Source of the DNA: Acidimicrobiales bacterium | GTDB taxonomy: Bacteria; Actinomycetota; Acidimicrobiia; Acidimicrobiales; Aldehydirespiratoraceae | Direction of reading: 5' to 3' | Length of the DNA stretch: 32,000 nt | Assembly (NCBI GenBank): GCA_963662645.2 | Contig: OY759762.1 | Coordinates: 1,802,004-1,834,003, forward strand | Shown: piece after piece, positions 1 to 32,000 of the stretch | Layout of the letters: the number at the start of each line of letters is the position of its first letter | Position numbering within the stretch: the first letter of the stretch is position 1 | Made by a program: the position numbers and the translations under genes | The notes under the pieces: generated by a model | The model's input: the letters and a program-made list of their open reading frames with translations, nothing else | Told to the model about the DNA's origin: nothing | The model's database searches: none

Positions 1-1117
<1,117 letters not shown>

Positions 1118-1226
1118 GAGTTCTTCCTTTCACTATCTAATTCACAGGCATGGCTCCGCTGGCAATATGGGAACGGCTACTACGTCCCATGCGGCTACCC
1201 AACAGTGTGAAGCAGCCTTGTTCGCG

Positions 1227-1240
1227 ATAGTATATACTAT
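1227..1240. promoter_or_regulatory. perfect 14-bp AT-rich palindrome in the divergent intergenic region (candidate operator or bidirectional -10 region)
   Basis: atagtatatactat equals its own reverse complement. It lies midway in the 221-bp AT-rich spacer between the divergent genes starting at 1117 (-) and 1339 (+). A weaker plus-strand promoter candidate is TTGCGA (1280-1285), 15 nt spacer, TAATTT (1301-1306). Confidence 0.35.
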
Positions 1241-1338
1241 GGTTTGATGATCTGCTTGAGAGAAAAGGACAATCACAGATTGCGAGTGCACCACTGGCCG
1301 TAATTTTGGGGTAGGACCAAAGGGAGAGAGGGGCGACG

Positions 1339-2547
1339 ATGAGTGGTCCGAAGTGCGCCAGATATCGCATCGACCCGGCTGTGTTGGCCGAGGCGAGGAG
1401 GAGATCGGCTGCATTGGCCGTGCGCGACGGCTTGATCGACCGCATCGCGGCCTTCGAGACAGTGTGCGCCGCTCGACGCAGGGCCGGGCGCACTGCTATG
1501 TGGGAGTGGCAGTCGGGAAGCGTCTCCCGGTCGACCGGCACAGCCGAGATCGAAACGTGGAACATCGAAGCTACAAGGGCGCTGGCAGAAGCCGAGTCGG
1601 AACTCGCCGAAGTCGAACGAAGCGAGCGCCAGCAGGACATCCGCAGCAGGATCGCCGCCGTGGCCTCAGGACGCATCGGCGATCTGATACGTGGCGATGC
1701 CGCGGCCAAGAAGGCTGACGACGACGAGCCGAGACAGCCGGCCGAGTCGGGATCGCCCGGCGCGACCGTGACCGACGACGACCGCCACCGCGAGATCGCG
1801 GCACTGATAGACCGGCTGCCAATCGGTGCGACCGCCCAAGAGCGTGACGCCATCGACGAGCAGATCACCGGGCTGGCGGAGGCGGCGGCAACCGAGTTCA
1901 GCTCCCGCCTCGTCGGGCTCAAGGCCGAGATACAGCGCGTCGAACGGTCGGTCGAATCCCGCGCTGAGGTGCACCGGCGCGCTGAGCAGCTTCTGAGAAC
2001 CCTCGACGGACTAGAGGGCGGCGAGATAGCCGAGAGCCGAGCACTACTGCATCGGGTGATCTCCGGTCAGACGCCTCTGCTGCATGCCGACGTGGAGCGT
2101 GTGGCGCGGGCGCGCTCCGCGGCAACTGCCGACTTCGAGCGACGCCTCGTCGCCACCAAGATCGAGGAGGCGCTTCGACGGTCGGGGATCGAGGTCGGAG
2201 CGGGCTTCGCTACCGATGTCGTCAAAGGCGAGAAGGCCTATGGGGCGGCCCGCTCCTCCGATGAGCACGCCGTCGAACTCCAACTGCGCGACGGCCTCGT
2301 GGACATGCGCATCGTTCGGGCGTCCGGCACATCCGACCCTCGACGCGACACTGCGGCAGAGGTCGAGTTTTGTGAGGACGTCGAACGCGTCAGCTCAGAA
2401 CTGCACAGCCGCGGCGTGGACTTGACGCTCATCAGCAACCAACCTCCGGGCGCGGCCAGGGTCGAGGTCGTCCCCCGCGCTCAGGACGCGCTGGCGGCGC
2501 GGCGACGCAGACGCGCCCAGCCAATCGGAAGGAAACGCGAGAGATGA
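1339..2547 (+). CDS. hypothetical protein, Ala/Arg/Glu-rich and probably largely alpha-helical or coiled-coil, with a compact C-terminal domain; first gene of the six-gene operon
   Basis: 402-aa ORF with GGGAGAGAGG 6-8 nt upstream of the ATG. Long heptad-like helical stretches (EATRALAEAESELAEVERSERQQDIRSRI; LVGLKAEIQRVERSVESRAEVHRRAEQLLRTL). Its stop overlaps the next start (ATGA at 2544-2547). No domain recognised. Confidence 0.7.
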   Translation: MSGPKCARYRIDPAVLAEARRRSAALAVRDGLIDRIAAFETVCAARRRAGRTAMWEWQSGSVSRSTGTAEIETWNIEATRALAEAESELAEVERSERQQDIRSRIAAVASGRIGDLIRGDAAAKKADDDEPRQPAESGSPGATVTDDDRHREIAALIDRLPIGATAQERDAIDEQITGLAEAAATEFSSRLVGLKAEIQRVERSVESRAEVHRRAEQLLRTLDGLEGGEIAESRALLHRVISGQTPLLHADVERVARARSAATADFERRLVATKIEEALRRSGIEVGAGFATDVVKGEKAYGAARSSDEHAVELQLRDGLVDMRIVRASGTSDPRRDTAAEVEFCEDVERVSSELHSRGVDLTLISNQPPGAARVEVVPRAQDALAARRRRRAQPIGRKRER

Positions 2548-4469
2548 CCGACACCCAAGAACCGGCCAACGCCGCACGGCAGGCCGACACCGCACAAGCC
2601 GACACAGCCCAGGAAACTGGCGCCACGCAAGAGATCGAAGTGGCGGCCGACCCTGCGTGGCCGGCTTGGCTGAGGGAGATAGATGCACTGTTGGCGGTCC
2701 ATTCCCAGTTCGTGCTCTCGGGCAATGTGCACGACAGATACCGGCTTCCCTCGAGCGAGACGCCGCTGGCCGACACAATCTCCGCCGCCCTACTGGCAGG
2801 ACTGCGCGGGGCAGGATTCCAAGCGCTGATAGTCCATGACGTGGTCGACGGCTACCGCGTCGTCGCCGACGACCATGAGGCGGCCTGGGCCGATGCCCAT
2901 GCCCTGACCGGCCACGACCTGCGCTCGGCGCCGGCGGACGACCTCGGCCGGCTCGCCGGGGTCATCAATTCCTTCGCGGTGGGCGAAGGTCCCCGCATGG
3001 GACTGGTGCTCGAGTACGCCAGCCGTATCAGCCCGAGCATCACCGACCTGGGCCCGCGGGAGCACGCATTCTTCGCCGCCAGCCTCAAGTGCTCCCACGA
3101 GGCCCGTCCGGGCCACCACCCGTCCGCGTCGCGCGGCGCGATCTACAACCCGGTGTTCTGGGTCGTCGACCGCGAGCACGACCTCCCGGCATGGCTCACG
3201 GCGGGCAATCGGGGCATCCGGGCGATCCCGGTGCCCTGGCCCAGCCTGGCCGAACGCGAGGAGACGGCGGCGCTGCTCGCGGCCACAGCCGACGACGAGG
3301 ACCGCGACCATGCCGTCGAGACGCTGTCCACCCGCACGGAGGGCATGAGCACGGCGAGCCTGTTCGACATCGCGACACTGTTCGTCGACCAACGGATCTC
3401 CTACAGCGACGCGGAGGACGCCGTGCGGGTCTACAAGCTGGGGGCCGCCGAGAGTCCGTGGCGGCGCGGCGCAGCAACCCAGCGGCTTCGGGACCACGAT
3501 GTCGAGGGGGTGCTCAACGGCAAGGTGAAGGGACAGCAGGCCGCGGTCACCAAGGCCGCCGACATCCTCCGGCGCGCCGCGCTCGGACTGTCCGGCGCGC
3601 AGGCGGGGGCAAGCTCGAGCCGGCCCAGGGGCGTGCTGTTCTTCGCCGGGCCGACCGGCGTCGGCAAGACGCTGCTCGCAAAGGCCGTGACCGAGCTGGT
3701 CTTCGGCTCTGAGGACTCCTACGTGCGATTCGACATGAGCGAGTTCACATCCGAGCACGCCGGCGACCGGCTCGTGGGCGCTCCACCGGGCTACATCGGC
3801 TTCGAGGGCGGAGGCGAGCTCACCAACGCGGTGCGCCGCAAGCCCTACACGCTGCTGCTCTTCGACGAGATCGAGAAGGCCCATCCCCGCATCCTCGACA
3901 AGTTCCTGCAACTTCTCGACGACGGCCGCCTCACCGACGGACGGGGCACCACGGTCCACTTCTCCGACACGCTGGTCGTGTTCACCTCGAATCTCGGCAT
4001 GACCCAGCCAGCTCGCGACGGCACCGGCGTCCGCGTGCCGACGGTCACCCCCGCCGACTCCTACAACGTGATCGAGGCCCGAGTCACCGAGGAGATCCGC
4101 CGCTACTTCACCGAGGACCTCAACCGGCCCGAGTTGCTCAACCGGGTCGGCGACAACCTGGTGGTGTTCGACTTCATCCGCCGACCGGTCGCGGTGGAGA
4201 TCATCGACCTCATGCTGGGCAACATCGTTGCCCGGGTCGAGGAGTCCACCGGCACCACCATCGAGATCTCGGACCAGGCGATGGAACAGATCCACGAACT
4301 CGCCACCGCTGACTTGACATTCGGCGGGCGCGGCATCGGCAATGTGCTCGAATCGCGCTTCGTGAACCCGCTGGCGCGGGCGCTCTTCGCCCGAGAACCC
4401 TCGCCCGCTGCCAGCGTCAAGGTCATGGAGGTGTCGAGCGGCAGTGTCCCCCAAGTGGTGCTGCAGTGA
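2544..4469 (+). CDS. two-module AAA+ ATPase: degenerate N-terminal AAA-like module plus an active ClpA/ClpB D2-type module
   Basis: C-terminal half: GKVKGQQAAVTKAADILRRAALGL, Walker A GPTGVGKT, GAPPGYIGFEGGGELT, Walker B LLLFDEIEKAHP, LQLLDDGRLTDGRGTTVHFSDTLVVFTSN. This is colinear with the ClpB/ClpA D2 (AAA_2) signature and is followed by a D2-small-like tail. N-terminal half: AAA-like layout, but the P-loop position reads FVLSGNVHDRY and the Walker B position reads LVLEYA, so it is probably inactive. Confidence 0.9.
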   Translation: MTDTQEPANAARQADTAQADTAQETGATQEIEVAADPAWPAWLREIDALLAVHSQFVLSGNVHDRYRLPSSETPLADTISAALLAGLRGAGFQALIVHDVVDGYRVVADDHEAAWADAHALTGHDLRSAPADDLGRLAGVINSFAVGEGPRMGLVLEYASRISPSITDLGPREHAFFAASLKCSHEARPGHHPSASRGAIYNPVFWVVDREHDLPAWLTAGNRGIRAIPVPWPSLAEREETAALLAATADDEDRDHAVETLSTRTEGMSTASLFDIATLFVDQRISYSDAEDAVRVYKLGAAESPWRRGAATQRLRDHDVEGVLNGKVKGQQAAVTKAADILRRAALGLSGAQAGASSSRPRGVLFFAGPTGVGKTLLAKAVTELVFGSEDSYVRFDMSEFTSEHAGDRLVGAPPGYIGFEGGGELTNAVRRKPYTLLLFDEIEKAHPRILDKFLQLLDDGRLTDGRGTTVHFSDTLVVFTSNLGMTQPARDGTGVRVPTVTPADSYNVIEARVTEEIRRYFTEDLNRPELLNRVGDNLVVFDFIRRPVAVEIIDLMLGNIVARVEESTGTTIEISDQAMEQIHELATADLTFGGRGIGNVLESRFVNPLARALFAREPSPAASVKVMEVSSGSVPQVVLQ

Positions 4470-5128
4470 CGGTCGTAGCCGTCAACCGACTCCACTGGCC
4501 CGTGACCGTGCTCGGGCCGGGAAGACGGGTCGGGATCTGGGTCCAGGGATGCTCTATCGAGTGCCCGGGATGCGTCTCGCGGGACACTTGGCCGTCGATG
4601 AGCCACCGCGACCGCATCCCCGTGGCTGATCTGACCGCCCGCATCGACGCGCTGGTAGACCGCGGGGCCGAGGGGCCCATCGACGGAATCACGCTCACCG
4701 GGGGCGAGCCGTTCGATCAGGCCGACGCGCTCGACGGGCTCCTCGGAGCGCTCCGAAGCTGGCTGGACCGGCGAGGCGCGCCGTCTGCGGACCTGCTCGT
4801 GTACACCGGCTACGAGGAGTCCCAAGCCCGGGAACTCGCGGCCGGAGCCTTCGAACTCGCCGACGCGGTGATCGCCGGGCCGTACCGCGCGGGCCAACCG
4901 GGGACCCGCTGGTGGGGCTCCGGCAATCAGCGCCTGATCACCCGCGACGACGATGCCGCCGCCCGCTACCGGTCGGCACTGCGGGAGGCGCGCCCGGAGC
5001 TGCAAGTAGCCGTCGAGCAGGGGCAGGTGTTCATCATCGGCGTGCCCGGCCGCGGCGCCCTGGCCCAGGTGGAGACCCGGCTGGCCGACGCGGGAGTCGG
5101 CCTGGGGGGCGTGTCGTGGCGACCGTGA
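4466..5128 (+). CDS. NrdG/PflA-like radical SAM activating-enzyme family protein (4Fe-4S, CX3CX2C)
   Basis: GPGRRVGIWVQGCSIECPGCVSRDTW, with Cys codons at 4550-4552, 4562-4564 and 4571-4573. Then GITLTGGEPFDQ, LLVYTGY and DAVIAGPYRAGQPGTRWWGSGNQRLI, colinear with the small anaerobic-RNR activase (NrdG) pattern GC..C.GC.N..W / SGGEP / YTGY / RGS.NQR. The GTG start overlaps the upstream stop (GTGA, 4466-4469). Confidence 0.85.
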   Translation: MTVVAVNRLHWPVTVLGPGRRVGIWVQGCSIECPGCVSRDTWPSMSHRDRIPVADLTARIDALVDRGAEGPIDGITLTGGEPFDQADALDGLLGALRSWLDRRGAPSADLLVYTGYEESQARELAAGAFELADAVIAGPYRAGQPGTRWWGSGNQRLITRDDDAAARYRSALREARPELQVAVEQGQVFIIGVPGRGALAQVETRLADAGVGLGGVSWRP

Positions 5129-5589
5129 CCTGTTCGGGTGCGGACTGCGGCACCGTGTTGGGACCCGCAGACCTGCTGTGTCCCTCCTGCGGCCGTCCCA
5201 GACCGAGGGCGGTTCACACTGCGGGGGCGGGCCGACCGCTCGCCCAGTCGACGCTCGACCAGCCAGACGGCGGCGCCGCCCGCCGTTTCCGCCTCGTCGC
5301 ACCCTGGGGCGAACTCGCCATCGGGGACGCCGAGACCGACATAGGCCGTGAGGTAGGGCCGTTCGCGGCCGAGTTGAGCGGCTACCCGACCGTCTCGAGA
5401 CGGCACGCGACACTGCGGATCACCGAGTCGGGAAGGCTGCACGTGATCGACCACAACTCCTCCAACGGAACGTTCAAGAACGACAGCCGGATCGAGGCGA
5501 ACATCCCGGTGGAGTTGTGCGACCGCGACACGGTGTCGTTCTCGACGAGGCTGAGATTGGACGTGCGAGTGGAGGACGAGCACCCGTGA
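5125..5589 (+). CDS. zinc-ribbon plus FHA-domain protein
   Basis: In frame with track ORF 4912..5589. I place the start at GTG 5125, which overlaps the upstream stop (GTGA). N-terminus CSGADCGTVLGPADLLCPSCG (four Cys, ribbon-like). C-terminus has FHA hallmarks: IGREVGP...TVSRRHATLRI...HVIDHNSSNGTFKN. Confidence 0.85.
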   Translation: MTCSGADCGTVLGPADLLCPSCGRPRPRAVHTAGAGRPLAQSTLDQPDGGAARRFRLVAPWGELAIGDAETDIGREVGPFAAELSGYPTVSRRHATLRITESGRLHVIDHNSSNGTFKNDSRIEANIPVELCDRDTVSFSTRLRLDVRVEDEHP

Positions 5590-6296
5590 AGATCGCCGCG
5601 ACCACCCGGCGCGGCCAGCGGCGCGCCGAGAACCAGGACCGGATAGTGGTCGATAGCACCGTCCTGGGCAGCGACGTCGGCGGGACGACCGAGTTCGACA
5701 CCGGACCGCTCACCCTGTTGGCGGTGATCGACGGCATGGGGGGGCATCCGGCCGGCGGCGTGGCGGCCGCGGCCGCGGCCGATGTGATGGCGTCGGGGTT
5801 CCGCCGGCTGCGGACTCGCGAGGACGTAGGAAGGCTCGTCGAGGACGCCAACGACGAACTGTACGCCCTGATGGACCGGGTGTCCGGGCTGAGCGGTATG
5901 GGCGCGGCCGTAGCGGGGATCTTCACCGCTTCCGACGGACTCGTGATCTTCAACGTGGGCGATGCTCGGGTCTATCTGCACTCCAGCGGCTACCTGATGC
6001 AGGCGAGCATCGACGACCGCCGCCCCGGCGACGACACCGGCCCTGTGACCCAGTCGCTGGGAGGCCTGCGGGCCCATTCGCCGGTCCAGGTCCACCTGAG
6101 CAGCGAGCCCTATGACGGCGGCACAGCACTGGTGGCCAGCGACGGACTGTTTTCCCAGGTGTCCCATGAGCGCCTCGCCGAAGCCATGGCCGCCCCACCG
6201 GCTCGCGCCGCGAGCCGGTTGCTGGACACCGCCCTCGCGGCAGGCAGCCAGGACGACATCTCCCTGGGCTTGCTGCAGCTTCCGTCCCATGGCTGA
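5586..6296 (+). CDS. PP2C-family Ser/Thr protein phosphatase
   Basis: RRGQRRAENQDR, AVIDGMGGHPAGGVAA, NVGDARVYL, LVASDGLF, SQDDISLGLL. The start is taken as GTG 5586 overlapping the FHA gene stop (GTGA); track ORF 5517..6296 is in the same frame. Confidence 0.9.
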   Translation: MKIAATTRRGQRRAENQDRIVVDSTVLGSDVGGTTEFDTGPLTLLAVIDGMGGHPAGGVAAAAAADVMASGFRRLRTREDVGRLVEDANDELYALMDRVSGLSGMGAAVAGIFTASDGLVIFNVGDARVYLHSSGYLMQASIDDRRPGDDTGPVTQSLGGLRAHSPVQVHLSSEPYDGGTALVASDGLFSQVSHERLAEAMAAPPARAASRLLDTALAAGSQDDISLGLLQLPSHG

Positions 6297-8922
6297 CACG
6301 ACCCGACGCGACGATGACTTCCCGCCGAGCGCGCCGACACTGCGCGAGGCACAAGTCCCGTCCAGCGCGCCGACACTGCGCGAGTCCCCTTCGTCGCTCG
6401 AGTCGATGCGGGTTCACACCGGACCCGCCCAGCTGCCCAGCGAACTCACCGACAGCTATCGCCTGGTGCGCCAACTCGCCTCGGGCGGCGCGGAGGCGGC
6501 GCTGTTCGAGGTCGCCGAGACCGGTACCGGCGAGATCCGCGTCTTGAAGATCTACCACCAGCACGTGGCACTGCGAGGCGAGGCGCTGCTGCGCATTCGA
6601 TCGATCGACCCGGCCCATGTAGTGCATCTCGTCGACCACGGCCAGCTCGAGGACGGTCGATGGTACGAAGTGCAGGAACGGATCGAAGCCGGCAACCTCG
6701 TCGACTACCGATCGGGCGCGAGTCCCACGGAGAGCGACCTGGAGGAGGTCGTCGCAGAGTTGGGGGCTGCCATCGCGGCGTTCCACGGAGCCGGGCTCGC
6801 CCACCACGACATCAAGCCCGAGAACATCCTCGTCAGGAACATCTCGCCCCTCGACCTCGTGCTGGGCGACTTCGGGCTGTCGGTCGTGTCCGACAACCGC
6901 ACCTACTACGCGACCAACCGGCACGCCACCATCGCGTATCAGGCGCCTGAGACCATGCGACAGGTTGGAGGCGGCGCACGCGACTACTGGGCCGTCGGGC
7001 TCACCATCGCCATGCTCGCCACCGGCGAGACCCCGTACGCGGGCCTAAACGAACACGCCATCCTCGATCAGCACTACTACCGGATGCCGCCGGCCATCGT
7101 CGAGTCGATGCCGGAGGGCCGCCTCAAGCAGCTGTGTCGGGGACTGACCCGCTACGACCCCAAGACCCGCTGGTCCGAGCAGGAGGTCCGGAGTTGGCTG
7201 AGGGGCCACACTCCGGCCGTCGCGCCGGACGAGCCTCAACTTCCGGCCGACTCGACACGGGTCGTCCACTTCAACAACAAGCGGTTCACTGTTCCGGCCG
7301 CGCTGACCCGCGAGATATTGGAGTGCTGGTCGCTCGCGGCCGAGACCATCGGCGTGAGGGCCCGGCGAGAGCAGTTCATGGACGAGCTGATCCTGGCGTT
7401 CGGCACCGAGCCCCTCGCCATGCTGACCAGGCGGTGGAGCGCCGAACCGCCGCGCCGCGACCGCGTGGACGCCGCCATCGTCGAGCTGCTGCTGACGCTC
7501 GACCCCGAAGCTCCCGCCATCTACCGCTCCCGGCCCCTCGACGCGGCCACCATCGCCGCGGCGGCGCTCGGCGACTCCGAGGAGGACGCCCGCTTCGTTC
7601 GGGACCTCGGTGACCGCGGCCTGCTGTCGGCATGGTCCCACAGCGCCGACTACACGGAACTGGGCGACATCGACCAACGCTGGCAGGACGAGCTGAGTCG
7701 GGCCACCGAGATCATCTCCGAAGTCCGGGCCGCCGGGGCGGCCGCCCCTCCCATCGAGGTCTGGACCGCGCCCCTGCTGGCGGTGAGCGCTCGCGACGAA
7801 CTGATCGACGAATGGCAGCTGCAGCGCGCCCCGCGCCCCTTCGGTGACCTCATGCCCGGCTGGTACGAGCAGATCGCGGACGGATCGAGGCCGGCGGAGG
7901 TGATCGGCTCGGTGCTGCTCTTCACCGAGGCCCAGCGGGTTCAGCGCAACGCGGTAGAAGCACGGCACCGACAACAGCGGGAAGCCGAACGGTCGCGTCG
8001 CGACCGGAAGTACCGGGCACTCCTGTCACTCGCCGGCTGGACGGCGGCCGTGGCGTTCCTGGTCAGCTGGGTGCTGGCGCCAGGAGCGGGGCTCATCGTG
8101 TACGCGATCGCCTTCGCGCTCTTCCGCCAGTGGCGCAACGCCGTAGCCGACCGCCACAGAGTCCAAGAGTCGAGGGGGGAGACACCCGCAACCGAGGCGC
8201 ACGAGGTCGCCTTGTCGCTCTTCCGCCGCTGGTACCGCGCCAGGTCAGATCGCCGACGGGCCCGGCGGTCGAGGAGGGGGATCGTGTCTGCGGCGACCTC
8301 CGCCCTCGTCCGCCAGTCGCGCAATGCCAGGGATCGCCGCCGGGCCCGAGGTTCAGGGGGCGAGGTGCCCGCAACCGCGGCGCGTCCGGGCAGGGACGAG
8401 CTGTCCGCCAGCCGCAGAGCGGAGGCCTACGGGGTCCTGGCCTTCGGGCTTGTGGTGGCATGGGCGATAACCACGGACATCTGGCCACCGCTGGTGCGAC
8501 TGATCGCGAGCGACTCGCTCGACCTGGTAACCGTACGCCAGGACGGCTACAAGCTCGCCGGATTGGCGTCCCTAGCCTGGTCGCTGCTGTCGTTCCGGCA
8601 CCGCCGCAACGAGGGTCCTCCGACGGACGACCAGATCCAGCGACTGCGGGCCGCGGACCGCCGCACCTTGAGGAGGACCCTGCTGCTGACGTTGGTGTGG
8701 GGATTCGTCCGGTTCGCGAGCCTGTCCTTCTCGTGGTCGCGAGGCGCGGTCGCGACGCTGATGCTCAGCGTGTGGGTACCGGTCTCGCTCGGCGGCATGA
8801 GCCTGCTGGTGCGGGGGCGCTGGTCGCATCGCCGGGCCGGCACCAGATGGGCAGTGGTGCTGCTGGCCGCAGGCGCGGCTCTGTTCGCAACCGGACTGCT
8901 GCTGGAGTTCTTGCCGATCTAG
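6289..8922 (+). CDS. Hanks-type Ser/Thr protein kinase with a helical middle region and a multi-TM, Arg-rich-repeat C-terminal region
   Basis: Same frame as track ORF 6112..8922. Start taken as ATG 6289, which overlaps the PP2C stop by 8 nt (ATGGCTGA). Kinase motifs: IRVLKIY (catalytic Lys), HHDIKPENILV, DFGLS, AYQAPE, DYWAVGLTIAMLATGETPY. About 6-7 hydrophobic segments lie from roughly 8020 to the stop. Confidence 0.9.
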   Translation: MADTTRRDDDFPPSAPTLREAQVPSSAPTLRESPSSLESMRVHTGPAQLPSELTDSYRLVRQLASGGAEAALFEVAETGTGEIRVLKIYHQHVALRGEALLRIRSIDPAHVVHLVDHGQLEDGRWYEVQERIEAGNLVDYRSGASPTESDLEEVVAELGAAIAAFHGAGLAHHDIKPENILVRNISPLDLVLGDFGLSVVSDNRTYYATNRHATIAYQAPETMRQVGGGARDYWAVGLTIAMLATGETPYAGLNEHAILDQHYYRMPPAIVESMPEGRLKQLCRGLTRYDPKTRWSEQEVRSWLRGHTPAVAPDEPQLPADSTRVVHFNNKRFTVPAALTREILECWSLAAETIGVRARREQFMDELILAFGTEPLAMLTRRWSAEPPRRDRVDAAIVELLLTLDPEAPAIYRSRPLDAATIAAAALGDSEEDARFVRDLGDRGLLSAWSHSADYTELGDIDQRWQDELSRATEIISEVRAAGAAAPPIEVWTAPLLAVSARDELIDEWQLQRAPRPFGDLMPGWYEQIADGSRPAEVIGSVLLFTEAQRVQRNAVEARHRQQREAERSRRDRKYRALLSLAGWTAAVAFLVSWVLAPGAGLIVYAIAFALFRQWRNAVADRHRVQESRGETPATEAHEVALSLFRRWYRARSDRRRARRSRRGIVSAATSALVRQSRNARDRRRARGSGGEVPATAARPGRDELSASRRAEAYGVLAFGLVVAWAITTDIWPPLVRLIASDSLDLVTVRQDGYKLAGLASLAWSLLSFRHRRNEGPPTDDQIQRLRAADRRTLRRTLLLTLVWGFVRFASLSFSWSRGAVATLMLSVWVPVSLGGMSLLVRGRWSHRRAGTRWAVVLLAAGAALFATGLLLEFLPI
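6328..6384 (+). repeat. perfect 21-bp direct repeat (36-bp period) encoding a duplicated SAPTLRE motif at the kinase N-terminus
   Basis: agcgcgccgacactgcgcgag at 6328-6348 and 6364-6384, identical. Confidence 0.95.
8116..8375 (+). repeat. three degenerate repeats of about 90-100 bp encoding Arg-rich segments in the kinase tail
   Basis: Protein level: ALFRQWRNAVADRHRVQESRGETPATEA / SLFRRWYRARSDRRRARRSRRG / ALVRQSRNARDRRRARGSGGEVPATAA. DNA units start near 8116, 8215 and 8302 (gcgctcttccgccagtgg / tcgctcttccgccgctgg / gccctcgtccgccagtcg). Confidence 0.8.
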
Positions 8923-8934
8923 CGTCCGTGAGCG

Positions 8935-9438
8935 TCAGTAGACGGTGGCCCGGTTGGAGGGGTCCTTGTCGAGCTCGAACGACTGGTGCAGCGCACCAAC
9001 GGCCGGCTCCATGTCGTCGGCTCTGATCACGCACGAGATGCGGATGGCCGACGTGGAGATCATCTCGATGTTTATTCCGGCCGCCGCCAGCGTCTCGAAC
9101 ATCCGGGCGGCCACGCCCGGGTTGGTCTGCATGCCCGCACCGATCAGGCTCACCCGAGCGATGCCGTCGTCGGCGGAGACGTCGTCGGCGCCCAACTCAT
9201 CCATCAGTCCCTCAGCGACGGCCCGGGCTGCCTCGAGCTGCAAGCGGGGAACGGTGAAGCTGATGTCGGTGACGCCCTGACTCGACACGTTCTGCACGAT
9301 CATGTCCACGTTCACGTCGGTGTCGGCCAGCGCCCGGAACAGCCGGCCGGCCACGCCGGGCTTGTCGGCGACTCCCGAAACGGTCATCTTCGCTTCGCTG
9401 GCGTCGTGAGTGACGGCAGAGATGATGGCGTGTTCCAT
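8935..9438 (-). CDS. ask: candidate in-frame aspartokinase beta (regulatory ACT) subunit from an internal start
   Basis: Internal ATG (complement of 9436-9438; Met246, MEHAIISAVTHDASEAKMTVSGV) is preceded on the coding strand by GGGGAGGAAGCC-ATG, a strong Shine-Dalgarno sequence. It corresponds in position and sequence to the LysC-beta start known in Corynebacterium glutamicum. Confidence 0.5.
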   Translation of the reverse strand: MEHAIISAVTHDASEAKMTVSGVADKPGVAGRLFRALADTDVNVDMIVQNVSSQGVTDISFTVPRLQLEAARAVAEGLMDELGADDVSADDGIARVSLIGAGMQTNPGVAARMFETLAAAGINIEMISTSAIRISCVIRADDMEPAVGALHQSFELDKDPSNRATVY

Positions 9439-10173
9439 GGCTTCCTCCCCGGTAACTGTCGTGCCCGGCATCCAGCTGAAGGCGGACCGCACTCGCAGCT
9501 CCACGCCGTAGGTCCGGGCCAGCTCCACTGCCCGCATGGCCGGCTTCGGGCAGCCGCTGGCGGTCATCTCGAGCAGTTCATCGAATGAGATCACATCCAT
9601 GCGCCGCGCTTCGGGCGCTATGCGGGGGTCGGCGCTGAAGACCCCGGGCACATCGGTGTAGATCTCGCAGCAGTCCGCTTCGAGGACGTGGGCCAGCGCC
9701 ACGGCCGTGGTGTCGGAGCCTCCCCGGCCGAAGAACGTCACATCGCCGTCGCCGGACACCCCCTGAGAGCCGCCCACCACCGGAACTAGGCCCCGGTCCA
9801 GCGCCTCGGTTATGCGCCTCGGGGTGATCTGAACGATCTTGGCGTCAGTGTGGGAGGAGTCGGTGCGGAAACCGGCCTGGCTGCCGGTGAACGACGCGGC
9901 GGGAACTCCCAGATCGCTGAGCGCCATGGCCATGAGGGCACAGGCCTTGCGCTCGCCGCCGGTGATGAGCATGTCGACCTCGCGGCCGGGCGGATTCGAG
10001 GCCACATCGGAGGCCATTCGCAGCAGATCGTCGGTCTCGCTGCCCATCGCCGAGACGACCAGCACCACCTCGTCGCCGTGGTTGCGGCGGCGCGCCACAT
10101 GGTCGGCCACGACCCGAATGCGGTCGGGACCGGCCACCGAGGTACCACCGAACTTCTCAACGACGAATGTCAC
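8935..10173 (-). CDS. ask: aspartate kinase (aspartokinase), catalytic domain plus two ACT domains
   Basis: MTFVVEKFGGTSVAG (KFGGTS), VVLVVSAMGSETDDLL, FFGRGGSDTTAVALA, IYTDVPGVFSADPR and a C-terminal ACT-repeat region. Full-length 412-aa ORF. Confidence 0.95.
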   Translation of the reverse strand: MTFVVEKFGGTSVAGPDRIRVVADHVARRRNHGDEVVLVVSAMGSETDDLLRMASDVASNPPGREVDMLITGGERKACALMAMALSDLGVPAASFTGSQAGFRTDSSHTDAKIVQITPRRITEALDRGLVPVVGGSQGVSGDGDVTFFGRGGSDTTAVALAHVLEADCCEIYTDVPGVFSADPRIAPEARRMDVISFDELLEMTASGCPKPAMRAVELARTYGVELRVRSAFSWMPGTTVTGEEAMEHAIISAVTHDASEAKMTVSGVADKPGVAGRLFRALADTDVNVDMIVQNVSSQGVTDISFTVPRLQLEAARAVAEGLMDELGADDVSADDGIARVSLIGAGMQTNPGVAARMFETLAAAGINIEMISTSAIRISCVIRADDMEPAVGALHQSFELDKDPSNRATVY

Positions 10174-10287
10174 GGCTGATCAGGCTACCGGCGCCCCCAG
10201 TGGAGCCCGGCCGGAGACCGAGCGGTCAGGCCTCAGACATATCCACACCGCGGATGCTGCCGGAACCTCTCCGATCCGTGGCAGTCT

Positions 10288-10692
10288 GTGGGCGTGAGCG
10301 AAGCGCTCGCCGATGAGATCGTCCTCAGGGTGCCCGCGTCGATCGATCACGCGCGGATCTTGAGGGTCGGGGCCGCCGCGGTGGCCTTGCGCCAGGGAAT
10401 GTCGTTCACCGAGATCGACGAGCTCCGATCAGCAATTGACCGAGCCACCGAATTGCTGCTGGAGCGGCCGGTCGCCGAAGACGCCTCCATCGAGTGCGTG
10501 TTCAGGGCTCAGGGAGGATGCCTGGAGGTGGAGGCGCGGCGCACCGACGAGGCCAGGGTCGCGGCCACGGCCACGGCCCGATTCAAGAAGGCGGTCGACG
10601 CCTCGAACGTCACCGCCACGGTCGAGTCCGACCGGGGCCGGCTGCTCATGCGCAAACCTGTCGGCCGGCCCGGCAGCCGTCCCGCGGCCTAG
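10288..10692 (+). CDS. hypothetical protein; weak resemblance to RsbW/SpoIIAB-type anti-sigma HATPase-like proteins
   Basis: 134-aa ORF. The N-terminus IVLRVPASIDHARILRVGAAAVALRQGMSFTEIDELRSAIDRATELLL resembles the start of small actinobacterial anti-sigma regulatory-factor proteins, but the N-box Asn is not evident. The start is ambiguous (GTG 10288 or 10294). Confidence 0.45.
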   Translation: MGVSEALADEIVLRVPASIDHARILRVGAAAVALRQGMSFTEIDELRSAIDRATELLLERPVAEDASIECVFRAQGGCLEVEARRTDEARVAATATARFKKAVDASNVTATVESDRGRLLMRKPVGRPGSRPAA

Positions 10693-10813
10693 AGCGCCCG
10701 CGAACTAGTTTCCCGCGCTTGTTCACTGCGCTCACGGGCCGCTCGGGCCCTGGCCTCGCTTCCCGCTCACGCAAGACCCTCAGCCGACGCGGCCTATCCG
10801 CTCGGCCTCTCAG

Positions 10814-12441
10814 CCTGGATCCACCGGTGGGCGGCTGGTGTGGTGGGGGTTGGGGTTGGTTCGGCGCGTGGTGGGTTCTGGTGGGCGGCGCCGGGCGCCG
10901 CGGGCTGGTGCGGGCGTGCTGGGCCGGGGGTTGGGGCTTTGGCGGTTGGTGGCGCTGGGGGTGGTGCTGGGGGACGCCGGGCCCCTGGGTTCGGGGGTTC
11001 AGATGAGCAGGGGCAGGTTGCGGAGGTGTCGCAGCGCTCGGGTGAAGGTGTGCTGCCAGGGCCAGTCGGCGGGCAGGCGCAGGATGTGTCGTCGGCCGTG
11101 GTTGACGACGCGGCCGCAGACGGTGAGCAGCCGCTGTTTTTGTGTGTTGGCGACGGTGAGGCGGCCGGGGTGCTGGGCGCGGCCGAGGCGTGCGGTCCAG
11201 CGGGCGATGTTGTGGGCGAGCGAGGCGCAGGCGAGGTGGGCGGCGTTGGCGAAGAACCTGCCCGAGGGGCAGTGGGCGAGGCCGTTGTCTTTGAGGTCAC
11301 GAATGGCGAGCTCGACTCGGGCGTGGTCTCGGTGGTAGGCGTCGGCGGCGGCGGTGTCGAGGTCGTGGCGGTCAGTTATGAAGCAGTGGTGGCGCCAGTC
11401 GGGCCAGAGGGTTGCCTGTGCGCCTGTGAGGCGGCTGCGGCGCGCCACCAGCCGCAGCTTGCGGGGGCCGTCGGGGTCGCGGCGGCCGGTCTCGATGGTG
11501 GTCTCAGCGACCTGCGCTATGCCTTCTTCGGTGTAGGGGATCGGCGTCCAGGCTTTGTCCCCGATGGCGTCTATGGCTGCTGAGACCTTGGAGTTCTGCG
11601 GGATCGTGATCGAATACGACGCGCCGCGGGCCTCGATGGCGTCGATCATGTCATAGGAGAAGAACCCCGCGTCGGCGCGCACGGTCACCGCCGCGCCGGG
11701 AGCGAGACGACGCAGCCTCGCCAGGGTCTCGGCCACAAACCGCAGGTGGCCGCGCTGGGAGCTGCCGGACCGCATCCGGACGTGGACCATCTCGCCGGTG
11801 TCGTCTCTGGCCGCGACCAGCGGGTGATAGCCCAACACGCCGGTGTGGCCGTAGGCGGCGCCCTGCTTGGATGTGCCGTGGACCTCACAGACCGTGGAGT
11901 CCAGATCCACCGTGATCTCCCCAGCGTCGGGCGCCGCGCCCAAAGACCACGCCCGGCCGAGCGCCAGCTCGCCGGCGCGGTCGAGCTGGCGCACGTGTCC
12001 CCACGTGAACGAGCGCAGCCATGTCCCCAAAGTCGACGGCGCCAACGGCTCAAACGGCAGCACCGCCCCAGCAGAGCCCGCCCGCAGCCTGCTCGCGTCG
12101 TCGATGAACGAGCCGCCCACCAGCATCGACGCCGCCACCGACAGCGCCTTGGCCCCCGAGCCGCGCCCCGACCCGGGCGGGCGCACCGCCGCGTCGATCA
12201 GCGCCTCCAGCCCGAGGCGGTCCATCACCGTGCCCGCCAGCAACAGCCCCGCATCCGCCACCAAAGACCCGTCGTCGAAACGAACCTCCAACCCGTCGAT
12301 CCCACCCGATACGCTGCCCACAGGAAGTGCCTCCTCACGTGGCCGGAATGACCGTTACTGCAAACAGCATTCTCCCATGTCAGGAGGCCTTTCCGGTGGA
12401 CGCGCCAACCCCACAGCGCTCACCGCGCCGGTGGATCCAGG
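10814..12441 (-). mobile_element. IS1380-family insertion sequence, apparently intact (1628 bp)
   Basis: Perfect 14-bp terminal inverted repeats: cctggatccaccgg (10814-10827) and ccggtggatccagg (12428-12441). They are flanked by a 5-bp direct repeat CTCAG (10809-10813 and 12442-12446). The element contains a single transposase ORF. Size, CC-initiated inverted repeats and a 4-5 bp duplication fit the IS1380 family. Confidence 0.85.
10999..12321 (-). CDS. IS1380-family DDE transposase
   Basis: 440 aa. GAYGHTGVLGYHPLV, VTVRADAGFFSYDMIDAIEARGASYSITI, HHCFITD and the Y-x2-R-x3-E signature YHRDHARVELAIRDLK. GTG start with GAGGAGG 8 nt upstream. Confidence 0.9.
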   Translation of the reverse strand: MGSVSGGIDGLEVRFDDGSLVADAGLLLAGTVMDRLGLEALIDAAVRPPGSGRGSGAKALSVAASMLVGGSFIDDASRLRAGSAGAVLPFEPLAPSTLGTWLRSFTWGHVRQLDRAGELALGRAWSLGAAPDAGEITVDLDSTVCEVHGTSKQGAAYGHTGVLGYHPLVAARDDTGEMVHVRMRSGSSQRGHLRFVAETLARLRRLAPGAAVTVRADAGFFSYDMIDAIEARGASYSITIPQNSKVSAAIDAIGDKAWTPIPYTEEGIAQVAETTIETGRRDPDGPRKLRLVARRSRLTGAQATLWPDWRHHCFITDRHDLDTAAADAYHRDHARVELAIRDLKDNGLAHCPSGRFFANAAHLACASLAHNIARWTARLGRAQHPGRLTVANTQKQRLLTVCGRVVNHGRRHILRLPADWPWQHTFTRALRHLRNLPLLI

Positions 12442-12442
12442 C

Positions 12443-12880
12443 TCAGCGGCCGGTCGATCCGAAGCCCTGGTCGCCGCGCGTCGACGGATCGAGGCTCGGC
12501 ACCTCCACGAGCCGCACCTGCTCGACCGCCATCACGACCAGCTGAGCGATGCGCTCGCCCCGTTCGAGCGCGAAGGGGTGGAGCGGGTCGGTGTTCACCA
12601 GTATCACCTTGAGCTCGCCCCGGTAGCCGGAATCGATCAAGCCGGGAGTGTTGAGGCAGGTCACGCCGTGTTTGAGCGCGAGCCCGCTGCGAGGGAGCAC
12701 GAAGCCGGCGCAGCCCTCGGGCAACGACACGGCCATGCCGGTCGGCACCAGCGCACGGCCCCCGGCCGGCTGGATCGTCGTGGAGATGCGAGCCATCAGG
12801 TCGATGCCGGCGTCGCCGGGCCGGGCATAGCCGGGCAGGGGCAGGTCGGGATCGAGCCTCAGTATGGGAACCTCGAGCAC
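12443..12880 (-). CDS. dut: dUTP diphosphatase (trimeric dUTPase)
   Basis: GYARPGDAGIDL, PRSGLALKHG, GLIDSGYRGEL, C-terminal RGDQGFGSTGR. GTG start at 12880. The stop codon (complement of 12443-12445) lies inside the IS target-site duplication. Confidence 0.95.
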   Translation of the reverse strand: MLEVPILRLDPDLPLPGYARPGDAGIDLMARISTTIQPAGGRALVPTGMAVSLPEGCAGFVLPRSGLALKHGVTCLNTPGLIDSGYRGELKVILVNTDPLHPFALERGERIAQLVVMAVEQVRLVEVPSLDPSTRGDQGFGSTGR

Positions 12881-12889
12881 CGGCCGAGA

Positions 12890-12997
12890 GTAGCTGAACC
12901 GGCCCCGCGTGCCGGGTCGTTGTCCGCGCTGGTCGAGGCGGTCTCCGCAGCCGACGCGTTCGTAGCTGAACCGGCCTCGCGTGCCGGGTCGTTATCC
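12890..12997. repeat. two copies of a 36-bp direct repeat (72-bp period) in the dut/orn divergent intergenic region
   Basis: gtagctgaaccggccccgcgtgccgggtcgttgtcc (12890-12925) versus gtagctgaaccggcctcgcgtgccgggtcgttatcc (12962-12997); 34 of 36 positions identical. Confidence 0.9.
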
Positions 12998-13004
12998 TGC
13001 CGCG

Positions 13005-13550
13005 GTGCTCGCGTGGATGGACTTGGAGATGACCGGCCTCGATCCCGAAGTCCACTCCATCGTCGAGATTGCCGCCCTGATCACCGACGACAACCTGGGG
13101 TTGGTGGCCAACGGGCCCGGCCTCGTCATCCATCAGCCGGCCGAGGTGCTGGACCGGATGGACGACACAGTGCGGGCCATGCACACCGACAGCGGGCTGC
13201 TGGAGAAGATTGAGGCATCAACCGTGAGCTTGGCCGAGGCCGGTGCATTGGTGCTCGCGTTCCTGCAAGAGCACATCGAGGAACCTCGCACCGTCCCGCT
13301 GTGCGGGAACTCCATCGGCACCGACCGCCGCTTCCTGGCCCGGCACCTCCCGGAGATCGACAACTTCCTGCACTACCGGTCGATCGACGTGTCGACTGTG
13401 AAAGAGCTGGCCCGCCGCTGGCAACCATCGGTGTACGAGAGCGCACCGGCCAAGGCCCGGGGCCACCGGGCCCTCGACGACATACGGGAGAGCCTCGAGG
13501 AGCTGCGCTGGTACCGCCACGCCGGATTCGTCGGCGCCCAGCCCCCATAA
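13005..13550 (+). CDS. orn: oligoribonuclease (DEDDh 3'-5' exoribonuclease)
   Basis: LAWMDLEMTGLD (exo I), CGNSIGTDRRFL (exo II), HYRSIDVSTVKEL, GHRALDDIRESLEELRWY (exo III, H-x4-D). The start is ambiguous: the track gives GTG 12981 (inside repeat copy 2); GTG 13005 or ATG 13017 give the usual short N-terminus. Confidence 0.9.
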   Translation: MLAWMDLEMTGLDPEVHSIVEIAALITDDNLGLVANGPGLVIHQPAEVLDRMDDTVRAMHTDSGLLEKIEASTVSLAEAGALVLAFLQEHIEEPRTVPLCGNSIGTDRRFLARHLPEIDNFLHYRSIDVSTVKELARRWQPSVYESAPAKARGHRALDDIRESLEELRWYRHAGFVGAQPP

Positions 13551-13555
13551 CTTCG

Positions 13556-14653
13556 ATGACCCGGACGACATACACCAGGCAGGAGCAGGAGCCCGCTTCC
13601 TCGGACGTGACCGAGGTGGCGCCGGGGGTGCTGCGGTTGCAGCTGCCCATAAGCATGCCGGGCCTCGGCCATGTCAACTGCTACGCCCTGGTCGACTCCG
13701 ACGGCGCCGCACTGGTGGATCCCGGGCTGCCCGGCGACGAGTCCTGGGCCGCGCTGGGCGACCGGCTCCGGCAGGCCGGCATTCCGCTGCGGCGGGTGCA
13801 CACCACCGTCGTCACCCACTCCCATCCCGATCACTACGGGGGCAGCCACCAGCTGCGGGAGGAGACCGGCGCCGAACTGCTGACCCACGCCGCCTTCACC
13901 TCCAGCCCCGCGGCCGACGACGCCAACGCCGACATCGACCTGGAGCTGCTGGAATTGGACCCCGACGCGCTGGTCGGTCTCTGGAAGGCGAAGCTACAAG
14001 AACGGGGCTGCACCCCCTGGGGTACCCGCCGAGAGGCGCCGCCCGACGAGGCCATCAGGCTCTTCATCCAGACCGACGTCGCAGGCAGCTTGCCCCGCTT
14101 CAGGGTGCCGGAGCCGACCATCCGGGTGGCCGACGGCGACCGCGTGCGACTAGCCGGGCGGGATTGGTTCGCGGTTCACACTCCCGGCCACACCACCGAC
14201 CACCTGTGCCTGTGGGATCCGACCGAGGGCGTGCTGCTGTCGGGCGACCACGTGCTGCCGACTATCACTCCCCACATCGCGGGCTCCACCGATCTCGACG
14301 ATCCGCTGGCGGCGTTCTTCGAGTCCCTGGAGCGGGTGGGTGCCTTTGAGGGCGTCAAAGTGTGCCTGCCCGCCCACGGTCATCCCTTCGGTGACCTGCG
14401 GGACCGCACCGCCAGCATCCGCCGCCACCACGGCGAGCGGCTCGACCGGCTCCGGGCGGCGGCAGCCGCACTGGGCCGCGCCCCGGTGGCGGCCTACATG
14501 AAGGAGTTGTTCTCCGAGCGGGCCTGGGGCGACATGGCCGCCAGCGAGACCTTCGCGCATCTGGAGCACCTGCGCGTGATCGGCGAGGCCGACAGCAGCC
14601 GCGACGGCAACGGATTGCTGCACTACCGGCTGAGAGCGAGCGCATCTAGGTGA
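13556..14653 (+). CDS. MBL-fold metallo-hydrolase
   Basis: Same frame as track ORF 13301..14653. ATG 13556 lies just after the orn stop. VVTHSHPDHYGG (HxHxDH), later HTPGHTTDH and LPAHG. Confidence 0.85.
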   Translation: MTRTTYTRQEQEPASSDVTEVAPGVLRLQLPISMPGLGHVNCYALVDSDGAALVDPGLPGDESWAALGDRLRQAGIPLRRVHTTVVTHSHPDHYGGSHQLREETGAELLTHAAFTSSPAADDANADIDLELLELDPDALVGLWKAKLQERGCTPWGTRREAPPDEAIRLFIQTDVAGSLPRFRVPEPTIRVADGDRVRLAGRDWFAVHTPGHTTDHLCLWDPTEGVLLSGDHVLPTITPHIAGSTDLDDPLAAFFESLERVGAFEGVKVCLPAHGHPFGDLRDRTASIRRHHGERLDRLRAAAAALGRAPVAAYMKELFSERAWGDMAASETFAHLEHLRVIGEADSSRDGNGLLHYRLRASASR

Positions 14654-15219
14654 GAGCTTGGCGCGCGGCCGCAGTTCTGGCCGTGACTGCGGCCGCCTGC
14701 ACGGGCGGCGCCGACGAGGAGGTCCCCAAGATCGTGCTGAGCCAGGACAGCCCGAGCTTCGTCGCGGAGACCGACATCTCGCCCGAGGTTCCCGACGACA
14801 CGAACGTGTCCGACCTCACCTTCGACCTCTTCGACGGCGGCACCGGCACCCTCGCCGACTACGCAGGCCAACCGCTGGTGGTGAACTTCTTCGCGTCGTG
14901 GTGCCCGCCCTGCGTGAGGGAGATGCCGGAGTTCCAGGAAGTCTTCGAGAGACTCGACGGTCAGGTGGCATTCCTCGGGCTCTCGCAGGACCAGTCCGCC
15001 CAAGACGCCCTCGACCTGGTGGAAACCACCGGCGTAACCTACGACGTGGGCTGGGACCTCGACCTCGAGGTCTACAAGACGACCGGAAGCATCGCCATGC
15101 CCACCACCGTGTTTGTGTCGCCCTCCGGCGAGTTGCTCGACATCTTTGCCGGCGTGCTCGACACCGAGTCACTGGCCGAGCGCATCGAGAATGCACTCGG
15201 CGTAACGGTCGGGGCGTAG
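14650..15219 (+). CDS. TlpA/ResA-like thiol-disulfide oxidoreductase, lipoprotein
   Basis: Signal peptide with lipobox (AVLAVTAAAC). Thioredoxin-fold motif VVNFFASWCPPCVREMP. The GTG start overlaps the upstream stop. Confidence 0.85.
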   Translation: MRAWRAAAVLAVTAAACTGGADEEVPKIVLSQDSPSFVAETDISPEVPDDTNVSDLTFDLFDGGTGTLADYAGQPLVVNFFASWCPPCVREMPEFQEVFERLDGQVAFLGLSQDQSAQDALDLVETTGVTYDVGWDLDLEVYKTTGSIAMPTTVFVSPSGELLDIFAGVLDTESLAERIENALGVTVGA

Positions 15220-15260
15220 ATCCATGAACCTCCACTTGGTGGTCGGGGCGTAGATCCGTG
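15207..15260 (+). repeat. 34-bp-period duplication of the tlpA-like 3' end and ccdA start context
   Basis: ggtcggggcgtagatcc followed by ATG (15207-15226), and the same 17-mer followed by GTG (15241-15260). Confidence 0.9.
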
Positions 15261-16400
15261 GACTGGGCCACCCTCGCCTACCCCTTCTCGCTGGGGCTGG
15301 TGGCAGCATTCAACCCGTGCGGCTTCGCCCTGCTGCCCGCCTACCTGGGCTACTTCATCGGCGTGGAGCAGTCCGGAGAACAGCCGACCTCGGGCGCGAA
15401 GGCGCTGGGCGCGATGTTGCGGGCCATGGCGGTGGCGCTGACACTCACCGCCGGCTTCGTTGTCGTTTTCGGCACGTTCGGTGCGCTGTTCGAGACCGTG
15501 CTCAGCCAGGGCACCGTGCTCGACCGCATCGGCTACGTAACCATCGCCATCGGCGTGATCATGGCCCTGTTGGGCGTGTGGCTGTTGATCGGGCGGGCCA
15601 TCAACCTGCGGCTGCCGAAGATGAACCGGGGCACCGGCAGCCGGAGCCTGGGATCGGTTCTCATGTTCGGTGTCAGCTACGCGGTTGTGTCGCTGTCATG
15701 CACGATCGGCCTGTTCATCGCGGCGGTGGCGGCCAGCTTCTCAACCGACGGCGTGGCCAACGGCACCGCCAACTTCATTGCCTACGGCGTCGGGATGGGC
15801 GCGGTCATCACGTTCCTGACCCTGGCATTGGCCCTGGCCCGCACCAGCGTGGTCGGGGCCATGCGCCGGATGTTCCGCTGGATCAATCCGATCTCCGGCC
15901 TGGTGCTGATCGCGTCGGGGGTCTACGTCGCCAACTACGGCTGGTGGGAGCTGCAGGTCATCGACGATCCGCGGGCCAGCAACGTCCTGGTCGAGAAGTT
16001 CACCGAGTTCCAGGCGGCGGTGAGCAACTGGATCGACCACGCCACCGCCGAGCGCATCGGCGTGCTGTGCGCCCTGGGCGTTCTCGGCGTGCTAGTGATG
16101 GGCTGGCGTCAGGGCGCGACCAGCGTGCTGATGCGCCGCACGGTGACCGCCGCCTATGCGGCCCTGTACCTGCTGGTGGAGTTCTACTTCAACCAGGGCG
16201 ACTTCTTGGTCCTGCCGGTGCTTCGCTTCGCGGCGGGCTGGCCGCAGCGGGTCGGCCACTGGTTCACCGATCCGGCCCGTTTCGGAGTCCCGCTGGAGAT
16301 CCTGTTCACTGCTCTGGTGGCATGGATCGCATGGCGGGTCGTGAAACATGTCCGGCACCGGGCGCGTCCAGCGCCGACTGCGTTCAGCCCACCGCGTTGA
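15258..16400 (+). CDS. ccdA: cytochrome c biogenesis CcdA/DsbD-family membrane protein with an extra C-terminal membrane region
   Basis: LGLVAAFNPCGFALLPAYLGYF (the first conserved Cys in an NPC motif) and a second Cys in VSLSCTIGLF. At 380 aa it is about 130 aa longer than typical CcdA, with additional hydrophobic helices. Confidence 0.85.
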   Translation: MDWATLAYPFSLGLVAAFNPCGFALLPAYLGYFIGVEQSGEQPTSGAKALGAMLRAMAVALTLTAGFVVVFGTFGALFETVLSQGTVLDRIGYVTIAIGVIMALLGVWLLIGRAINLRLPKMNRGTGSRSLGSVLMFGVSYAVVSLSCTIGLFIAAVAASFSTDGVANGTANFIAYGVGMGAVITFLTLALALARTSVVGAMRRMFRWINPISGLVLIASGVYVANYGWWELQVIDDPRASNVLVEKFTEFQAAVSNWIDHATAERIGVLCALGVLGVLVMGWRQGATSVLMRRTVTAAYAALYLLVEFYFNQGDFLVLPVLRFAAGWPQRVGHWFTDPARFGVPLEILFTALVAWIAWRVVKHVRHRARPAPTAFSPPR

Positions 16401-17023
16401 ACGGGGGTTTCTCCGCCCTGCTCGCCCACCCGGGCGTGGACGAGGTGTGCGAGTTGCGCAGCGGGTTCGGGCTGATGGCGTTCCACGGCGGCAACCTGGA
16501 GCGCACCACCGACGTGATCGCCCAGGAGGTCGCCCGACGCAGCGGGGCCTCCCTGTACGCCGTGATCCAGCACGCCCCGCTGCGAGAGCACGTGCCCTCC
16601 ATCACCATCCGGCCCGAGCATTCGGCGCGGCTCCAGCAATTCCTCGACCATGTCCACACGGTGATCGCCGTACACGGCTACGGCCGCGAGACCCAGTTCT
16701 GGAACGTGCTGCTGGGTGGCCGCAACCGAGCGCTGGCCACCCACTTGGCCAAGCACCTGCGGGCCGCTCTTCCAGACGCCTTCGGAGTAATTGACGACCT
16801 CTCCGAGATCCCACGCGGGCTGAGAGGCCTGCACGAGGACAACCCGGTGAACCTGCCCTCCAACGCCGGCGTCCAGTTGGAGCTTCCCCCCACCATCCGC
16901 TGGAACAAGGAGGCCCGCAACTGGTCCGACCACGAGGGCACGCCCCGGGCACCCCAGGTCAGCATCCTGATCGACGCGCTGGTCGACGCTGTCGACTCCT
17001 GGCCCGCCCTGTCTGGGAGTTAG
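16397..17023 (+). CDS. poly-gamma-glutamate hydrolase-like (UPF0714 / YjqB-like) family protein
   Basis: This is the 3' third of the artefactual track ORF 15317..17023. GLMAFHGGNLERTTDVIAQEVA, VIAVHGY and LLGGRN fit the family pattern as I recall it. The start is uncertain (TTG 16397 overlapping the ccdA stop, or GTG 16436/16445). Confidence 0.55.
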   Translation: MNGGFSALLAHPGVDEVCELRSGFGLMAFHGGNLERTTDVIAQEVARRSGASLYAVIQHAPLREHVPSITIRPEHSARLQQFLDHVHTVIAVHGYGRETQFWNVLLGGRNRALATHLAKHLRAALPDAFGVIDDLSEIPRGLRGLHEDNPVNLPSNAGVQLELPPTIRWNKEARNWSDHEGTPRAPQVSILIDALVDAVDSWPALSGS

Positions 17024-17670
17024 GGGGCTAGGCGCTCGATCACCCAGCCCGCGTGCGACTCGGAGTCCGACCGCCGGTAGCGCAGGCGGTCGTGCAGGCG
17101 GCTGCGCCGGCCCTGCCAGAACTCAACGGTGTGGGGCCGCACCAGGTAGCCGCCCCAATGCGGGGGCCTCGTAACAGCCTCGTCTGCGGCGAAGCGAGCC
17201 TCCGTCTCGGCCGTGAGGCGCTCCAGCTCGGCCCGGTCGGCGATCAACTGCGACTGCGGCGAAGCGCTCGCCGCGATCTGGGCACCCCGGGGCCGCGACG
17301 CGAAGTAGGCGTCACTCTCGTCGTCGGGCAGGTGCTCGACCGTGCCCACCACCCGCACCTGGCGCTCCACGGGATGCCACAGGAAGCACAGCGCGGCCCG
17401 GCCGGAGGTCTCCAGGTCCAGCCCCTTGGCTGAACGGCGGTTGGTGTGGAACACGAAGCCCCGCTCATCCAGCCCCTTCAACAGCACAGCCCGAGCCGAG
17501 GGCCAGCCCTCGGCATCGGTGGTGGCCAGGATCACCGCGTTGGCGTCGTAGGGCCTCGCCGATAGCCACTCATCGAACCAGCGCCTGAACTGGACGATGG
17601 GATCGTCGACGACATCGGCCTCGCTAAGCCCCACTTCGGAGTAGCGCTCGCGCATCCGGGCCAGGTCCAC
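17020..17670 (-). CDS. pdxH: pyridoxamine 5'-phosphate oxidase
   Basis: PIVQFRRWFDEW, VLLKGLDERGFVFHTN, RQVRVVGTVE, YFASRPRGAQIAA, WGGYLVRPHTVEFWQGRRSRLHDRLRY. These are canonical PdxH blocks. Confidence 0.9.
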   Translation of the reverse strand: MDLARMRERYSEVGLSEADVVDDPIVQFRRWFDEWLSARPYDANAVILATTDAEGWPSARAVLLKGLDERGFVFHTNRRSAKGLDLETSGRAALCFLWHPVERQVRVVGTVEHLPDDESDAYFASRPRGAQIAASASPQSQLIADRAELERLTAETEARFAADEAVTRPPHWGGYLVRPHTVEFWQGRRSRLHDRLRYRRSDSESHAGWVIERLAP

Positions 17671-17718
17671 GCCCCGACTCTACGGGTAGGCCGGGTCCTC
17701 CGGCCTCGCCGAAGCCGT

Positions 17719-19002
17719 CTACGCGCCGATGGTGGTGACACCGCCCATGTAGGCCTGCAGCGCCTCGGGGACGGCCACTGAGCCGTCAGGCTGGCGGTAC
17801 GTCTCGACCAGCGCGGCCCACACCCGGGGCACGGCCAGCCCCGACCCGTTGAGGCTGTGCGCCATCTTGGTGCGCCCCCCAGACGCCGGGCGGTAGCGGA
17901 TGTCGGCTCTCCGGGTCTGGTAGTCGCGGCACCACGACACGCTCGAAACCTCCAGCCACCGGTCCGAGCCGGGCGCATAGGCCTCGATGTCGAACGTGCG
18001 GGCCGAGGCATCGCCCAGATCGGCGGCGCACAGGTCGAGCACCCGATGGGCCAGTCCGAGATCGGCGATGGCCCTCTCGGCCCGGTCGAGGATCTCAGCG
18101 TGGATGTCGGCAGCCTGCGCGGGCGTGCAGAACCCGTAGAGCTCCACCTTGTCGAACTCATGGACGCGCAGCAGCCCACGGGTCTCTCGTCCGGCAGACC
18201 CCGCCTCGCGTCGGAAGCAGGACGTGTGGCCCATCAACCTCACCGGCAACGTTTCCTCGTCGACGATCTCGCCGGACAGCAGCGACGTCAGCGGCACCTC
18301 GGCGGTGGGAATGGCCCACAGCCCGTCGCGCTCGAGATGGTAGGCATCGTCGGAGAACTTGGGCAGATGGCCGGTGCTGGTCATGGTCTCGGTGCGCACC
18401 AGCGTGGGCGGCCGGATCTCCTCGTACAGGTCGCGGTTGCGGTCCAGCCCGTAGTCGATCAGGGCCCGCACCAGCCTGGCTCCGAGCCCGCGGTACATGG
18501 CGAACATCGCACCCGACATGCGCACCGCCCGATCGATGTCGAGGATGCCAAGCTCGGTGCCGATGTCCCAGTGCGGCACCCGCTGATGGTCGCCGTAGGA
18601 GCCCGGGTCGTAGCCGACGGTGCGCGCCACGACGTTGTCGTCGGGACCCGCCCCGTCGGGACAGTCGTCCGCGGGCATGTTGGGCACGAACAGCAGGATC
18701 CGGCGGATCCACTCCGAGAGCTGGTCGGCCTCGGCGGAGAGCTCGTCGATGCGGGCGCCGAGCTCGCGGCTGCGAGCCCGCAACTCCTCAGCCTCGTCGG
18801 CTCGCCCATCGCGGAACAGCGCGCCGACCTCGGCGGAGATGCGCTTCACCTCGGCTCGCAATTCGTCGGCCTCGCTGACCACACTTCGGCGGCGCTCGTC
18901 GTGTTTGACGACCTGATCGAGAGGCTCCGTGGGCTCGCCACGACGGGCGACCGCGGCCTTGACGGTGTCGGGCTCGGTCCTCAGCAGGCGCAGGTCCAGC
19001 AC
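17719..19002 (-). CDS. serS: serine--tRNA ligase
   Basis: MLDLRLLR with an N-terminal coiled-coil arm. Class II motifs: HTSCFRREAGSAGRETRGLLRVHEFDKVE (motif 2) and HSLNGSGLAVPRVWAALVE (motif 3). GTG start; an in-frame TGA lies 21 nt upstream. Confidence 0.95.
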   Translation of the reverse strand: MLDLRLLRTEPDTVKAAVARRGEPTEPLDQVVKHDERRRSVVSEADELRAEVKRISAEVGALFRDGRADEAEELRARSRELGARIDELSAEADQLSEWIRRILLFVPNMPADDCPDGAGPDDNVVARTVGYDPGSYGDHQRVPHWDIGTELGILDIDRAVRMSGAMFAMYRGLGARLVRALIDYGLDRNRDLYEEIRPPTLVRTETMTSTGHLPKFSDDAYHLERDGLWAIPTAEVPLTSLLSGEIVDEETLPVRLMGHTSCFRREAGSAGRETRGLLRVHEFDKVELYGFCTPAQAADIHAEILDRAERAIADLGLAHRVLDLCAADLGDASARTFDIEAYAPGSDRWLEVSSVSWCRDYQTRRADIRYRPASGGRTKMAHSLNGSGLAVPRVWAALVETYRQPDGSVAVPEALQAYMGGVTTIGA

Positions 19003-19030
19003 GCCGCAGACGGTACCGGCTCAACTCCTT

Positions 19031-19204
19031 CGCGAGAACTTCACCCGCGTTGCCCGGCCAGGACATCCACGGCAACAAGGTCCGCGCCGCCGGGTTCAGC
19101 TCCCGCGCGAGAACCTCGCCTGGCGTTGTCAATTCGTATCGAGGGTTCACGGTACGTCTCAGACCTGCTATAATGGTTACGAGAACTTCACCCGGCGTTT
19201 GTCT
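19031..19204. repeat. three copies of a motif of about 20 nt, GAGAAC(T/C)TC(A/G)CC..GCGTT, spaced 75 and 72 bp apart
   Basis: cgcGAGAACTTCACCCGCGTTGcc (19031-19054), cgcGAGAACCTCGCCTGGCGTTGtc (19106-19130), tacGAGAACTTCACCCGGCGTTTgtc (19178-19204). Copies 1 and 3 share an identical 13-mer. Confidence 0.85.
19146..19174 (+). promoter_or_regulatory. sigma-70/SigA-type promoter with extended -10 (TTCACG, 17 nt spacer, TGC-TATAAT)
   Basis: Perfect TATAAT at 19169-19174 preceded by TGc (19166-19168). TTCACG at 19146-19151 matches TTGACA at 4 of 6 positions, exactly 17 nt upstream. The predicted start site near 19181 coincides with repeat copy 3 and leaves a leader of about 183 nt before ATG 19364. 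Confidence 0.45.
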
Positions 19205-19363
19205 GTTCGCAAAGCCGTGGTTTTGCACACCTGTGGAAGACCTGCCATGATGGCGAGTCCCCGATAGGCGCCAACAACGGACCGACGCCCGCGGCCTGGC
19301 CTCCGGAGGCCGGCTCGCTAGGTGGACGGTCTCGGTACCAGCTAGAGGGACATTGAGAGAGAT

Positions 19364-20911
19364 ATGACAAGCACAAACCAGAACAAGATCCGCCGACCAA
19401 AGTACGAACCCACCGCCCGGGAGCGATTAGTCCTCGATCAGGTCGAGAACCCCCGCTACGACCGGCAGATCGTCAACGGCCTCGACCCGTTCATCGACGA
19501 GGGCGCGCCCGCCGACATGGAGGGCTTCTACACCCAGGAGGAGCTGGCTGAACTGGGGAAGCTCCGCGGCACCGACCGCGACGTCGAGGCCCGGATGCCG
19601 GTGAAGATAACCCGCCACTACTTCGAGATGGCCAAGGCCAGCCCGGCGCTGCAGACGCTCGTCAAGGCCTCCGCCGACGAGACGGCCAACCTCGAGGGCG
19701 ACGAGGACCCCGCCGGCCAGCTCGACTACAGCCCTGTCGAGGGCCTTCTCCACAAGTACGAGATGGCCCTGCTGTACGTGATATCCACCTGCTCGGCCCA
19801 CTGCCGGTTCTGCTATCGCGAGGAGCTGATAGCCCGCAAGGACATCGCCAGGGCCGACGGCACCGTCAAGAAGAAAGGCCTCGCCCAGCTCAAGGAAGTG
19901 ACCGACTACATCAGGGCCCACAACGCCGCAGTCGAGGCCAACGGGGGCGAGCACCCCGAGACCGGCCGGCCCAAGCTGCGCGAGATCCTGCTCTCGGGCG
20001 GCGATCCGATGGTGCTGCCCAACTCCAAGCTGGCCGGCTGGTTCACCGCGCTGGCCGAGGCCGGGGCGGAGGTGATCAGAGTGGGCACAAAGGAGCTGGC
20101 CTTCCATCCCGACCGCTTCGACGACGCGTTCATGTCGATGCTCGACCGGTTCCACGAGGTCTACCCGGACGTGGCCCTCCGTCTGATGGTCCACTTCAAC
20201 CATCCCGACGAGCTGCTGACCAAGGCAAGCGACGGAAGCTACGTCAAGAGCGAGCACGGCCAGTACCAGTGGCACCCCCGCGTCAAGCGGGCCGTGGAGG
20301 CGGTCACCTCCAGGGGCTGGATCTGCGTCGAGAACCAGTCGCCGATCATCCGGGGCGTCAACGACGATCCCGACGCCCTCAGGATCCTGCAGCGGACTCT
20401 CAAGGCGGCCCGCATCGAGAACCACTACTTCTTCGGCGGGCGCAACATCGTCGCCTACAAGGCGTTCAACGTGCCTGTCGAGACCGCCTGGCGCATCCTC
20501 AACGAGTCCCAGCAGGGACTCTCGGGGGTGGAGGCCCACGCCCGGCTCACCCTGGTGCACTTCAAGGGCAAGACCGAGGTGGCCACGGTCACCGACGAGC
20601 CGATCCCGGGCGTGCCCGGCGCTGAGAACGGCGTGGTGGTGTTCAAGGTGCTCCGCAGCCCGGCCGATGCAGGCGACCGGGGCAAGACGGCCATCGTCGG
20701 GCGCAACCCCGAGGCGCTGTGGTTCGACGACTACGACGACAGGGTCATCATCGACGAGGCCGGCCTGTTCAACTTCCAGAGGCCCCAACGGGTGCGGATA
20801 CCCGTCGCCCGGGAGAGCTCAACCGCCGCGGGCACTCGCCGCACGCCGGCACAGCGCCACCGCGACGAGGAGCTCCACAAGCACCGCACCGCGCCCGCGT
20901 CCAGCACCTAG
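19364..20911 (+). CDS. KamA-family radical SAM protein (lysine 2,3-aminomutase-like), divergent
   Basis: VKITRHYFEMA, GLLHKYEMALLYVISTCSAHCRFCYR (CX3CX2C), ILLSGGDPMVL, VHFNHPDEL, NQSPIIRGVNDD and FKGKTEV aligning with the GGGK PLP-lysine block. It also has an insertion of roughly 20 aa after the Cys motif and a basic, low-complexity C-terminal tail. Confidence 0.85.
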   Translation: MTSTNQNKIRRPKYEPTARERLVLDQVENPRYDRQIVNGLDPFIDEGAPADMEGFYTQEELAELGKLRGTDRDVEARMPVKITRHYFEMAKASPALQTLVKASADETANLEGDEDPAGQLDYSPVEGLLHKYEMALLYVISTCSAHCRFCYREELIARKDIARADGTVKKKGLAQLKEVTDYIRAHNAAVEANGGEHPETGRPKLREILLSGGDPMVLPNSKLAGWFTALAEAGAEVIRVGTKELAFHPDRFDDAFMSMLDRFHEVYPDVALRLMVHFNHPDELLTKASDGSYVKSEHGQYQWHPRVKRAVEAVTSRGWICVENQSPIIRGVNDDPDALRILQRTLKAARIENHYFFGGRNIVAYKAFNVPVETAWRILNESQQGLSGVEAHARLTLVHFKGKTEVATVTDEPIPGVPGAENGVVVFKVLRSPADAGDRGKTAIVGRNPEALWFDDYDDRVIIDEAGLFNFQRPQRVRIPVARESSTAAGTRRTPAQRHRDEELHKHRTAPASST

Positions 20912-20989
20912 AGGCCGAGCGACATCAGGCCGCGGCCTGAGCGGCCCATGAGCGAAGCGAGCAAGAGCGCGAGCTAGAGGCGCTCGGAT

Positions 20990-22240
20990 TCAGGCCGCGA
21001 CCAGCGAGTCGAGGTGGCTGGCCAGATGTGAGACCAGGTCCCAGCTGTCGTCACCGGCCCCGTGGATAAAGCTGGACTTGCGCCGGCGCAGGAAGTTCAG
21101 CCCGATGACGTACAGGCCGGGGGATTCGGTCACAACGCCGCCGTCGTGACGGATCTGGCCCTTGTGGTCGAGCACGGGCACATCGAGCCACGAATAGTCG
21201 GGCCTGAACCCGGTGGCCCAGACGATGGTGCGGATCTCCCCGCCGGCCAGGTCCAGCTTCAGGGGCGGAGACTTCGGAACCCGGGTGGGCTCGAACCGCT
21301 CCGGCGGGCCCACCTCGTCGAGGCCGCTCTCCGCGGCCCACTCGTCGAATGTGTCGAGGAGCCGGCCCTGCTTGAGATCGGCCAGCTCGCACTTGTTGGC
21401 CAGCGACCCCGACAGCAGGGCCTCGGCGCCGCGCAGGGCCGCGAGCCGCCCCACAAGGCGCACCCCCTGATCGGTGAGGGCGTTCAGGTCGAGGGTGGCC
21501 CGCTCGGGCGTTCCCACCAGCTGCGGCGACGGCGTGCGCCGCACCCGCACGACGTCGTCGACCTCGTCGTAGCGCTCGTCGAAGAGGCCTGAGCGCTCCA
21601 TCCACCACAGGACGTCGCGGCCCCGGTACAAGCGGGGCATGCGCACATGCTCGCCGACCGCCACCGTGACGGGGCGACCGGAGCGATGCACCTCGTCGGC
21701 GATCTGCACGCCCGTGGCCGAGGCGCCCACCACCAGCACGCCGCCGGCCGCCAGCCCGTCGGGACTGCGGTAGTCGAATGCGCTGAGAGCGGTGACCGGC
21801 GCGGGCGGCGAACCGCCCAACTCCGGAACCTTGGCCACGTTGAACCCGCCCGAGGCCAGCACCACCGTCTCACACTCCCAGCGGCCCCGGTCGGTGTCGA
21901 CGATGTAGCCTCCGCCGACGCGCCGCACCGACGTGACCGTCGTGCCGGTCCGGATCGGGGCGTCGACCAGCCGGGCGTAGTCCGATATGAACCGGACGAC
22001 CTCCGGCATCGACATGAAGCCGTCAGGGTCGTCACCGCCGCAGGCCTGGTAGGAATGGCCGGGCAGCCGGCTCTGCCAGTTGGGGGTGAGCAGCCGCAGC
22101 GAGTCCCAGCGCTGGGTCCGCCAGGAGTTGGCCACCTCGCCCCGCTCAATCACGACGTGGTCGATCGAGCGTTGGGAGAGGCGCCGGCTCACGGCCAAGC
22201 CGGAGTGCCCGGCCCCCACAACCACGGTCGTCGTCTTCAT
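20990..22240 (-). CDS. FAD/NAD(P)-binding oxidoreductase, flavin monooxygenase-like (class B / Pyr_redox_3 type)
   Basis: N-terminal VVVGAGHSGLAVSRRL (GxGxxG), WDSLRLLTPNW, a second dinucleotide fold VLVVGASATGVQIADEV, and a C-terminal ATGFRPDYSWL. Confidence 0.8.
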   Translation of the reverse strand: MKTTTVVVGAGHSGLAVSRRLSQRSIDHVVIERGEVANSWRTQRWDSLRLLTPNWQSRLPGHSYQACGGDDPDGFMSMPEVVRFISDYARLVDAPIRTGTTVTSVRRVGGGYIVDTDRGRWECETVVLASGGFNVAKVPELGGSPPAPVTALSAFDYRSPDGLAAGGVLVVGASATGVQIADEVHRSGRPVTVAVGEHVRMPRLYRGRDVLWWMERSGLFDERYDEVDDVVRVRRTPSPQLVGTPERATLDLNALTDQGVRLVGRLAALRGAEALLSGSLANKCELADLKQGRLLDTFDEWAAESGLDEVGPPERFEPTRVPKSPPLKLDLAGGEIRTIVWATGFRPDYSWLDVPVLDHKGQIRHDGGVVTESPGLYVIGLNFLRRRKSSFIHGAGDDSWDLVSHLASHLDSLVAA

Positions 22241-22286
22241 GAATCCAGGCGCCCAACTACCTCGGCGGCCCAGGCGCAGGCTCGGG

Positions 22287-22841
22287 TTAGCTGACCTCGA
22301 CGGTCACGTTGGTCGGGTTGGTGATGATGTCATAGACAGCCGACCGCTTCTGCGACTGGGCCACCAGCGCCCTGATCTCGTCGGCAGTGGCGTCGGCATC
22401 GATGTCGTAGGACACCTTGACATCATTGAACCCGTTGCGGACATCGGGGTCGCCGCCGAGGATGCCCAGAATGTCCATGCTGCCCTCCAGGGTGGCCTTG
22501 ACCGATCGCAGCTGGATCTCACGGTTCTGGGCCACGGCGGCCACTCCGGCGGTGAGGCAGCTGGCCAGGCCAGCCAGAACCAGCTCTACCGGCGTCGCCG
22601 CGTTGTCCTCTGCTCCGAACACCAGAGGATGATCGGCCTCGAAGGTGAACGTCGATCGATGCTGGTGCTCTTCGCCGAGCCCGTGATAGCTGTCTACCGA
22701 GGAGCGGCTGTGTGTGCCGTTCAACCACTCATTGGTGGCCTTCCAGGTGAACTGGGCCGCCTCGCGTGCCTCGCTGAGAGCCTGGCGGGCCCCCAACAGG
22801 TGTTCGACGTTGACGCCGTTGTCGACGTTTACGGTGGTCAT
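22287..22841 (-). CDS. OsmC/Ohr-family peroxiredoxin-like protein
   Basis: PVELVLAGLASCLTAGVA and the overall OsmC layout. AGGAGA lies 9 nt upstream of the ATG. A TATATT hexamer on the coding strand (complement of 22926-22931) is a possible -10. Confidence 0.8.
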   Translation of the reverse strand: MTTVNVDNGVNVEHLLGARQALSEAREAAQFTWKATNEWLNGTHSRSSVDSYHGLGEEHQHRSTFTFEADHPLVFGAEDNAATPVELVLAGLASCLTAGVAAVAQNREIQLRSVKATLEGSMDILGILGGDPDVRNGFNDVKVSYDIDADATADEIRALVAQSQKRSAVYDIITNPTNVTVEVS

Positions 22842-23003
22842 CGGGTTGCTGTCTCCTGTTTGGTGGCGGTGGCTTGCCGGCGCAACAGTCCGGGCTGCGA
22901 ACCGTCACGGCGACGATGGAAGTGCAATATAGGGGCTCTACGACCGAAACCCGACCAATCCGATCAACATTTCCGGGAATTGGGCTGGTGGAGTCCGCTG
23001 GAC

Positions 23004-24050
23004 CTAGAGAGGTTTGCGAGCCAGGAAGCAGTACAGGGGCGTGAAGATCCCTGATCGGCCGCCGGCGGTGTAGGCGCTGGCGGTCTGATCCAGCATCTTG
23101 ATGACATCGGCGGAGCCCTTCGGCAGGATCCTCAGCAACTCGGCCAGCCTGGATCCCCCTCTTGCCGTCTTGCGGCCCAGTGGAACCCCGATCAGGGAAT
23201 TTCCCAACGTCCGGCTCCACGTCTCTAGGGGCTGATACCACGGCGTGGCCGGACCGTTCTCCGCGACGACGCCCCGATCCATCCCCTCGATGAGCTCGAA
23301 CCCTACCGATTCGAGCATCCGGTCCACCTCGACCGTCGTTGCGATGTCCTTGAGCGCGATGCCGTGCATCAAGTCCTGCTTCATGGCGAGATGCCGGTCG
23401 TCGTCGGGATCGAACCTGTCCGTCAGGCACATCTCCTGACCCCAGAAGAGGGCTCCGGGCTTCAGCACGCGGTAGATCTCGGCGAACGCGCTCGCCTTGT
23501 CCGGTGCATGGCATGTCGACTCGATCGCGTAGCCGCGGTCGAACGTGCCGTCCGCGACGGCCGACATGTCCATGAAGCTGCACACCAGGTAGTCGACCAT
23601 GTGGTCGAGCCCGGCTGCGGCGTTCAACGACTTCGCCCTGTCCATCTGGGTCTCATTGATGTTGACCCCGACGACCCTGACGCCGGCCTCCGAGACGACC
23701 CGGCGCATCGGGCCGCCGACCCCGCAACCGATATCGACCACCGTCATGCCCTCGCGCAGCTCCAGCTTGCCGATCATCAGCCGCTGGTGCCGGGTCTTGG
23801 AGTCCTGCACGCTCTCACCGGGCGACAGCGGTGCGAAGTGCAGGGACTCGCCCCAACCCCATACCATCAGCTCGTTGCTGATGTCGTAGTACTCCTTGAC
23901 GGTCTCGGTGTGGTCATAGTCGGCCGCGTCGGAACCTCGCCCCGACGCTCGGTCGAGCCATCCGTCGAAACGCCGTATCCGGCGGGCGACTCCCCCCTCG
24001 ACCCGGTCTGCCGCCCTAAGTCCGGTGAGTACCCGTAACAGCTTGGACAT
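23004..24050 (-). CDS. sterol 24-C-methyltransferase (ERG6/SMT)-like SAM-dependent methyltransferase
   Basis: Start taken at Met32 of the track ORF (ATG, complement of 24048-24050), 10 nt after the ctaG stop. It is colinear with ERG6/SMT1 as I recall them: YYDISNELMVWGWGESLHFAPL, VVDIGCGVGGPMRRV, YAIESTCHAPD, IYRVLKPGA, PWYQPL, GGRSGIFTPLYCFLARKP. Confidence 0.85.
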   Translation of the reverse strand: MSKLLRVLTGLRAADRVEGGVARRIRRFDGWLDRASGRGSDAADYDHTETVKEYYDISNELMVWGWGESLHFAPLSPGESVQDSKTRHQRLMIGKLELREGMTVVDIGCGVGGPMRRVVSEAGVRVVGVNINETQMDRAKSLNAAAGLDHMVDYLVCSFMDMSAVADGTFDRGYAIESTCHAPDKASAFAEIYRVLKPGALFWGQEMCLTDRFDPDDDRHLAMKQDLMHGIALKDIATTVEVDRMLESVGFELIEGMDRGVVAENGPATPWYQPLETWSRTLGNSLIGVPLGRKTARGGSRLAELLRILPKGSADVIKMLDQTASAYTAGGRSGIFTPLYCFLARKPL

Positions 24051-24060
24051 CCGCTCAAGC

Positions 24061-24975
24061 CTAGAGGCGGGGCTCGGAGGGCGGGGGGCCGAGGCGTTCG
24101 AACTCGGCCTCGACATCGGCGGTGGTGAGAGTGTTGGCGGCAAGGCGCCGGCGGCGCTCGCTGGCGTCAGCGTGCCGCTGGGCGGCCGAGTAGCGGAAGA
24201 AGCGGATGGCGATCAGGGTCCACAGGTACAAGCCGCCCAGCACCTTCATGATCGCGCCAGCGGCCTGCTGGTCGGCGGCCACCGAGATGCCGAACAGGCG
24301 CTGGGCATGGTCGTAGACCGGGTACACCGAACCCTCGGCGAAGGTCAGCCAGGCAGCCGGCACGGTGGGAATGATCGACATGGTGAACAGGTACACCATC
24401 TTCATCGGCTCTGACAGGTGCAGCTCCCTCAGCGGTCCGACCACCGGCGTCCACATGGCCAGAGCGCTGGCGAACATCAGCAGGTGCATGGCGTAGTGGA
24501 AGGGACCACTGCGGACGGACAGCTCCACCACAGTGTTCCAGTGCATAAGCGCCTGTAAGGCGTTGAACGCCACCCCGGCCACCAGCGGGTGCACCAGGCG
24601 GCGGACGACCCCGGCGGTGCGGGAGCCTTCGACCAGGATGAGCCGGGCCAGCCATTCGGGCACCGCCATCAGCAGCAGCGGCGGCACCACGAAGCTGATC
24701 AGCAGGTGCTGCACCATGTGAACCGAATAGAGGTACTCCTCGGCGATGTCGTGCATGGGCCAGTCCGCCGAGACCCACAGCAGGGCAACACCGGCAACGA
24801 AGCACAGCCGTTGGCGGCCGGTGACCGCGGCGGTGCCCGCAGGGCCAGCCGGGCCGGCTGCGGGAGCCACCACCCGGACCACGTAGAGGCCGAGGCCGAC
24901 GATCGCGGCGACCATCAGCCACACCTCGGGGTGAAATTGGAAGCGCCAAGCGTCGGTCGCGGCCAGCGCGCCCAT
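24061..24975 (-). CDS. ctaG: cytochrome c oxidase assembly factor CtaG (Caa3_CtaG family membrane protein)
   Basis: Polytopic membrane protein with HMVQHLLISFVVPPLLL, AFNALQALMHW, HYAMHLLMFASALAMWTPVVGP and DQQAAGAIMK. Confidence 0.8.
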   Translation of the reverse strand: MGALAATDAWRFQFHPEVWLMVAAIVGLGLYVVRVVAPAAGPAGPAGTAAVTGRQRLCFVAGVALLWVSADWPMHDIAEEYLYSVHMVQHLLISFVVPPLLLMAVPEWLARLILVEGSRTAGVVRRLVHPLVAGVAFNALQALMHWNTVVELSVRSGPFHYAMHLLMFASALAMWTPVVGPLRELHLSEPMKMVYLFTMSIIPTVPAAWLTFAEGSVYPVYDHAQRLFGISVAADQQAAGAIMKVLGGLYLWTLIAIRFFRYSAAQRHADASERRRRLAANTLTTADVEAEFERLGPPPSEPRL

Positions 24976-25014
24976 AGCTCAGGTCAAGGCGTCGGTCGCG
25001 GCTGGCGCGCCCAC
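24948..25014. repeat. imperfect duplication of about 28 nt of the ctaG start region
   Basis: aagcgtcggtcgcggccagcgcgcccat (24948-24975, containing the ctaG ATG) versus aaggcgtcggtcgcggctggcgcgcccac (24986-25014, carrying GTG in place of ATG). Confidence 0.8.
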
Positions 25015-25016
25015 CG

Positions 25017-25373
25017 CTAGACCCAGAACTCGAAGACGGTGAGCGTGACGAGATACACCCCGACCGCCAGGATCAGCCCGGCGGTGAACATCCGGCCGAA
25101 CAGCTTGTTGTCGAAGCGCAGGTGCATGAACCAGGTAGCCACCAAATAGAACTTGACGATCATCATGAAGATGAGCGACGGCACCAGCGCCACGCCCCAG
25201 TCGACCACCGACTCGAAGTATGTGAACACTTCGAGCGCGGTGATCACCGCTAGGACGACGGCAATCTTGACGTAGGCCCAGTCCGAAGGATGGGCGTGGC
25301 CCTCTTCGTCGTGATGCTCGGCAACCTCGTCGGCTTCGGGCTCGGAGTGCTCGGAGGTAGCGGTGTCGCTCAT
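25017..25373 (-). CDS. cytochrome c oxidase subunit IV (small prokaryotic COX4 type)
   Basis: 118 aa. Acidic, His-rich N-terminus followed by three hydrophobic helices (YVKIAVVLAVITALEVFTYF, LIFMMIVKFYLVATWFMHLRFD). It lies immediately downstream of subunit III. Confidence 0.7.
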   Translation of the reverse strand: MSDTATSEHSEPEADEVAEHHDEEGHAHPSDWAYVKIAVVLAVITALEVFTYFESVVDWGVALVPSLIFMMIVKFYLVATWFMHLRFDNKLFGRMFTAGLILAVGVYLVTLTVFEFWV

Positions 25374-25395
25374 CGGATCGTGTCGCTCATGGGTA

Positions 25396-26028
25396 TCAGT
25401 CGGCGGGGATCAGGTAGATGACGGTGAAGATGAAGATCCACACGATGTCCACGAAGTGCCAGTAGAGGCCGACGATCTCGACCGTCTCGGCGTTGCGCTG
25501 GGTGAGCTTGCCCTTCAGCGAGGCCACGAACAGCGACATCAGCATCACGATGCCGAGGCTCACGTGCACTCCGTGGAAGCCGGTGAGGGTGAAGAAGGCA
25601 CTGCTGGCCGGGTTGGTGGTGAAGGCCACGCCCTCCCGGACGAAGCTGGTGAACTCATACACCTGCCCGCCGATGAACACGCCGCCCAGCAGGGCGGTGG
25701 CCAGCAGCCAGGTGCGGCCGGCCTCGGCCTCGCCGCGGGTCACCGCGGACAGGGCCAGCACCATCGTCAGCGAACTCATCAGCAGCACGAACGAGCTGAC
25801 CGAGGTGAACGGGATGTCGAACACGTCCGTGGGCAGGGTGCGGCCGTTGCCGCGGGTCTTGTACAGCAGGTAGGTGGAGATCAGACCGCCGAAGAGCAGG
25901 CACTCCGAGCCCAGGAACACCCACATGGCCAGCTTGGTGTGCGACAAGCCGGTGGTGGTGGCGTGCTCGTCGTGGCCACCTTCGTCGGCGACGTGGCCCG
26001 GGTCGGCAGTCACAGCTTCAGCGCTCAT
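25396..26028 (-). CDS. ctaE: cytochrome c oxidase subunit III
   Basis: Start taken at Met69 of the track ORF (ATG, complement of 26026-26028). LAMWVFLGSECLLFGGLI, FFTLTGFHGVHVSLG, VGLYWHFVDIVWIFIFTVIY. Confidence 0.9.
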   Translation of the reverse strand: MSAEAVTADPGHVADEGGHDEHATTTGLSHTKLAMWVFLGSECLLFGGLISTYLLYKTRGNGRTLPTDVFDIPFTSVSSFVLLMSSLTMVLALSAVTRGEAEAGRTWLLATALLGGVFIGGQVYEFTSFVREGVAFTTNPASSAFFTLTGFHGVHVSLGIVMLMSLFVASLKGKLTQRNAETVEIVGLYWHFVDIVWIFIFTVIYLIPAD

Positions 26029-26137
26029 GACTGGTCTCTCCGGCTGGCGGGTCCTGTCACCGGCGCGGCCTGGCGGCGCGAGCGCCGCCATTCCCTGCCC
26101 CGGCGCCACCCCCCGGCCTTGCCGATCGCGCCCGCGC

Positions 26138-28135
26138 TCATGGCTGGTCGCCCTCCGTCGAATCGTCGGCGGCAACAGGATCGGTGGCCTCGGCCTCGTC
26201 GTCGCTGTGGTCGTGGGCGGCGTCGGGGTCATCTACGGGTTCCAGCGCCCACGAATACAGCGAGGCGATCGTCAGCAGGGCGCCGATCAGGGCGAGCCAG
26301 AGGTTGAAGATCAGGCCGTAGCCGATGAGGGGCAGCCCGACGGCCACCGCCAGGGGCCAGAACGAGGGCGACGGCAGATGCACGCCGGTCGCCTCGCCGG
26401 TCTGGGCGGCCTCCTCGACGGTGGCGACCCGCACCACCTTGCCCTCGTCGTTCTCGGCGTACTTGGTGTGCCACCACTCGTCGCGGCCGTGCACCTGCGG
26501 CACCGTGTCGAAGTTGTGCACCGGCACCGGCGACGGGATCGACCATTCGAGGGTGCGGCCGTCCCATGGGTCCGGGCCCGGCGGCGGCAGGTGTGGCGCG
26601 TCGCGCTTGGACTTGACCACGTTCCACATGAAGATCACCACTGCCACCGCGATCAGCAGCGAGCCGACGGTGGCCGCCATGTTCCAGAACTCGAAGCCGT
26701 AACCCCGGGCGTAGGTGTCGATGCGGCGCGACATTCCCTGCAGGCCCAGGATGTGCATCGGACCGAAGGTGAGGTTGAAGCCCACCAGCATGATCCAGAA
26801 GTTCCAGTTGCCGAGCCGCTCGTTGAGGAAGTGGCCCCACACCTTGGGCCACCAGAAGTACAGGCCGGCGAACAGGCCGAGCACGCCGCCGCCGAAGATC
26901 ACATAGTGGAAGTGGGCCACGATGTAGTAGGTGTCGGTCTGCTGGGTGTCGGCGGGCGCCACCGAATGGGTCACGCCGGACAGGCCGCCGATGGTGAACA
27001 TGGCCACCGTGGCCACCGCGAATTTCATGGCCACGGTGAACCGCAGCTTCCCGCCCCACATCGTGGCAAGCCAATTGAGAACCTTCACCCCCGTCGGCAC
27101 TGCGATGAACATGGTCGATAAGGAGAAGGCGGCCACCGATATGGGGCCGATGCCCGACACGAACATGTGGTGGGCCCACACGCCCCAGCCCATGAAGCCG
27201 ATGGCTATGCCCGAGAACACCATGAAGTCGTAGCCGAACAGGGGCTTGCGGCTGAAGGTGGGGATCACCTCGGACACCACCCCGAACGCGGGCAGGATGA
27301 TGATGTACACCTCGGGATGGCCGAAGATCCAGAACAGGTGCTGCCACAGCAGCGGATCGGCGCCGGCGTCGGGATTGAAGAACTGGGCGTCGAAGAGCCG
27401 GTCGAACATCAGCAGGAACAGCGCCACGGTGATCACCGGCAGCGCGAACAGCAGCAGGAACTGGGTGATCAGCAGCATCCACGTGAGCACCGGCATGCGC
27501 ATCAGCGTCATGCCGGGCGCCCGCATGTTGAGGCAGGTGACGATCAGGTTCACCGCCGACACCAGCGAGGCGATGCCCAGGATCTGCAGGCCGATGGCGT
27601 AGAAGTCCACGCCGTGGCTGGGCGAGAAGGCCACGCCGCTGTTGGTCGAGTAGCAGAACCAGCCGCAGTCGGCCCCGCCGCCGCCCACCATCCACGAGGT
27701 GTTCAGGAAGATGGCGCCCGACAGCCAGATCCAGAACGACAGAGCGTTGAGGCGGGGGAAGGCGACGTCGCGAGCGCCGATCTGCAGGGGGATGAAGTAG
27801 TTCGAGAAGGCCGCGGCCAGCGGCATGATGAACAGGAACACCATGGTGACGCCGTGCATGGTGTACACCTGGTTGTAGACGTCGGCGCTGAGCACCGAGC
27901 CTTCCGGCGCGGCCAGCTGCAGGCGGATCAGCAGGGCCTCGACGCCGCCGACCAGGAAGAAGAACATGGCCGAGGCGCCGTAGAGGATCCCGATGCGCTT
28001 GTGGTCGACAGTGCTGAGCCAGTCGCGCCAGCCCCGGCCCCCCTGGGGGCGGGTGAACACGCCGAGGGGCCGCTCGGCGTAACGGACGGAATCGCCGGGG
28101 CCGAGCTCGAGCGGAGTCTTCTCGGTTATGGCCAT
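26138..28135 (-). CDS. ctaD: cytochrome c oxidase subunit I (haem-copper oxidase, A-type) with a fused C-terminal two-helix CtaF-like extension
   Basis: DHKRIGILY, YTMHGVTMVFLFIMP, WIFGHPEVYIIILP, GVWAHHMFVSG, VAHFHYV. All canonical metal ligands are present. The extra C-terminus reads HLPSPSFWPLAVAVGLPLIGYGLIF... Confidence 0.95.
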   Translation of the reverse strand: MAITEKTPLELGPGDSVRYAERPLGVFTRPQGGRGWRDWLSTVDHKRIGILYGASAMFFFLVGGVEALLIRLQLAAPEGSVLSADVYNQVYTMHGVTMVFLFIMPLAAAFSNYFIPLQIGARDVAFPRLNALSFWIWLSGAIFLNTSWMVGGGGADCGWFCYSTNSGVAFSPSHGVDFYAIGLQILGIASLVSAVNLIVTCLNMRAPGMTLMRMPVLTWMLLITQFLLLFALPVITVALFLLMFDRLFDAQFFNPDAGADPLLWQHLFWIFGHPEVYIIILPAFGVVSEVIPTFSRKPLFGYDFMVFSGIAIGFMGWGVWAHHMFVSGIGPISVAAFSLSTMFIAVPTGVKVLNWLATMWGGKLRFTVAMKFAVATVAMFTIGGLSGVTHSVAPADTQQTDTYYIVAHFHYVIFGGGVLGLFAGLYFWWPKVWGHFLNERLGNWNFWIMLVGFNLTFGPMHILGLQGMSRRIDTYARGYGFEFWNMAATVGSLLIAVAVVIFMWNVVKSKRDAPHLPPPGPDPWDGRTLEWSIPSPVPVHNFDTVPQVHGRDEWWHTKYAENDEGKVVRVATVEEAAQTGEATGVHLPSPSFWPLAVAVGLPLIGYGLIFNLWLALIGALLTIASLYSWALEPVDDPDAAHDHSDDEAEATDPVAADDSTEGDQP

Positions 28136-28136
28136 A

Positions 28137-29363
28137 TCACTCCACCTGGGTCGCTTCGATTATCCAGTCGGCGGGCCGCTCGCCCAAGCCTGAAAGGTAC
28201 GCCACCAGGTCGTCGATCTGCTGCTCGCTGAGGTCGAGGTCGGGCATGCCCCGGTACTGCTCGCCGGGCACGGTGTAATTCTCCTTGAGAGCGTTGGGGT
28301 CGCGCAGCCACGCCTCCAGGTCCGCGCGGTTGAGCGATCCGTCGGCGTTGTAGGTGTTGAAGATCCCGCCCGCGAAGGTGCTGCGGCCGGCGAAGTGGGT
28401 CAGGTTCGGCGCGGCCCCTGAGGCCTGGTCGGCGCTCTCGAAGACATCGTCGTTGAGTCCTTCCACGACATGGCAGGAGGTGCAGATGCCCGAGAACACC
28501 TCCATGCCGGCCAACGCCTCCGGGTCGGTGGGCTCCACCGCGTCGGCGCTGGTGCGGTCCACCCACGCCTGGAAGTCGGCTGGTGTGAGCGCCACCGCCT
28601 GCATCCTCATGCGCGAGTGCGACAGGCCGCAGAACTCGGTGCACTGCCCGAAGTAGAACCCGGGATCGGAGGCCTCGATCTTCCAGGGCGAGAAGCGATT
28701 GGGCACGGCGTCGCGCTTGCCGTTGAGCGCCGGGATCCAGAAGGAGTGGATCACGTCGCGCGAGGTGATGATCAGCTCGACCTCCTCGTCGGTGGGGATC
28801 ACCATCTGGCCGGAAGTGACGATGTCGGCGGGGGGCAGCGTCTTGGCGTCGCCGTGGGCCCGCAGGTCGGCCAGATCCACCTGGTCGGAGAAGTAGTAGC
28901 GGAACTCCCACCACCACTGGTTGCCCACCACCACGATGATCGGCGCCCACTCGACGGAGCGGTCGTCGATGGCGACCATCATGGTGTTGTCCTCGGTGGC
29001 GTCCACGGTGGGAAGCGACCACAACATGATGCCGGCCACCGCGATCATGGTTACGAGGAATCCAACCGTCCAGCCGACCTCCAGCGGGACGTGGCCGTGG
29101 GTCTGCGCAGGCCAGTCGTCGTCGCCTTCGTAGGTCTTGACCCGGTTTTTCCAGATGAGCCAGACCATGGCGATCGTGATGCCCACGAACACCACCGCCG
29201 CGATCCAGAACACCGGCAGAACGCCCCGGCTGTGCAGCTCCCTGGCGATCGGGCCCTGGGGCGCGAACGTGTCCAACTCTGCGTCGGATGCGCAGCCGGT
29301 GGCCACGGCCGCGCCCAGCAGGACCAGCACCCCGGGAAGGAGTCGGCGGGCGGCCGTTCGCAT
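28137..29363 (-). CDS. ctaC: cytochrome c oxidase subunit II with a C-terminal cytochrome c domain (caa3-type), lipoprotein signal
   Basis: CuA site HSFWIPALNGKRD...CTEFCGLSHSRM and a haem c site CTSCHVV. Signal peptide MRTAARRLLPGVLVLLGAAVATGC. I favour ATG 29363 (stop-G-ATG coupling to the upstream gene); the track start is GTG 29381. Confidence 0.9.
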   Translation of the reverse strand: MRTAARRLLPGVLVLLGAAVATGCASDAELDTFAPQGPIARELHSRGVLPVFWIAAVVFVGITIAMVWLIWKNRVKTYEGDDDWPAQTHGHVPLEVGWTVGFLVTMIAVAGIMLWSLPTVDATEDNTMMVAIDDRSVEWAPIIVVVGNQWWWEFRYYFSDQVDLADLRAHGDAKTLPPADIVTSGQMVIPTDEEVELIITSRDVIHSFWIPALNGKRDAVPNRFSPWKIEASDPGFYFGQCTEFCGLSHSRMRMQAVALTPADFQAWVDRTSADAVEPTDPEALAGMEVFSGICTSCHVVEGLNDDVFESADQASGAAPNLTHFAGRSTFAGGIFNTYNADGSLNRADLEAWLRDPNALKENYTVPGEQYRGMPDLDLSEQQIDDLVAYLSGLGERPADWIIEATQVE

Positions 29364-29364
29364 C

Positions 29365-30162
29365 TCAGCCACCGTGCTCACCGCCGGCCGGCTCGCCGGA
29401 CTCCTCGTGAGTCTCGTCTTCGTGATGCCCGAAGTCCCGCTCGCCGGCCACTGCGGCCAGCACCCCGCCCACCAGGAGCAGCAGCGCGGCCACCGTCCCC
29501 AGGACTCGGATGAGGCGACGACCGAGTCCGGGCCGGGCCGCGTAGACCCAGGCGCCGCCCAGTATGAGGGCGGACACCACGCCGGCCACGGCCACCGCCT
29601 CCATCTGCGACACCGTCAAGAGGATCCGCGAGGCTGCCAGCACGATCACGCCGACCGCCAGCGCACCGACGACGGGGATCTCGATGGGGGCCATGATCCG
29701 GTTGCGCAGCTCGCGGTTGGCCGCGGCGTCGCCGGTGGCGCGGTCGGCCCATGCGTCCATGGTCCACTCCACCAGCGACAGGGTGACCAGGGCCAGGCCG
29801 AGCACGAAGACCATCGGATGCAGCACCAGCCCTATAGCGGTCGCGCCCACGCCGAAGGAGGCGACCACCGGCCAGAAACTCGCAGCCACGGGCTGGTCGG
29901 TCATCACTTCGGCCAAGTTCTGAAGATGGGCCTGGGCGGCCGCGTCGGCGTCCCGGAACGACACCAGCACCAGACTGATAGTCAACGAGACCCCGGCCAG
30001 CGCCACCAGCAGGCCGTAGCCGATGTGGTCGCCGACACCGCCTTTCCATCCCAGCGACATCGGTCCGACGTGATCGCCGCCAGTGGTGTAGCCGTAGACG
30101 AGCGCGGCCGCGGTGAACGCTGCGAACAGTCCGAAGAAGAGCTTGAATCCGGTGGTGAACAT
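29365..30162 (-). CDS. polytopic membrane protein containing a CtaF-like two-helix hairpin
   Basis: 265 aa with about 7 hydrophobic helices. Residues 94-136 (ASFWPVVASFGVGATAIGLVLHPMVFVLGLALVTLSLVEWTMD) align without gaps to the CtaD C-terminal extension (PSFWPLAVAVGLPLIGYGLIFNLWLALIGALLTIASLYSWALE). Acidic, His-rich C-terminal tail. Confidence 0.6.
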   Translation of the reverse strand: MFTTGFKLFFGLFAAFTAAALVYGYTTGGDHVGPMSLGWKGGVGDHIGYGLLVALAGVSLTISLVLVSFRDADAAAQAHLQNLAEVMTDQPVAASFWPVVASFGVGATAIGLVLHPMVFVLGLALVTLSLVEWTMDAWADRATGDAAANRELRNRIMAPIEIPVVGALAVGVIVLAASRILLTVSQMEAVAVAGVVSALILGGAWVYAARPGLGRRLIRVLGTVAALLLLVGGVLAAVAGERDFGHHEDETHEESGEPAGGEHGG

Positions 30163-30178
30163 GCTCGCCTACTGGTCC

Positions 30179-30763
30179 CTACTTGGTGATGAAGAGGACG
30201 TACCAGACGAGGAAGTAGCACAGCACCAACATGTGCCAGTAGGCGGCCGAGGCCTGAACCCCGTGGGCCAGCTCCCGGCCGAAGGGCCCCATCAGCGAGC
30301 GGATGGTGGTCACCGCAATCATGGCCATCCCGCCCACAAGCATGGCGATGAACGAGCCCGTCACCGCGTAGAACAGCAGCTCGGCCCTCCCGCCGTCGAT
30401 TGCGAAGGCGGTGTCCTGGTACACGAACCAGAACTGGTTGACAACCGCCGCGCCGAACATCAGGGTGACTCCGAGCGCGATGAACCCGTGAGGCCGGTCG
30501 CCGGTCCGAGCGGCCTGCACCGCCCACTGAACGGTCACCATCGACAGCACCAGCGTCATCATCATCATCCCGGCCGGACCTAGCTCTACGCTGCCCTCCG
30601 GGAACCACTCCTGGCCGGTGGCCCGAGCCATCTGACGCTGCTGGACGTACAACGACACCAGCGCGGCGAAGGCCATGAAGGCCGCCCCGGTGGCCAGCAG
30701 GGCACCGACCACGACGGTGCGGGGCCGGGTCGCCTCCGCGGCGGGCAGAGCCGTCGTTCTCAC
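30179..30763 (-). CDS. divergent cytochrome oxidase subunit III-like membrane protein
   Basis: 194 aa with 5 hydrophobic helices. The C-terminus SAAYWHMLVLCYFLVWYVLFI parallels the YWHFVD..W motif of subunit III. The GTG start overlaps the upstream stop (GTGA, 30760-30763). Confidence 0.6.
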   Translation of the reverse strand: MRTTALPAAEATRPRTVVVGALLATGAAFMAFAALVSLYVQQRQMARATGQEWFPEGSVELGPAGMMMMTLVLSMVTVQWAVQAARTGDRPHGFIALGVTLMFGAAVVNQFWFVYQDTAFAIDGGRAELLFYAVTGSFIAMLVGGMAMIAVTTIRSLMGPFGRELAHGVQASAAYWHMLVLCYFLVWYVLFITK

Positions 30764-32000
30764 GGTGCCTCGCTCCGGGGCTCTGGCGTGCGCAGGGCGG
30801 AGACGGCCGCAGACACCGCCGCAGCCAACCCGGCCGACACCAGGACGGAACCAATGAAATTGACCAGGTTGAGCACCGTGTTGCCGTCCAGCGCGAGGGC
30901 CATGAGATCCGGGTCATCGACAATGAAACCTGAGATCAGATCGGAGATCACCAGCAGGCCGCCGCCGGCGCCCAGCAGCAGGATCGCGCCCCGGCCCACG
31001 ACTTGGGAGATGGGGCAGAACAACAGCTGATGCGACCAGTTCACGAGCGCGGCCACGCCGGCGATGAGACCGGCAGCAACAACGCCGTGGAACACGGCCC
31101 AGGTGGCGGTGGTCTCAAGCAGGTCGAGAGGCTCGATGACTCGCAGCGCACCCACCAGCGCCGCAGCACCCAGGAGCTTCAGGGCTGCACCGGCGCCCAC
31201 CATCCGGGCATCGAGGAGCCGGTCCCGCGTCTTCGAGCCCCGCAGCACCAACTCGGCAGCACCGCCGGCCAGCGCCACCACCGGCAAGACCGCGGCCAGG
31301 CCGAAGGCCACGTAGACCAGCCCGTCGCGGAGGTCTTGGGGAGCGGTGAAGTAGTCCTGTGACCAGCCGCCCACGGCCAGCAGTCCGAACAGGCCCACGA
31401 TGATGGTGACGGCCTCCGGGCGGCTGGAGCGGGCCCCGGTCGCGGCGCCGACCGCCTCAATGGCGATGCCGAGCACCGGCACGGCCATGATGTACACGGC
31501 GGGCTGCTCCACGAGCCAGTCGAGCTGGCGCCAGATGTCGGGGCTCTCGGCCCGGCCGAAGGCGATTGCCGGCCGGCCCCGCAAGTCCGCATAGATCACA
31601 ACGATGTTGGCGATGGCGACCGGCAGAGTGAACAGCCACACGGCTGCGGCCACGAGCATCGACCACGAGAAGGGCGGCACGTCCAGCAGGCTCATGCCCG
31701 TCTGGCGCAGCGAGATCACCGTAGTGGCCACAGACACCGCGCCCACAAGCAGCGCCACGATCACCATGCCGGTGCCGAGCAGCGTGAGCGCCATGGCGTC
31801 GCTCTCGTTGCCGGTCACGCCGTCGATGGCGCCCCAGCCCCCGCCCGCGAGCACCGACACCACGACGATGACCGCACCGATCAGCCAAGACCAGAACGAC
31901 GCCAGCGCGGCCCGGGGGAAGGCGAGATTGCCCGCCCCGACCTGGGACGGCACCACGGCCATGGCCACGCCGAGCAGCAGGGGCAGCACCACCAGCAACA
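30760..32000 (-). CDS. haem-copper oxidase subunit I paralogue lacking the CuB ligands (5' end beyond the window)
   Basis: Aligns without gaps to the CtaD in this window: GNLAFPRAALASFWSWL versus RDVAFPRLNALSFWIWL; WLVEQPAVYIMAVP versus WIFGHPEVYIIILP; GGWSQDYF versus GVWAHHMF. The reading frame is open to the window edge. Confidence 0.8.
   Translation of the reverse strand, partial: LLVVLPLLLGVAMAVVPSQVGAGNLAFPRAALASFWSWLIGAVIVVVSVLAGGGWGAIDGVTGNESDAMALTLLGTGMVIVALLVGAVSVATTVISLRQTGMSLLDVPPFSWSMLVAAAVWLFTLPVAIANIVVIYADLRGRPAIAFGRAESPDIWRQLDWLVEQPAVYIMAVPVLGIAIEAVGAATGARSSRPEAVTIIVGLFGLLAVGGWSQDYFTAPQDLRDGLVYVAFGLAAVLPVVALAGGAAELVLRGSKTRDRLLDARMVGAGAALKLLGAAALVGALRVIEPLDLLETTATWAVFHGVVAAGLIAGVAALVNWSHQLLFCPISQVVGRGAILLLGAGGGLLVISDLISGFIVDDPDLMALALDGNTVLNLVNFIGSVLVSAGLAAAVSAAVSALRTPEPRSEAP

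Follow-up and report, generated by a model that had tools for sequence, protein, structure and literature searches.

A recurring gene block with a ClpB-D2-type AAA+ protein, an activase-like radical SAM enzyme, and a Hanks-type kinase in several bacterial phyla

Introduction

FHA domains bind phospho-Thr, and the threonine-phosphorylation pathway of the Pseudomonas aeruginosa H1-T6SS consists of PpkA, PppA, Fha1, and ClpV1. In that system a membrane Hanks kinase, a PP2C phosphatase, and an FHA protein are encoded with a ClpB-type ATPase, and this writer/eraser/reader logic gates the machine. Similar ATPases form the Hsp100/Clp family (ClpB, ClpA, and ClpV/TssH). The glycyl-radical activases PflA (PDB 3C8F/3CB8) and NrdG (TIGR02491) have a minimal radical SAM core made of a GPGxR loop, CX3CX2C, RDTW, and the SAM motif GGEP. 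Serine/threonine kinases (STKs) and ClpB-like ATPases also occur in defence systems, such as Mokosh (the STK MkoA plus a helicase), Hhe, and the PADLOC candidate PDC-S37, or Dodola (DolB) and PDC-M37B. Mokosh, Hhe, and PDC-S37 are not known to contain a ClpB-type ATPase, a radical SAM enzyme, or the protein called A below. Here, a six-gene locus in a 32,000-nucleotide stretch of an Acidimicrobiales genome (contig OY759762.1; hereafter the window) is compared with these systems. No published description of this gene set was found in the literature.

Results

Six overlapping genes between ask and asd

As summarized in Table 1, six co-oriented genes (A to F) fill positions 1339-8922, and the ORFs were checked at these positions. 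There is no intergenic gap at any of the five junctions. As a first-pass annotation of this DNA had claimed, each is a start/stop overlap, and the strings read directly are ATGA at 2544, GTGA at 4466, 5125, and 5586, and ATGGCTGA at 6289. The domains which that annotation had assigned to the six proteins were also recovered by profile searches, with the exception discussed below for the N-terminal half of B. All four terminator-like sites of a consensus scan lie at 769-1031, and none falls within 1339-8922. The leader in front of gene A contains a perfect 12-nt palindrome, TAGTATATACTA, at 1228-1239 and a Shine-Dalgarno-like run, GGAGAGAGG, immediately 5′ of the ATG, while no match to the sigma-70 consensus was found in it by the scan. 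The GC fraction falls to 0.61 across 1001-2000. The six genes thus form a real operon beyond chance, since five successive overlaps are present and distant genera, such as Undibacterium (L035), have the same overlapping gene order.

Table 1. Features of the window around the six-gene operon
Feature	Position	Strand	Basis
asd (aspartate-semialdehyde dehydrogenase), 5′ part, runs off the window	1..417	-	tblastn with asd of sister genome L001, 91% identity, aa 1-139
AT-richer leader, putative promoter/operator region	1118..1338	+	upstream of gene A; sequence read directly, function putative
Gene A, 402 aa	1339..2547	+	no match in Pfam, NCBIfam, PADLOC, or PHROGs; own HMM
Gene B, 641 aa	2544..4469	+	AAA_2 (4.9e-47) and ClpB_D2-small
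Gene C, 220 aa, glycyl-radical-activase-type (NrdG/PflA-like) radical SAM	4466..5128	+	Fer4_12, NrdG profile, PDB profile match
Gene D, zinc ribbon (CxxxxC...CxxC) and FHA, 154-157 aa	5116..5589	+	FHA (2.5e-12) behind a Cys4 zinc ribbon
Gene E, PP2C Ser/Thr phosphatase, 236 aa	5586..6296	+	PP2C_2 (6.1e-08), Stp1 family (3.5e-26)
Gene F, Hanks-type Ser/Thr kinase, 877 aa	6289..8922	+	Pkinase (5.9e-24)
ask (aspartokinase)	8935..10173 (tblastn: 10173..8938)	-	AA_kinase and ACT domains; 91.5% identity to ask of L001

The operon had been taken for an insertion that splits a housekeeping operon, and in this genome it indeed separates ask from asd. In the sister genomes L001, L006, and L007, ask is directly followed by asd, and the module lies just downstream of asd. 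The split thus reflects the local rearrangement of a module resident in the lineage and is not evidence of a fresh insertion. IS copies adjoin the module in this window and in the genome L003.

A conserved core of four genes

I performed a scan of 185,579 species genomes seeded on gene C, and at least 585 loci with a relative of C were found. Their distribution is patchy and includes Actinomycetota, Alpha- and Betaproteobacteria, and Bacillota. The core was determined from the 54 loci in which C is flanked on either side by at least 5 kb. Gene B is present in 51 of them, a Hanks kinase in 49, and A in 45 (beside B, as detected with the HMM of A), and all three occur together in 45. B lies directly upstream of C in 51/54 loci, and the stop codon of B often overlaps the start codon of C. 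The FHA gene is present in only 20 of the 54 loci and the PP2C gene in only 11; the betaproteobacterial versions have neither, while the actinobacterial and clostridial versions, this copy included, add both. Thus, the conserved core is A-B-C and the kinase, whereas FHA and PP2C are lineage-specific accessories and the reader/eraser layer is dispensable. Of the kinase/PP2C/FHA triad that had been proposed as part of the unit, the kinase stands and the other two do not, and recruitment of an FHA adaptor is therefore not a general mechanism of the module.

All six genes recur in unchanged order in related loci, with A at 39-59% identity, and start/stop overlaps were seen in Undibacterium, too. 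Flanking genes are common to the loci only within genera, and the block therefore moves as one piece. In summary, hundreds of genomes of several phyla contain the four-gene core as a single block, in agreement with the earlier idea of one conserved unit. A decayed remnant of the module was found in L172. The idea that the set is not a named system also held at the profile level, as Pfam, NCBIfam, PADLOC, and PHROGs leave the A/B/C trio unassigned to any pathway, defence, or secretion system. Pfam, NCBIfam, and PADLOC have no family covering A or naming C.

Plasmid variants and genomic surroundings

Copies of the module were found on Rhizobium and Caballeronia megaplasmids, an Aristaeella plasmid, and three IMG/VR contigs. 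In Rhizobium, the partner of A-B-C is a 2086-aa fusion of an STK, DUF4011, an SF1 helicase, and an REase, which scores as PDC-S37 (9e-139), Hhe (8e-65), and MkoA (2e-46). In Polaromonas pPNAP02, the partners are an MkoA-like helicase (8e-102) and a PIN_4 protein. The kinase of the window also matches the kinase region of MkoA (3.9e-20, PADLOC), but the window lacks the helicase or nuclease of these systems, and A and C have no PADLOC match. A Micromonospora copy adjoins a NACHT gene and two CHAT genes.

Is the module instead a resident physiological regulator, with a role in, for example, protein quality control, envelope or membrane stress, or a developmental switch? The kinase would then report the envelope state, and B and C would remodel or modify A in signalling or repair. 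Among 131 ORFs flanking 25 loci, which were annotated with Pfam, housekeeping or metabolic functions predominate, and defence or mobility genes are few. Synteny of the locus extends over eight species of Undibacterium and several Acidimicrobiia MAGs, in the latter beside ask-asd, and is more stable than that of typical defence islands. The lack of PADLOC matches for A and C and the membrane-anchored kinase predicted below, which has no extracellular sensor domain, point in the same direction. However, the module has a patchy distribution that spans phyla, and copies reside on plasmids and IMG/VR contigs. The replacement of the kinase TM tail by helicase-nuclease modules scoring as PDC-S37, Hhe, and MkoA, the NACHT and CHAT neighbours, and the decayed L172 remnant also argue against a resident regulator, which is considered a possible but rather doubtful explanation.

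Gene C resembles glycyl-radical activases

Gene C matches Fer4_12 and, over aa 14-159, the NrdG model TIGR02491 at 69.7 bits, under the cut-off of 126.1. The best PDB match of its profile is PFL-AE (3C8F, E = 4e-13), while QueE reaches only 6e-5, and T4-like phage NrdG is 31-32% identical over aa 3-158. GPGxR, CX3CX2C (C29/C33/C36), RDTW, and GGEP are all present, which is the same minimal core as in PflA and NrdG; GPGxR, CX3CX2C, and GGEP are invariant across the family alignment. The GTG start at 4466 is backed by the conserved aa 1-44, while a public 176-aa call (P0057) leaves out the Cys motif. C differs from PflA and NrdG in several respects. It falls under every curated cut-off, the first residue of its DGxGxR loop is Leu and not Asp, and it carries an additional conserved, family-specific C-terminal domain of about 60 aa that ends in SWRP. 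Moreover, it is always paired with the AAA+ gene and has no glycyl-radical enzyme nearby. The canonical glycyl-radical motif RVxG[YFW] is absent from all six proteins. A further difference is that the hosts of the module are presumably largely aerobes.

Relatives of C are listed as NrdG-activating protein in several public sources, and together with the full-length similarity to NrdG and PflA this would fit a plain activase of an anaerobic ribonucleotide reductase or another glycyl-radical enzyme encoded at a distance, with the position of the gene having no mechanistic meaning. This is improbable given the score far under the NrdG cut-off, the conserved additional domain, and the position directly behind B in 51/54 loci. 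In addition, no NrdD or other glycyl-radical enzyme was found among the Pfam-annotated neighbours in L001, L003, L006, L007, L088, and L090, and the hosts include Micromonospora, Streptomyces, and Undibacterium, which I take to be aerobic genera.

Gene B has a ClpB-D2-type motor and a private N-domain

Gene B starts with a Thr/Gln/Ala-rich tail (aa 1-40), which is followed by a family-specific N-domain (about aa 41-320) and a ClpB-D2-type module (aa 320-628), to which the AAA_2 and ClpB_D2-small matches are confined. Walker A (GPTGVGKT), Walker B (DE), the GYxG pore loop, sensor 1, and the GGR of sensor 2 are invariant in the alignment. Thus, the ClpB-D2-type half named by the first-pass annotation is well founded, and B is predicted from these motifs to be an intact, competent motor. 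Unlike Hsp100/Clp proteins, B has only a single AAA+ module that can be recognised, and Clp_N, the M-domain, and D1 were not detected by any sequence method. It scores 258.7 bits against the ClpB model (cut-off 1232). The models of Dodola and PDC-M37B match only aa 357-488, that is, about 120 residues of generic AAA+ core and not the N-domain, and the module has no counterpart of DolA or PDC-M37A.

The N-terminal half had been regarded as a degenerate, inactivated AAA module, but this was not demonstrated. It has no profile match in Pfam or NCBIfam, hhalign against the D2 half gave a probability of 0.3%, none of 29 members has an AAA match in this domain, and no PDB match is better than E = 0.13. 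The AF2 model is poor (pLDDT 49.5) and shows only an alpha/beta-then-helical topology. With 397 clusters among 1.84 G representatives, the N-domain makes up a small family of its own.

The kinase, phosphatase, and FHA proteins

The kinase, PP2C, and FHA proteins keep their catalytic or binding motifs. The start of gene D may be the GTG at 5116 rather than 5125, as the gene calls in L003, L004, and L007 begin 12 nt ahead of the stop codon of C. The metal-binding motifs RAENQD, DGMGGH, SDG, and QDD are present in gene E. Gene F has VLK, HHDIKPEN, DFG, and APE, and Pkinase is its only Pfam domain, consistent with the reported lack of PASTA or another known sensor. The kinase domain is followed by a family-specific helical domain of about 250 aa (about aa 326-575) and a C-terminal membrane region (about aa 578-872), in which a TM scan found five strong hydrophobic segments and weaker ones, compatible with the 6-7 segments counted before. 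The Arg-rich tail was also recovered, as a 61-aa repeat whose direct repeat lies at 8149-8200 and 8332-8383. This layout recurs across the loci, and the middle domain is conserved in Actinobacteria, Betaproteobacteria, and Clostridia (plasmid copy). The kinase is thus predicted to be anchored in the membrane by its C-terminal segments and appears to co-evolve with the module through its private middle domain.

A kinase, a PP2C, and an FHA protein beside a ClpB/ClpV-D2-type ATPase would suit a regulator of a T6SS-type secretion system, with B as a ClpV-like recycling ATPase, and the D2 half of B scores 202 bits with the TssH model. But the TssH cut-off is 885, B lacks the N-domain and D1 of ClpV, and no T6SS structural gene was found among the annotated neighbours in the loci examined. 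Most loci lack the optional FHA and PP2C genes, the radical SAM partner is obligatory, and the kinase has C-terminal TM anchors and its own middle domain; a secretion-system role is very improbable. Chance adjacency is the least credible explanation: stop/start overlaps are common in the compact high-GC operons of actinobacteria, but it is refuted by the neighbourhood data, A-B-C-kinase being conserved across phyla with differing flanks.

Gene A represents a candidate new protein family

Gene A would be the founding member of an unnamed family, of which 40 close homologues were found. Its AF2 model (pLDDT 84) has no fold match in PDB or BFVD. The N-terminus begins with an invariant Met-Ser, usually MSGP (Ser2 in 39/39 sequences), the helical middle part is variable and indel-rich, and a C-terminal alpha/beta domain (about aa 270-393) is conserved. 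In this domain, Cys345 is invariant (34/34 sequences, among them those from Clostridia, Rhizobium, and Polaromonas), and D337, E341, and G371 are near-invariant; G371 and Gly3 are not invariant across homologues. A (49-59% identity) and the FHA protein (44-47%) are the fastest-evolving parts, compared with 76-85% for the motor of B. The invariant residues and the fast divergence of A would suit a partner or target of the other core proteins.

Discussion

The explanation that I favour, with about even confidence, is a widespread, self-contained, horizontally spread, and kinase-gated module for conflict (anti-phage or anti-mobile-element) or stress. Its obligatory core consists of A, B as a predicted hexamer-type ClpB-D2 unfoldase with a private N-domain, the activase-like C, and a dedicated membrane-anchored kinase with a private domain.

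In such a conflict or stress module, a membrane signal may switch the kinase on. The kinase would then phosphorylate proteins of the system, for which the Ser/Thr-rich N-terminus of A and the Thr-rich tail of B are candidates. Where present, the FHA protein would bind phospho-Thr, and PP2C would reset the switch; the relay from kinase through FHA to effector, as first proposed, is inferred. B may thread or remodel a protein with ATP, most simply A. By analogy with PflA and NrdG, C, with SAM and a [4Fe-4S] cluster, would abstract a hydrogen from a protein residue; its best candidate target is the one Cys that is invariant in the C-terminal domain of A. The output may be growth arrest via the multi-TM tail of the kinase, while in the plasmid variants it may be nucleic-acid attack by the fused or adjacent helicase-nuclease proteins. 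The four-protein set matches no named system; it looks undescribed and is probably conflict-related.

Gene organization and surroundings

The six genes of the cluster, A to F, are listed in the table together with the neighbouring features. Each junction was read directly in the sequence, and start and stop codons overlap at every one of them exactly as the first-pass annotation gave them: ATGA at 2544, GTGA at 4466, 5125, and 5586, and ATGGCTGA at 6289. A GTG start at 5116 is equally possible for gene D, because the calls in three related loci (L003, L004, and L007) begin 12 nt before the stop codon of gene C. For gene C, the GTG at 4466, which overlaps with the stop codon of gene B, is supported as the start codon since residues 1 to 44 are conserved in all homologues. 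The public call of C in this genome (P0057, 176 aa) begins at Met45 (start region 4466-4597) and thus leaves out the CX3CX2C radical SAM motif. The A, B, and C proteins of this genome are nameless in the source records. A consensus scan placed no terminator-like site inside the cluster.

Features of the cluster and of its surroundings in the window
Feature	Position	Strand	Description
A	1339-2547	+	ORF, 402 aa
B	2544-4469	+	ORF, 641 aa, ClpB-like AAA+
C	4466-5128	+	ORF, 220 aa, NrdG/PflA-like radical SAM protein
D	GTG start 5125 or 5116; end 5589	+	zinc-ribbon FHA protein, 154-157 aa
E	end 6296	+	PP2C, 236 aa
F	end 8922	+	Ser/Thr kinase, 877 aa
asd, 5′ end	417..1	-	aspartate-semialdehyde dehydrogenase
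Tandem 24-nt unit, two copies	467-514		CCGCAGGCTATCGGCCGTTCACGC, 88% identical; between the asd start and the end of the 202-aa ORF
202-aa ORF	1117..509	-	multi-TM, lower GC, between asd and the module
Palindrome, 12 nt, perfect	1228-1239		TAGTATATACTA
ask	10173..8938	-	aspartokinase
IS element, complete	10803-12452		DDE_Tnp_1_4/DDE_Tnp_1 type, between a small conserved gene and dut
IS terminal inverted repeats, 25 nt	10803-10827 and 12428-12452		92% complementary
IS transposase	12321..10999	-	
515-aa ORF	19364-20908		weak Radical_SAM match (E = 9e-4, below cut-off), unrelated to C

Gene A is preceded by an AT-richer leader, in which the palindrome, some 100 nt before the gene, may serve as an operator. 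The leader gave no match to the sigma-70 promoter consensus, and a structured RNA or riboswitch was rejected there, as no Rfam match was obtained in the window. The 202-aa ORF has no Pfam or PHROGs match and no homologue in any related locus, and it is therefore apparently a genome-specific addition beside the cluster.

It had been proposed that the cluster lies in an insertion splitting a housekeeping operon. The geometry stands, with a plus-strand module between asd and ask, but is no evidence of a fresh insertion. Sister loci carry the module beside ask-asd (immediately downstream in L001, L006, and L007). Past ask, a small conserved gene, the IS element, dut, RNase T, and further genes follow in an order as in L001. 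The locus seems to have been shaped by rearrangement of a module already resident in the lineage, and not by a new insertion. No repeats or att sites were found to flank the cluster, the inverted repeats that terminate the IS element being the only ones to turn up. Transposases of the IS element's type are also present in L003, in three copies close upstream of the module there, and L001, from a 'Ca. Aldehydirespirator' MAG, has a MamI restriction enzyme and an N6 methylase upstream of ask-asd (3724-6272).

A conserved core with add-ons

Is the gene set found in other genomes? The six genes occur in unchanged order in all contexts fetched, where A is about 50% (L001, L002, L006, and L007), 59% (L003), or 39% (L004) identical to the window copy. 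Close relatives of A are few (40 proteins among 5.8 billion), and the C family is much larger (1228 matches). In a scan of one genome per species, at least 585 C-type loci were confirmed in Acidimicrobiia, Micromonospora, Streptomyces, Actinoallomurus, Actinomadura, Mycolicibacterium, and others, including many betaproteobacterial ones (Undibacterium, Rhodocyclaceae, and Burkholderiales). Partners were searched for in the best 80 of these at least 585 loci by tblastn and HMMs built for this analysis, and counted in the 54 of the 80 that have at least 5 kb on either side of C. B with its private N-half and its AAA half is present in 51 of the 54 loci, a Hanks kinase in 49, and A in 45, with A, B, and the kinase together in 45. 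FHA is found in only 20/54 and PP2C in only 11/54. The six-gene unit described at first thus holds for A-B-C-kinase, which is the core; FHA and PP2C are an add-on of Actinobacteria and Clostridia.

The betaproteobacterial copies consist of A-B-C-kinase with start/stop overlaps as in the window. In L035, A lies at 7048-8118, B at 8115-9998, and C at 9995-10651, with the start of the kinase at 10652. Loci have flanking genes in common only when they are of one genus, and the block therefore travels as a unit. Chance adjacency, the alternative weighed in the first-pass annotation, does not account for the gene set, because the neighbourhood is strongly conserved across genomes.

In some Actinoallomurus loci (L011, L013, L016-L018, and L047), the FHA protein encoded after B-C is unusually long (368-389 aa); no kinase is present within 8 kb and A is not detectable. 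They may be a further subtype whose FHA protein has an extra domain. A Micromonospora copy (L090, 11986-17007) is directly followed by a NACHT NTPase and two CHAT proteases; like the restriction and methylation genes of L001, these are neighbours of the conflict type.

Several copies are rearranged. On Rhizobium and Caballeronia megaplasmids (8 records), B-C is followed by a 2086-aa fusion of STK, DUF4011, SF1 helicase, and REase_MTES_1575, and then by an A homologue starting with MSGPK. The PADLOC matches of the fusion are PDC-S37 (9e-139), Hhe (8e-65), and MkoA (2e-46). In Polaromonas pPNAP02 there is no kinase; B and C are accompanied by an A-like protein, a PIN_4 protein, and an MkoA-like helicase (8e-102), and IS and toxin-antitoxin genes surround them. 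The gene order is shuffled on an Aristaeella (Clostridia) plasmid, namely a DUF4011 giant, STK, A (MSGPK...), FHA, C, B, PP2C, DUF6273, and a second kinase. Three IMG/VR contigs encode distant C and B. In L098 and L099, the two that extend beyond C on its downstream side, a kinase gene is also present, and L099, the only one of these contigs scanned with Pfam, has an FHA gene. A conserved core with interchangeable membrane or nuclease modules is a pattern typical of conflict systems.

Components of the module

Profile searches upheld the domain readings made from the sequence for the C-terminal half of B, for C, and for F, as well as for D (a zinc ribbon, then FHA) and E (PP2C), and left A without any family match (Pfam, NCBIfam, PADLOC, and PHROGs). 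An alignment of 29 A members spanning phyla has an invariant N-terminus, an indel-rich helical middle, and a conserved C-terminal domain. The protein begins with Met-Ser in 39/39 sequences, and Pro4 is found in 28/39. Cys345 is invariant in 34/34 sequences, including the Clostridia plasmid, Rhizobium plasmid, and Polaromonas copies, and D337, E341, and G371 are nearly invariant. Three glycines were considered as a glycyl-radical site and rejected: that of 'RIVRASGTS' is not conserved, Gly3 of the MSGP head is present in only 31/39 sequences, and the Clostridia and Polaromonas copies lack G371. Only Cys345 and Ser2 are left invariant. In the AlphaFold model of A (pLDDT 84, pTM 0.73), there are a short strand at the N-terminus and long helices, and residues 283-393 form a small alpha/beta domain. 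The fold has no PDB or BFVD match with E below 0.02, and the A profile yielded only coiled-coil noise against PDB sequences.

In B, the AAA_2 and ClpB_D2-small (3.2e-08) matches are confined to aa 320-628. The motifs of this second AAA+ module (D2) are invariant in 25 members: GPTGVGKT, DE, the GAPPGY pore loop, the sensor 1 T-N, and the GGR of sensor 2. With all of the motor motifs invariant, the D2 of B should therefore be a competent motor that threads polypeptides. The N-domain has invariant residues of its own and defines a small family that, at 50% identity, has 397 clusters among 1.84 billion representatives, nearly all of 600-650 aa. The N-half had been read as an inactivated AAA module, a reading that is kept as tentative; no AAA signal was detected in it: hhalign against the D2 half gives a probability of 0.3%, Pfam has no AAA match there in 29 members, and the best hit of a PDB profile search, the Vps4 lid (E = 0.13), is not significant. 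A word-indexed homologue search with the N-half gave only 7 proteins, which starved its AF2 model; built from eight sequences, this model (pLDDT 49.5) shows only a beta-alpha-beta region with helices after it, and its quality does not suffice for a fold search. Class 1 Hsp100 proteins (ClpB, ClpA, and ClpV) have tandem D1 and D2 modules; of these, D2 is clear in B. Neither Clp_N nor the coiled-coil M-domain of ClpB is matched, and ClpB models align only at their positions 559-844.

B begins with a low-complexity tail rich in Thr, Gln, Ala, and Pro (aa 1-40, 2544-2663), and so does the L003 copy (11209-11490). The tail may hold phospho-acceptor sites. It is missing from the betaproteobacterial copies, which are without FHA; the correlation between tail and FHA is imperfect because L001 has FHA but no tail. 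Two apparent fusions, P0212 (B with Fer4_12) and P0206 (B with FHA), were rejected, as the domains are truncated at the junctions. P0212 is an 870-aa ORF (L172, 8001-10613) in which the N-domain of B is combined with truncated forms of AAA_2 and Fer4_12, the latter without its Cys motif. It has no other module gene beside it, only housekeeping genes close to gyrA and gyrB, and looks like a decayed remnant of the module, not a Rosetta-stone fusion.

C matches Fer4_12, and scores 69.7 bits against the NrdG model TIGR02491 (cut-off 126.1) and 41.6 against PFLA (cut-off 231.75). The best PDB hit of its profile is the pyruvate formate-lyase activase 3C8F (E = 4e-13), with QueE well behind (6e-5), and it shares 31-32% identity with T4-like phage NrdG over aa 3-158. 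GPGxR, CX3CX2C, RDTW, and GGEP are all invariant in the alignment; in 16 diverse members these include C29, C33, and C36 and G79-G80-E81-P82. A conserved C-terminal extension of about 60 aa ends with SWRP. From these profiles and motifs, C is assigned to the glycyl-radical-activase clade, though below the curated cut-offs. The cluster motif and GGEP are common to C and the NrdG/PflA activases, but C lacks the curated score and a nearby cognate enzyme. A regex search for the RVxG[YFW] glycyl-radical fingerprint gave no hit in any of the six proteins, and no PFL or NrdD Pfam family occurs among the annotated neighbours of the loci examined.

F matches Pkinase (5.9e-24) and otherwise no Pfam domain. 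Its translation contains VLK with the catalytic Lys, HHDIKPEN, DFG, and APE, in agreement with the Hanks-type assignment made earlier. Hydrophobic segments are found only in its C-terminal third, which also bears an Arg-rich 61-aa repeat. The layout is the same in all of the module kinases: the kinase domain is followed by about 250 aa that form a helical domain, and the C-terminus has between one and six TM segments. Homology of the middle domain extends from Actinobacteria to Betaproteobacteria, and the domain can be detected in the kinases of the Clostridia plasmid. Among PDB sequences it found no convincing relative; YciF came out best, with a marginal match (E = 0.001, about 75 residues). 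Since this domain is kept across module copies, the kinase is a dedicated component and not a passer-by. The radical SAM core, of the protein-activase type, and the kinase, phosphatase, and FHA domains all emerge from the motif analysis as predicted to be competent.

Comparison with known systems

Neither A nor the N-domain of B is covered by any family of Pfam (2025), NCBIfam (June 2026), or PHROGs, and in these resources C and B get only sub-threshold similarity of the NrdG and ClpB types. In PADLOC-DB v2.0.0, A, C, and D have no match at E <= 0.01, and E has only a marginal one (PDC-M21C, E = 0.004, 14 bits). The matches of B, to PDC-M37B and DolB, are limited to the AAA core, and those of F to the kinase-domain models PD-T4-6, mad6, and MkoA. 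The first impression that this is not a named system agrees with PADLOC-DB v2.0.0, where no system has all its components matched over most of their length.

Nearest by analogy are the PpkA/PppA/Fha1/ClpV logic of T6SS, glycyl-radical activase-enzyme pairs, and Mokosh-type kinase-helicases, each of which fails in defining features. TssH scores only 202 bits on B against a cut-off of 885, and no T6SS family was found among the neighbours of the loci examined. Mokosh type I consists of MkoA (STK and RNA helicase) and the PLD nuclease MkoB. In contrast, the window cluster has no helicase or PLD, and MkoA-like helicases appear only in the plasmid variants, paired with REase or PIN instead of PLD. 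A full-text literature search, with subscription journals outside its scope, found no description of the gene set, and nothing equivalent is known to me at the level of system architecture. The gene set is very probably a real functional module, conserved as such and undescribed in the resources searched.

Possible function

The unit is conserved and translationally coupled, and Ser2 and Cys345 of A are invariant. A kinase-gated conflict module may be pictured as follows. The kinase would sense a membrane event and phosphorylate A and/or B, and FHA and PP2C, where present, would tune the phosphorylation step. B would then engage A, and C would abstract a hydrogen from a protein residue, for which Cys345 of A is the best guess. 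The output would be membrane damage via the TM tail, or attack on nucleic acids in the helicase-nuclease variants. I consider the chances of this picture as a whole to be about even. That protein-centred radical chemistry on A is the key step is a tentative suggestion that is rather unlikely to be right.

The main rival is that the module is a resident regulator of stress or physiology and not a defence system. The 131 ORFs flanking 25 loci belong mostly to housekeeping or metabolic Pfam families, and the argument from defence-island enrichment was dropped for this reason. Moreover, the locus is stably syntenic within Undibacterium and within the Acidimicrobiia clade. On the other side stands the exchange of membrane and nuclease parts around the core. 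Because of the housekeeping flanks and the stable synteny, defence is proposed at moderate confidence, with the resident regulator kept as its rival.

Within the defence reading, a new immune or abortive-infection class is conceivable but doubtful. In such a class, the membrane kinase would license B to feed A or an invader protein to C. A would enter via its invariant Cys, and radical chemistry, operating in aerobes, would be the effector or the switch. The outputs would be interchangeable, being a multi-TM tail, a helicase-REase fusion, or a helicase with PIN.

Significance

Three uncharacterised elements with sharp invariant residues are defined here: protein A, the N-domain of B, and the post-kinase domain. 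Radical SAM enzymology gains an 'orphan activase' with an obvious candidate partner. The module is compact (4-6 genes, about 6-7.6 kb) and occurs in culturable Streptomyces, Micromonospora, Undibacterium, and Rhizobium, and is thus directly testable. If it works as a unit, it would be the first AAA+ unfoldase coupled to a radical SAM enzyme of the glycyl-radical-activase type, and the first use of that activase class outside anaerobic metabolism, under Ser/Thr-kinase control. If it is defensive, it would represent a mechanistically new branch of immunity, linked by domain swaps to helicase-nucleases of the Mokosh, Hhe, and PDC-S37 types.

Follow-up and report, generated by a model that had tools for sequence, protein, structure and literature searches.

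A NrdG-like radical SAM protein within a widespread gene cluster encoding a ClpB-D2-type AAA+ protein, a coiled-coil protein and a Ser/Thr kinase

Judged from its sequence and that of its relatives, the 220-aa radical SAM (rSAM) protein encoded at 4466..5128 (+ strand) of the window, the whole 32-kb stretch of DNA that was analysed, belongs as a fixed component to an undescribed cluster of four to six genes that is widespread. The explanation that best fits the data includes an active radical SAM enzyme of the NrdG/PFL-AE lineage, as its intact motifs suggest. To our knowledge, all characterised members of this lineage act on a dedicated glycyl-radical enzyme of anaerobic metabolism, in which they generate the glycyl radical. 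Because the rSAM gene is fixed in a cluster that is not one of ribonucleotide reductase (RNR), its target probably lies outside the known glycyl-radical enzymes. The cluster as such has no entry in PADLOC, Pfam or NCBIfam, and no description of it was found in the searchable literature.

The radical SAM protein and its relatives

The reading frame given in an earlier note on this DNA was confirmed on the + strand, with a GTG start, and its assignment is based on matches to Fer4_12 and NrdG, 77 relatives, an AlphaFold2 model (pLDDT 89.5) and Foldseek. In the translation, the cluster motif reads C29-x3-C33-x2-C36, followed by W42; the pattern GC-x3-C-x2-C-x4-W proposed earlier is thus correct in its cysteines and tryptophan but not in its spacing, since five residues rather than four lie between C36 and W42. 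The motifs GGEP (residues 79-82), YTGY (113-116) and GSGNQR (151-156), which had also been claimed, can be read directly, and QVAVEQGQVFIIGVPGRGALAQVETRLADAG occupies residues 180-210. On the N-terminal side of the cluster motif lies a glycine-rich loop, L16-G17-P18-G19-R20-R21 (GPGRR), in which L16, G17, P18, G19 and R21 are invariant across the 77 relatives, as are C29, C33, C36, G79-G80-E81-P82 and S152-x-N154-Q155 elsewhere in the protein.

The suggestion that a NrdG-type activase architecture is present from end to end is borne out by profile searches. Pfam Fer4_12 (PF13353) aligns over its full length (1-137 of 137) with residues 15-158 (E 3e-19; 70.1 bits, above the gathering cut-off of 22 bits), and positions 10-152 of the 154 in the NCBIfam NrdG model TIGR02491 align with residues 14-159. 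For all 77 relatives, NrdG ranks best among the NCBIfam models, followed by PflA and then YjjW. Nevertheless, the 220-aa protein falls below the cut-off of every NrdG equivalog that was compared: 69.7 bits against 126.1 for TIGR02491, 44.4 against 199 for NF008335, 26.8 against 151.7 for TIGR02826 and 25.2 against 131.15 for TIGR02495. The best TIGR02491 E-value among the relatives is 4.8e-28, and none does much better than the 220-aa protein. A true NrdG identity was rejected on the basis of the TIGR02491 score, an extra domain of 61 aa and neighbours unrelated to RNR. JGI pipelines label some of the relatives 'anaerobic ribonucleoside-triphosphate reductase activating protein', a name that the present analysis flags as a recurrent mis-annotation.

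The extra domain consists of residues 160-220, beyond the NrdG/Fer4_12 match. The earlier description of a C-terminal extension of about 60 aa that is foreign to NrdG holds, as this segment starts after the end of the profile, is conserved, and is folded in the model. Because the NrdG-type match runs end to end before these residues, they constitute a real extension, and because they are conserved in the 77 relatives, they are not an artefact of ORF calling. Q180, G192, P194 and W218 are invariant among these proteins, the extension ends in VSWR[PR] across the relatives (VSWRP in the 220-aa protein), and AlphaFold2 predicts a helix-strand-strand-helix arrangement with a pLDDT of 73-88 per 10-residue block.

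The earlier note had named a grouping with QueE as one outcome that would speak against its assignment, and had proposed structure prediction as a check. With the AlphaFold2 model, the top three Foldseek matches in the PDB are the PFL-AE entries 3c8f, 8fo0 and 3cb8 (E 2.3e-6 to 1.8e-5, TMq 0.45-0.47), so that the predicted fold is nearest to PFL activase, with QueE next and viperin third. Likewise, a profile search of the PDB gives PFL-AE at 2e-12 and QueE second at 6e-6, and profile, PDB and Foldseek comparisons all place the protein nearer to NrdG/PFL-AE. A QueE identity was rejected as well: the 220-aa protein matches no QueE model in NCBIfam at E<=0.01, and NrdG, PflA and YjjW are nearer in 77/77 relatives, a minority of which match QueE models weakly (16/77 match TIGR04349, the best at 1.1e-5). 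Sequence and model together support a place for the protein in the NrdG/PFL-activase branch and not in the QueE branch; the label 'activase' is inferred.

Since QueE and viperin, both of which are small-molecule enzymes, come next after PFL-AE in structure, the substrate could also be a nucleotide or metabolite. If so, the product of the rSAM enzyme would be a toxic or signalling output, and the AAA+ and coiled-coil proteins of the cluster would serve as sensors or scaffolds. The second rank of QueE in the PDB profile search is consistent with this idea, as are a match to the PHROG 'QueE-like' family (1.8e-6) and the absence of a glycyl-radical acceptor motif from every partner. In addition, prokaryotic viperins are rSAM effectors that make antiviral nucleotides and provide a precedent for an rSAM enzyme as an immune effector, and the additional C-terminal domain might seal the active site over a small ligand. 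We consider a small-molecule substrate unlikely, however, given that sequence and structure are consistently nearer to NrdG/PFL-AE than to QueE, that the few relatives touching any QueE model do so weakly, and that the activase-specific GPGxR loop is invariant. Furthermore, a core of ~150 aa suggests that the barrel is truncated as in NrdG, without the C-terminal half that binds substrate in QueE and viperin.

The gene cluster, its conservation and its genomic settings

In the window, the genes for the coiled-coil (CC) protein, the AAA+ protein, the rSAM protein, a FHA protein, a PP2C phosphatase and a Ser/Thr kinase follow each other in this order, all on the + strand. Thus, the neighbours named in the earlier note (a 402-aa protein, AAA+ and FHA) are present, together with the phosphatase and the kinase. 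The rSAM gene is coupled in translation to both genes before it through 4-nt stop/start overlaps at the CC/AAA+ and AAA+/rSAM junctions, and the rSAM stop codon overlaps in-frame GTG starts of the FHA gene.

The CC gene (1339..2547, +) encodes 402 aa and was characterised by iterated HMM searches and AlphaFold2. The protein represents a new family, with no match in Pfam, NCBIfam, PADLOC or PHROG. It begins with an MSGP motif and a strand, continues with long helical hairpins and a C-terminal alpha/beta domain of ~110 aa, and ends in a basic tail. MS[GS] opens 101 of the 114 full-length members, and D337, E341, C345 (in WC), G359 and G371 are near-invariant in the C-terminal domain, whose family comprises 1418 representatives (about 1,400 clusters at 50% identity). 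The predicted structure (pLDDT 84.8) shows the helical hairpins and the small alpha/beta domain; no significant structural neighbour was found in the PDB, and the model contains no glycyl-radical-enzyme barrel. With the iterated HMM, the CC gene was detected upstream of the AAA+ gene in 59/69 loci.

The AAA+ gene (2544..4469, +) encodes 641 aa, with matches to Pfam AAA_2 (4.9e-47) and ClpB_D2-small. Residues ~320-628 form a ClpB-D2-type motor with a Walker A motif (GPTGVGKT), a pore loop (GAPPGYIG) and a D2-small domain, whereas residues 1-~300 form a conserved N-terminal domain that has no match in the PDB or among profiles and no profile similarity to the protein's own D2. Walker A and the pore loop GAPPGY[IV]G are kept in the family; since both are retained, the AAA+ protein should be a working translocase. 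The possibility that it is a ClpB/Hsp104 disaggregase was rejected because only D2 and D2-small align (residues 320-628 with positions 559-844 of ClpB TIGR03346, at 258.7 bits against a cut-off of 1232), and not the N-domain or the D1 with its M-domain.

Downstream of the rSAM gene lies a gene for a zinc-ribbon and FHA protein (5116..5589, +; ~154-157 aa, with a GTG start at 5116 or 5125), which was recognised by FHA-type matches and whose orthologue in two related loci (L089 and L090) is annotated as FHA plus Zn ribbon. It is followed by the gene for a PP2C Ser/Thr phosphatase (5586..6296, +; Pfam PP2C_2 6e-8, NCBIfam Stp1_PP2C 3.5e-26). If the GTG at 5586 is the start, this protein has 236 aa, as does the orthologue in L089, and the start overlaps the FHA stop by 4 nt. 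The Ser/Thr protein kinase gene (6289..8922, +; 877 aa, Pfam Pkinase 5.9e-24) encodes intact HHD and DFG motifs, a middle region of ~250 aa and a C-terminal multi-pass membrane region; C-terminal hydrophobic segments are found in nearly all of the orthologues. Divergent from the operon, a gene at 509..1117 (- strand) encodes a multi-pass membrane protein of 202 aa (TM202) that has no family match and may be a clade-specific accessory. Its GC content is 51%, against 69% in the genome, and it is found at the equivalent place in L084, L085 and L089, which are close relatives, but is absent at more distant loci.

To assess how well the cluster is conserved, 65 well-flanked loci were compared, which come from Actinomycetota, Betaproteobacteria and Latescibacterota. 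Of these, 61 have the AAA+ gene, which immediately precedes the rSAM gene in 55, and 58 have the kinase gene. Because four loci keep the rSAM and kinase genes without an AAA+ gene, AAA+ is not strictly required. The FHA gene occurs in 28/65 loci, mainly in Actinomycetota, with a single Latescibacterota locus (L073). The four core proteins co-vary, with pairwise-identity correlations of r = 0.93-0.95. Betaproteobacterial versions exist in which the cluster is a compact four-gene cassette that is directly testable.

The earlier observations that no NrdD- or PFL-like gene is nearby and that the neighbouring operon proteins lack a glycyl-radical motif stand up to systematic searches. When the GC3-supported ORFs of the 32-kb window were compared with Pfam and NCBIfam, no such gene was detected, and neither R[VIL]xG[FYW] nor RxCGY was found in any operon protein. 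Furthermore, nrdD was never a neighbour among the related loci examined. The retention of AAA+ and kinase neighbours across phyla and the overlapping stop and start codons make a pairing with a distant nrdD very unlikely. An ordinary NrdG, with its NrdD partner elsewhere in the genome and operon neighbours that are coincidental, would explain why NrdG is the best-scoring family and how some relatives came by their JGI names. Yet this explanation has hardly any probability left when set against scores below all of the equivalog cut-offs, a best E-value of only 4.8e-28 among the relatives, the conserved additional domain, and the synteny, codon overlaps and co-variation of the cluster. Moreover, the protein is found largely in aerobes, with many obligately aerobic actinomycetes among its hosts, and the genome of the window encodes aa3 oxidases.

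The rSAM subfamily comprises more than 1,200 protein clusters, and among 185,579 species representatives at least 543, spread over distant phyla, carry a relative, with hosts that include Actinomycetota, Betaproteobacteria and Latescibacterota. The cluster sits in mobile contexts: its locations vary, transposases flank it, and one contig carries two copies. In the window, it has been inserted between ask and asd, two genes that lie side by side in the relative L090. Among the genes that accompany it at related loci are IS66, NACHT and CHAT genes and the S subunit of a type I restriction-modification system, and also transposases, Fic and toxin-antitoxin genes. An association with defence islands is at present anecdotal. 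Against PADLOC-DB v2.0.0, only the AAA core and the kinase find matches, the latter to the generic kinase models of PD-T4-6 and mad6; the rSAM, CC, FHA and TM202 proteins have none.

It is also conceivable that the cluster encodes a housekeeping or developmental device for protein quality control or signalling, in which the same rSAM chemistry would serve, for instance, the regulated remodelling or radical modification of one of the cell's own proteins under stress. Ordinary signalling in actinobacteria often relies on triads of Ser/Thr kinase, FHA and PP2C, ClpB-type motors are chaperones, and no curated defence model was matched beyond generic domains. In addition, the copy in the window is surrounded by genes of core metabolism (ask, asd, dut and serS). 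Evidence against a housekeeping function comes from the patchy spread, the variable locations with their transposase flanks and duplicated copy, and the toxin-antitoxin, NACHT, CHAT and restriction-modification neighbours. Even the copy in the window interrupts the ask-asd pair and is accompanied by a gene of 51% GC. A housekeeping role is thus doubtful, though it merits serious consideration.

A possible mechanism

Taken together, these findings have led us to a tentative hypothesis, to which we give slightly less than an even chance. In this model, an rSAM enzyme of the activase lineage has been recruited into a self-contained module and no longer serves RNR; it would be directed at protein, would act with the AAA+ and CC proteins under phospho-control, and would have a role in conflict. 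The enzyme would bind a [4Fe-4S] cluster and SAM, generate a 5'-deoxyadenosyl radical and, like its relatives, take a hydrogen atom from protein and not from a metabolite. Because the rSAM core is as short as that of NrdG (~150 aa), its active site is expected to be open, as in enzymes that act on protein; this connection between a short core and an open, protein-accepting site is based on what is known of PFL-AE. The likeliest target would be one of the two constant partners, either CC itself or a polypeptide that the ClpB-D2-type AAA+ protein holds or threads. In the case of CC, the best candidate site would be an exposed loop at the near-invariant G371, beside the D337/E341/C345 cluster, although the role of G371 may be solely structural, as a residue in a turn. 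The membrane Ser/Thr kinase may turn the module on or off, together with the FHA and PP2C partners in Actinomycetota. A conflict role, whether anti-phage or triggered by stress, is suggested because the distribution is patchy and mobile.

A more specific version of this hypothesis takes into account that activated PFL suffers cleavage of its backbone by O2 at Gly734. A kinase-gated ClpB-D2 motor might present the CC loop, or a threaded polypeptide of foreign or host origin, to the rSAM enzyme, which would act as the executioner or switch of an immune-like module. After abstraction of a C-alpha hydrogen, the backbone radical would not persist in air as a stable cofactor but would react with O2 and break the chain, yielding in aerobes an irreversible proteolytic switch driven by radical chemistry, or an effector that destroys protein. 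This version is speculative and, in our estimate, improbable. If true, it would provide the first activase-type rSAM enzyme with a physiological product that differs from the catalytic glycyl radical of a glycyl-radical enzyme.

Comparison with known systems

The rSAM protein has a catalytic core of the same size (~150 aa) as NrdG (TIGR02491; PHROG 626), aligned over nearly the whole profile, with the PV..GPGxR loop, CX3CX2C followed by (S/N)xDTW, GGEP, TGY and WxGSxNQ. However, it scores about half of the equivalog cut-off, and NrdG is a single-domain protein of ~150-190 aa, whereas the rSAM protein adds the 61-aa helix-strand-strand-helix domain. Furthermore, the NrdD partner of NrdG is usually adjacent (nrdDG), while AAA+, CC and kinase genes lie beside the rSAM gene. 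PflA (3c8f, 3cb8 and 8fo0) is the nearest solved structure (Foldseek E 2e-6, TM ~0.47; profile E 2e-12), and both have the elements that bind the cluster and SAM as well as the glycine-rich loop; in the 3cb8 structure, this loop of PFL-AE reportedly contacts the substrate peptide. PFL-AE is larger, with 245 aa and a fuller (beta/alpha)6 barrel, so that only ~140 rSAM residues superpose, and the partners of the rSAM protein include no PFL/GrcA-like acceptor and no RVSGY motif. QueE and viperin share the partial-barrel radical SAM fold, but both have nucleotides as substrates and are without the GPGxR loop of activases that is present in the rSAM protein.

Among defence systems, Dodola DolB and the PADLOC candidate PDC-M37B resemble the ClpB-D2 ATPase core of the AAA+ protein (PDC-M37B 2e-26, DolB 1e-14). 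The match is limited to ~120-170 residues of the AAA core, and these systems have no counterpart of the N-terminal 300-aa domain, of CC or of the rSAM protein. The TerY-P triad, PD-T4-6 and MADS mad6 likewise place a Ser/Thr kinase, a PP2C phosphatase and a phosphopeptide-binding adaptor on an NTPase-centred module, but the adaptor here is FHA and not vWA. This theme of kinase, PP2C and adaptor in conflict systems is treated by Kaur et al. 2020 (PMC7159879); in the parts of that paper on radical SAM, ClpB and PP2C, a core of NrdG-like rSAM, ClpB-D2 AAA+ and MSGP CC proteins is not among the systems described. What sets the present rSAM subfamily apart is that it is tied to a protein translocase, a new CC family and Ser/Thr phospho-signalling instead of a nearby glycyl-radical enzyme. 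If the substrate is a partner protein, the known chemistry of activase-type rSAM enzymes would be widened, and a new multi-gene system, possibly an immune one, would be defined.

The radical SAM protein and its relatives

The radical SAM protein under study (4466-5128, + strand; GTG start, 220 aa) had been described in an earlier note as an activase of the NrdG type. All of the motifs cited for that description are present: CX3CX2C, GGEP (79-82), YTGY (113-116), and GSGNQR (151-156). The cysteine motif, C29-x3-C33-x2-C36 followed by W42, is as reported except for its spacing, since 5 residues rather than 4 separate C36 from W42. The C-terminal extension that was said to lie beyond NrdG is also real. 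The full Pfam Fer4_12 profile (1-137) aligns to residues 15-158 with 70.1 bits against a cut-off of 22, and positions 10-152 of the 154 in the NCBIfam NrdG model TIGR02491 fall on residues 14-159. Because these matches stop at 158/159, residues 160-220 form a true extension, and the peptide quoted from it earlier corresponds to residues 180-210. A homology search yielded >1,228 relatives, nearly all full length at 213-227 aa; consequently, these relatives carry the extension as well. An AlphaFold2 model of the protein (pLDDT 89.5, pTM 0.88) predicts that this region contains a helix (162-174), two strands (180-184 and 187-191), and a second helix (198-208).

Alignment of 77 relatives has revealed invariant residues throughout the protein: H10, P12, and V13; an activase-type loop, L16-G17-P18-G19-x-R21; the three cluster cysteines together with D40-T41-W42; G79-G80-E81-P82; S152-x-N154-Q155; and, within the extension, Q180, G192, P194, and W218, with VSWR[PR] at the C-terminal end. 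As judged by these motifs, the protein is predicted to be a catalytically intact enzyme of the activase lineage that carries a family-specific extra domain.

For all 77 relatives, the NCBIfam models rank in the order NrdG (best E-value 4.8e-28), PflA, and YjjW, an order in keeping with a true NrdG whose NrdD is encoded at a distance. However, membership in NrdG fails in score, in architecture, and in partner. The TIGR02491 score is 69.7 bits against a cut-off of 126.1, the protein falls still further under the cut-offs of the other three NrdG equivalogs, and it is under the PflA cut-off too; the extension is foreign to NrdG, and no NrdD is encoded nearby. A true NrdG is thus hardly credible, and, among radical SAM enzymes, the protein belongs by its sequence relationships to the glycyl-radical-activase branch, outside NrdG itself.

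The same comparisons bear on a second possibility, that the enzyme acts on a small molecule or nucleotide, as QueE or viperin does. When the model is searched against the PDB with Foldseek, QueE and then viperin-like enzymes come next after the top-ranked structures, which are those of the pyruvate formate-lyase activase (3c8f, 8fo0, and 3cb8; E 2e-6 to 2e-5). With the sequence profile, the PDB matches are PFL-AE at 2e-12 and QueE at 6e-6, and QueE models are matched, weakly, by at most 16 of the 77 relatives. Furthermore, the core of the protein is still open and of NrdG size, and the glycine loop with which activases contact the peptide is retained; we infer from this that its substrate is most probably a protein. 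Small-molecule chemistry is therefore judged quite unlikely.

An operon without a glycyl-radical enzyme

GC3-guided gene calling and family scans define a tightly packed plus-strand operon of six genes, encoding a coiled-coil protein (1339-2547, 402 aa, without a family match), an AAA+ protein (2544-4469, 641 aa), the radical SAM protein, a zinc-ribbon/FHA protein (~5116-5589), a PP2C phosphatase (5586-6296), and a Ser/Thr kinase (6289-8922, 877 aa) that retains its catalytic motifs and has a membrane region at the C terminus. Genes overlap by 4 nt at three junctions and by 8 nt at PP2C/kinase, and the radical SAM/FHA overlap is 4-13 nt, depending on the choice of GTG start. As most consecutive genes overlap, translational coupling is implied. 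An Rfam scan of the window gave 0 matches.

In agreement with the earlier note, there is no NrdD- or PFL-like gene in the 32-kb window, and neither R[VIL]xG[FYW] nor RxCGY occurs in any operon protein; extending the search to every frame of the operon likewise yielded no canonical glycyl-radical motif. Thus, a glycyl-radical enzyme is absent in cis.

The AAA+ protein has a recognizable motor. Residues ~320-628 correspond to ClpB positions 559-844, i.e., a ClpB-D2-type motor with the D2-small domain (AAA_2, 4.9e-47), and Walker A is conserved in the family, as is the pore loop of ClpB, GAPPGY[IV]G. The N-terminal ~300 residues, also conserved among family members, have no PDB match by profile search and are without a family in Pfam or NCBIfam. 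Motif patterns had suggested that this half is a degenerate D1-like AAA+ domain, an idea that found no support: a profile search against the PDB matched only the start of D2, and hhalign against the family's own D2 gave a probability of <1%.

The coiled-coil protein is likewise without a Pfam or NCBIfam family. It begins MS[GS] in 101 of 114 full-length representatives, with MSGP in 92 (1339-1365 in the window), and continues into a long, poorly conserved helical region. Its C-terminal domain of ~110 aa has the consensus LGYxV...TLF..GG...W..Y.VR.RV...NFNVVR...D...E..WC...L...L..RG......R.L.AG..PVQ.V, with near-invariant G283, T292, G297, D337, E341, C345, G359, and G371, and is followed by a basic tail with a P-x-x-R pattern. 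An exhaustive profile search of representatives, used for family size because a word-indexed profile search gave mostly fragments, found the domain in 1,418 cluster representatives, 614 of which score E<=1e-10. In the best 150 matches listed, it occupies the C-terminal end or a position close to it, and proteins of full length have ~350-460 aa. An AlphaFold2 model (pLDDT 84.8) predicts a strand at 5-11, directly after the MSGP start, then helical hairpins and a small alpha/beta domain, in which G371 sits in a loop after the last long strand. There are no significant structural neighbours in the PDB or among the BFVD viral models, and, going by the model, the protein is not a glycyl-radical-enzyme barrel.

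Two further ideas about this protein were set aside. A weak local match to a Desulfovibrio flavodoxin (E ~0.002 over 32 aa, plus a second, co-linear stretch) is treated as chance, since a flavodoxin-like C-terminal domain is not supported by the AlphaFold2 topology, a strand-rich sheet with one long helix, or by Foldseek, which returned nothing better than E 0.09. The glycine of MSGP was rejected as a general radical site because some clades start MSSS, MSSA, or MSES and have no glycine there.

Distribution and genomic setting

A scan of one genome per species recovered at least 543 relatives of the radical SAM protein. The best 80 of these loci belong to Actinomycetota (Actinomadura, Micromonospora, Actinoallomurus, Kitasatospora, Streptomyces, Solirubrobacterales, and others) and Betaproteobacteria (Undibacterium, Azonexus, Rhodocyclaceae, Gallionella, and Methyloversatilis), with 1 from Verrucomicrobia and 1 from Latescibacterota. 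Among 65 loci with >=3.5 kb on both sides, a full-length AAA+ homologue is encoded in 61 (directly upstream of the radical SAM gene in 55), a kinase in 58, an FHA protein in 28, and a PP2C in 9; FHA and PP2C are found in the actinobacterial type and the single Latescibacterota locus (L073). By iterated HMM, 59 of 69 loci have a member of the coiled-coil family encoded upstream of the AAA+ gene. Pairwise identities of the radical SAM protein, the AAA+ protein, the coiled-coil C-terminal domain, and the kinase correlate with r = 0.93-0.95, and thus the four behave as one co-inherited unit. The gene neighbourhoods accordingly couple the radical SAM protein to a ClpB-D2 translocase, predicted to be working, the coiled-coil protein, and the membrane kinase.

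The core recurs in distant relatives. The Micromonospora locus encodes a kinase, a 414-aa protein of unknown kind, AAA+, radical SAM, FHA, and PP2C, with NACHT and CHAT genes adjoining; two Burkholderiales contigs have an unknown 438-aa protein, an AAA_2 protein, radical SAM, and a kinase, next to IS66. Gene content varies at other loci. Four betaproteobacterial loci (L014, L021, L037, and L071) retain radical SAM and kinase without an AAA+ or coiled-coil gene, and L014 adjoins a type I restriction-modification S subunit. In L054, the Verrucomicrobia relative, the VSWRP tail and all cluster partners are missing, and the gene is set among small unknown ORFs. In L086 (7174-12327), the upstream protein is shorter (305 aa), and a 519-aa protein without a Pfam match takes the kinase's place. 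Four Actinoallomurus loci (L005, L007, L009, and L010) have upstream proteins that start MSESVGYSGE or MSNSVGYSGE and are missed by the coiled-coil HMM; no kinase was detected in them. In the lineage of L084 and L085, FHA and kinase form a single fusion protein (1,052-1,053 aa).

The six genes and a divergent gene for a multi-pass membrane protein (509-1117, - strand; 202 aa) form an ~8.4-kb island that separates ask (aspartokinase; 8935-10173, -) from asd (aspartate-semialdehyde dehydrogenase; 1-558, -). The membrane protein gene is 51% GC against ~69% for the genome; close relatives (L084, L085, and L089) have it at the corresponding place, whereas it is absent from distant loci, and it has no family match in PADLOC or NCBIfam. 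The 91%-identical relative L089 is arranged as in the window. In the 74%-identical relative L090, ask and asd are contiguous (18079-20563) and the cluster lies a few kb away, suggesting that the island was inserted or rearranged into the pair. Three tandem DDE transposases adjoin the cluster in L090, and one of the same family (DDE_Tnp_1_4, 2e-44; 10999-12321, -) is located ~2 kb from the island in the window. L084 and L085 are two near-identical copies of the system on one 8.8-Mb contig (~3.25 Mb and ~7.63 Mb); the near-identity extends into ~6 kb of flanking genes, and rve and DDE_3 transposases border one of the copies. Elsewhere, neighbours include transposases and toxin-antitoxin genes (TacA/acetyltransferase, Fic, PemK, MazE, and SocA). 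The cluster thus has the hallmarks of an accessory, mobile module.

By the names in its SerRS cluster, the genome is that of a member of the Acidimicrobiaceae. Also in the window are two sets of aa3-type cytochrome oxidase genes (24061-31998, -; COX1, COX2, COX3, and CtaG plus a second CtaD/CtaE pair), indicating that the host respires oxygen, and an unrelated radical SAM gene (19364-20911, +; 515 aa, KamA/lysine-2,3-aminomutase-like, under all equivalog cut-offs).

Possible targets and known systems

Taken together, these results have led to a tentative model, held with slightly less than even confidence, in which the enzyme acts on a protein within a conflict module. The target could be either the coiled-coil protein, whose G371 loop would lie beside D337, E341, and C345, or a polypeptide chain that the AAA+ protein presents. 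The kinase, FHA, and PP2C set would gate the module, and genomic context suggests the conflict role. A housekeeping role is an alternative that overlaps with this model on mechanism, as the chemistry would be the same. It would differ in biological role, and we regard it as rather unlikely.

Full-text literature searches turned up no description of the radical SAM/AAA+/coiled-coil/kinase cluster, and PADLOC v2 has no model for the radical SAM, coiled-coil, FHA, or 202-aa membrane proteins. Its matches are generic, to the AAA core alone for the AAA+ protein (PDC-M37B and DolB) and to kinase models for the kinase (PD-T4-6 and mad6). From genomic inference, we rate the protein as a radical SAM enzyme of the activase type that belongs to a new and widespread system, of relevance to specialists in radical enzymes and in bacterial immunity. 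Thematically, the closest work found describes other conflict systems containing kinases, PP2C, and radical SAM proteins, among them vWA-MoxR systems whose radical SAM effector is different from the protein here (PMC7159879). The enzymes that the protein most resembles are the NrdG and PFL-AE activases, from which it descends and like which it would work.

Follow-up and report, generated by a model that had tools for sequence, protein, structure and literature searches.

Non-catalytic paralogues have been kept inside several energy-converting complexes, as in F1 alpha versus beta, the inactive, peptidase-like bc1 core proteins versus MPP, and NifEN versus NifDK. No precedent for such a pseudoenzyme was found within the haem-copper oxidase (HCO) superfamily in the literature searched. 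An accessory homologue of subunit III, NorE, is encoded in the cNOR clusters. Duplicated COX3 has been described in some cox operons (bioRxiv 10.1101/2020.03.01.968255). The criteria for a functional HCO subunit I comprise at least 12 TM helices, an active-site Tyr and six His, of which two ligate the low-spin haem, one the high-spin haem and three CuB/FeB, and sequences lacking the six His were discarded by the HCO classifier (Sousa et al. 2011, PMC3084760). In the NOR families (cNOR, qNOR, eNOR, bNOR, sNOR, gNOR and nNOR) the metal ligands are kept and the active-site Tyr is absent; these proteins carry the haem ligands and three metal-site His, one of which is replaced by Asp in gNOR, while a Glu is found in cNOR and qNOR (PMC11214002).

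In the 32,000-nucleotide stretch of Acidimicrobiales DNA analysed here (the window), three genes (I', III' and X) directly upstream of ctaC code for an ancient, selectively maintained and redox-dead replica of the A-type HCO membrane core. No description of the function of this trio was found in the literature searched, and no curated family fits it.

The trio in the caa3 gene row

The genes and motifs of the locus are as follows:

30760..>32000, minus strand: I', subunit I paralogue (412 C-terminal codons; the ORF runs off the window)
31492..31509, minus strand: EQPAVY of I', the former CuB-His/Glu/cross-link-Tyr motif (GHPEVY in CtaD)
31348..31365, minus strand: WSQDYF of I', the former CuB His-His motif (WAHHMF in CtaD)
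31087..31089, minus strand: H304 of the I' fragment in helix X ('FHGV'), the sole canonical-position His remaining
30179..30763, minus strand: III', five-helix subunit III paralogue (194 aa)
29365..30162, minus strand: X protein, chimeric seven-helix membrane protein (265 aa)
29755..29886, minus strand: X residues 93-136, two-helix hairpin (SFWP...W) homologous to the CtaD C-terminal extension
29419..29715, minus strand: X residues 150-248, three-helix module homologous to the membrane anchor of auracyanin-like cupredoxins
29365..29442, minus strand: acidic, His-rich C-terminal tail of X (ERDFGHHEDETHEESGEPAGGEHGG)
28137..29381, minus strand: ctaC, genuine subunit II with fused cytochrome c (Pfam COX2 and Cytochrom_C)
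26138..28135, minus strand: ctaD, genuine subunit I with a two-helix C-terminal extension (PF00115, E 2e-152)
25396..26028, minus strand: ctaE, genuine five-helix subunit III (PF00510, E 5e-19; start approximate, placed by homology)
25017..25373, minus strand: subunit IV (COX4_pro; PF03626, E 7e-9)
24061..24975, minus strand: ctaG, Caa3_CtaG assembly factor (PF09678, E 2e-38)

The original prediction placed three paralogues of oxidase subunits upstream of ctaC on one strand with tight junctions, an arrangement borne out by the ORF list and the sequence. I' and III' overlap at GTGA (30763-30760), the TAG of III' is separated by 16 nt from the ATG of X at 30162, and X and ctaC meet at TGA-g-ATG (29367-29361). 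The start codon of ctaC, which codes for a protein with the lipobox VATGC, is either this ATG (29363), one base past the X stop, or a GTG at 29381, giving a 17-nt overlap. Between the trio and ctaC no terminator or promoter signal rises above chance. The trio and ctaCDEF-ctaG form a single row of tightly coupled genes, which follows immediately on ctaB, the gene for haem O synthase. The CtaD of this row retains all six His as well as the Glu and Tyr and scores 680 bits against TIGR02891 (cut-off 670.75); it also matches PF12270 (27.7 bits) in its C-terminal extension, at PF12270 positions 75-125.

A survey of the genes preceding ctaC, as proposed with the original prediction, located the trio throughout the sampled Acidimicrobiia. 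The order ctaB-I'-III'-X-ctaCDE-cox4-ctaG, with ctaG as the final gene, occurs in every complete locus among the 79 recovered from 92 Acidimicrobiia-type GTDB species hits and also in five very distant representatives, and both order and coupling are maintained among sequences as little as ~30% identical. In 63 of the 78 loci I' and III' overlap by 1 or 4 nt, and the spacing between III' and X is likewise 5-12 nt in 63/78. ctaB is divergent from ctaA, and in every locus the trio occupies the interval from ctaB to ctaC. When searched in reverse from CtaD, the trio is present in all 32 metagenome operons of the closest CtaD clade and absent from all 15 operons of the sister clade, and it was never found apart from ctaCDEF in the operons sampled. 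The I' family comprises 706 90%-identity clusters (E<=1e-20), labelled in public records as cytochrome c oxidase, 'cbb3-type' or 'cytochrome o ubiquinol oxidase subunit I', and the MAG families named among the carriers include Ilumatobacteraceae and Microthrixaceae.

The I', III' and X ORFs are intact in all loci, with median dN/dS values of 0.30, 0.10 and 0.18, respectively, compared to 0.10 for CtaD, 0.10 for CtaE and 0.17 for CtaC. The mean pairwise distance of I' (0.72 versus 0.18 for CtaD) indicates ~4x faster evolution, at a rate similar to that of CtaG and CtaA.

Loss of ligands and retention of fold in I'

I' matches PF00115 COX1 (E 8e-28) and the CtaD of the window (26% identity, E 2e-25). 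The alignment of the latter two had been described as gapless and in fact contains 37 gaps across 339 columns; the reported replacements of GHPEVY by EQPAVY and of WAHHMF by WSQDYF are real in both alignment and sequence, leaving I' unable to ligate CuB, as had been proposed. The N-terminus of I' (~102 codons beyond the window) was read from orthologues of 514 aa (94% identical), where the helix II haem-a His is a Tyr and the helix X motif 'AHFHY' is 'V--FH'. Five of the six canonical His are gone from I'. Among 81 orthologues, the His position of the EQPAVY region is occupied by Gln in 79, the Glu position by Ala (55) or Gln (26) and the Tyr position by Tyr (75) or Phe (6), while in the WSQDYF region the first His is Gln in 81/81 and the second Asp (47) or Pro (34). 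The position of H304 holds His in 35/81 and Asn in 39/81 orthologues, making this residue clade-specific, and 79 of the 81 have Tyr as its helix II partner. The possibility that the His ligands are present and merely shifted fails, as no column of the I' alignment (81 orthologues versus 74 co-encoded CtaD) holds His in more than 50% of the I' sequences.

Across 125 full-length representatives of 50%-identity clusters, 77 lack all six His and 28 retain a single one, and 104 of a further 118 relatives likewise lack all six. Both low-spin haem His are present in a minority (16/125), so cofactor loss may not be uniform across the family. At CuB positions 1 and 2 His is replaced by Gln in most family members, and the haem-propionate Arg pair of subunit I is absent everywhere. 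In the D-channel the Asp is replaced by Asn, Gly, Ser or Ala, the Asn by Ala and the Glu by Ala, Gln or Thr, and the K-channel Lys is replaced by a hydrophobic residue or Ser. Retention of the cross-link Tyr, as originally predicted, is correct for the window clade, where its His partner is Gln, and incorrect for the family as a whole (F52, Y28, I23 and L12 of 118). Because I' has lost the CuB ligands and both sets of haem ligands, along with the pair of propionate Arg and the residues of the two proton channels, it is, as judged from its sequence, a non-catalytic paralogue of subunit I.

The AF2 model of the I' orthologue P0001 (pLDDT 81.5, pTM 0.86) has 12 TM helices, with confidence below 50 at residues 315-321 (the WSQDYF region), and Foldseek aligns it with A-type subunit I at TM 0.75-0.79. 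The A-type subunits I of Actinomycetota and Bacillota, such as those of M. smegmatis (6HWH/6ADQ) and B. subtilis aa3-600 (6KOB), which are the best PDB sequence matches to the I' profile (E 2e-46), have the 12-helix fold in common with I' over its full length, together with AFPR, the W236 and W288 equivalents and PxxY. Unlike these proteins, I' lacks conserved cofactor ligands, the propionate Arg and the D- and K-channel residues. When set against the HCO subunit I criteria, I' has the 12-helix COX1 fold and fails on the six His, and its pattern is the opposite of that in the NOR families, with both metal and haem ligands absent. I' scores 141 bits against the CtaD_CoxA equivalog TIGR02891, where the cut-off is 670.75. 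The I' profile scores CtaD of the same genome (median 154 bits) no better than M. smegmatis CtaD (162 bits), and the duplication is therefore old.

Family-wide conservation in I' is limited to residues also conserved in genuine subunit I (Pro, Gly, Trp, AFPR etc.), and conservation analysis recovered no new polar signature common to all members. This restriction to fold residues fits a shape-dependent role and argues against a channel or a new enzyme; a structural partner and an assembly factor are both compatible with it. The window clade additionally has invariant charged or polar residues (R98, D262, E266, Q267, Q316, D317 and R388) and motifs (YADLRGR, GGWSQDYF and ALRVIEP), the polar residues being predicted to lie on the outer face or loops and in the former haem and CuB pockets. 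The window clade, but not the family as a whole, retains the scaffold aromatics W236, W288 and F377 (bovine numbering).

III' and the chimeric X protein

The 194-aa protein had been called subunit III-like, and it indeed matches PF00510 COX3 (E 1e-10, 42.4 bits; gathering cut-off 23.8) and aligns with CtaE across all five helices (residues 28-192; hhalign probability 95.7%, E 1e-8). Its score against the NCBIfam model aa3_CtaE_Actin (NF050119), 48.5 bits, is below the cut-off of 190. Like the other extra subunit III homologues, III' belongs to the COX3 family, is oxidase-adjacent and is additional to a genuine subunit III; unlike them, it is always accompanied by a ligand-less I' and X.

X matches no Pfam or NCBIfam family, and all 314 of its homologues are annotated as 'hypothetical'. 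AF2 predicts seven helices with low confidence (pLDDT 59). The resemblance of its hairpin to the CtaD C-terminal extension, previously counted as 12 identities over 41 positions, was recovered as 12 identities over 44 positions (BLASTP E 0.002; hhalign probability 88%, E 3e-6). The hairpin also weakly resembles COX3 TM1-2 and CtaF TM3-4, with PDB profile matches to the COX3 N-terminal hairpin at E 0.02-0.16. Of 34 relatives of X, 11 matched PF12270 at sub-threshold scores (best E 6e-4; gathering score 26.9 bits), and the window X gave no match. The description of X as CtaF-like may apply to residues 93-136, which weakly resemble CtaF (PF12270) and the first two helices of a seven-helix subunit III, and does not extend to residues 150-248, since X, unlike CtaF, carries three further helices of different origin. 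The trio mirrors the architecture of the genuine enzyme, the split subunit III hairpin included.

In nine loci that lack the trio, ORFs following ctaG match residues 150-248 of X (hmmsearch E 1e-15 to 1e-8). These ORFs carry Cupredoxin_1, Copper-bind or SoxE domains, and their copper domains resemble auracyanin and amicyanin. The X module aligns with the cupredoxin anchor at 34% identity (hhalign probability 98.6%, E 9e-16), with the motifs R..P...P / SR(I/V)(L/F)L in common, and the keeping of these motifs implies retained protein contacts. Membrane-anchored blue copper carriers (auracyanin, sulfocyanin SoxE and amicyanin-type) thus have a three-helix anchor homologous to that of X. Unlike them, X has neither a cupredoxin domain, by Pfam search, nor the type 1 Cu ligands (His, Cys, His and Met), and ends 25 residues past the anchor in the acidic, His-rich tail, at the position where the cupredoxin domain follows in the homologues. 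Judging by the positive charge of the 6-7 loop and by how the homologous hairpin is oriented, this tail is predicted to lie outside the cytoplasm. X is, on these alignments, a chimera of a CtaD-extension-like hairpin and a cupredoxin anchor that lost its copper domain.

Possible roles of the trio

On the favoured reading, which has somewhat less than an even chance, the trio would assemble into a pseudo-oxidase (I'/III'/X) that associates structurally with caa3 as a permanent non-catalytic partner of the catalytic caa3 monomer, in a pseudo-heterodimer or as a supercomplex adaptor. It would contribute shape, a lipid/protein interface and docking surfaces, and no chemistry. There is no subunit II paralogue in the trio, and therefore no electron entry. 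As with F1 alpha, the bc1 core proteins and NifEN, I' was duplicated, lost its chemistry and was retained beside the active paralogue; these serve only as an analogy. Against structural partnership, the ~4x faster evolution of I' is unusual for a stoichiometric core partner, the invariant polar motifs of the window clade could mark a ligand or a partner other than caa3, and the position after ctaB and opposite ctaA equally suits an assembly role. A less likely role, with NifEN beside NifDK as the analogue, is that of a transient scaffold or chaperone: the pseudo-oxidase would mimic the subunit I/III core, be absent from the finished enzyme and help pass haem a from CtaA/CtaB to CtaD, or mature and dock CtaC. 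Its location between ctaB and ctaC in every locus and a rate of evolution typical of accessory factors are consistent with such a role, and further, unidentified bacterial oxidase assembly factors are expected (PMC9145763). However, a cofactor scaffold should keep cofactor-binding residues, and I' has lost the axial His, propionate Arg and CuB His; the trio resembles neither Surf1, Sco, CtaG or CtaM nor an assembly family of Pfam or NCBIfam, and three co-ordinated paralogues copying a whole subunit architecture exceed the usual needs of a chaperone.

That the trio forms an independent, neofunctionalised membrane complex, linked to the oxidase by no more than shared regulation, appears improbable; such a complex might conduct ions or solutes, act as a sensor or dock another respiratory complex. 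The clade-specific invariant charges at the former haem/CuB depth and in outer loops, the Gln at CuB positions 1 and 2, and the tethering of an electron carrier by the X anchor in relatives would be in keeping with it, but the polar residues are not conserved family-wide as the fold residues are, the D- and K-channels are dismantled and the trio stays with ctaCDEF in the operons sampled. That I' binds haem through non-canonical ligands (Tyr97/His, or bis-His in a subset) and stores or relays electrons is very improbable. In its favour, Tyr specifically takes the place of the helix II His, one helix X His and the three aromatics are kept in the window clade, and 16 representatives retain both low-spin haem His. 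Against it, half of the close relatives have Asn or a different residue in place of the helix X His, no member has the Arg pair that binds the propionates, conservation of the aromatics does not reach the whole family, and there is no subunit II or cytochrome partner for electron delivery. Scarcely credible is the identity of the trio as decaying pseudogenes of a duplicated oxidase or as a characterised NOR or quinol-oxidase variant, both raised with the original prediction. Loss of catalytic residues would also be expected from decay, and the public labels of I' name such enzymes; these identities are nevertheless refuted by the intact ORFs and dN/dS of 0.10-0.30, the order and coupling conserved to ~30% identity, the confident AF2 fold, the ligand pattern opposite to that of NORs (PMC11214002) and NCBIfam scores far below every cut-off.

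To return to the permanent-partner reading, a still more tentative proposal is that in all Acidimicrobiia caa3 works in obligate association with a pseudo-oxidase that has no cofactors and is retained for its structural or organising function. If true, this would span abundant marine, freshwater, soil and sponge-symbiont lineages, the trio would give the HCO superfamily its first described pseudoenzyme module, and it would represent the fossil of a second oxidase and its tethered blue-copper donor. The I' family may have gone unremarked in the literature searched because HCO surveys discard sequences without six His. As I' is labelled as an oxidase subunit I, respiratory inferences from gene counts over-count oxidases in Acidimicrobiia MAGs. 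The trio also provides a natural experiment on the subunit I/III scaffold apart from its chemistry, bearing on haem-free folding, the binding of lipids and partners, and assembly into oligomers or supercomplexes. Loss is graded in the I' family, from members that still have the low-spin haem ligands to the majority, which have none of the six His. The X chimera connects the trio to the tethered auracyanin-like carrier of the sister operons and, from its sequence relationships, suggests how electron-donor modules come and go around A-type oxidases.

Organisation, distribution and selection of the trio

A single minus-strand gene row spans 24.0-32.0 kb of the window, in which the genuine caa3 oxidase operon is directly preceded by genes coding for a subunit I paralogue (I'), a subunit III paralogue (III') and a 265-aa seven-helix protein (X), together termed the trio.

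Genes of the minus-strand row and their Pfam matches
30760..>32000, -: I', COX1 (E 8e-28), running off the window
30179..30763, -: III', COX3 (E 1e-10)
29365..30162, -: X, no Pfam family
28137..29381, -: ctaC, COX2 and cytochrome c domain
26138..28135, -: ctaD, COX1 (E 2e-152), C-terminal stretch matching Cyt_c_ox_IV
about 25396..26028, -: ctaE, COX3
25017..25373, -: cox4 (subunit IV), COX4_pro
24061..24975, -: ctaG, Caa3_CtaG

The Pfam matches confirm the ctaC-ctaG row as a genuine oxidase, and the tight junctions of the original prediction are borne out, with GTGA at 30763-30760, a 16-nt spacer followed by ATG at 30162, and TGA-g-ATG at 29367-29361. A promoter and terminator scan of 23800-32000 yielded signals at chance level only.

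A survey covering one genome per GTDB species identified 92 carriers, all Acidimicrobiia-type MAGs (Ca. Aldehydirespirator(aceae), 'Acidimicrobiaceae' sponge bins, Microthrix and unclassified Actinomycetota). The gene order in every complete locus is ctaA(-) / ctaB I' III' X ctaC ctaD ctaE cox4 ctaG, and the same operon holds five very distant I' representatives. The coupling of the genes is conserved: of 78 loci, 63 show an I'/III' overlap of 1 or 4 nt and 63 a III'/X spacing of 5-12 nt; X and ctaC mostly overlap. When metagenome contigs were scanned in reverse, with the CtaD rather than the I' profile, the trio was present in all 32 operons with a CtaD of at least 1096 bits and at least 2 kb of upstream sequence, and absent from each of the 15 full-length operons in the next CtaD clade (at most 1004 bits, at least 3.2 kb upstream). 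Caa3-type CtaC occurs in both groups. The finding is more general than a reading of one sequence could show. Orphan ctaD genes of the same CtaD clade, flanked on both sides by 7 kb free of other cta genes, occur on two contigs (L123:6893-9010 and L141:6896-about 8900); some of these organisms may possess a second, stand-alone catalytic subunit I.

Over 12 orthologue pairs the median dN/dS is 0.30 for I', 0.10 for III' and 0.18 for X, compared to 0.10, 0.10 and 0.17 for the genuine CtaD, CtaE and CtaC. The trio consists of real genes under selection, and the pseudogene reading is effectively excluded. Across large distances, the divergence rate of I' is about four times that of CtaD. Mirror-tree rate covariation with background regression (67 loci, 12 proteins) gave 0.55 for I'-CtaB, 0.49 for I'-DUF2017 and -0.40 for I'-CtaD, values confounded by the grouping of fast proteins regardless of function.

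Cofactor ligands and affiliation of I'

The alignment of I' to the CtaD of the window, originally described as gapless, contains 37 gaps (26% identity, E 2e-25). The reported motif replacements are nonetheless real, with EQPAVY in place of GHPEVY and WSQDYF in place of WAHHMF. The 5' end was examined through orthologues of full length (514 aa, identity up to 94%), where the haem-a His of helix II is replaced by Tyr and the helix X motif VAHFHYV is shortened to V--FH(G)V. Among 81 I' sequences compared with 74 CtaD encoded alongside, all six His positions are His in every CtaD, while in I' they are occupied by Tyr (79) or His (2), Gln (79), Gln (81), Asp (47) or Pro (34), a gap, and His (35) or Asn (39). 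The ligands are not merely shifted, as no alignment column has a His majority among the 81 I'. The D-channel Asp and Asn, gating Glu, K-channel Lys and haem-propionate Arg pair are all lost. The fold itself is predicted confidently (pLDDT 81.5, pTM 0.86, 12 helices) and the model superposes on A-type subunit I (TM 0.75-0.79), with confidence collapsing at the former His-His site.

Ligand loss appears graded across the family. When 1.84 billion cluster representatives were searched with a profile, 297 clusters matched at E<=1e-30, and among the best 150 (all at least 193 bits), 125 are full length. Of the six canonical His, 77 of these retain none, 28 retain one, 17 two, 3 three and 1 four. A further search started from distant members gave 706 clusters, the named ones deriving from Ilumatobacteraceae and Actinomycetota MAGs, and 104 of 118 relatives have no canonical His. 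In 16 of the 125 representatives, none of which has the CuB set, the low-spin haem His of helix II and of helix X are both kept: P0147, P0157, P0159, P0161, P0162, P0164, P0165, P0168, P0170, P0172, P0178, P0189, P0202, P0207, P0216 and P0257, with P0161, P0189 and P0202 retaining both helix X His. These members lie in the same operon (for example, L086:9001-10635), and this minority suggests either that cofactors were lost stepwise or that a haem-only subgroup exists.

The I' profile finds its best solved relatives (E 2e-46) in the A-type subunits I of actinobacteria and Bacillus. The CtaD of the same genome (median 154 bits) scores no higher against this profile than mycobacterial CtaD, so that the duplication is old; an origin of I' as a recent in-lineage copy is not supported. 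Scores against NCBIfam equivalogs fall far under the cut-offs (I' 141 vs 670; III' 48 vs 190). The standard haem-copper oxidase classifier takes the six His as its membership criterion and excludes any sequence lacking them (PMC3084760). In recently described NOR families the metal ligands are retained and the Tyr is missing (PMC11214002), the opposite of the pattern in I', and an explanation by a known family such as NOR is effectively excluded. The full-text literature searchable here yielded no account of either a ligand-less subunit I paralogue or such a trio. The finding is real, and within the haem-copper oxidase superfamily I' is a variant without cofactors, outside every family tested. 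Public annotations label I' (P0072, P0081, P0272, P0262, P0427, P0416, P0463 and others) as 'cbb3-type cytochrome c oxidase subunit I', 'cytochrome o ubiquinol oxidase subunit 1' or 'cytochrome c oxidase subunit I+III'; all of these are misnomers for a protein that lacks haem and copper ligands.

Composition of X

A two-helix SFWP extension (window 26138-26340; residues about 589-632 plus the tail), PF12270-like and weakly like COX3 TM1-2, is fused to the genuine CtaD beside a five-helix CtaE, so that the first two helices of a seven-helix subunit III appear to have been split off and moved onto subunit I in this lineage. The original prediction of a related hairpin in X holds: X 93-136 matches CtaD 589-632 with 12 identities (BLASTP E 0.002; hhalign probability 88%, E 3e-6). 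This hairpin also bears a weak likeness to helices 1 and 2 of seven-helix subunit III (PDB profile E 0.02-0.16), and PF12270 is the Pfam family most often matched by relatives of X (11/34, all sub-threshold). Together with the five-helix III', it would form the counterpart of the CtaD extension and five-helix CtaE in the real enzyme. Comparison of X with CtaE, COX4_pro and III' by hhalign gave no signal, and an AF2 model built with 34 homologues (pLDDT 59, pTM 0.35) was too poor for a fold search.

In nine trio-less operons, a gene after ctaG codes for a protein that begins with a three-helix anchor, and residues 150-248 of X are homologous to this anchor (34% identity; hhalign probability 98.6%, E 9e-16; hmmsearch E 1e-15 to 1e-8). 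The anchored proteins bear Cupredoxin_1, Copper-bind or SoxE domains and resemble auracyanin and amicyanin. The trio-containing loci examined showed no separate anchored cupredoxin. X ends 25 residues past the anchor in an acidic, His-rich tail. X is thus a chimera in which a CtaF/subunit-III-hairpin half has been fused with the anchor of a blue-copper carrier since lost. Five of the post-ctaG proteins (L139:9689-10639, L156:4965-5699, L133:3798-4811, L140:10761-11552 and L145:10918-11799), nameless in databases, combine the anchor with one or two cupredoxin domains, and the anchored cupredoxin is likely the tethered electron donor of the trio-less caa3 oxidase. The X of one distant Actinomycetota MAG (L084:11236-12363; 376 aa) has an extra C-terminal domain of ~110 aa and no GWKGGVGDH loop; a degenerate cupredoxin intermediate is unsupported, the domain having no phmmer match to cupredoxins and no Pfam match. 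Acidic, His-rich low-complexity tails occur in X (C-terminus, 29365-29442), COX4_pro (N-terminus, 25270-25373), CtaE (N-terminus, 25940-26028) and CtaD (C-terminus, 26138-26240), for which proteome composition and metal handling are possible causes.

Possible role of the trio and neighbouring features

The trio replicates the I/III(/IV) membrane core in a form that is redox-dead but maintained by selection; a subunit II paralogue is absent, and the linkage to ctaCDEF is inseparable in the lineages sampled. It could well form a pseudo-oxidase that would stay bound to the catalytic caa3 oxidase as a structural partner. This tentative model is favoured because family-wide conservation of I' is restricted to fold residues common to real subunit I, because the whole subunit architecture is duplicated coherently and because the X anchor keeps sequence-specific motifs. 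Against it, I' evolves faster than the catalytic subunits and bears clade-specific charged motifs on its predicted outer face, while the position adjoining ctaB would be just as fitting for an assembly factor. A role of the trio in assembly is a less probable alternative, an independent new function is improbable, and non-canonical haem binding by I' is very improbable.

Elsewhere in the window, an intact DDE transposase (11002-12321, -; DDE_Tnp_1_4, E 2e-44) marks a mobile element within an otherwise housekeeping region. Three co-directional genes (1339-5125, +), beginning in a lower-GC stretch (0.61 vs about 0.69), code for a 402-aa protein without Pfam match, a 641-aa ClpB-like AAA_2 ATPase and a 220-aa Fer4_12 radical-SAM-activase-like protein, and are possibly an acquired island or defence-type module. 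A 515-aa ORF (19364-20908, +) and its 517-aa counterpart in L001, the closest complete genome locus, both lack a Pfam match. L001:1-2006, about 8 kb past the end of the window, encodes a GPP34 (Golgi phosphoprotein 3-like) protein alongside a P450 gene. GPP34 has recently been tied to sponge symbiosis in Actinobacteriota (PMC11706023), and its presence is consistent with a sponge-associated Ca. Aldehydirespirator relative as the source of the window.
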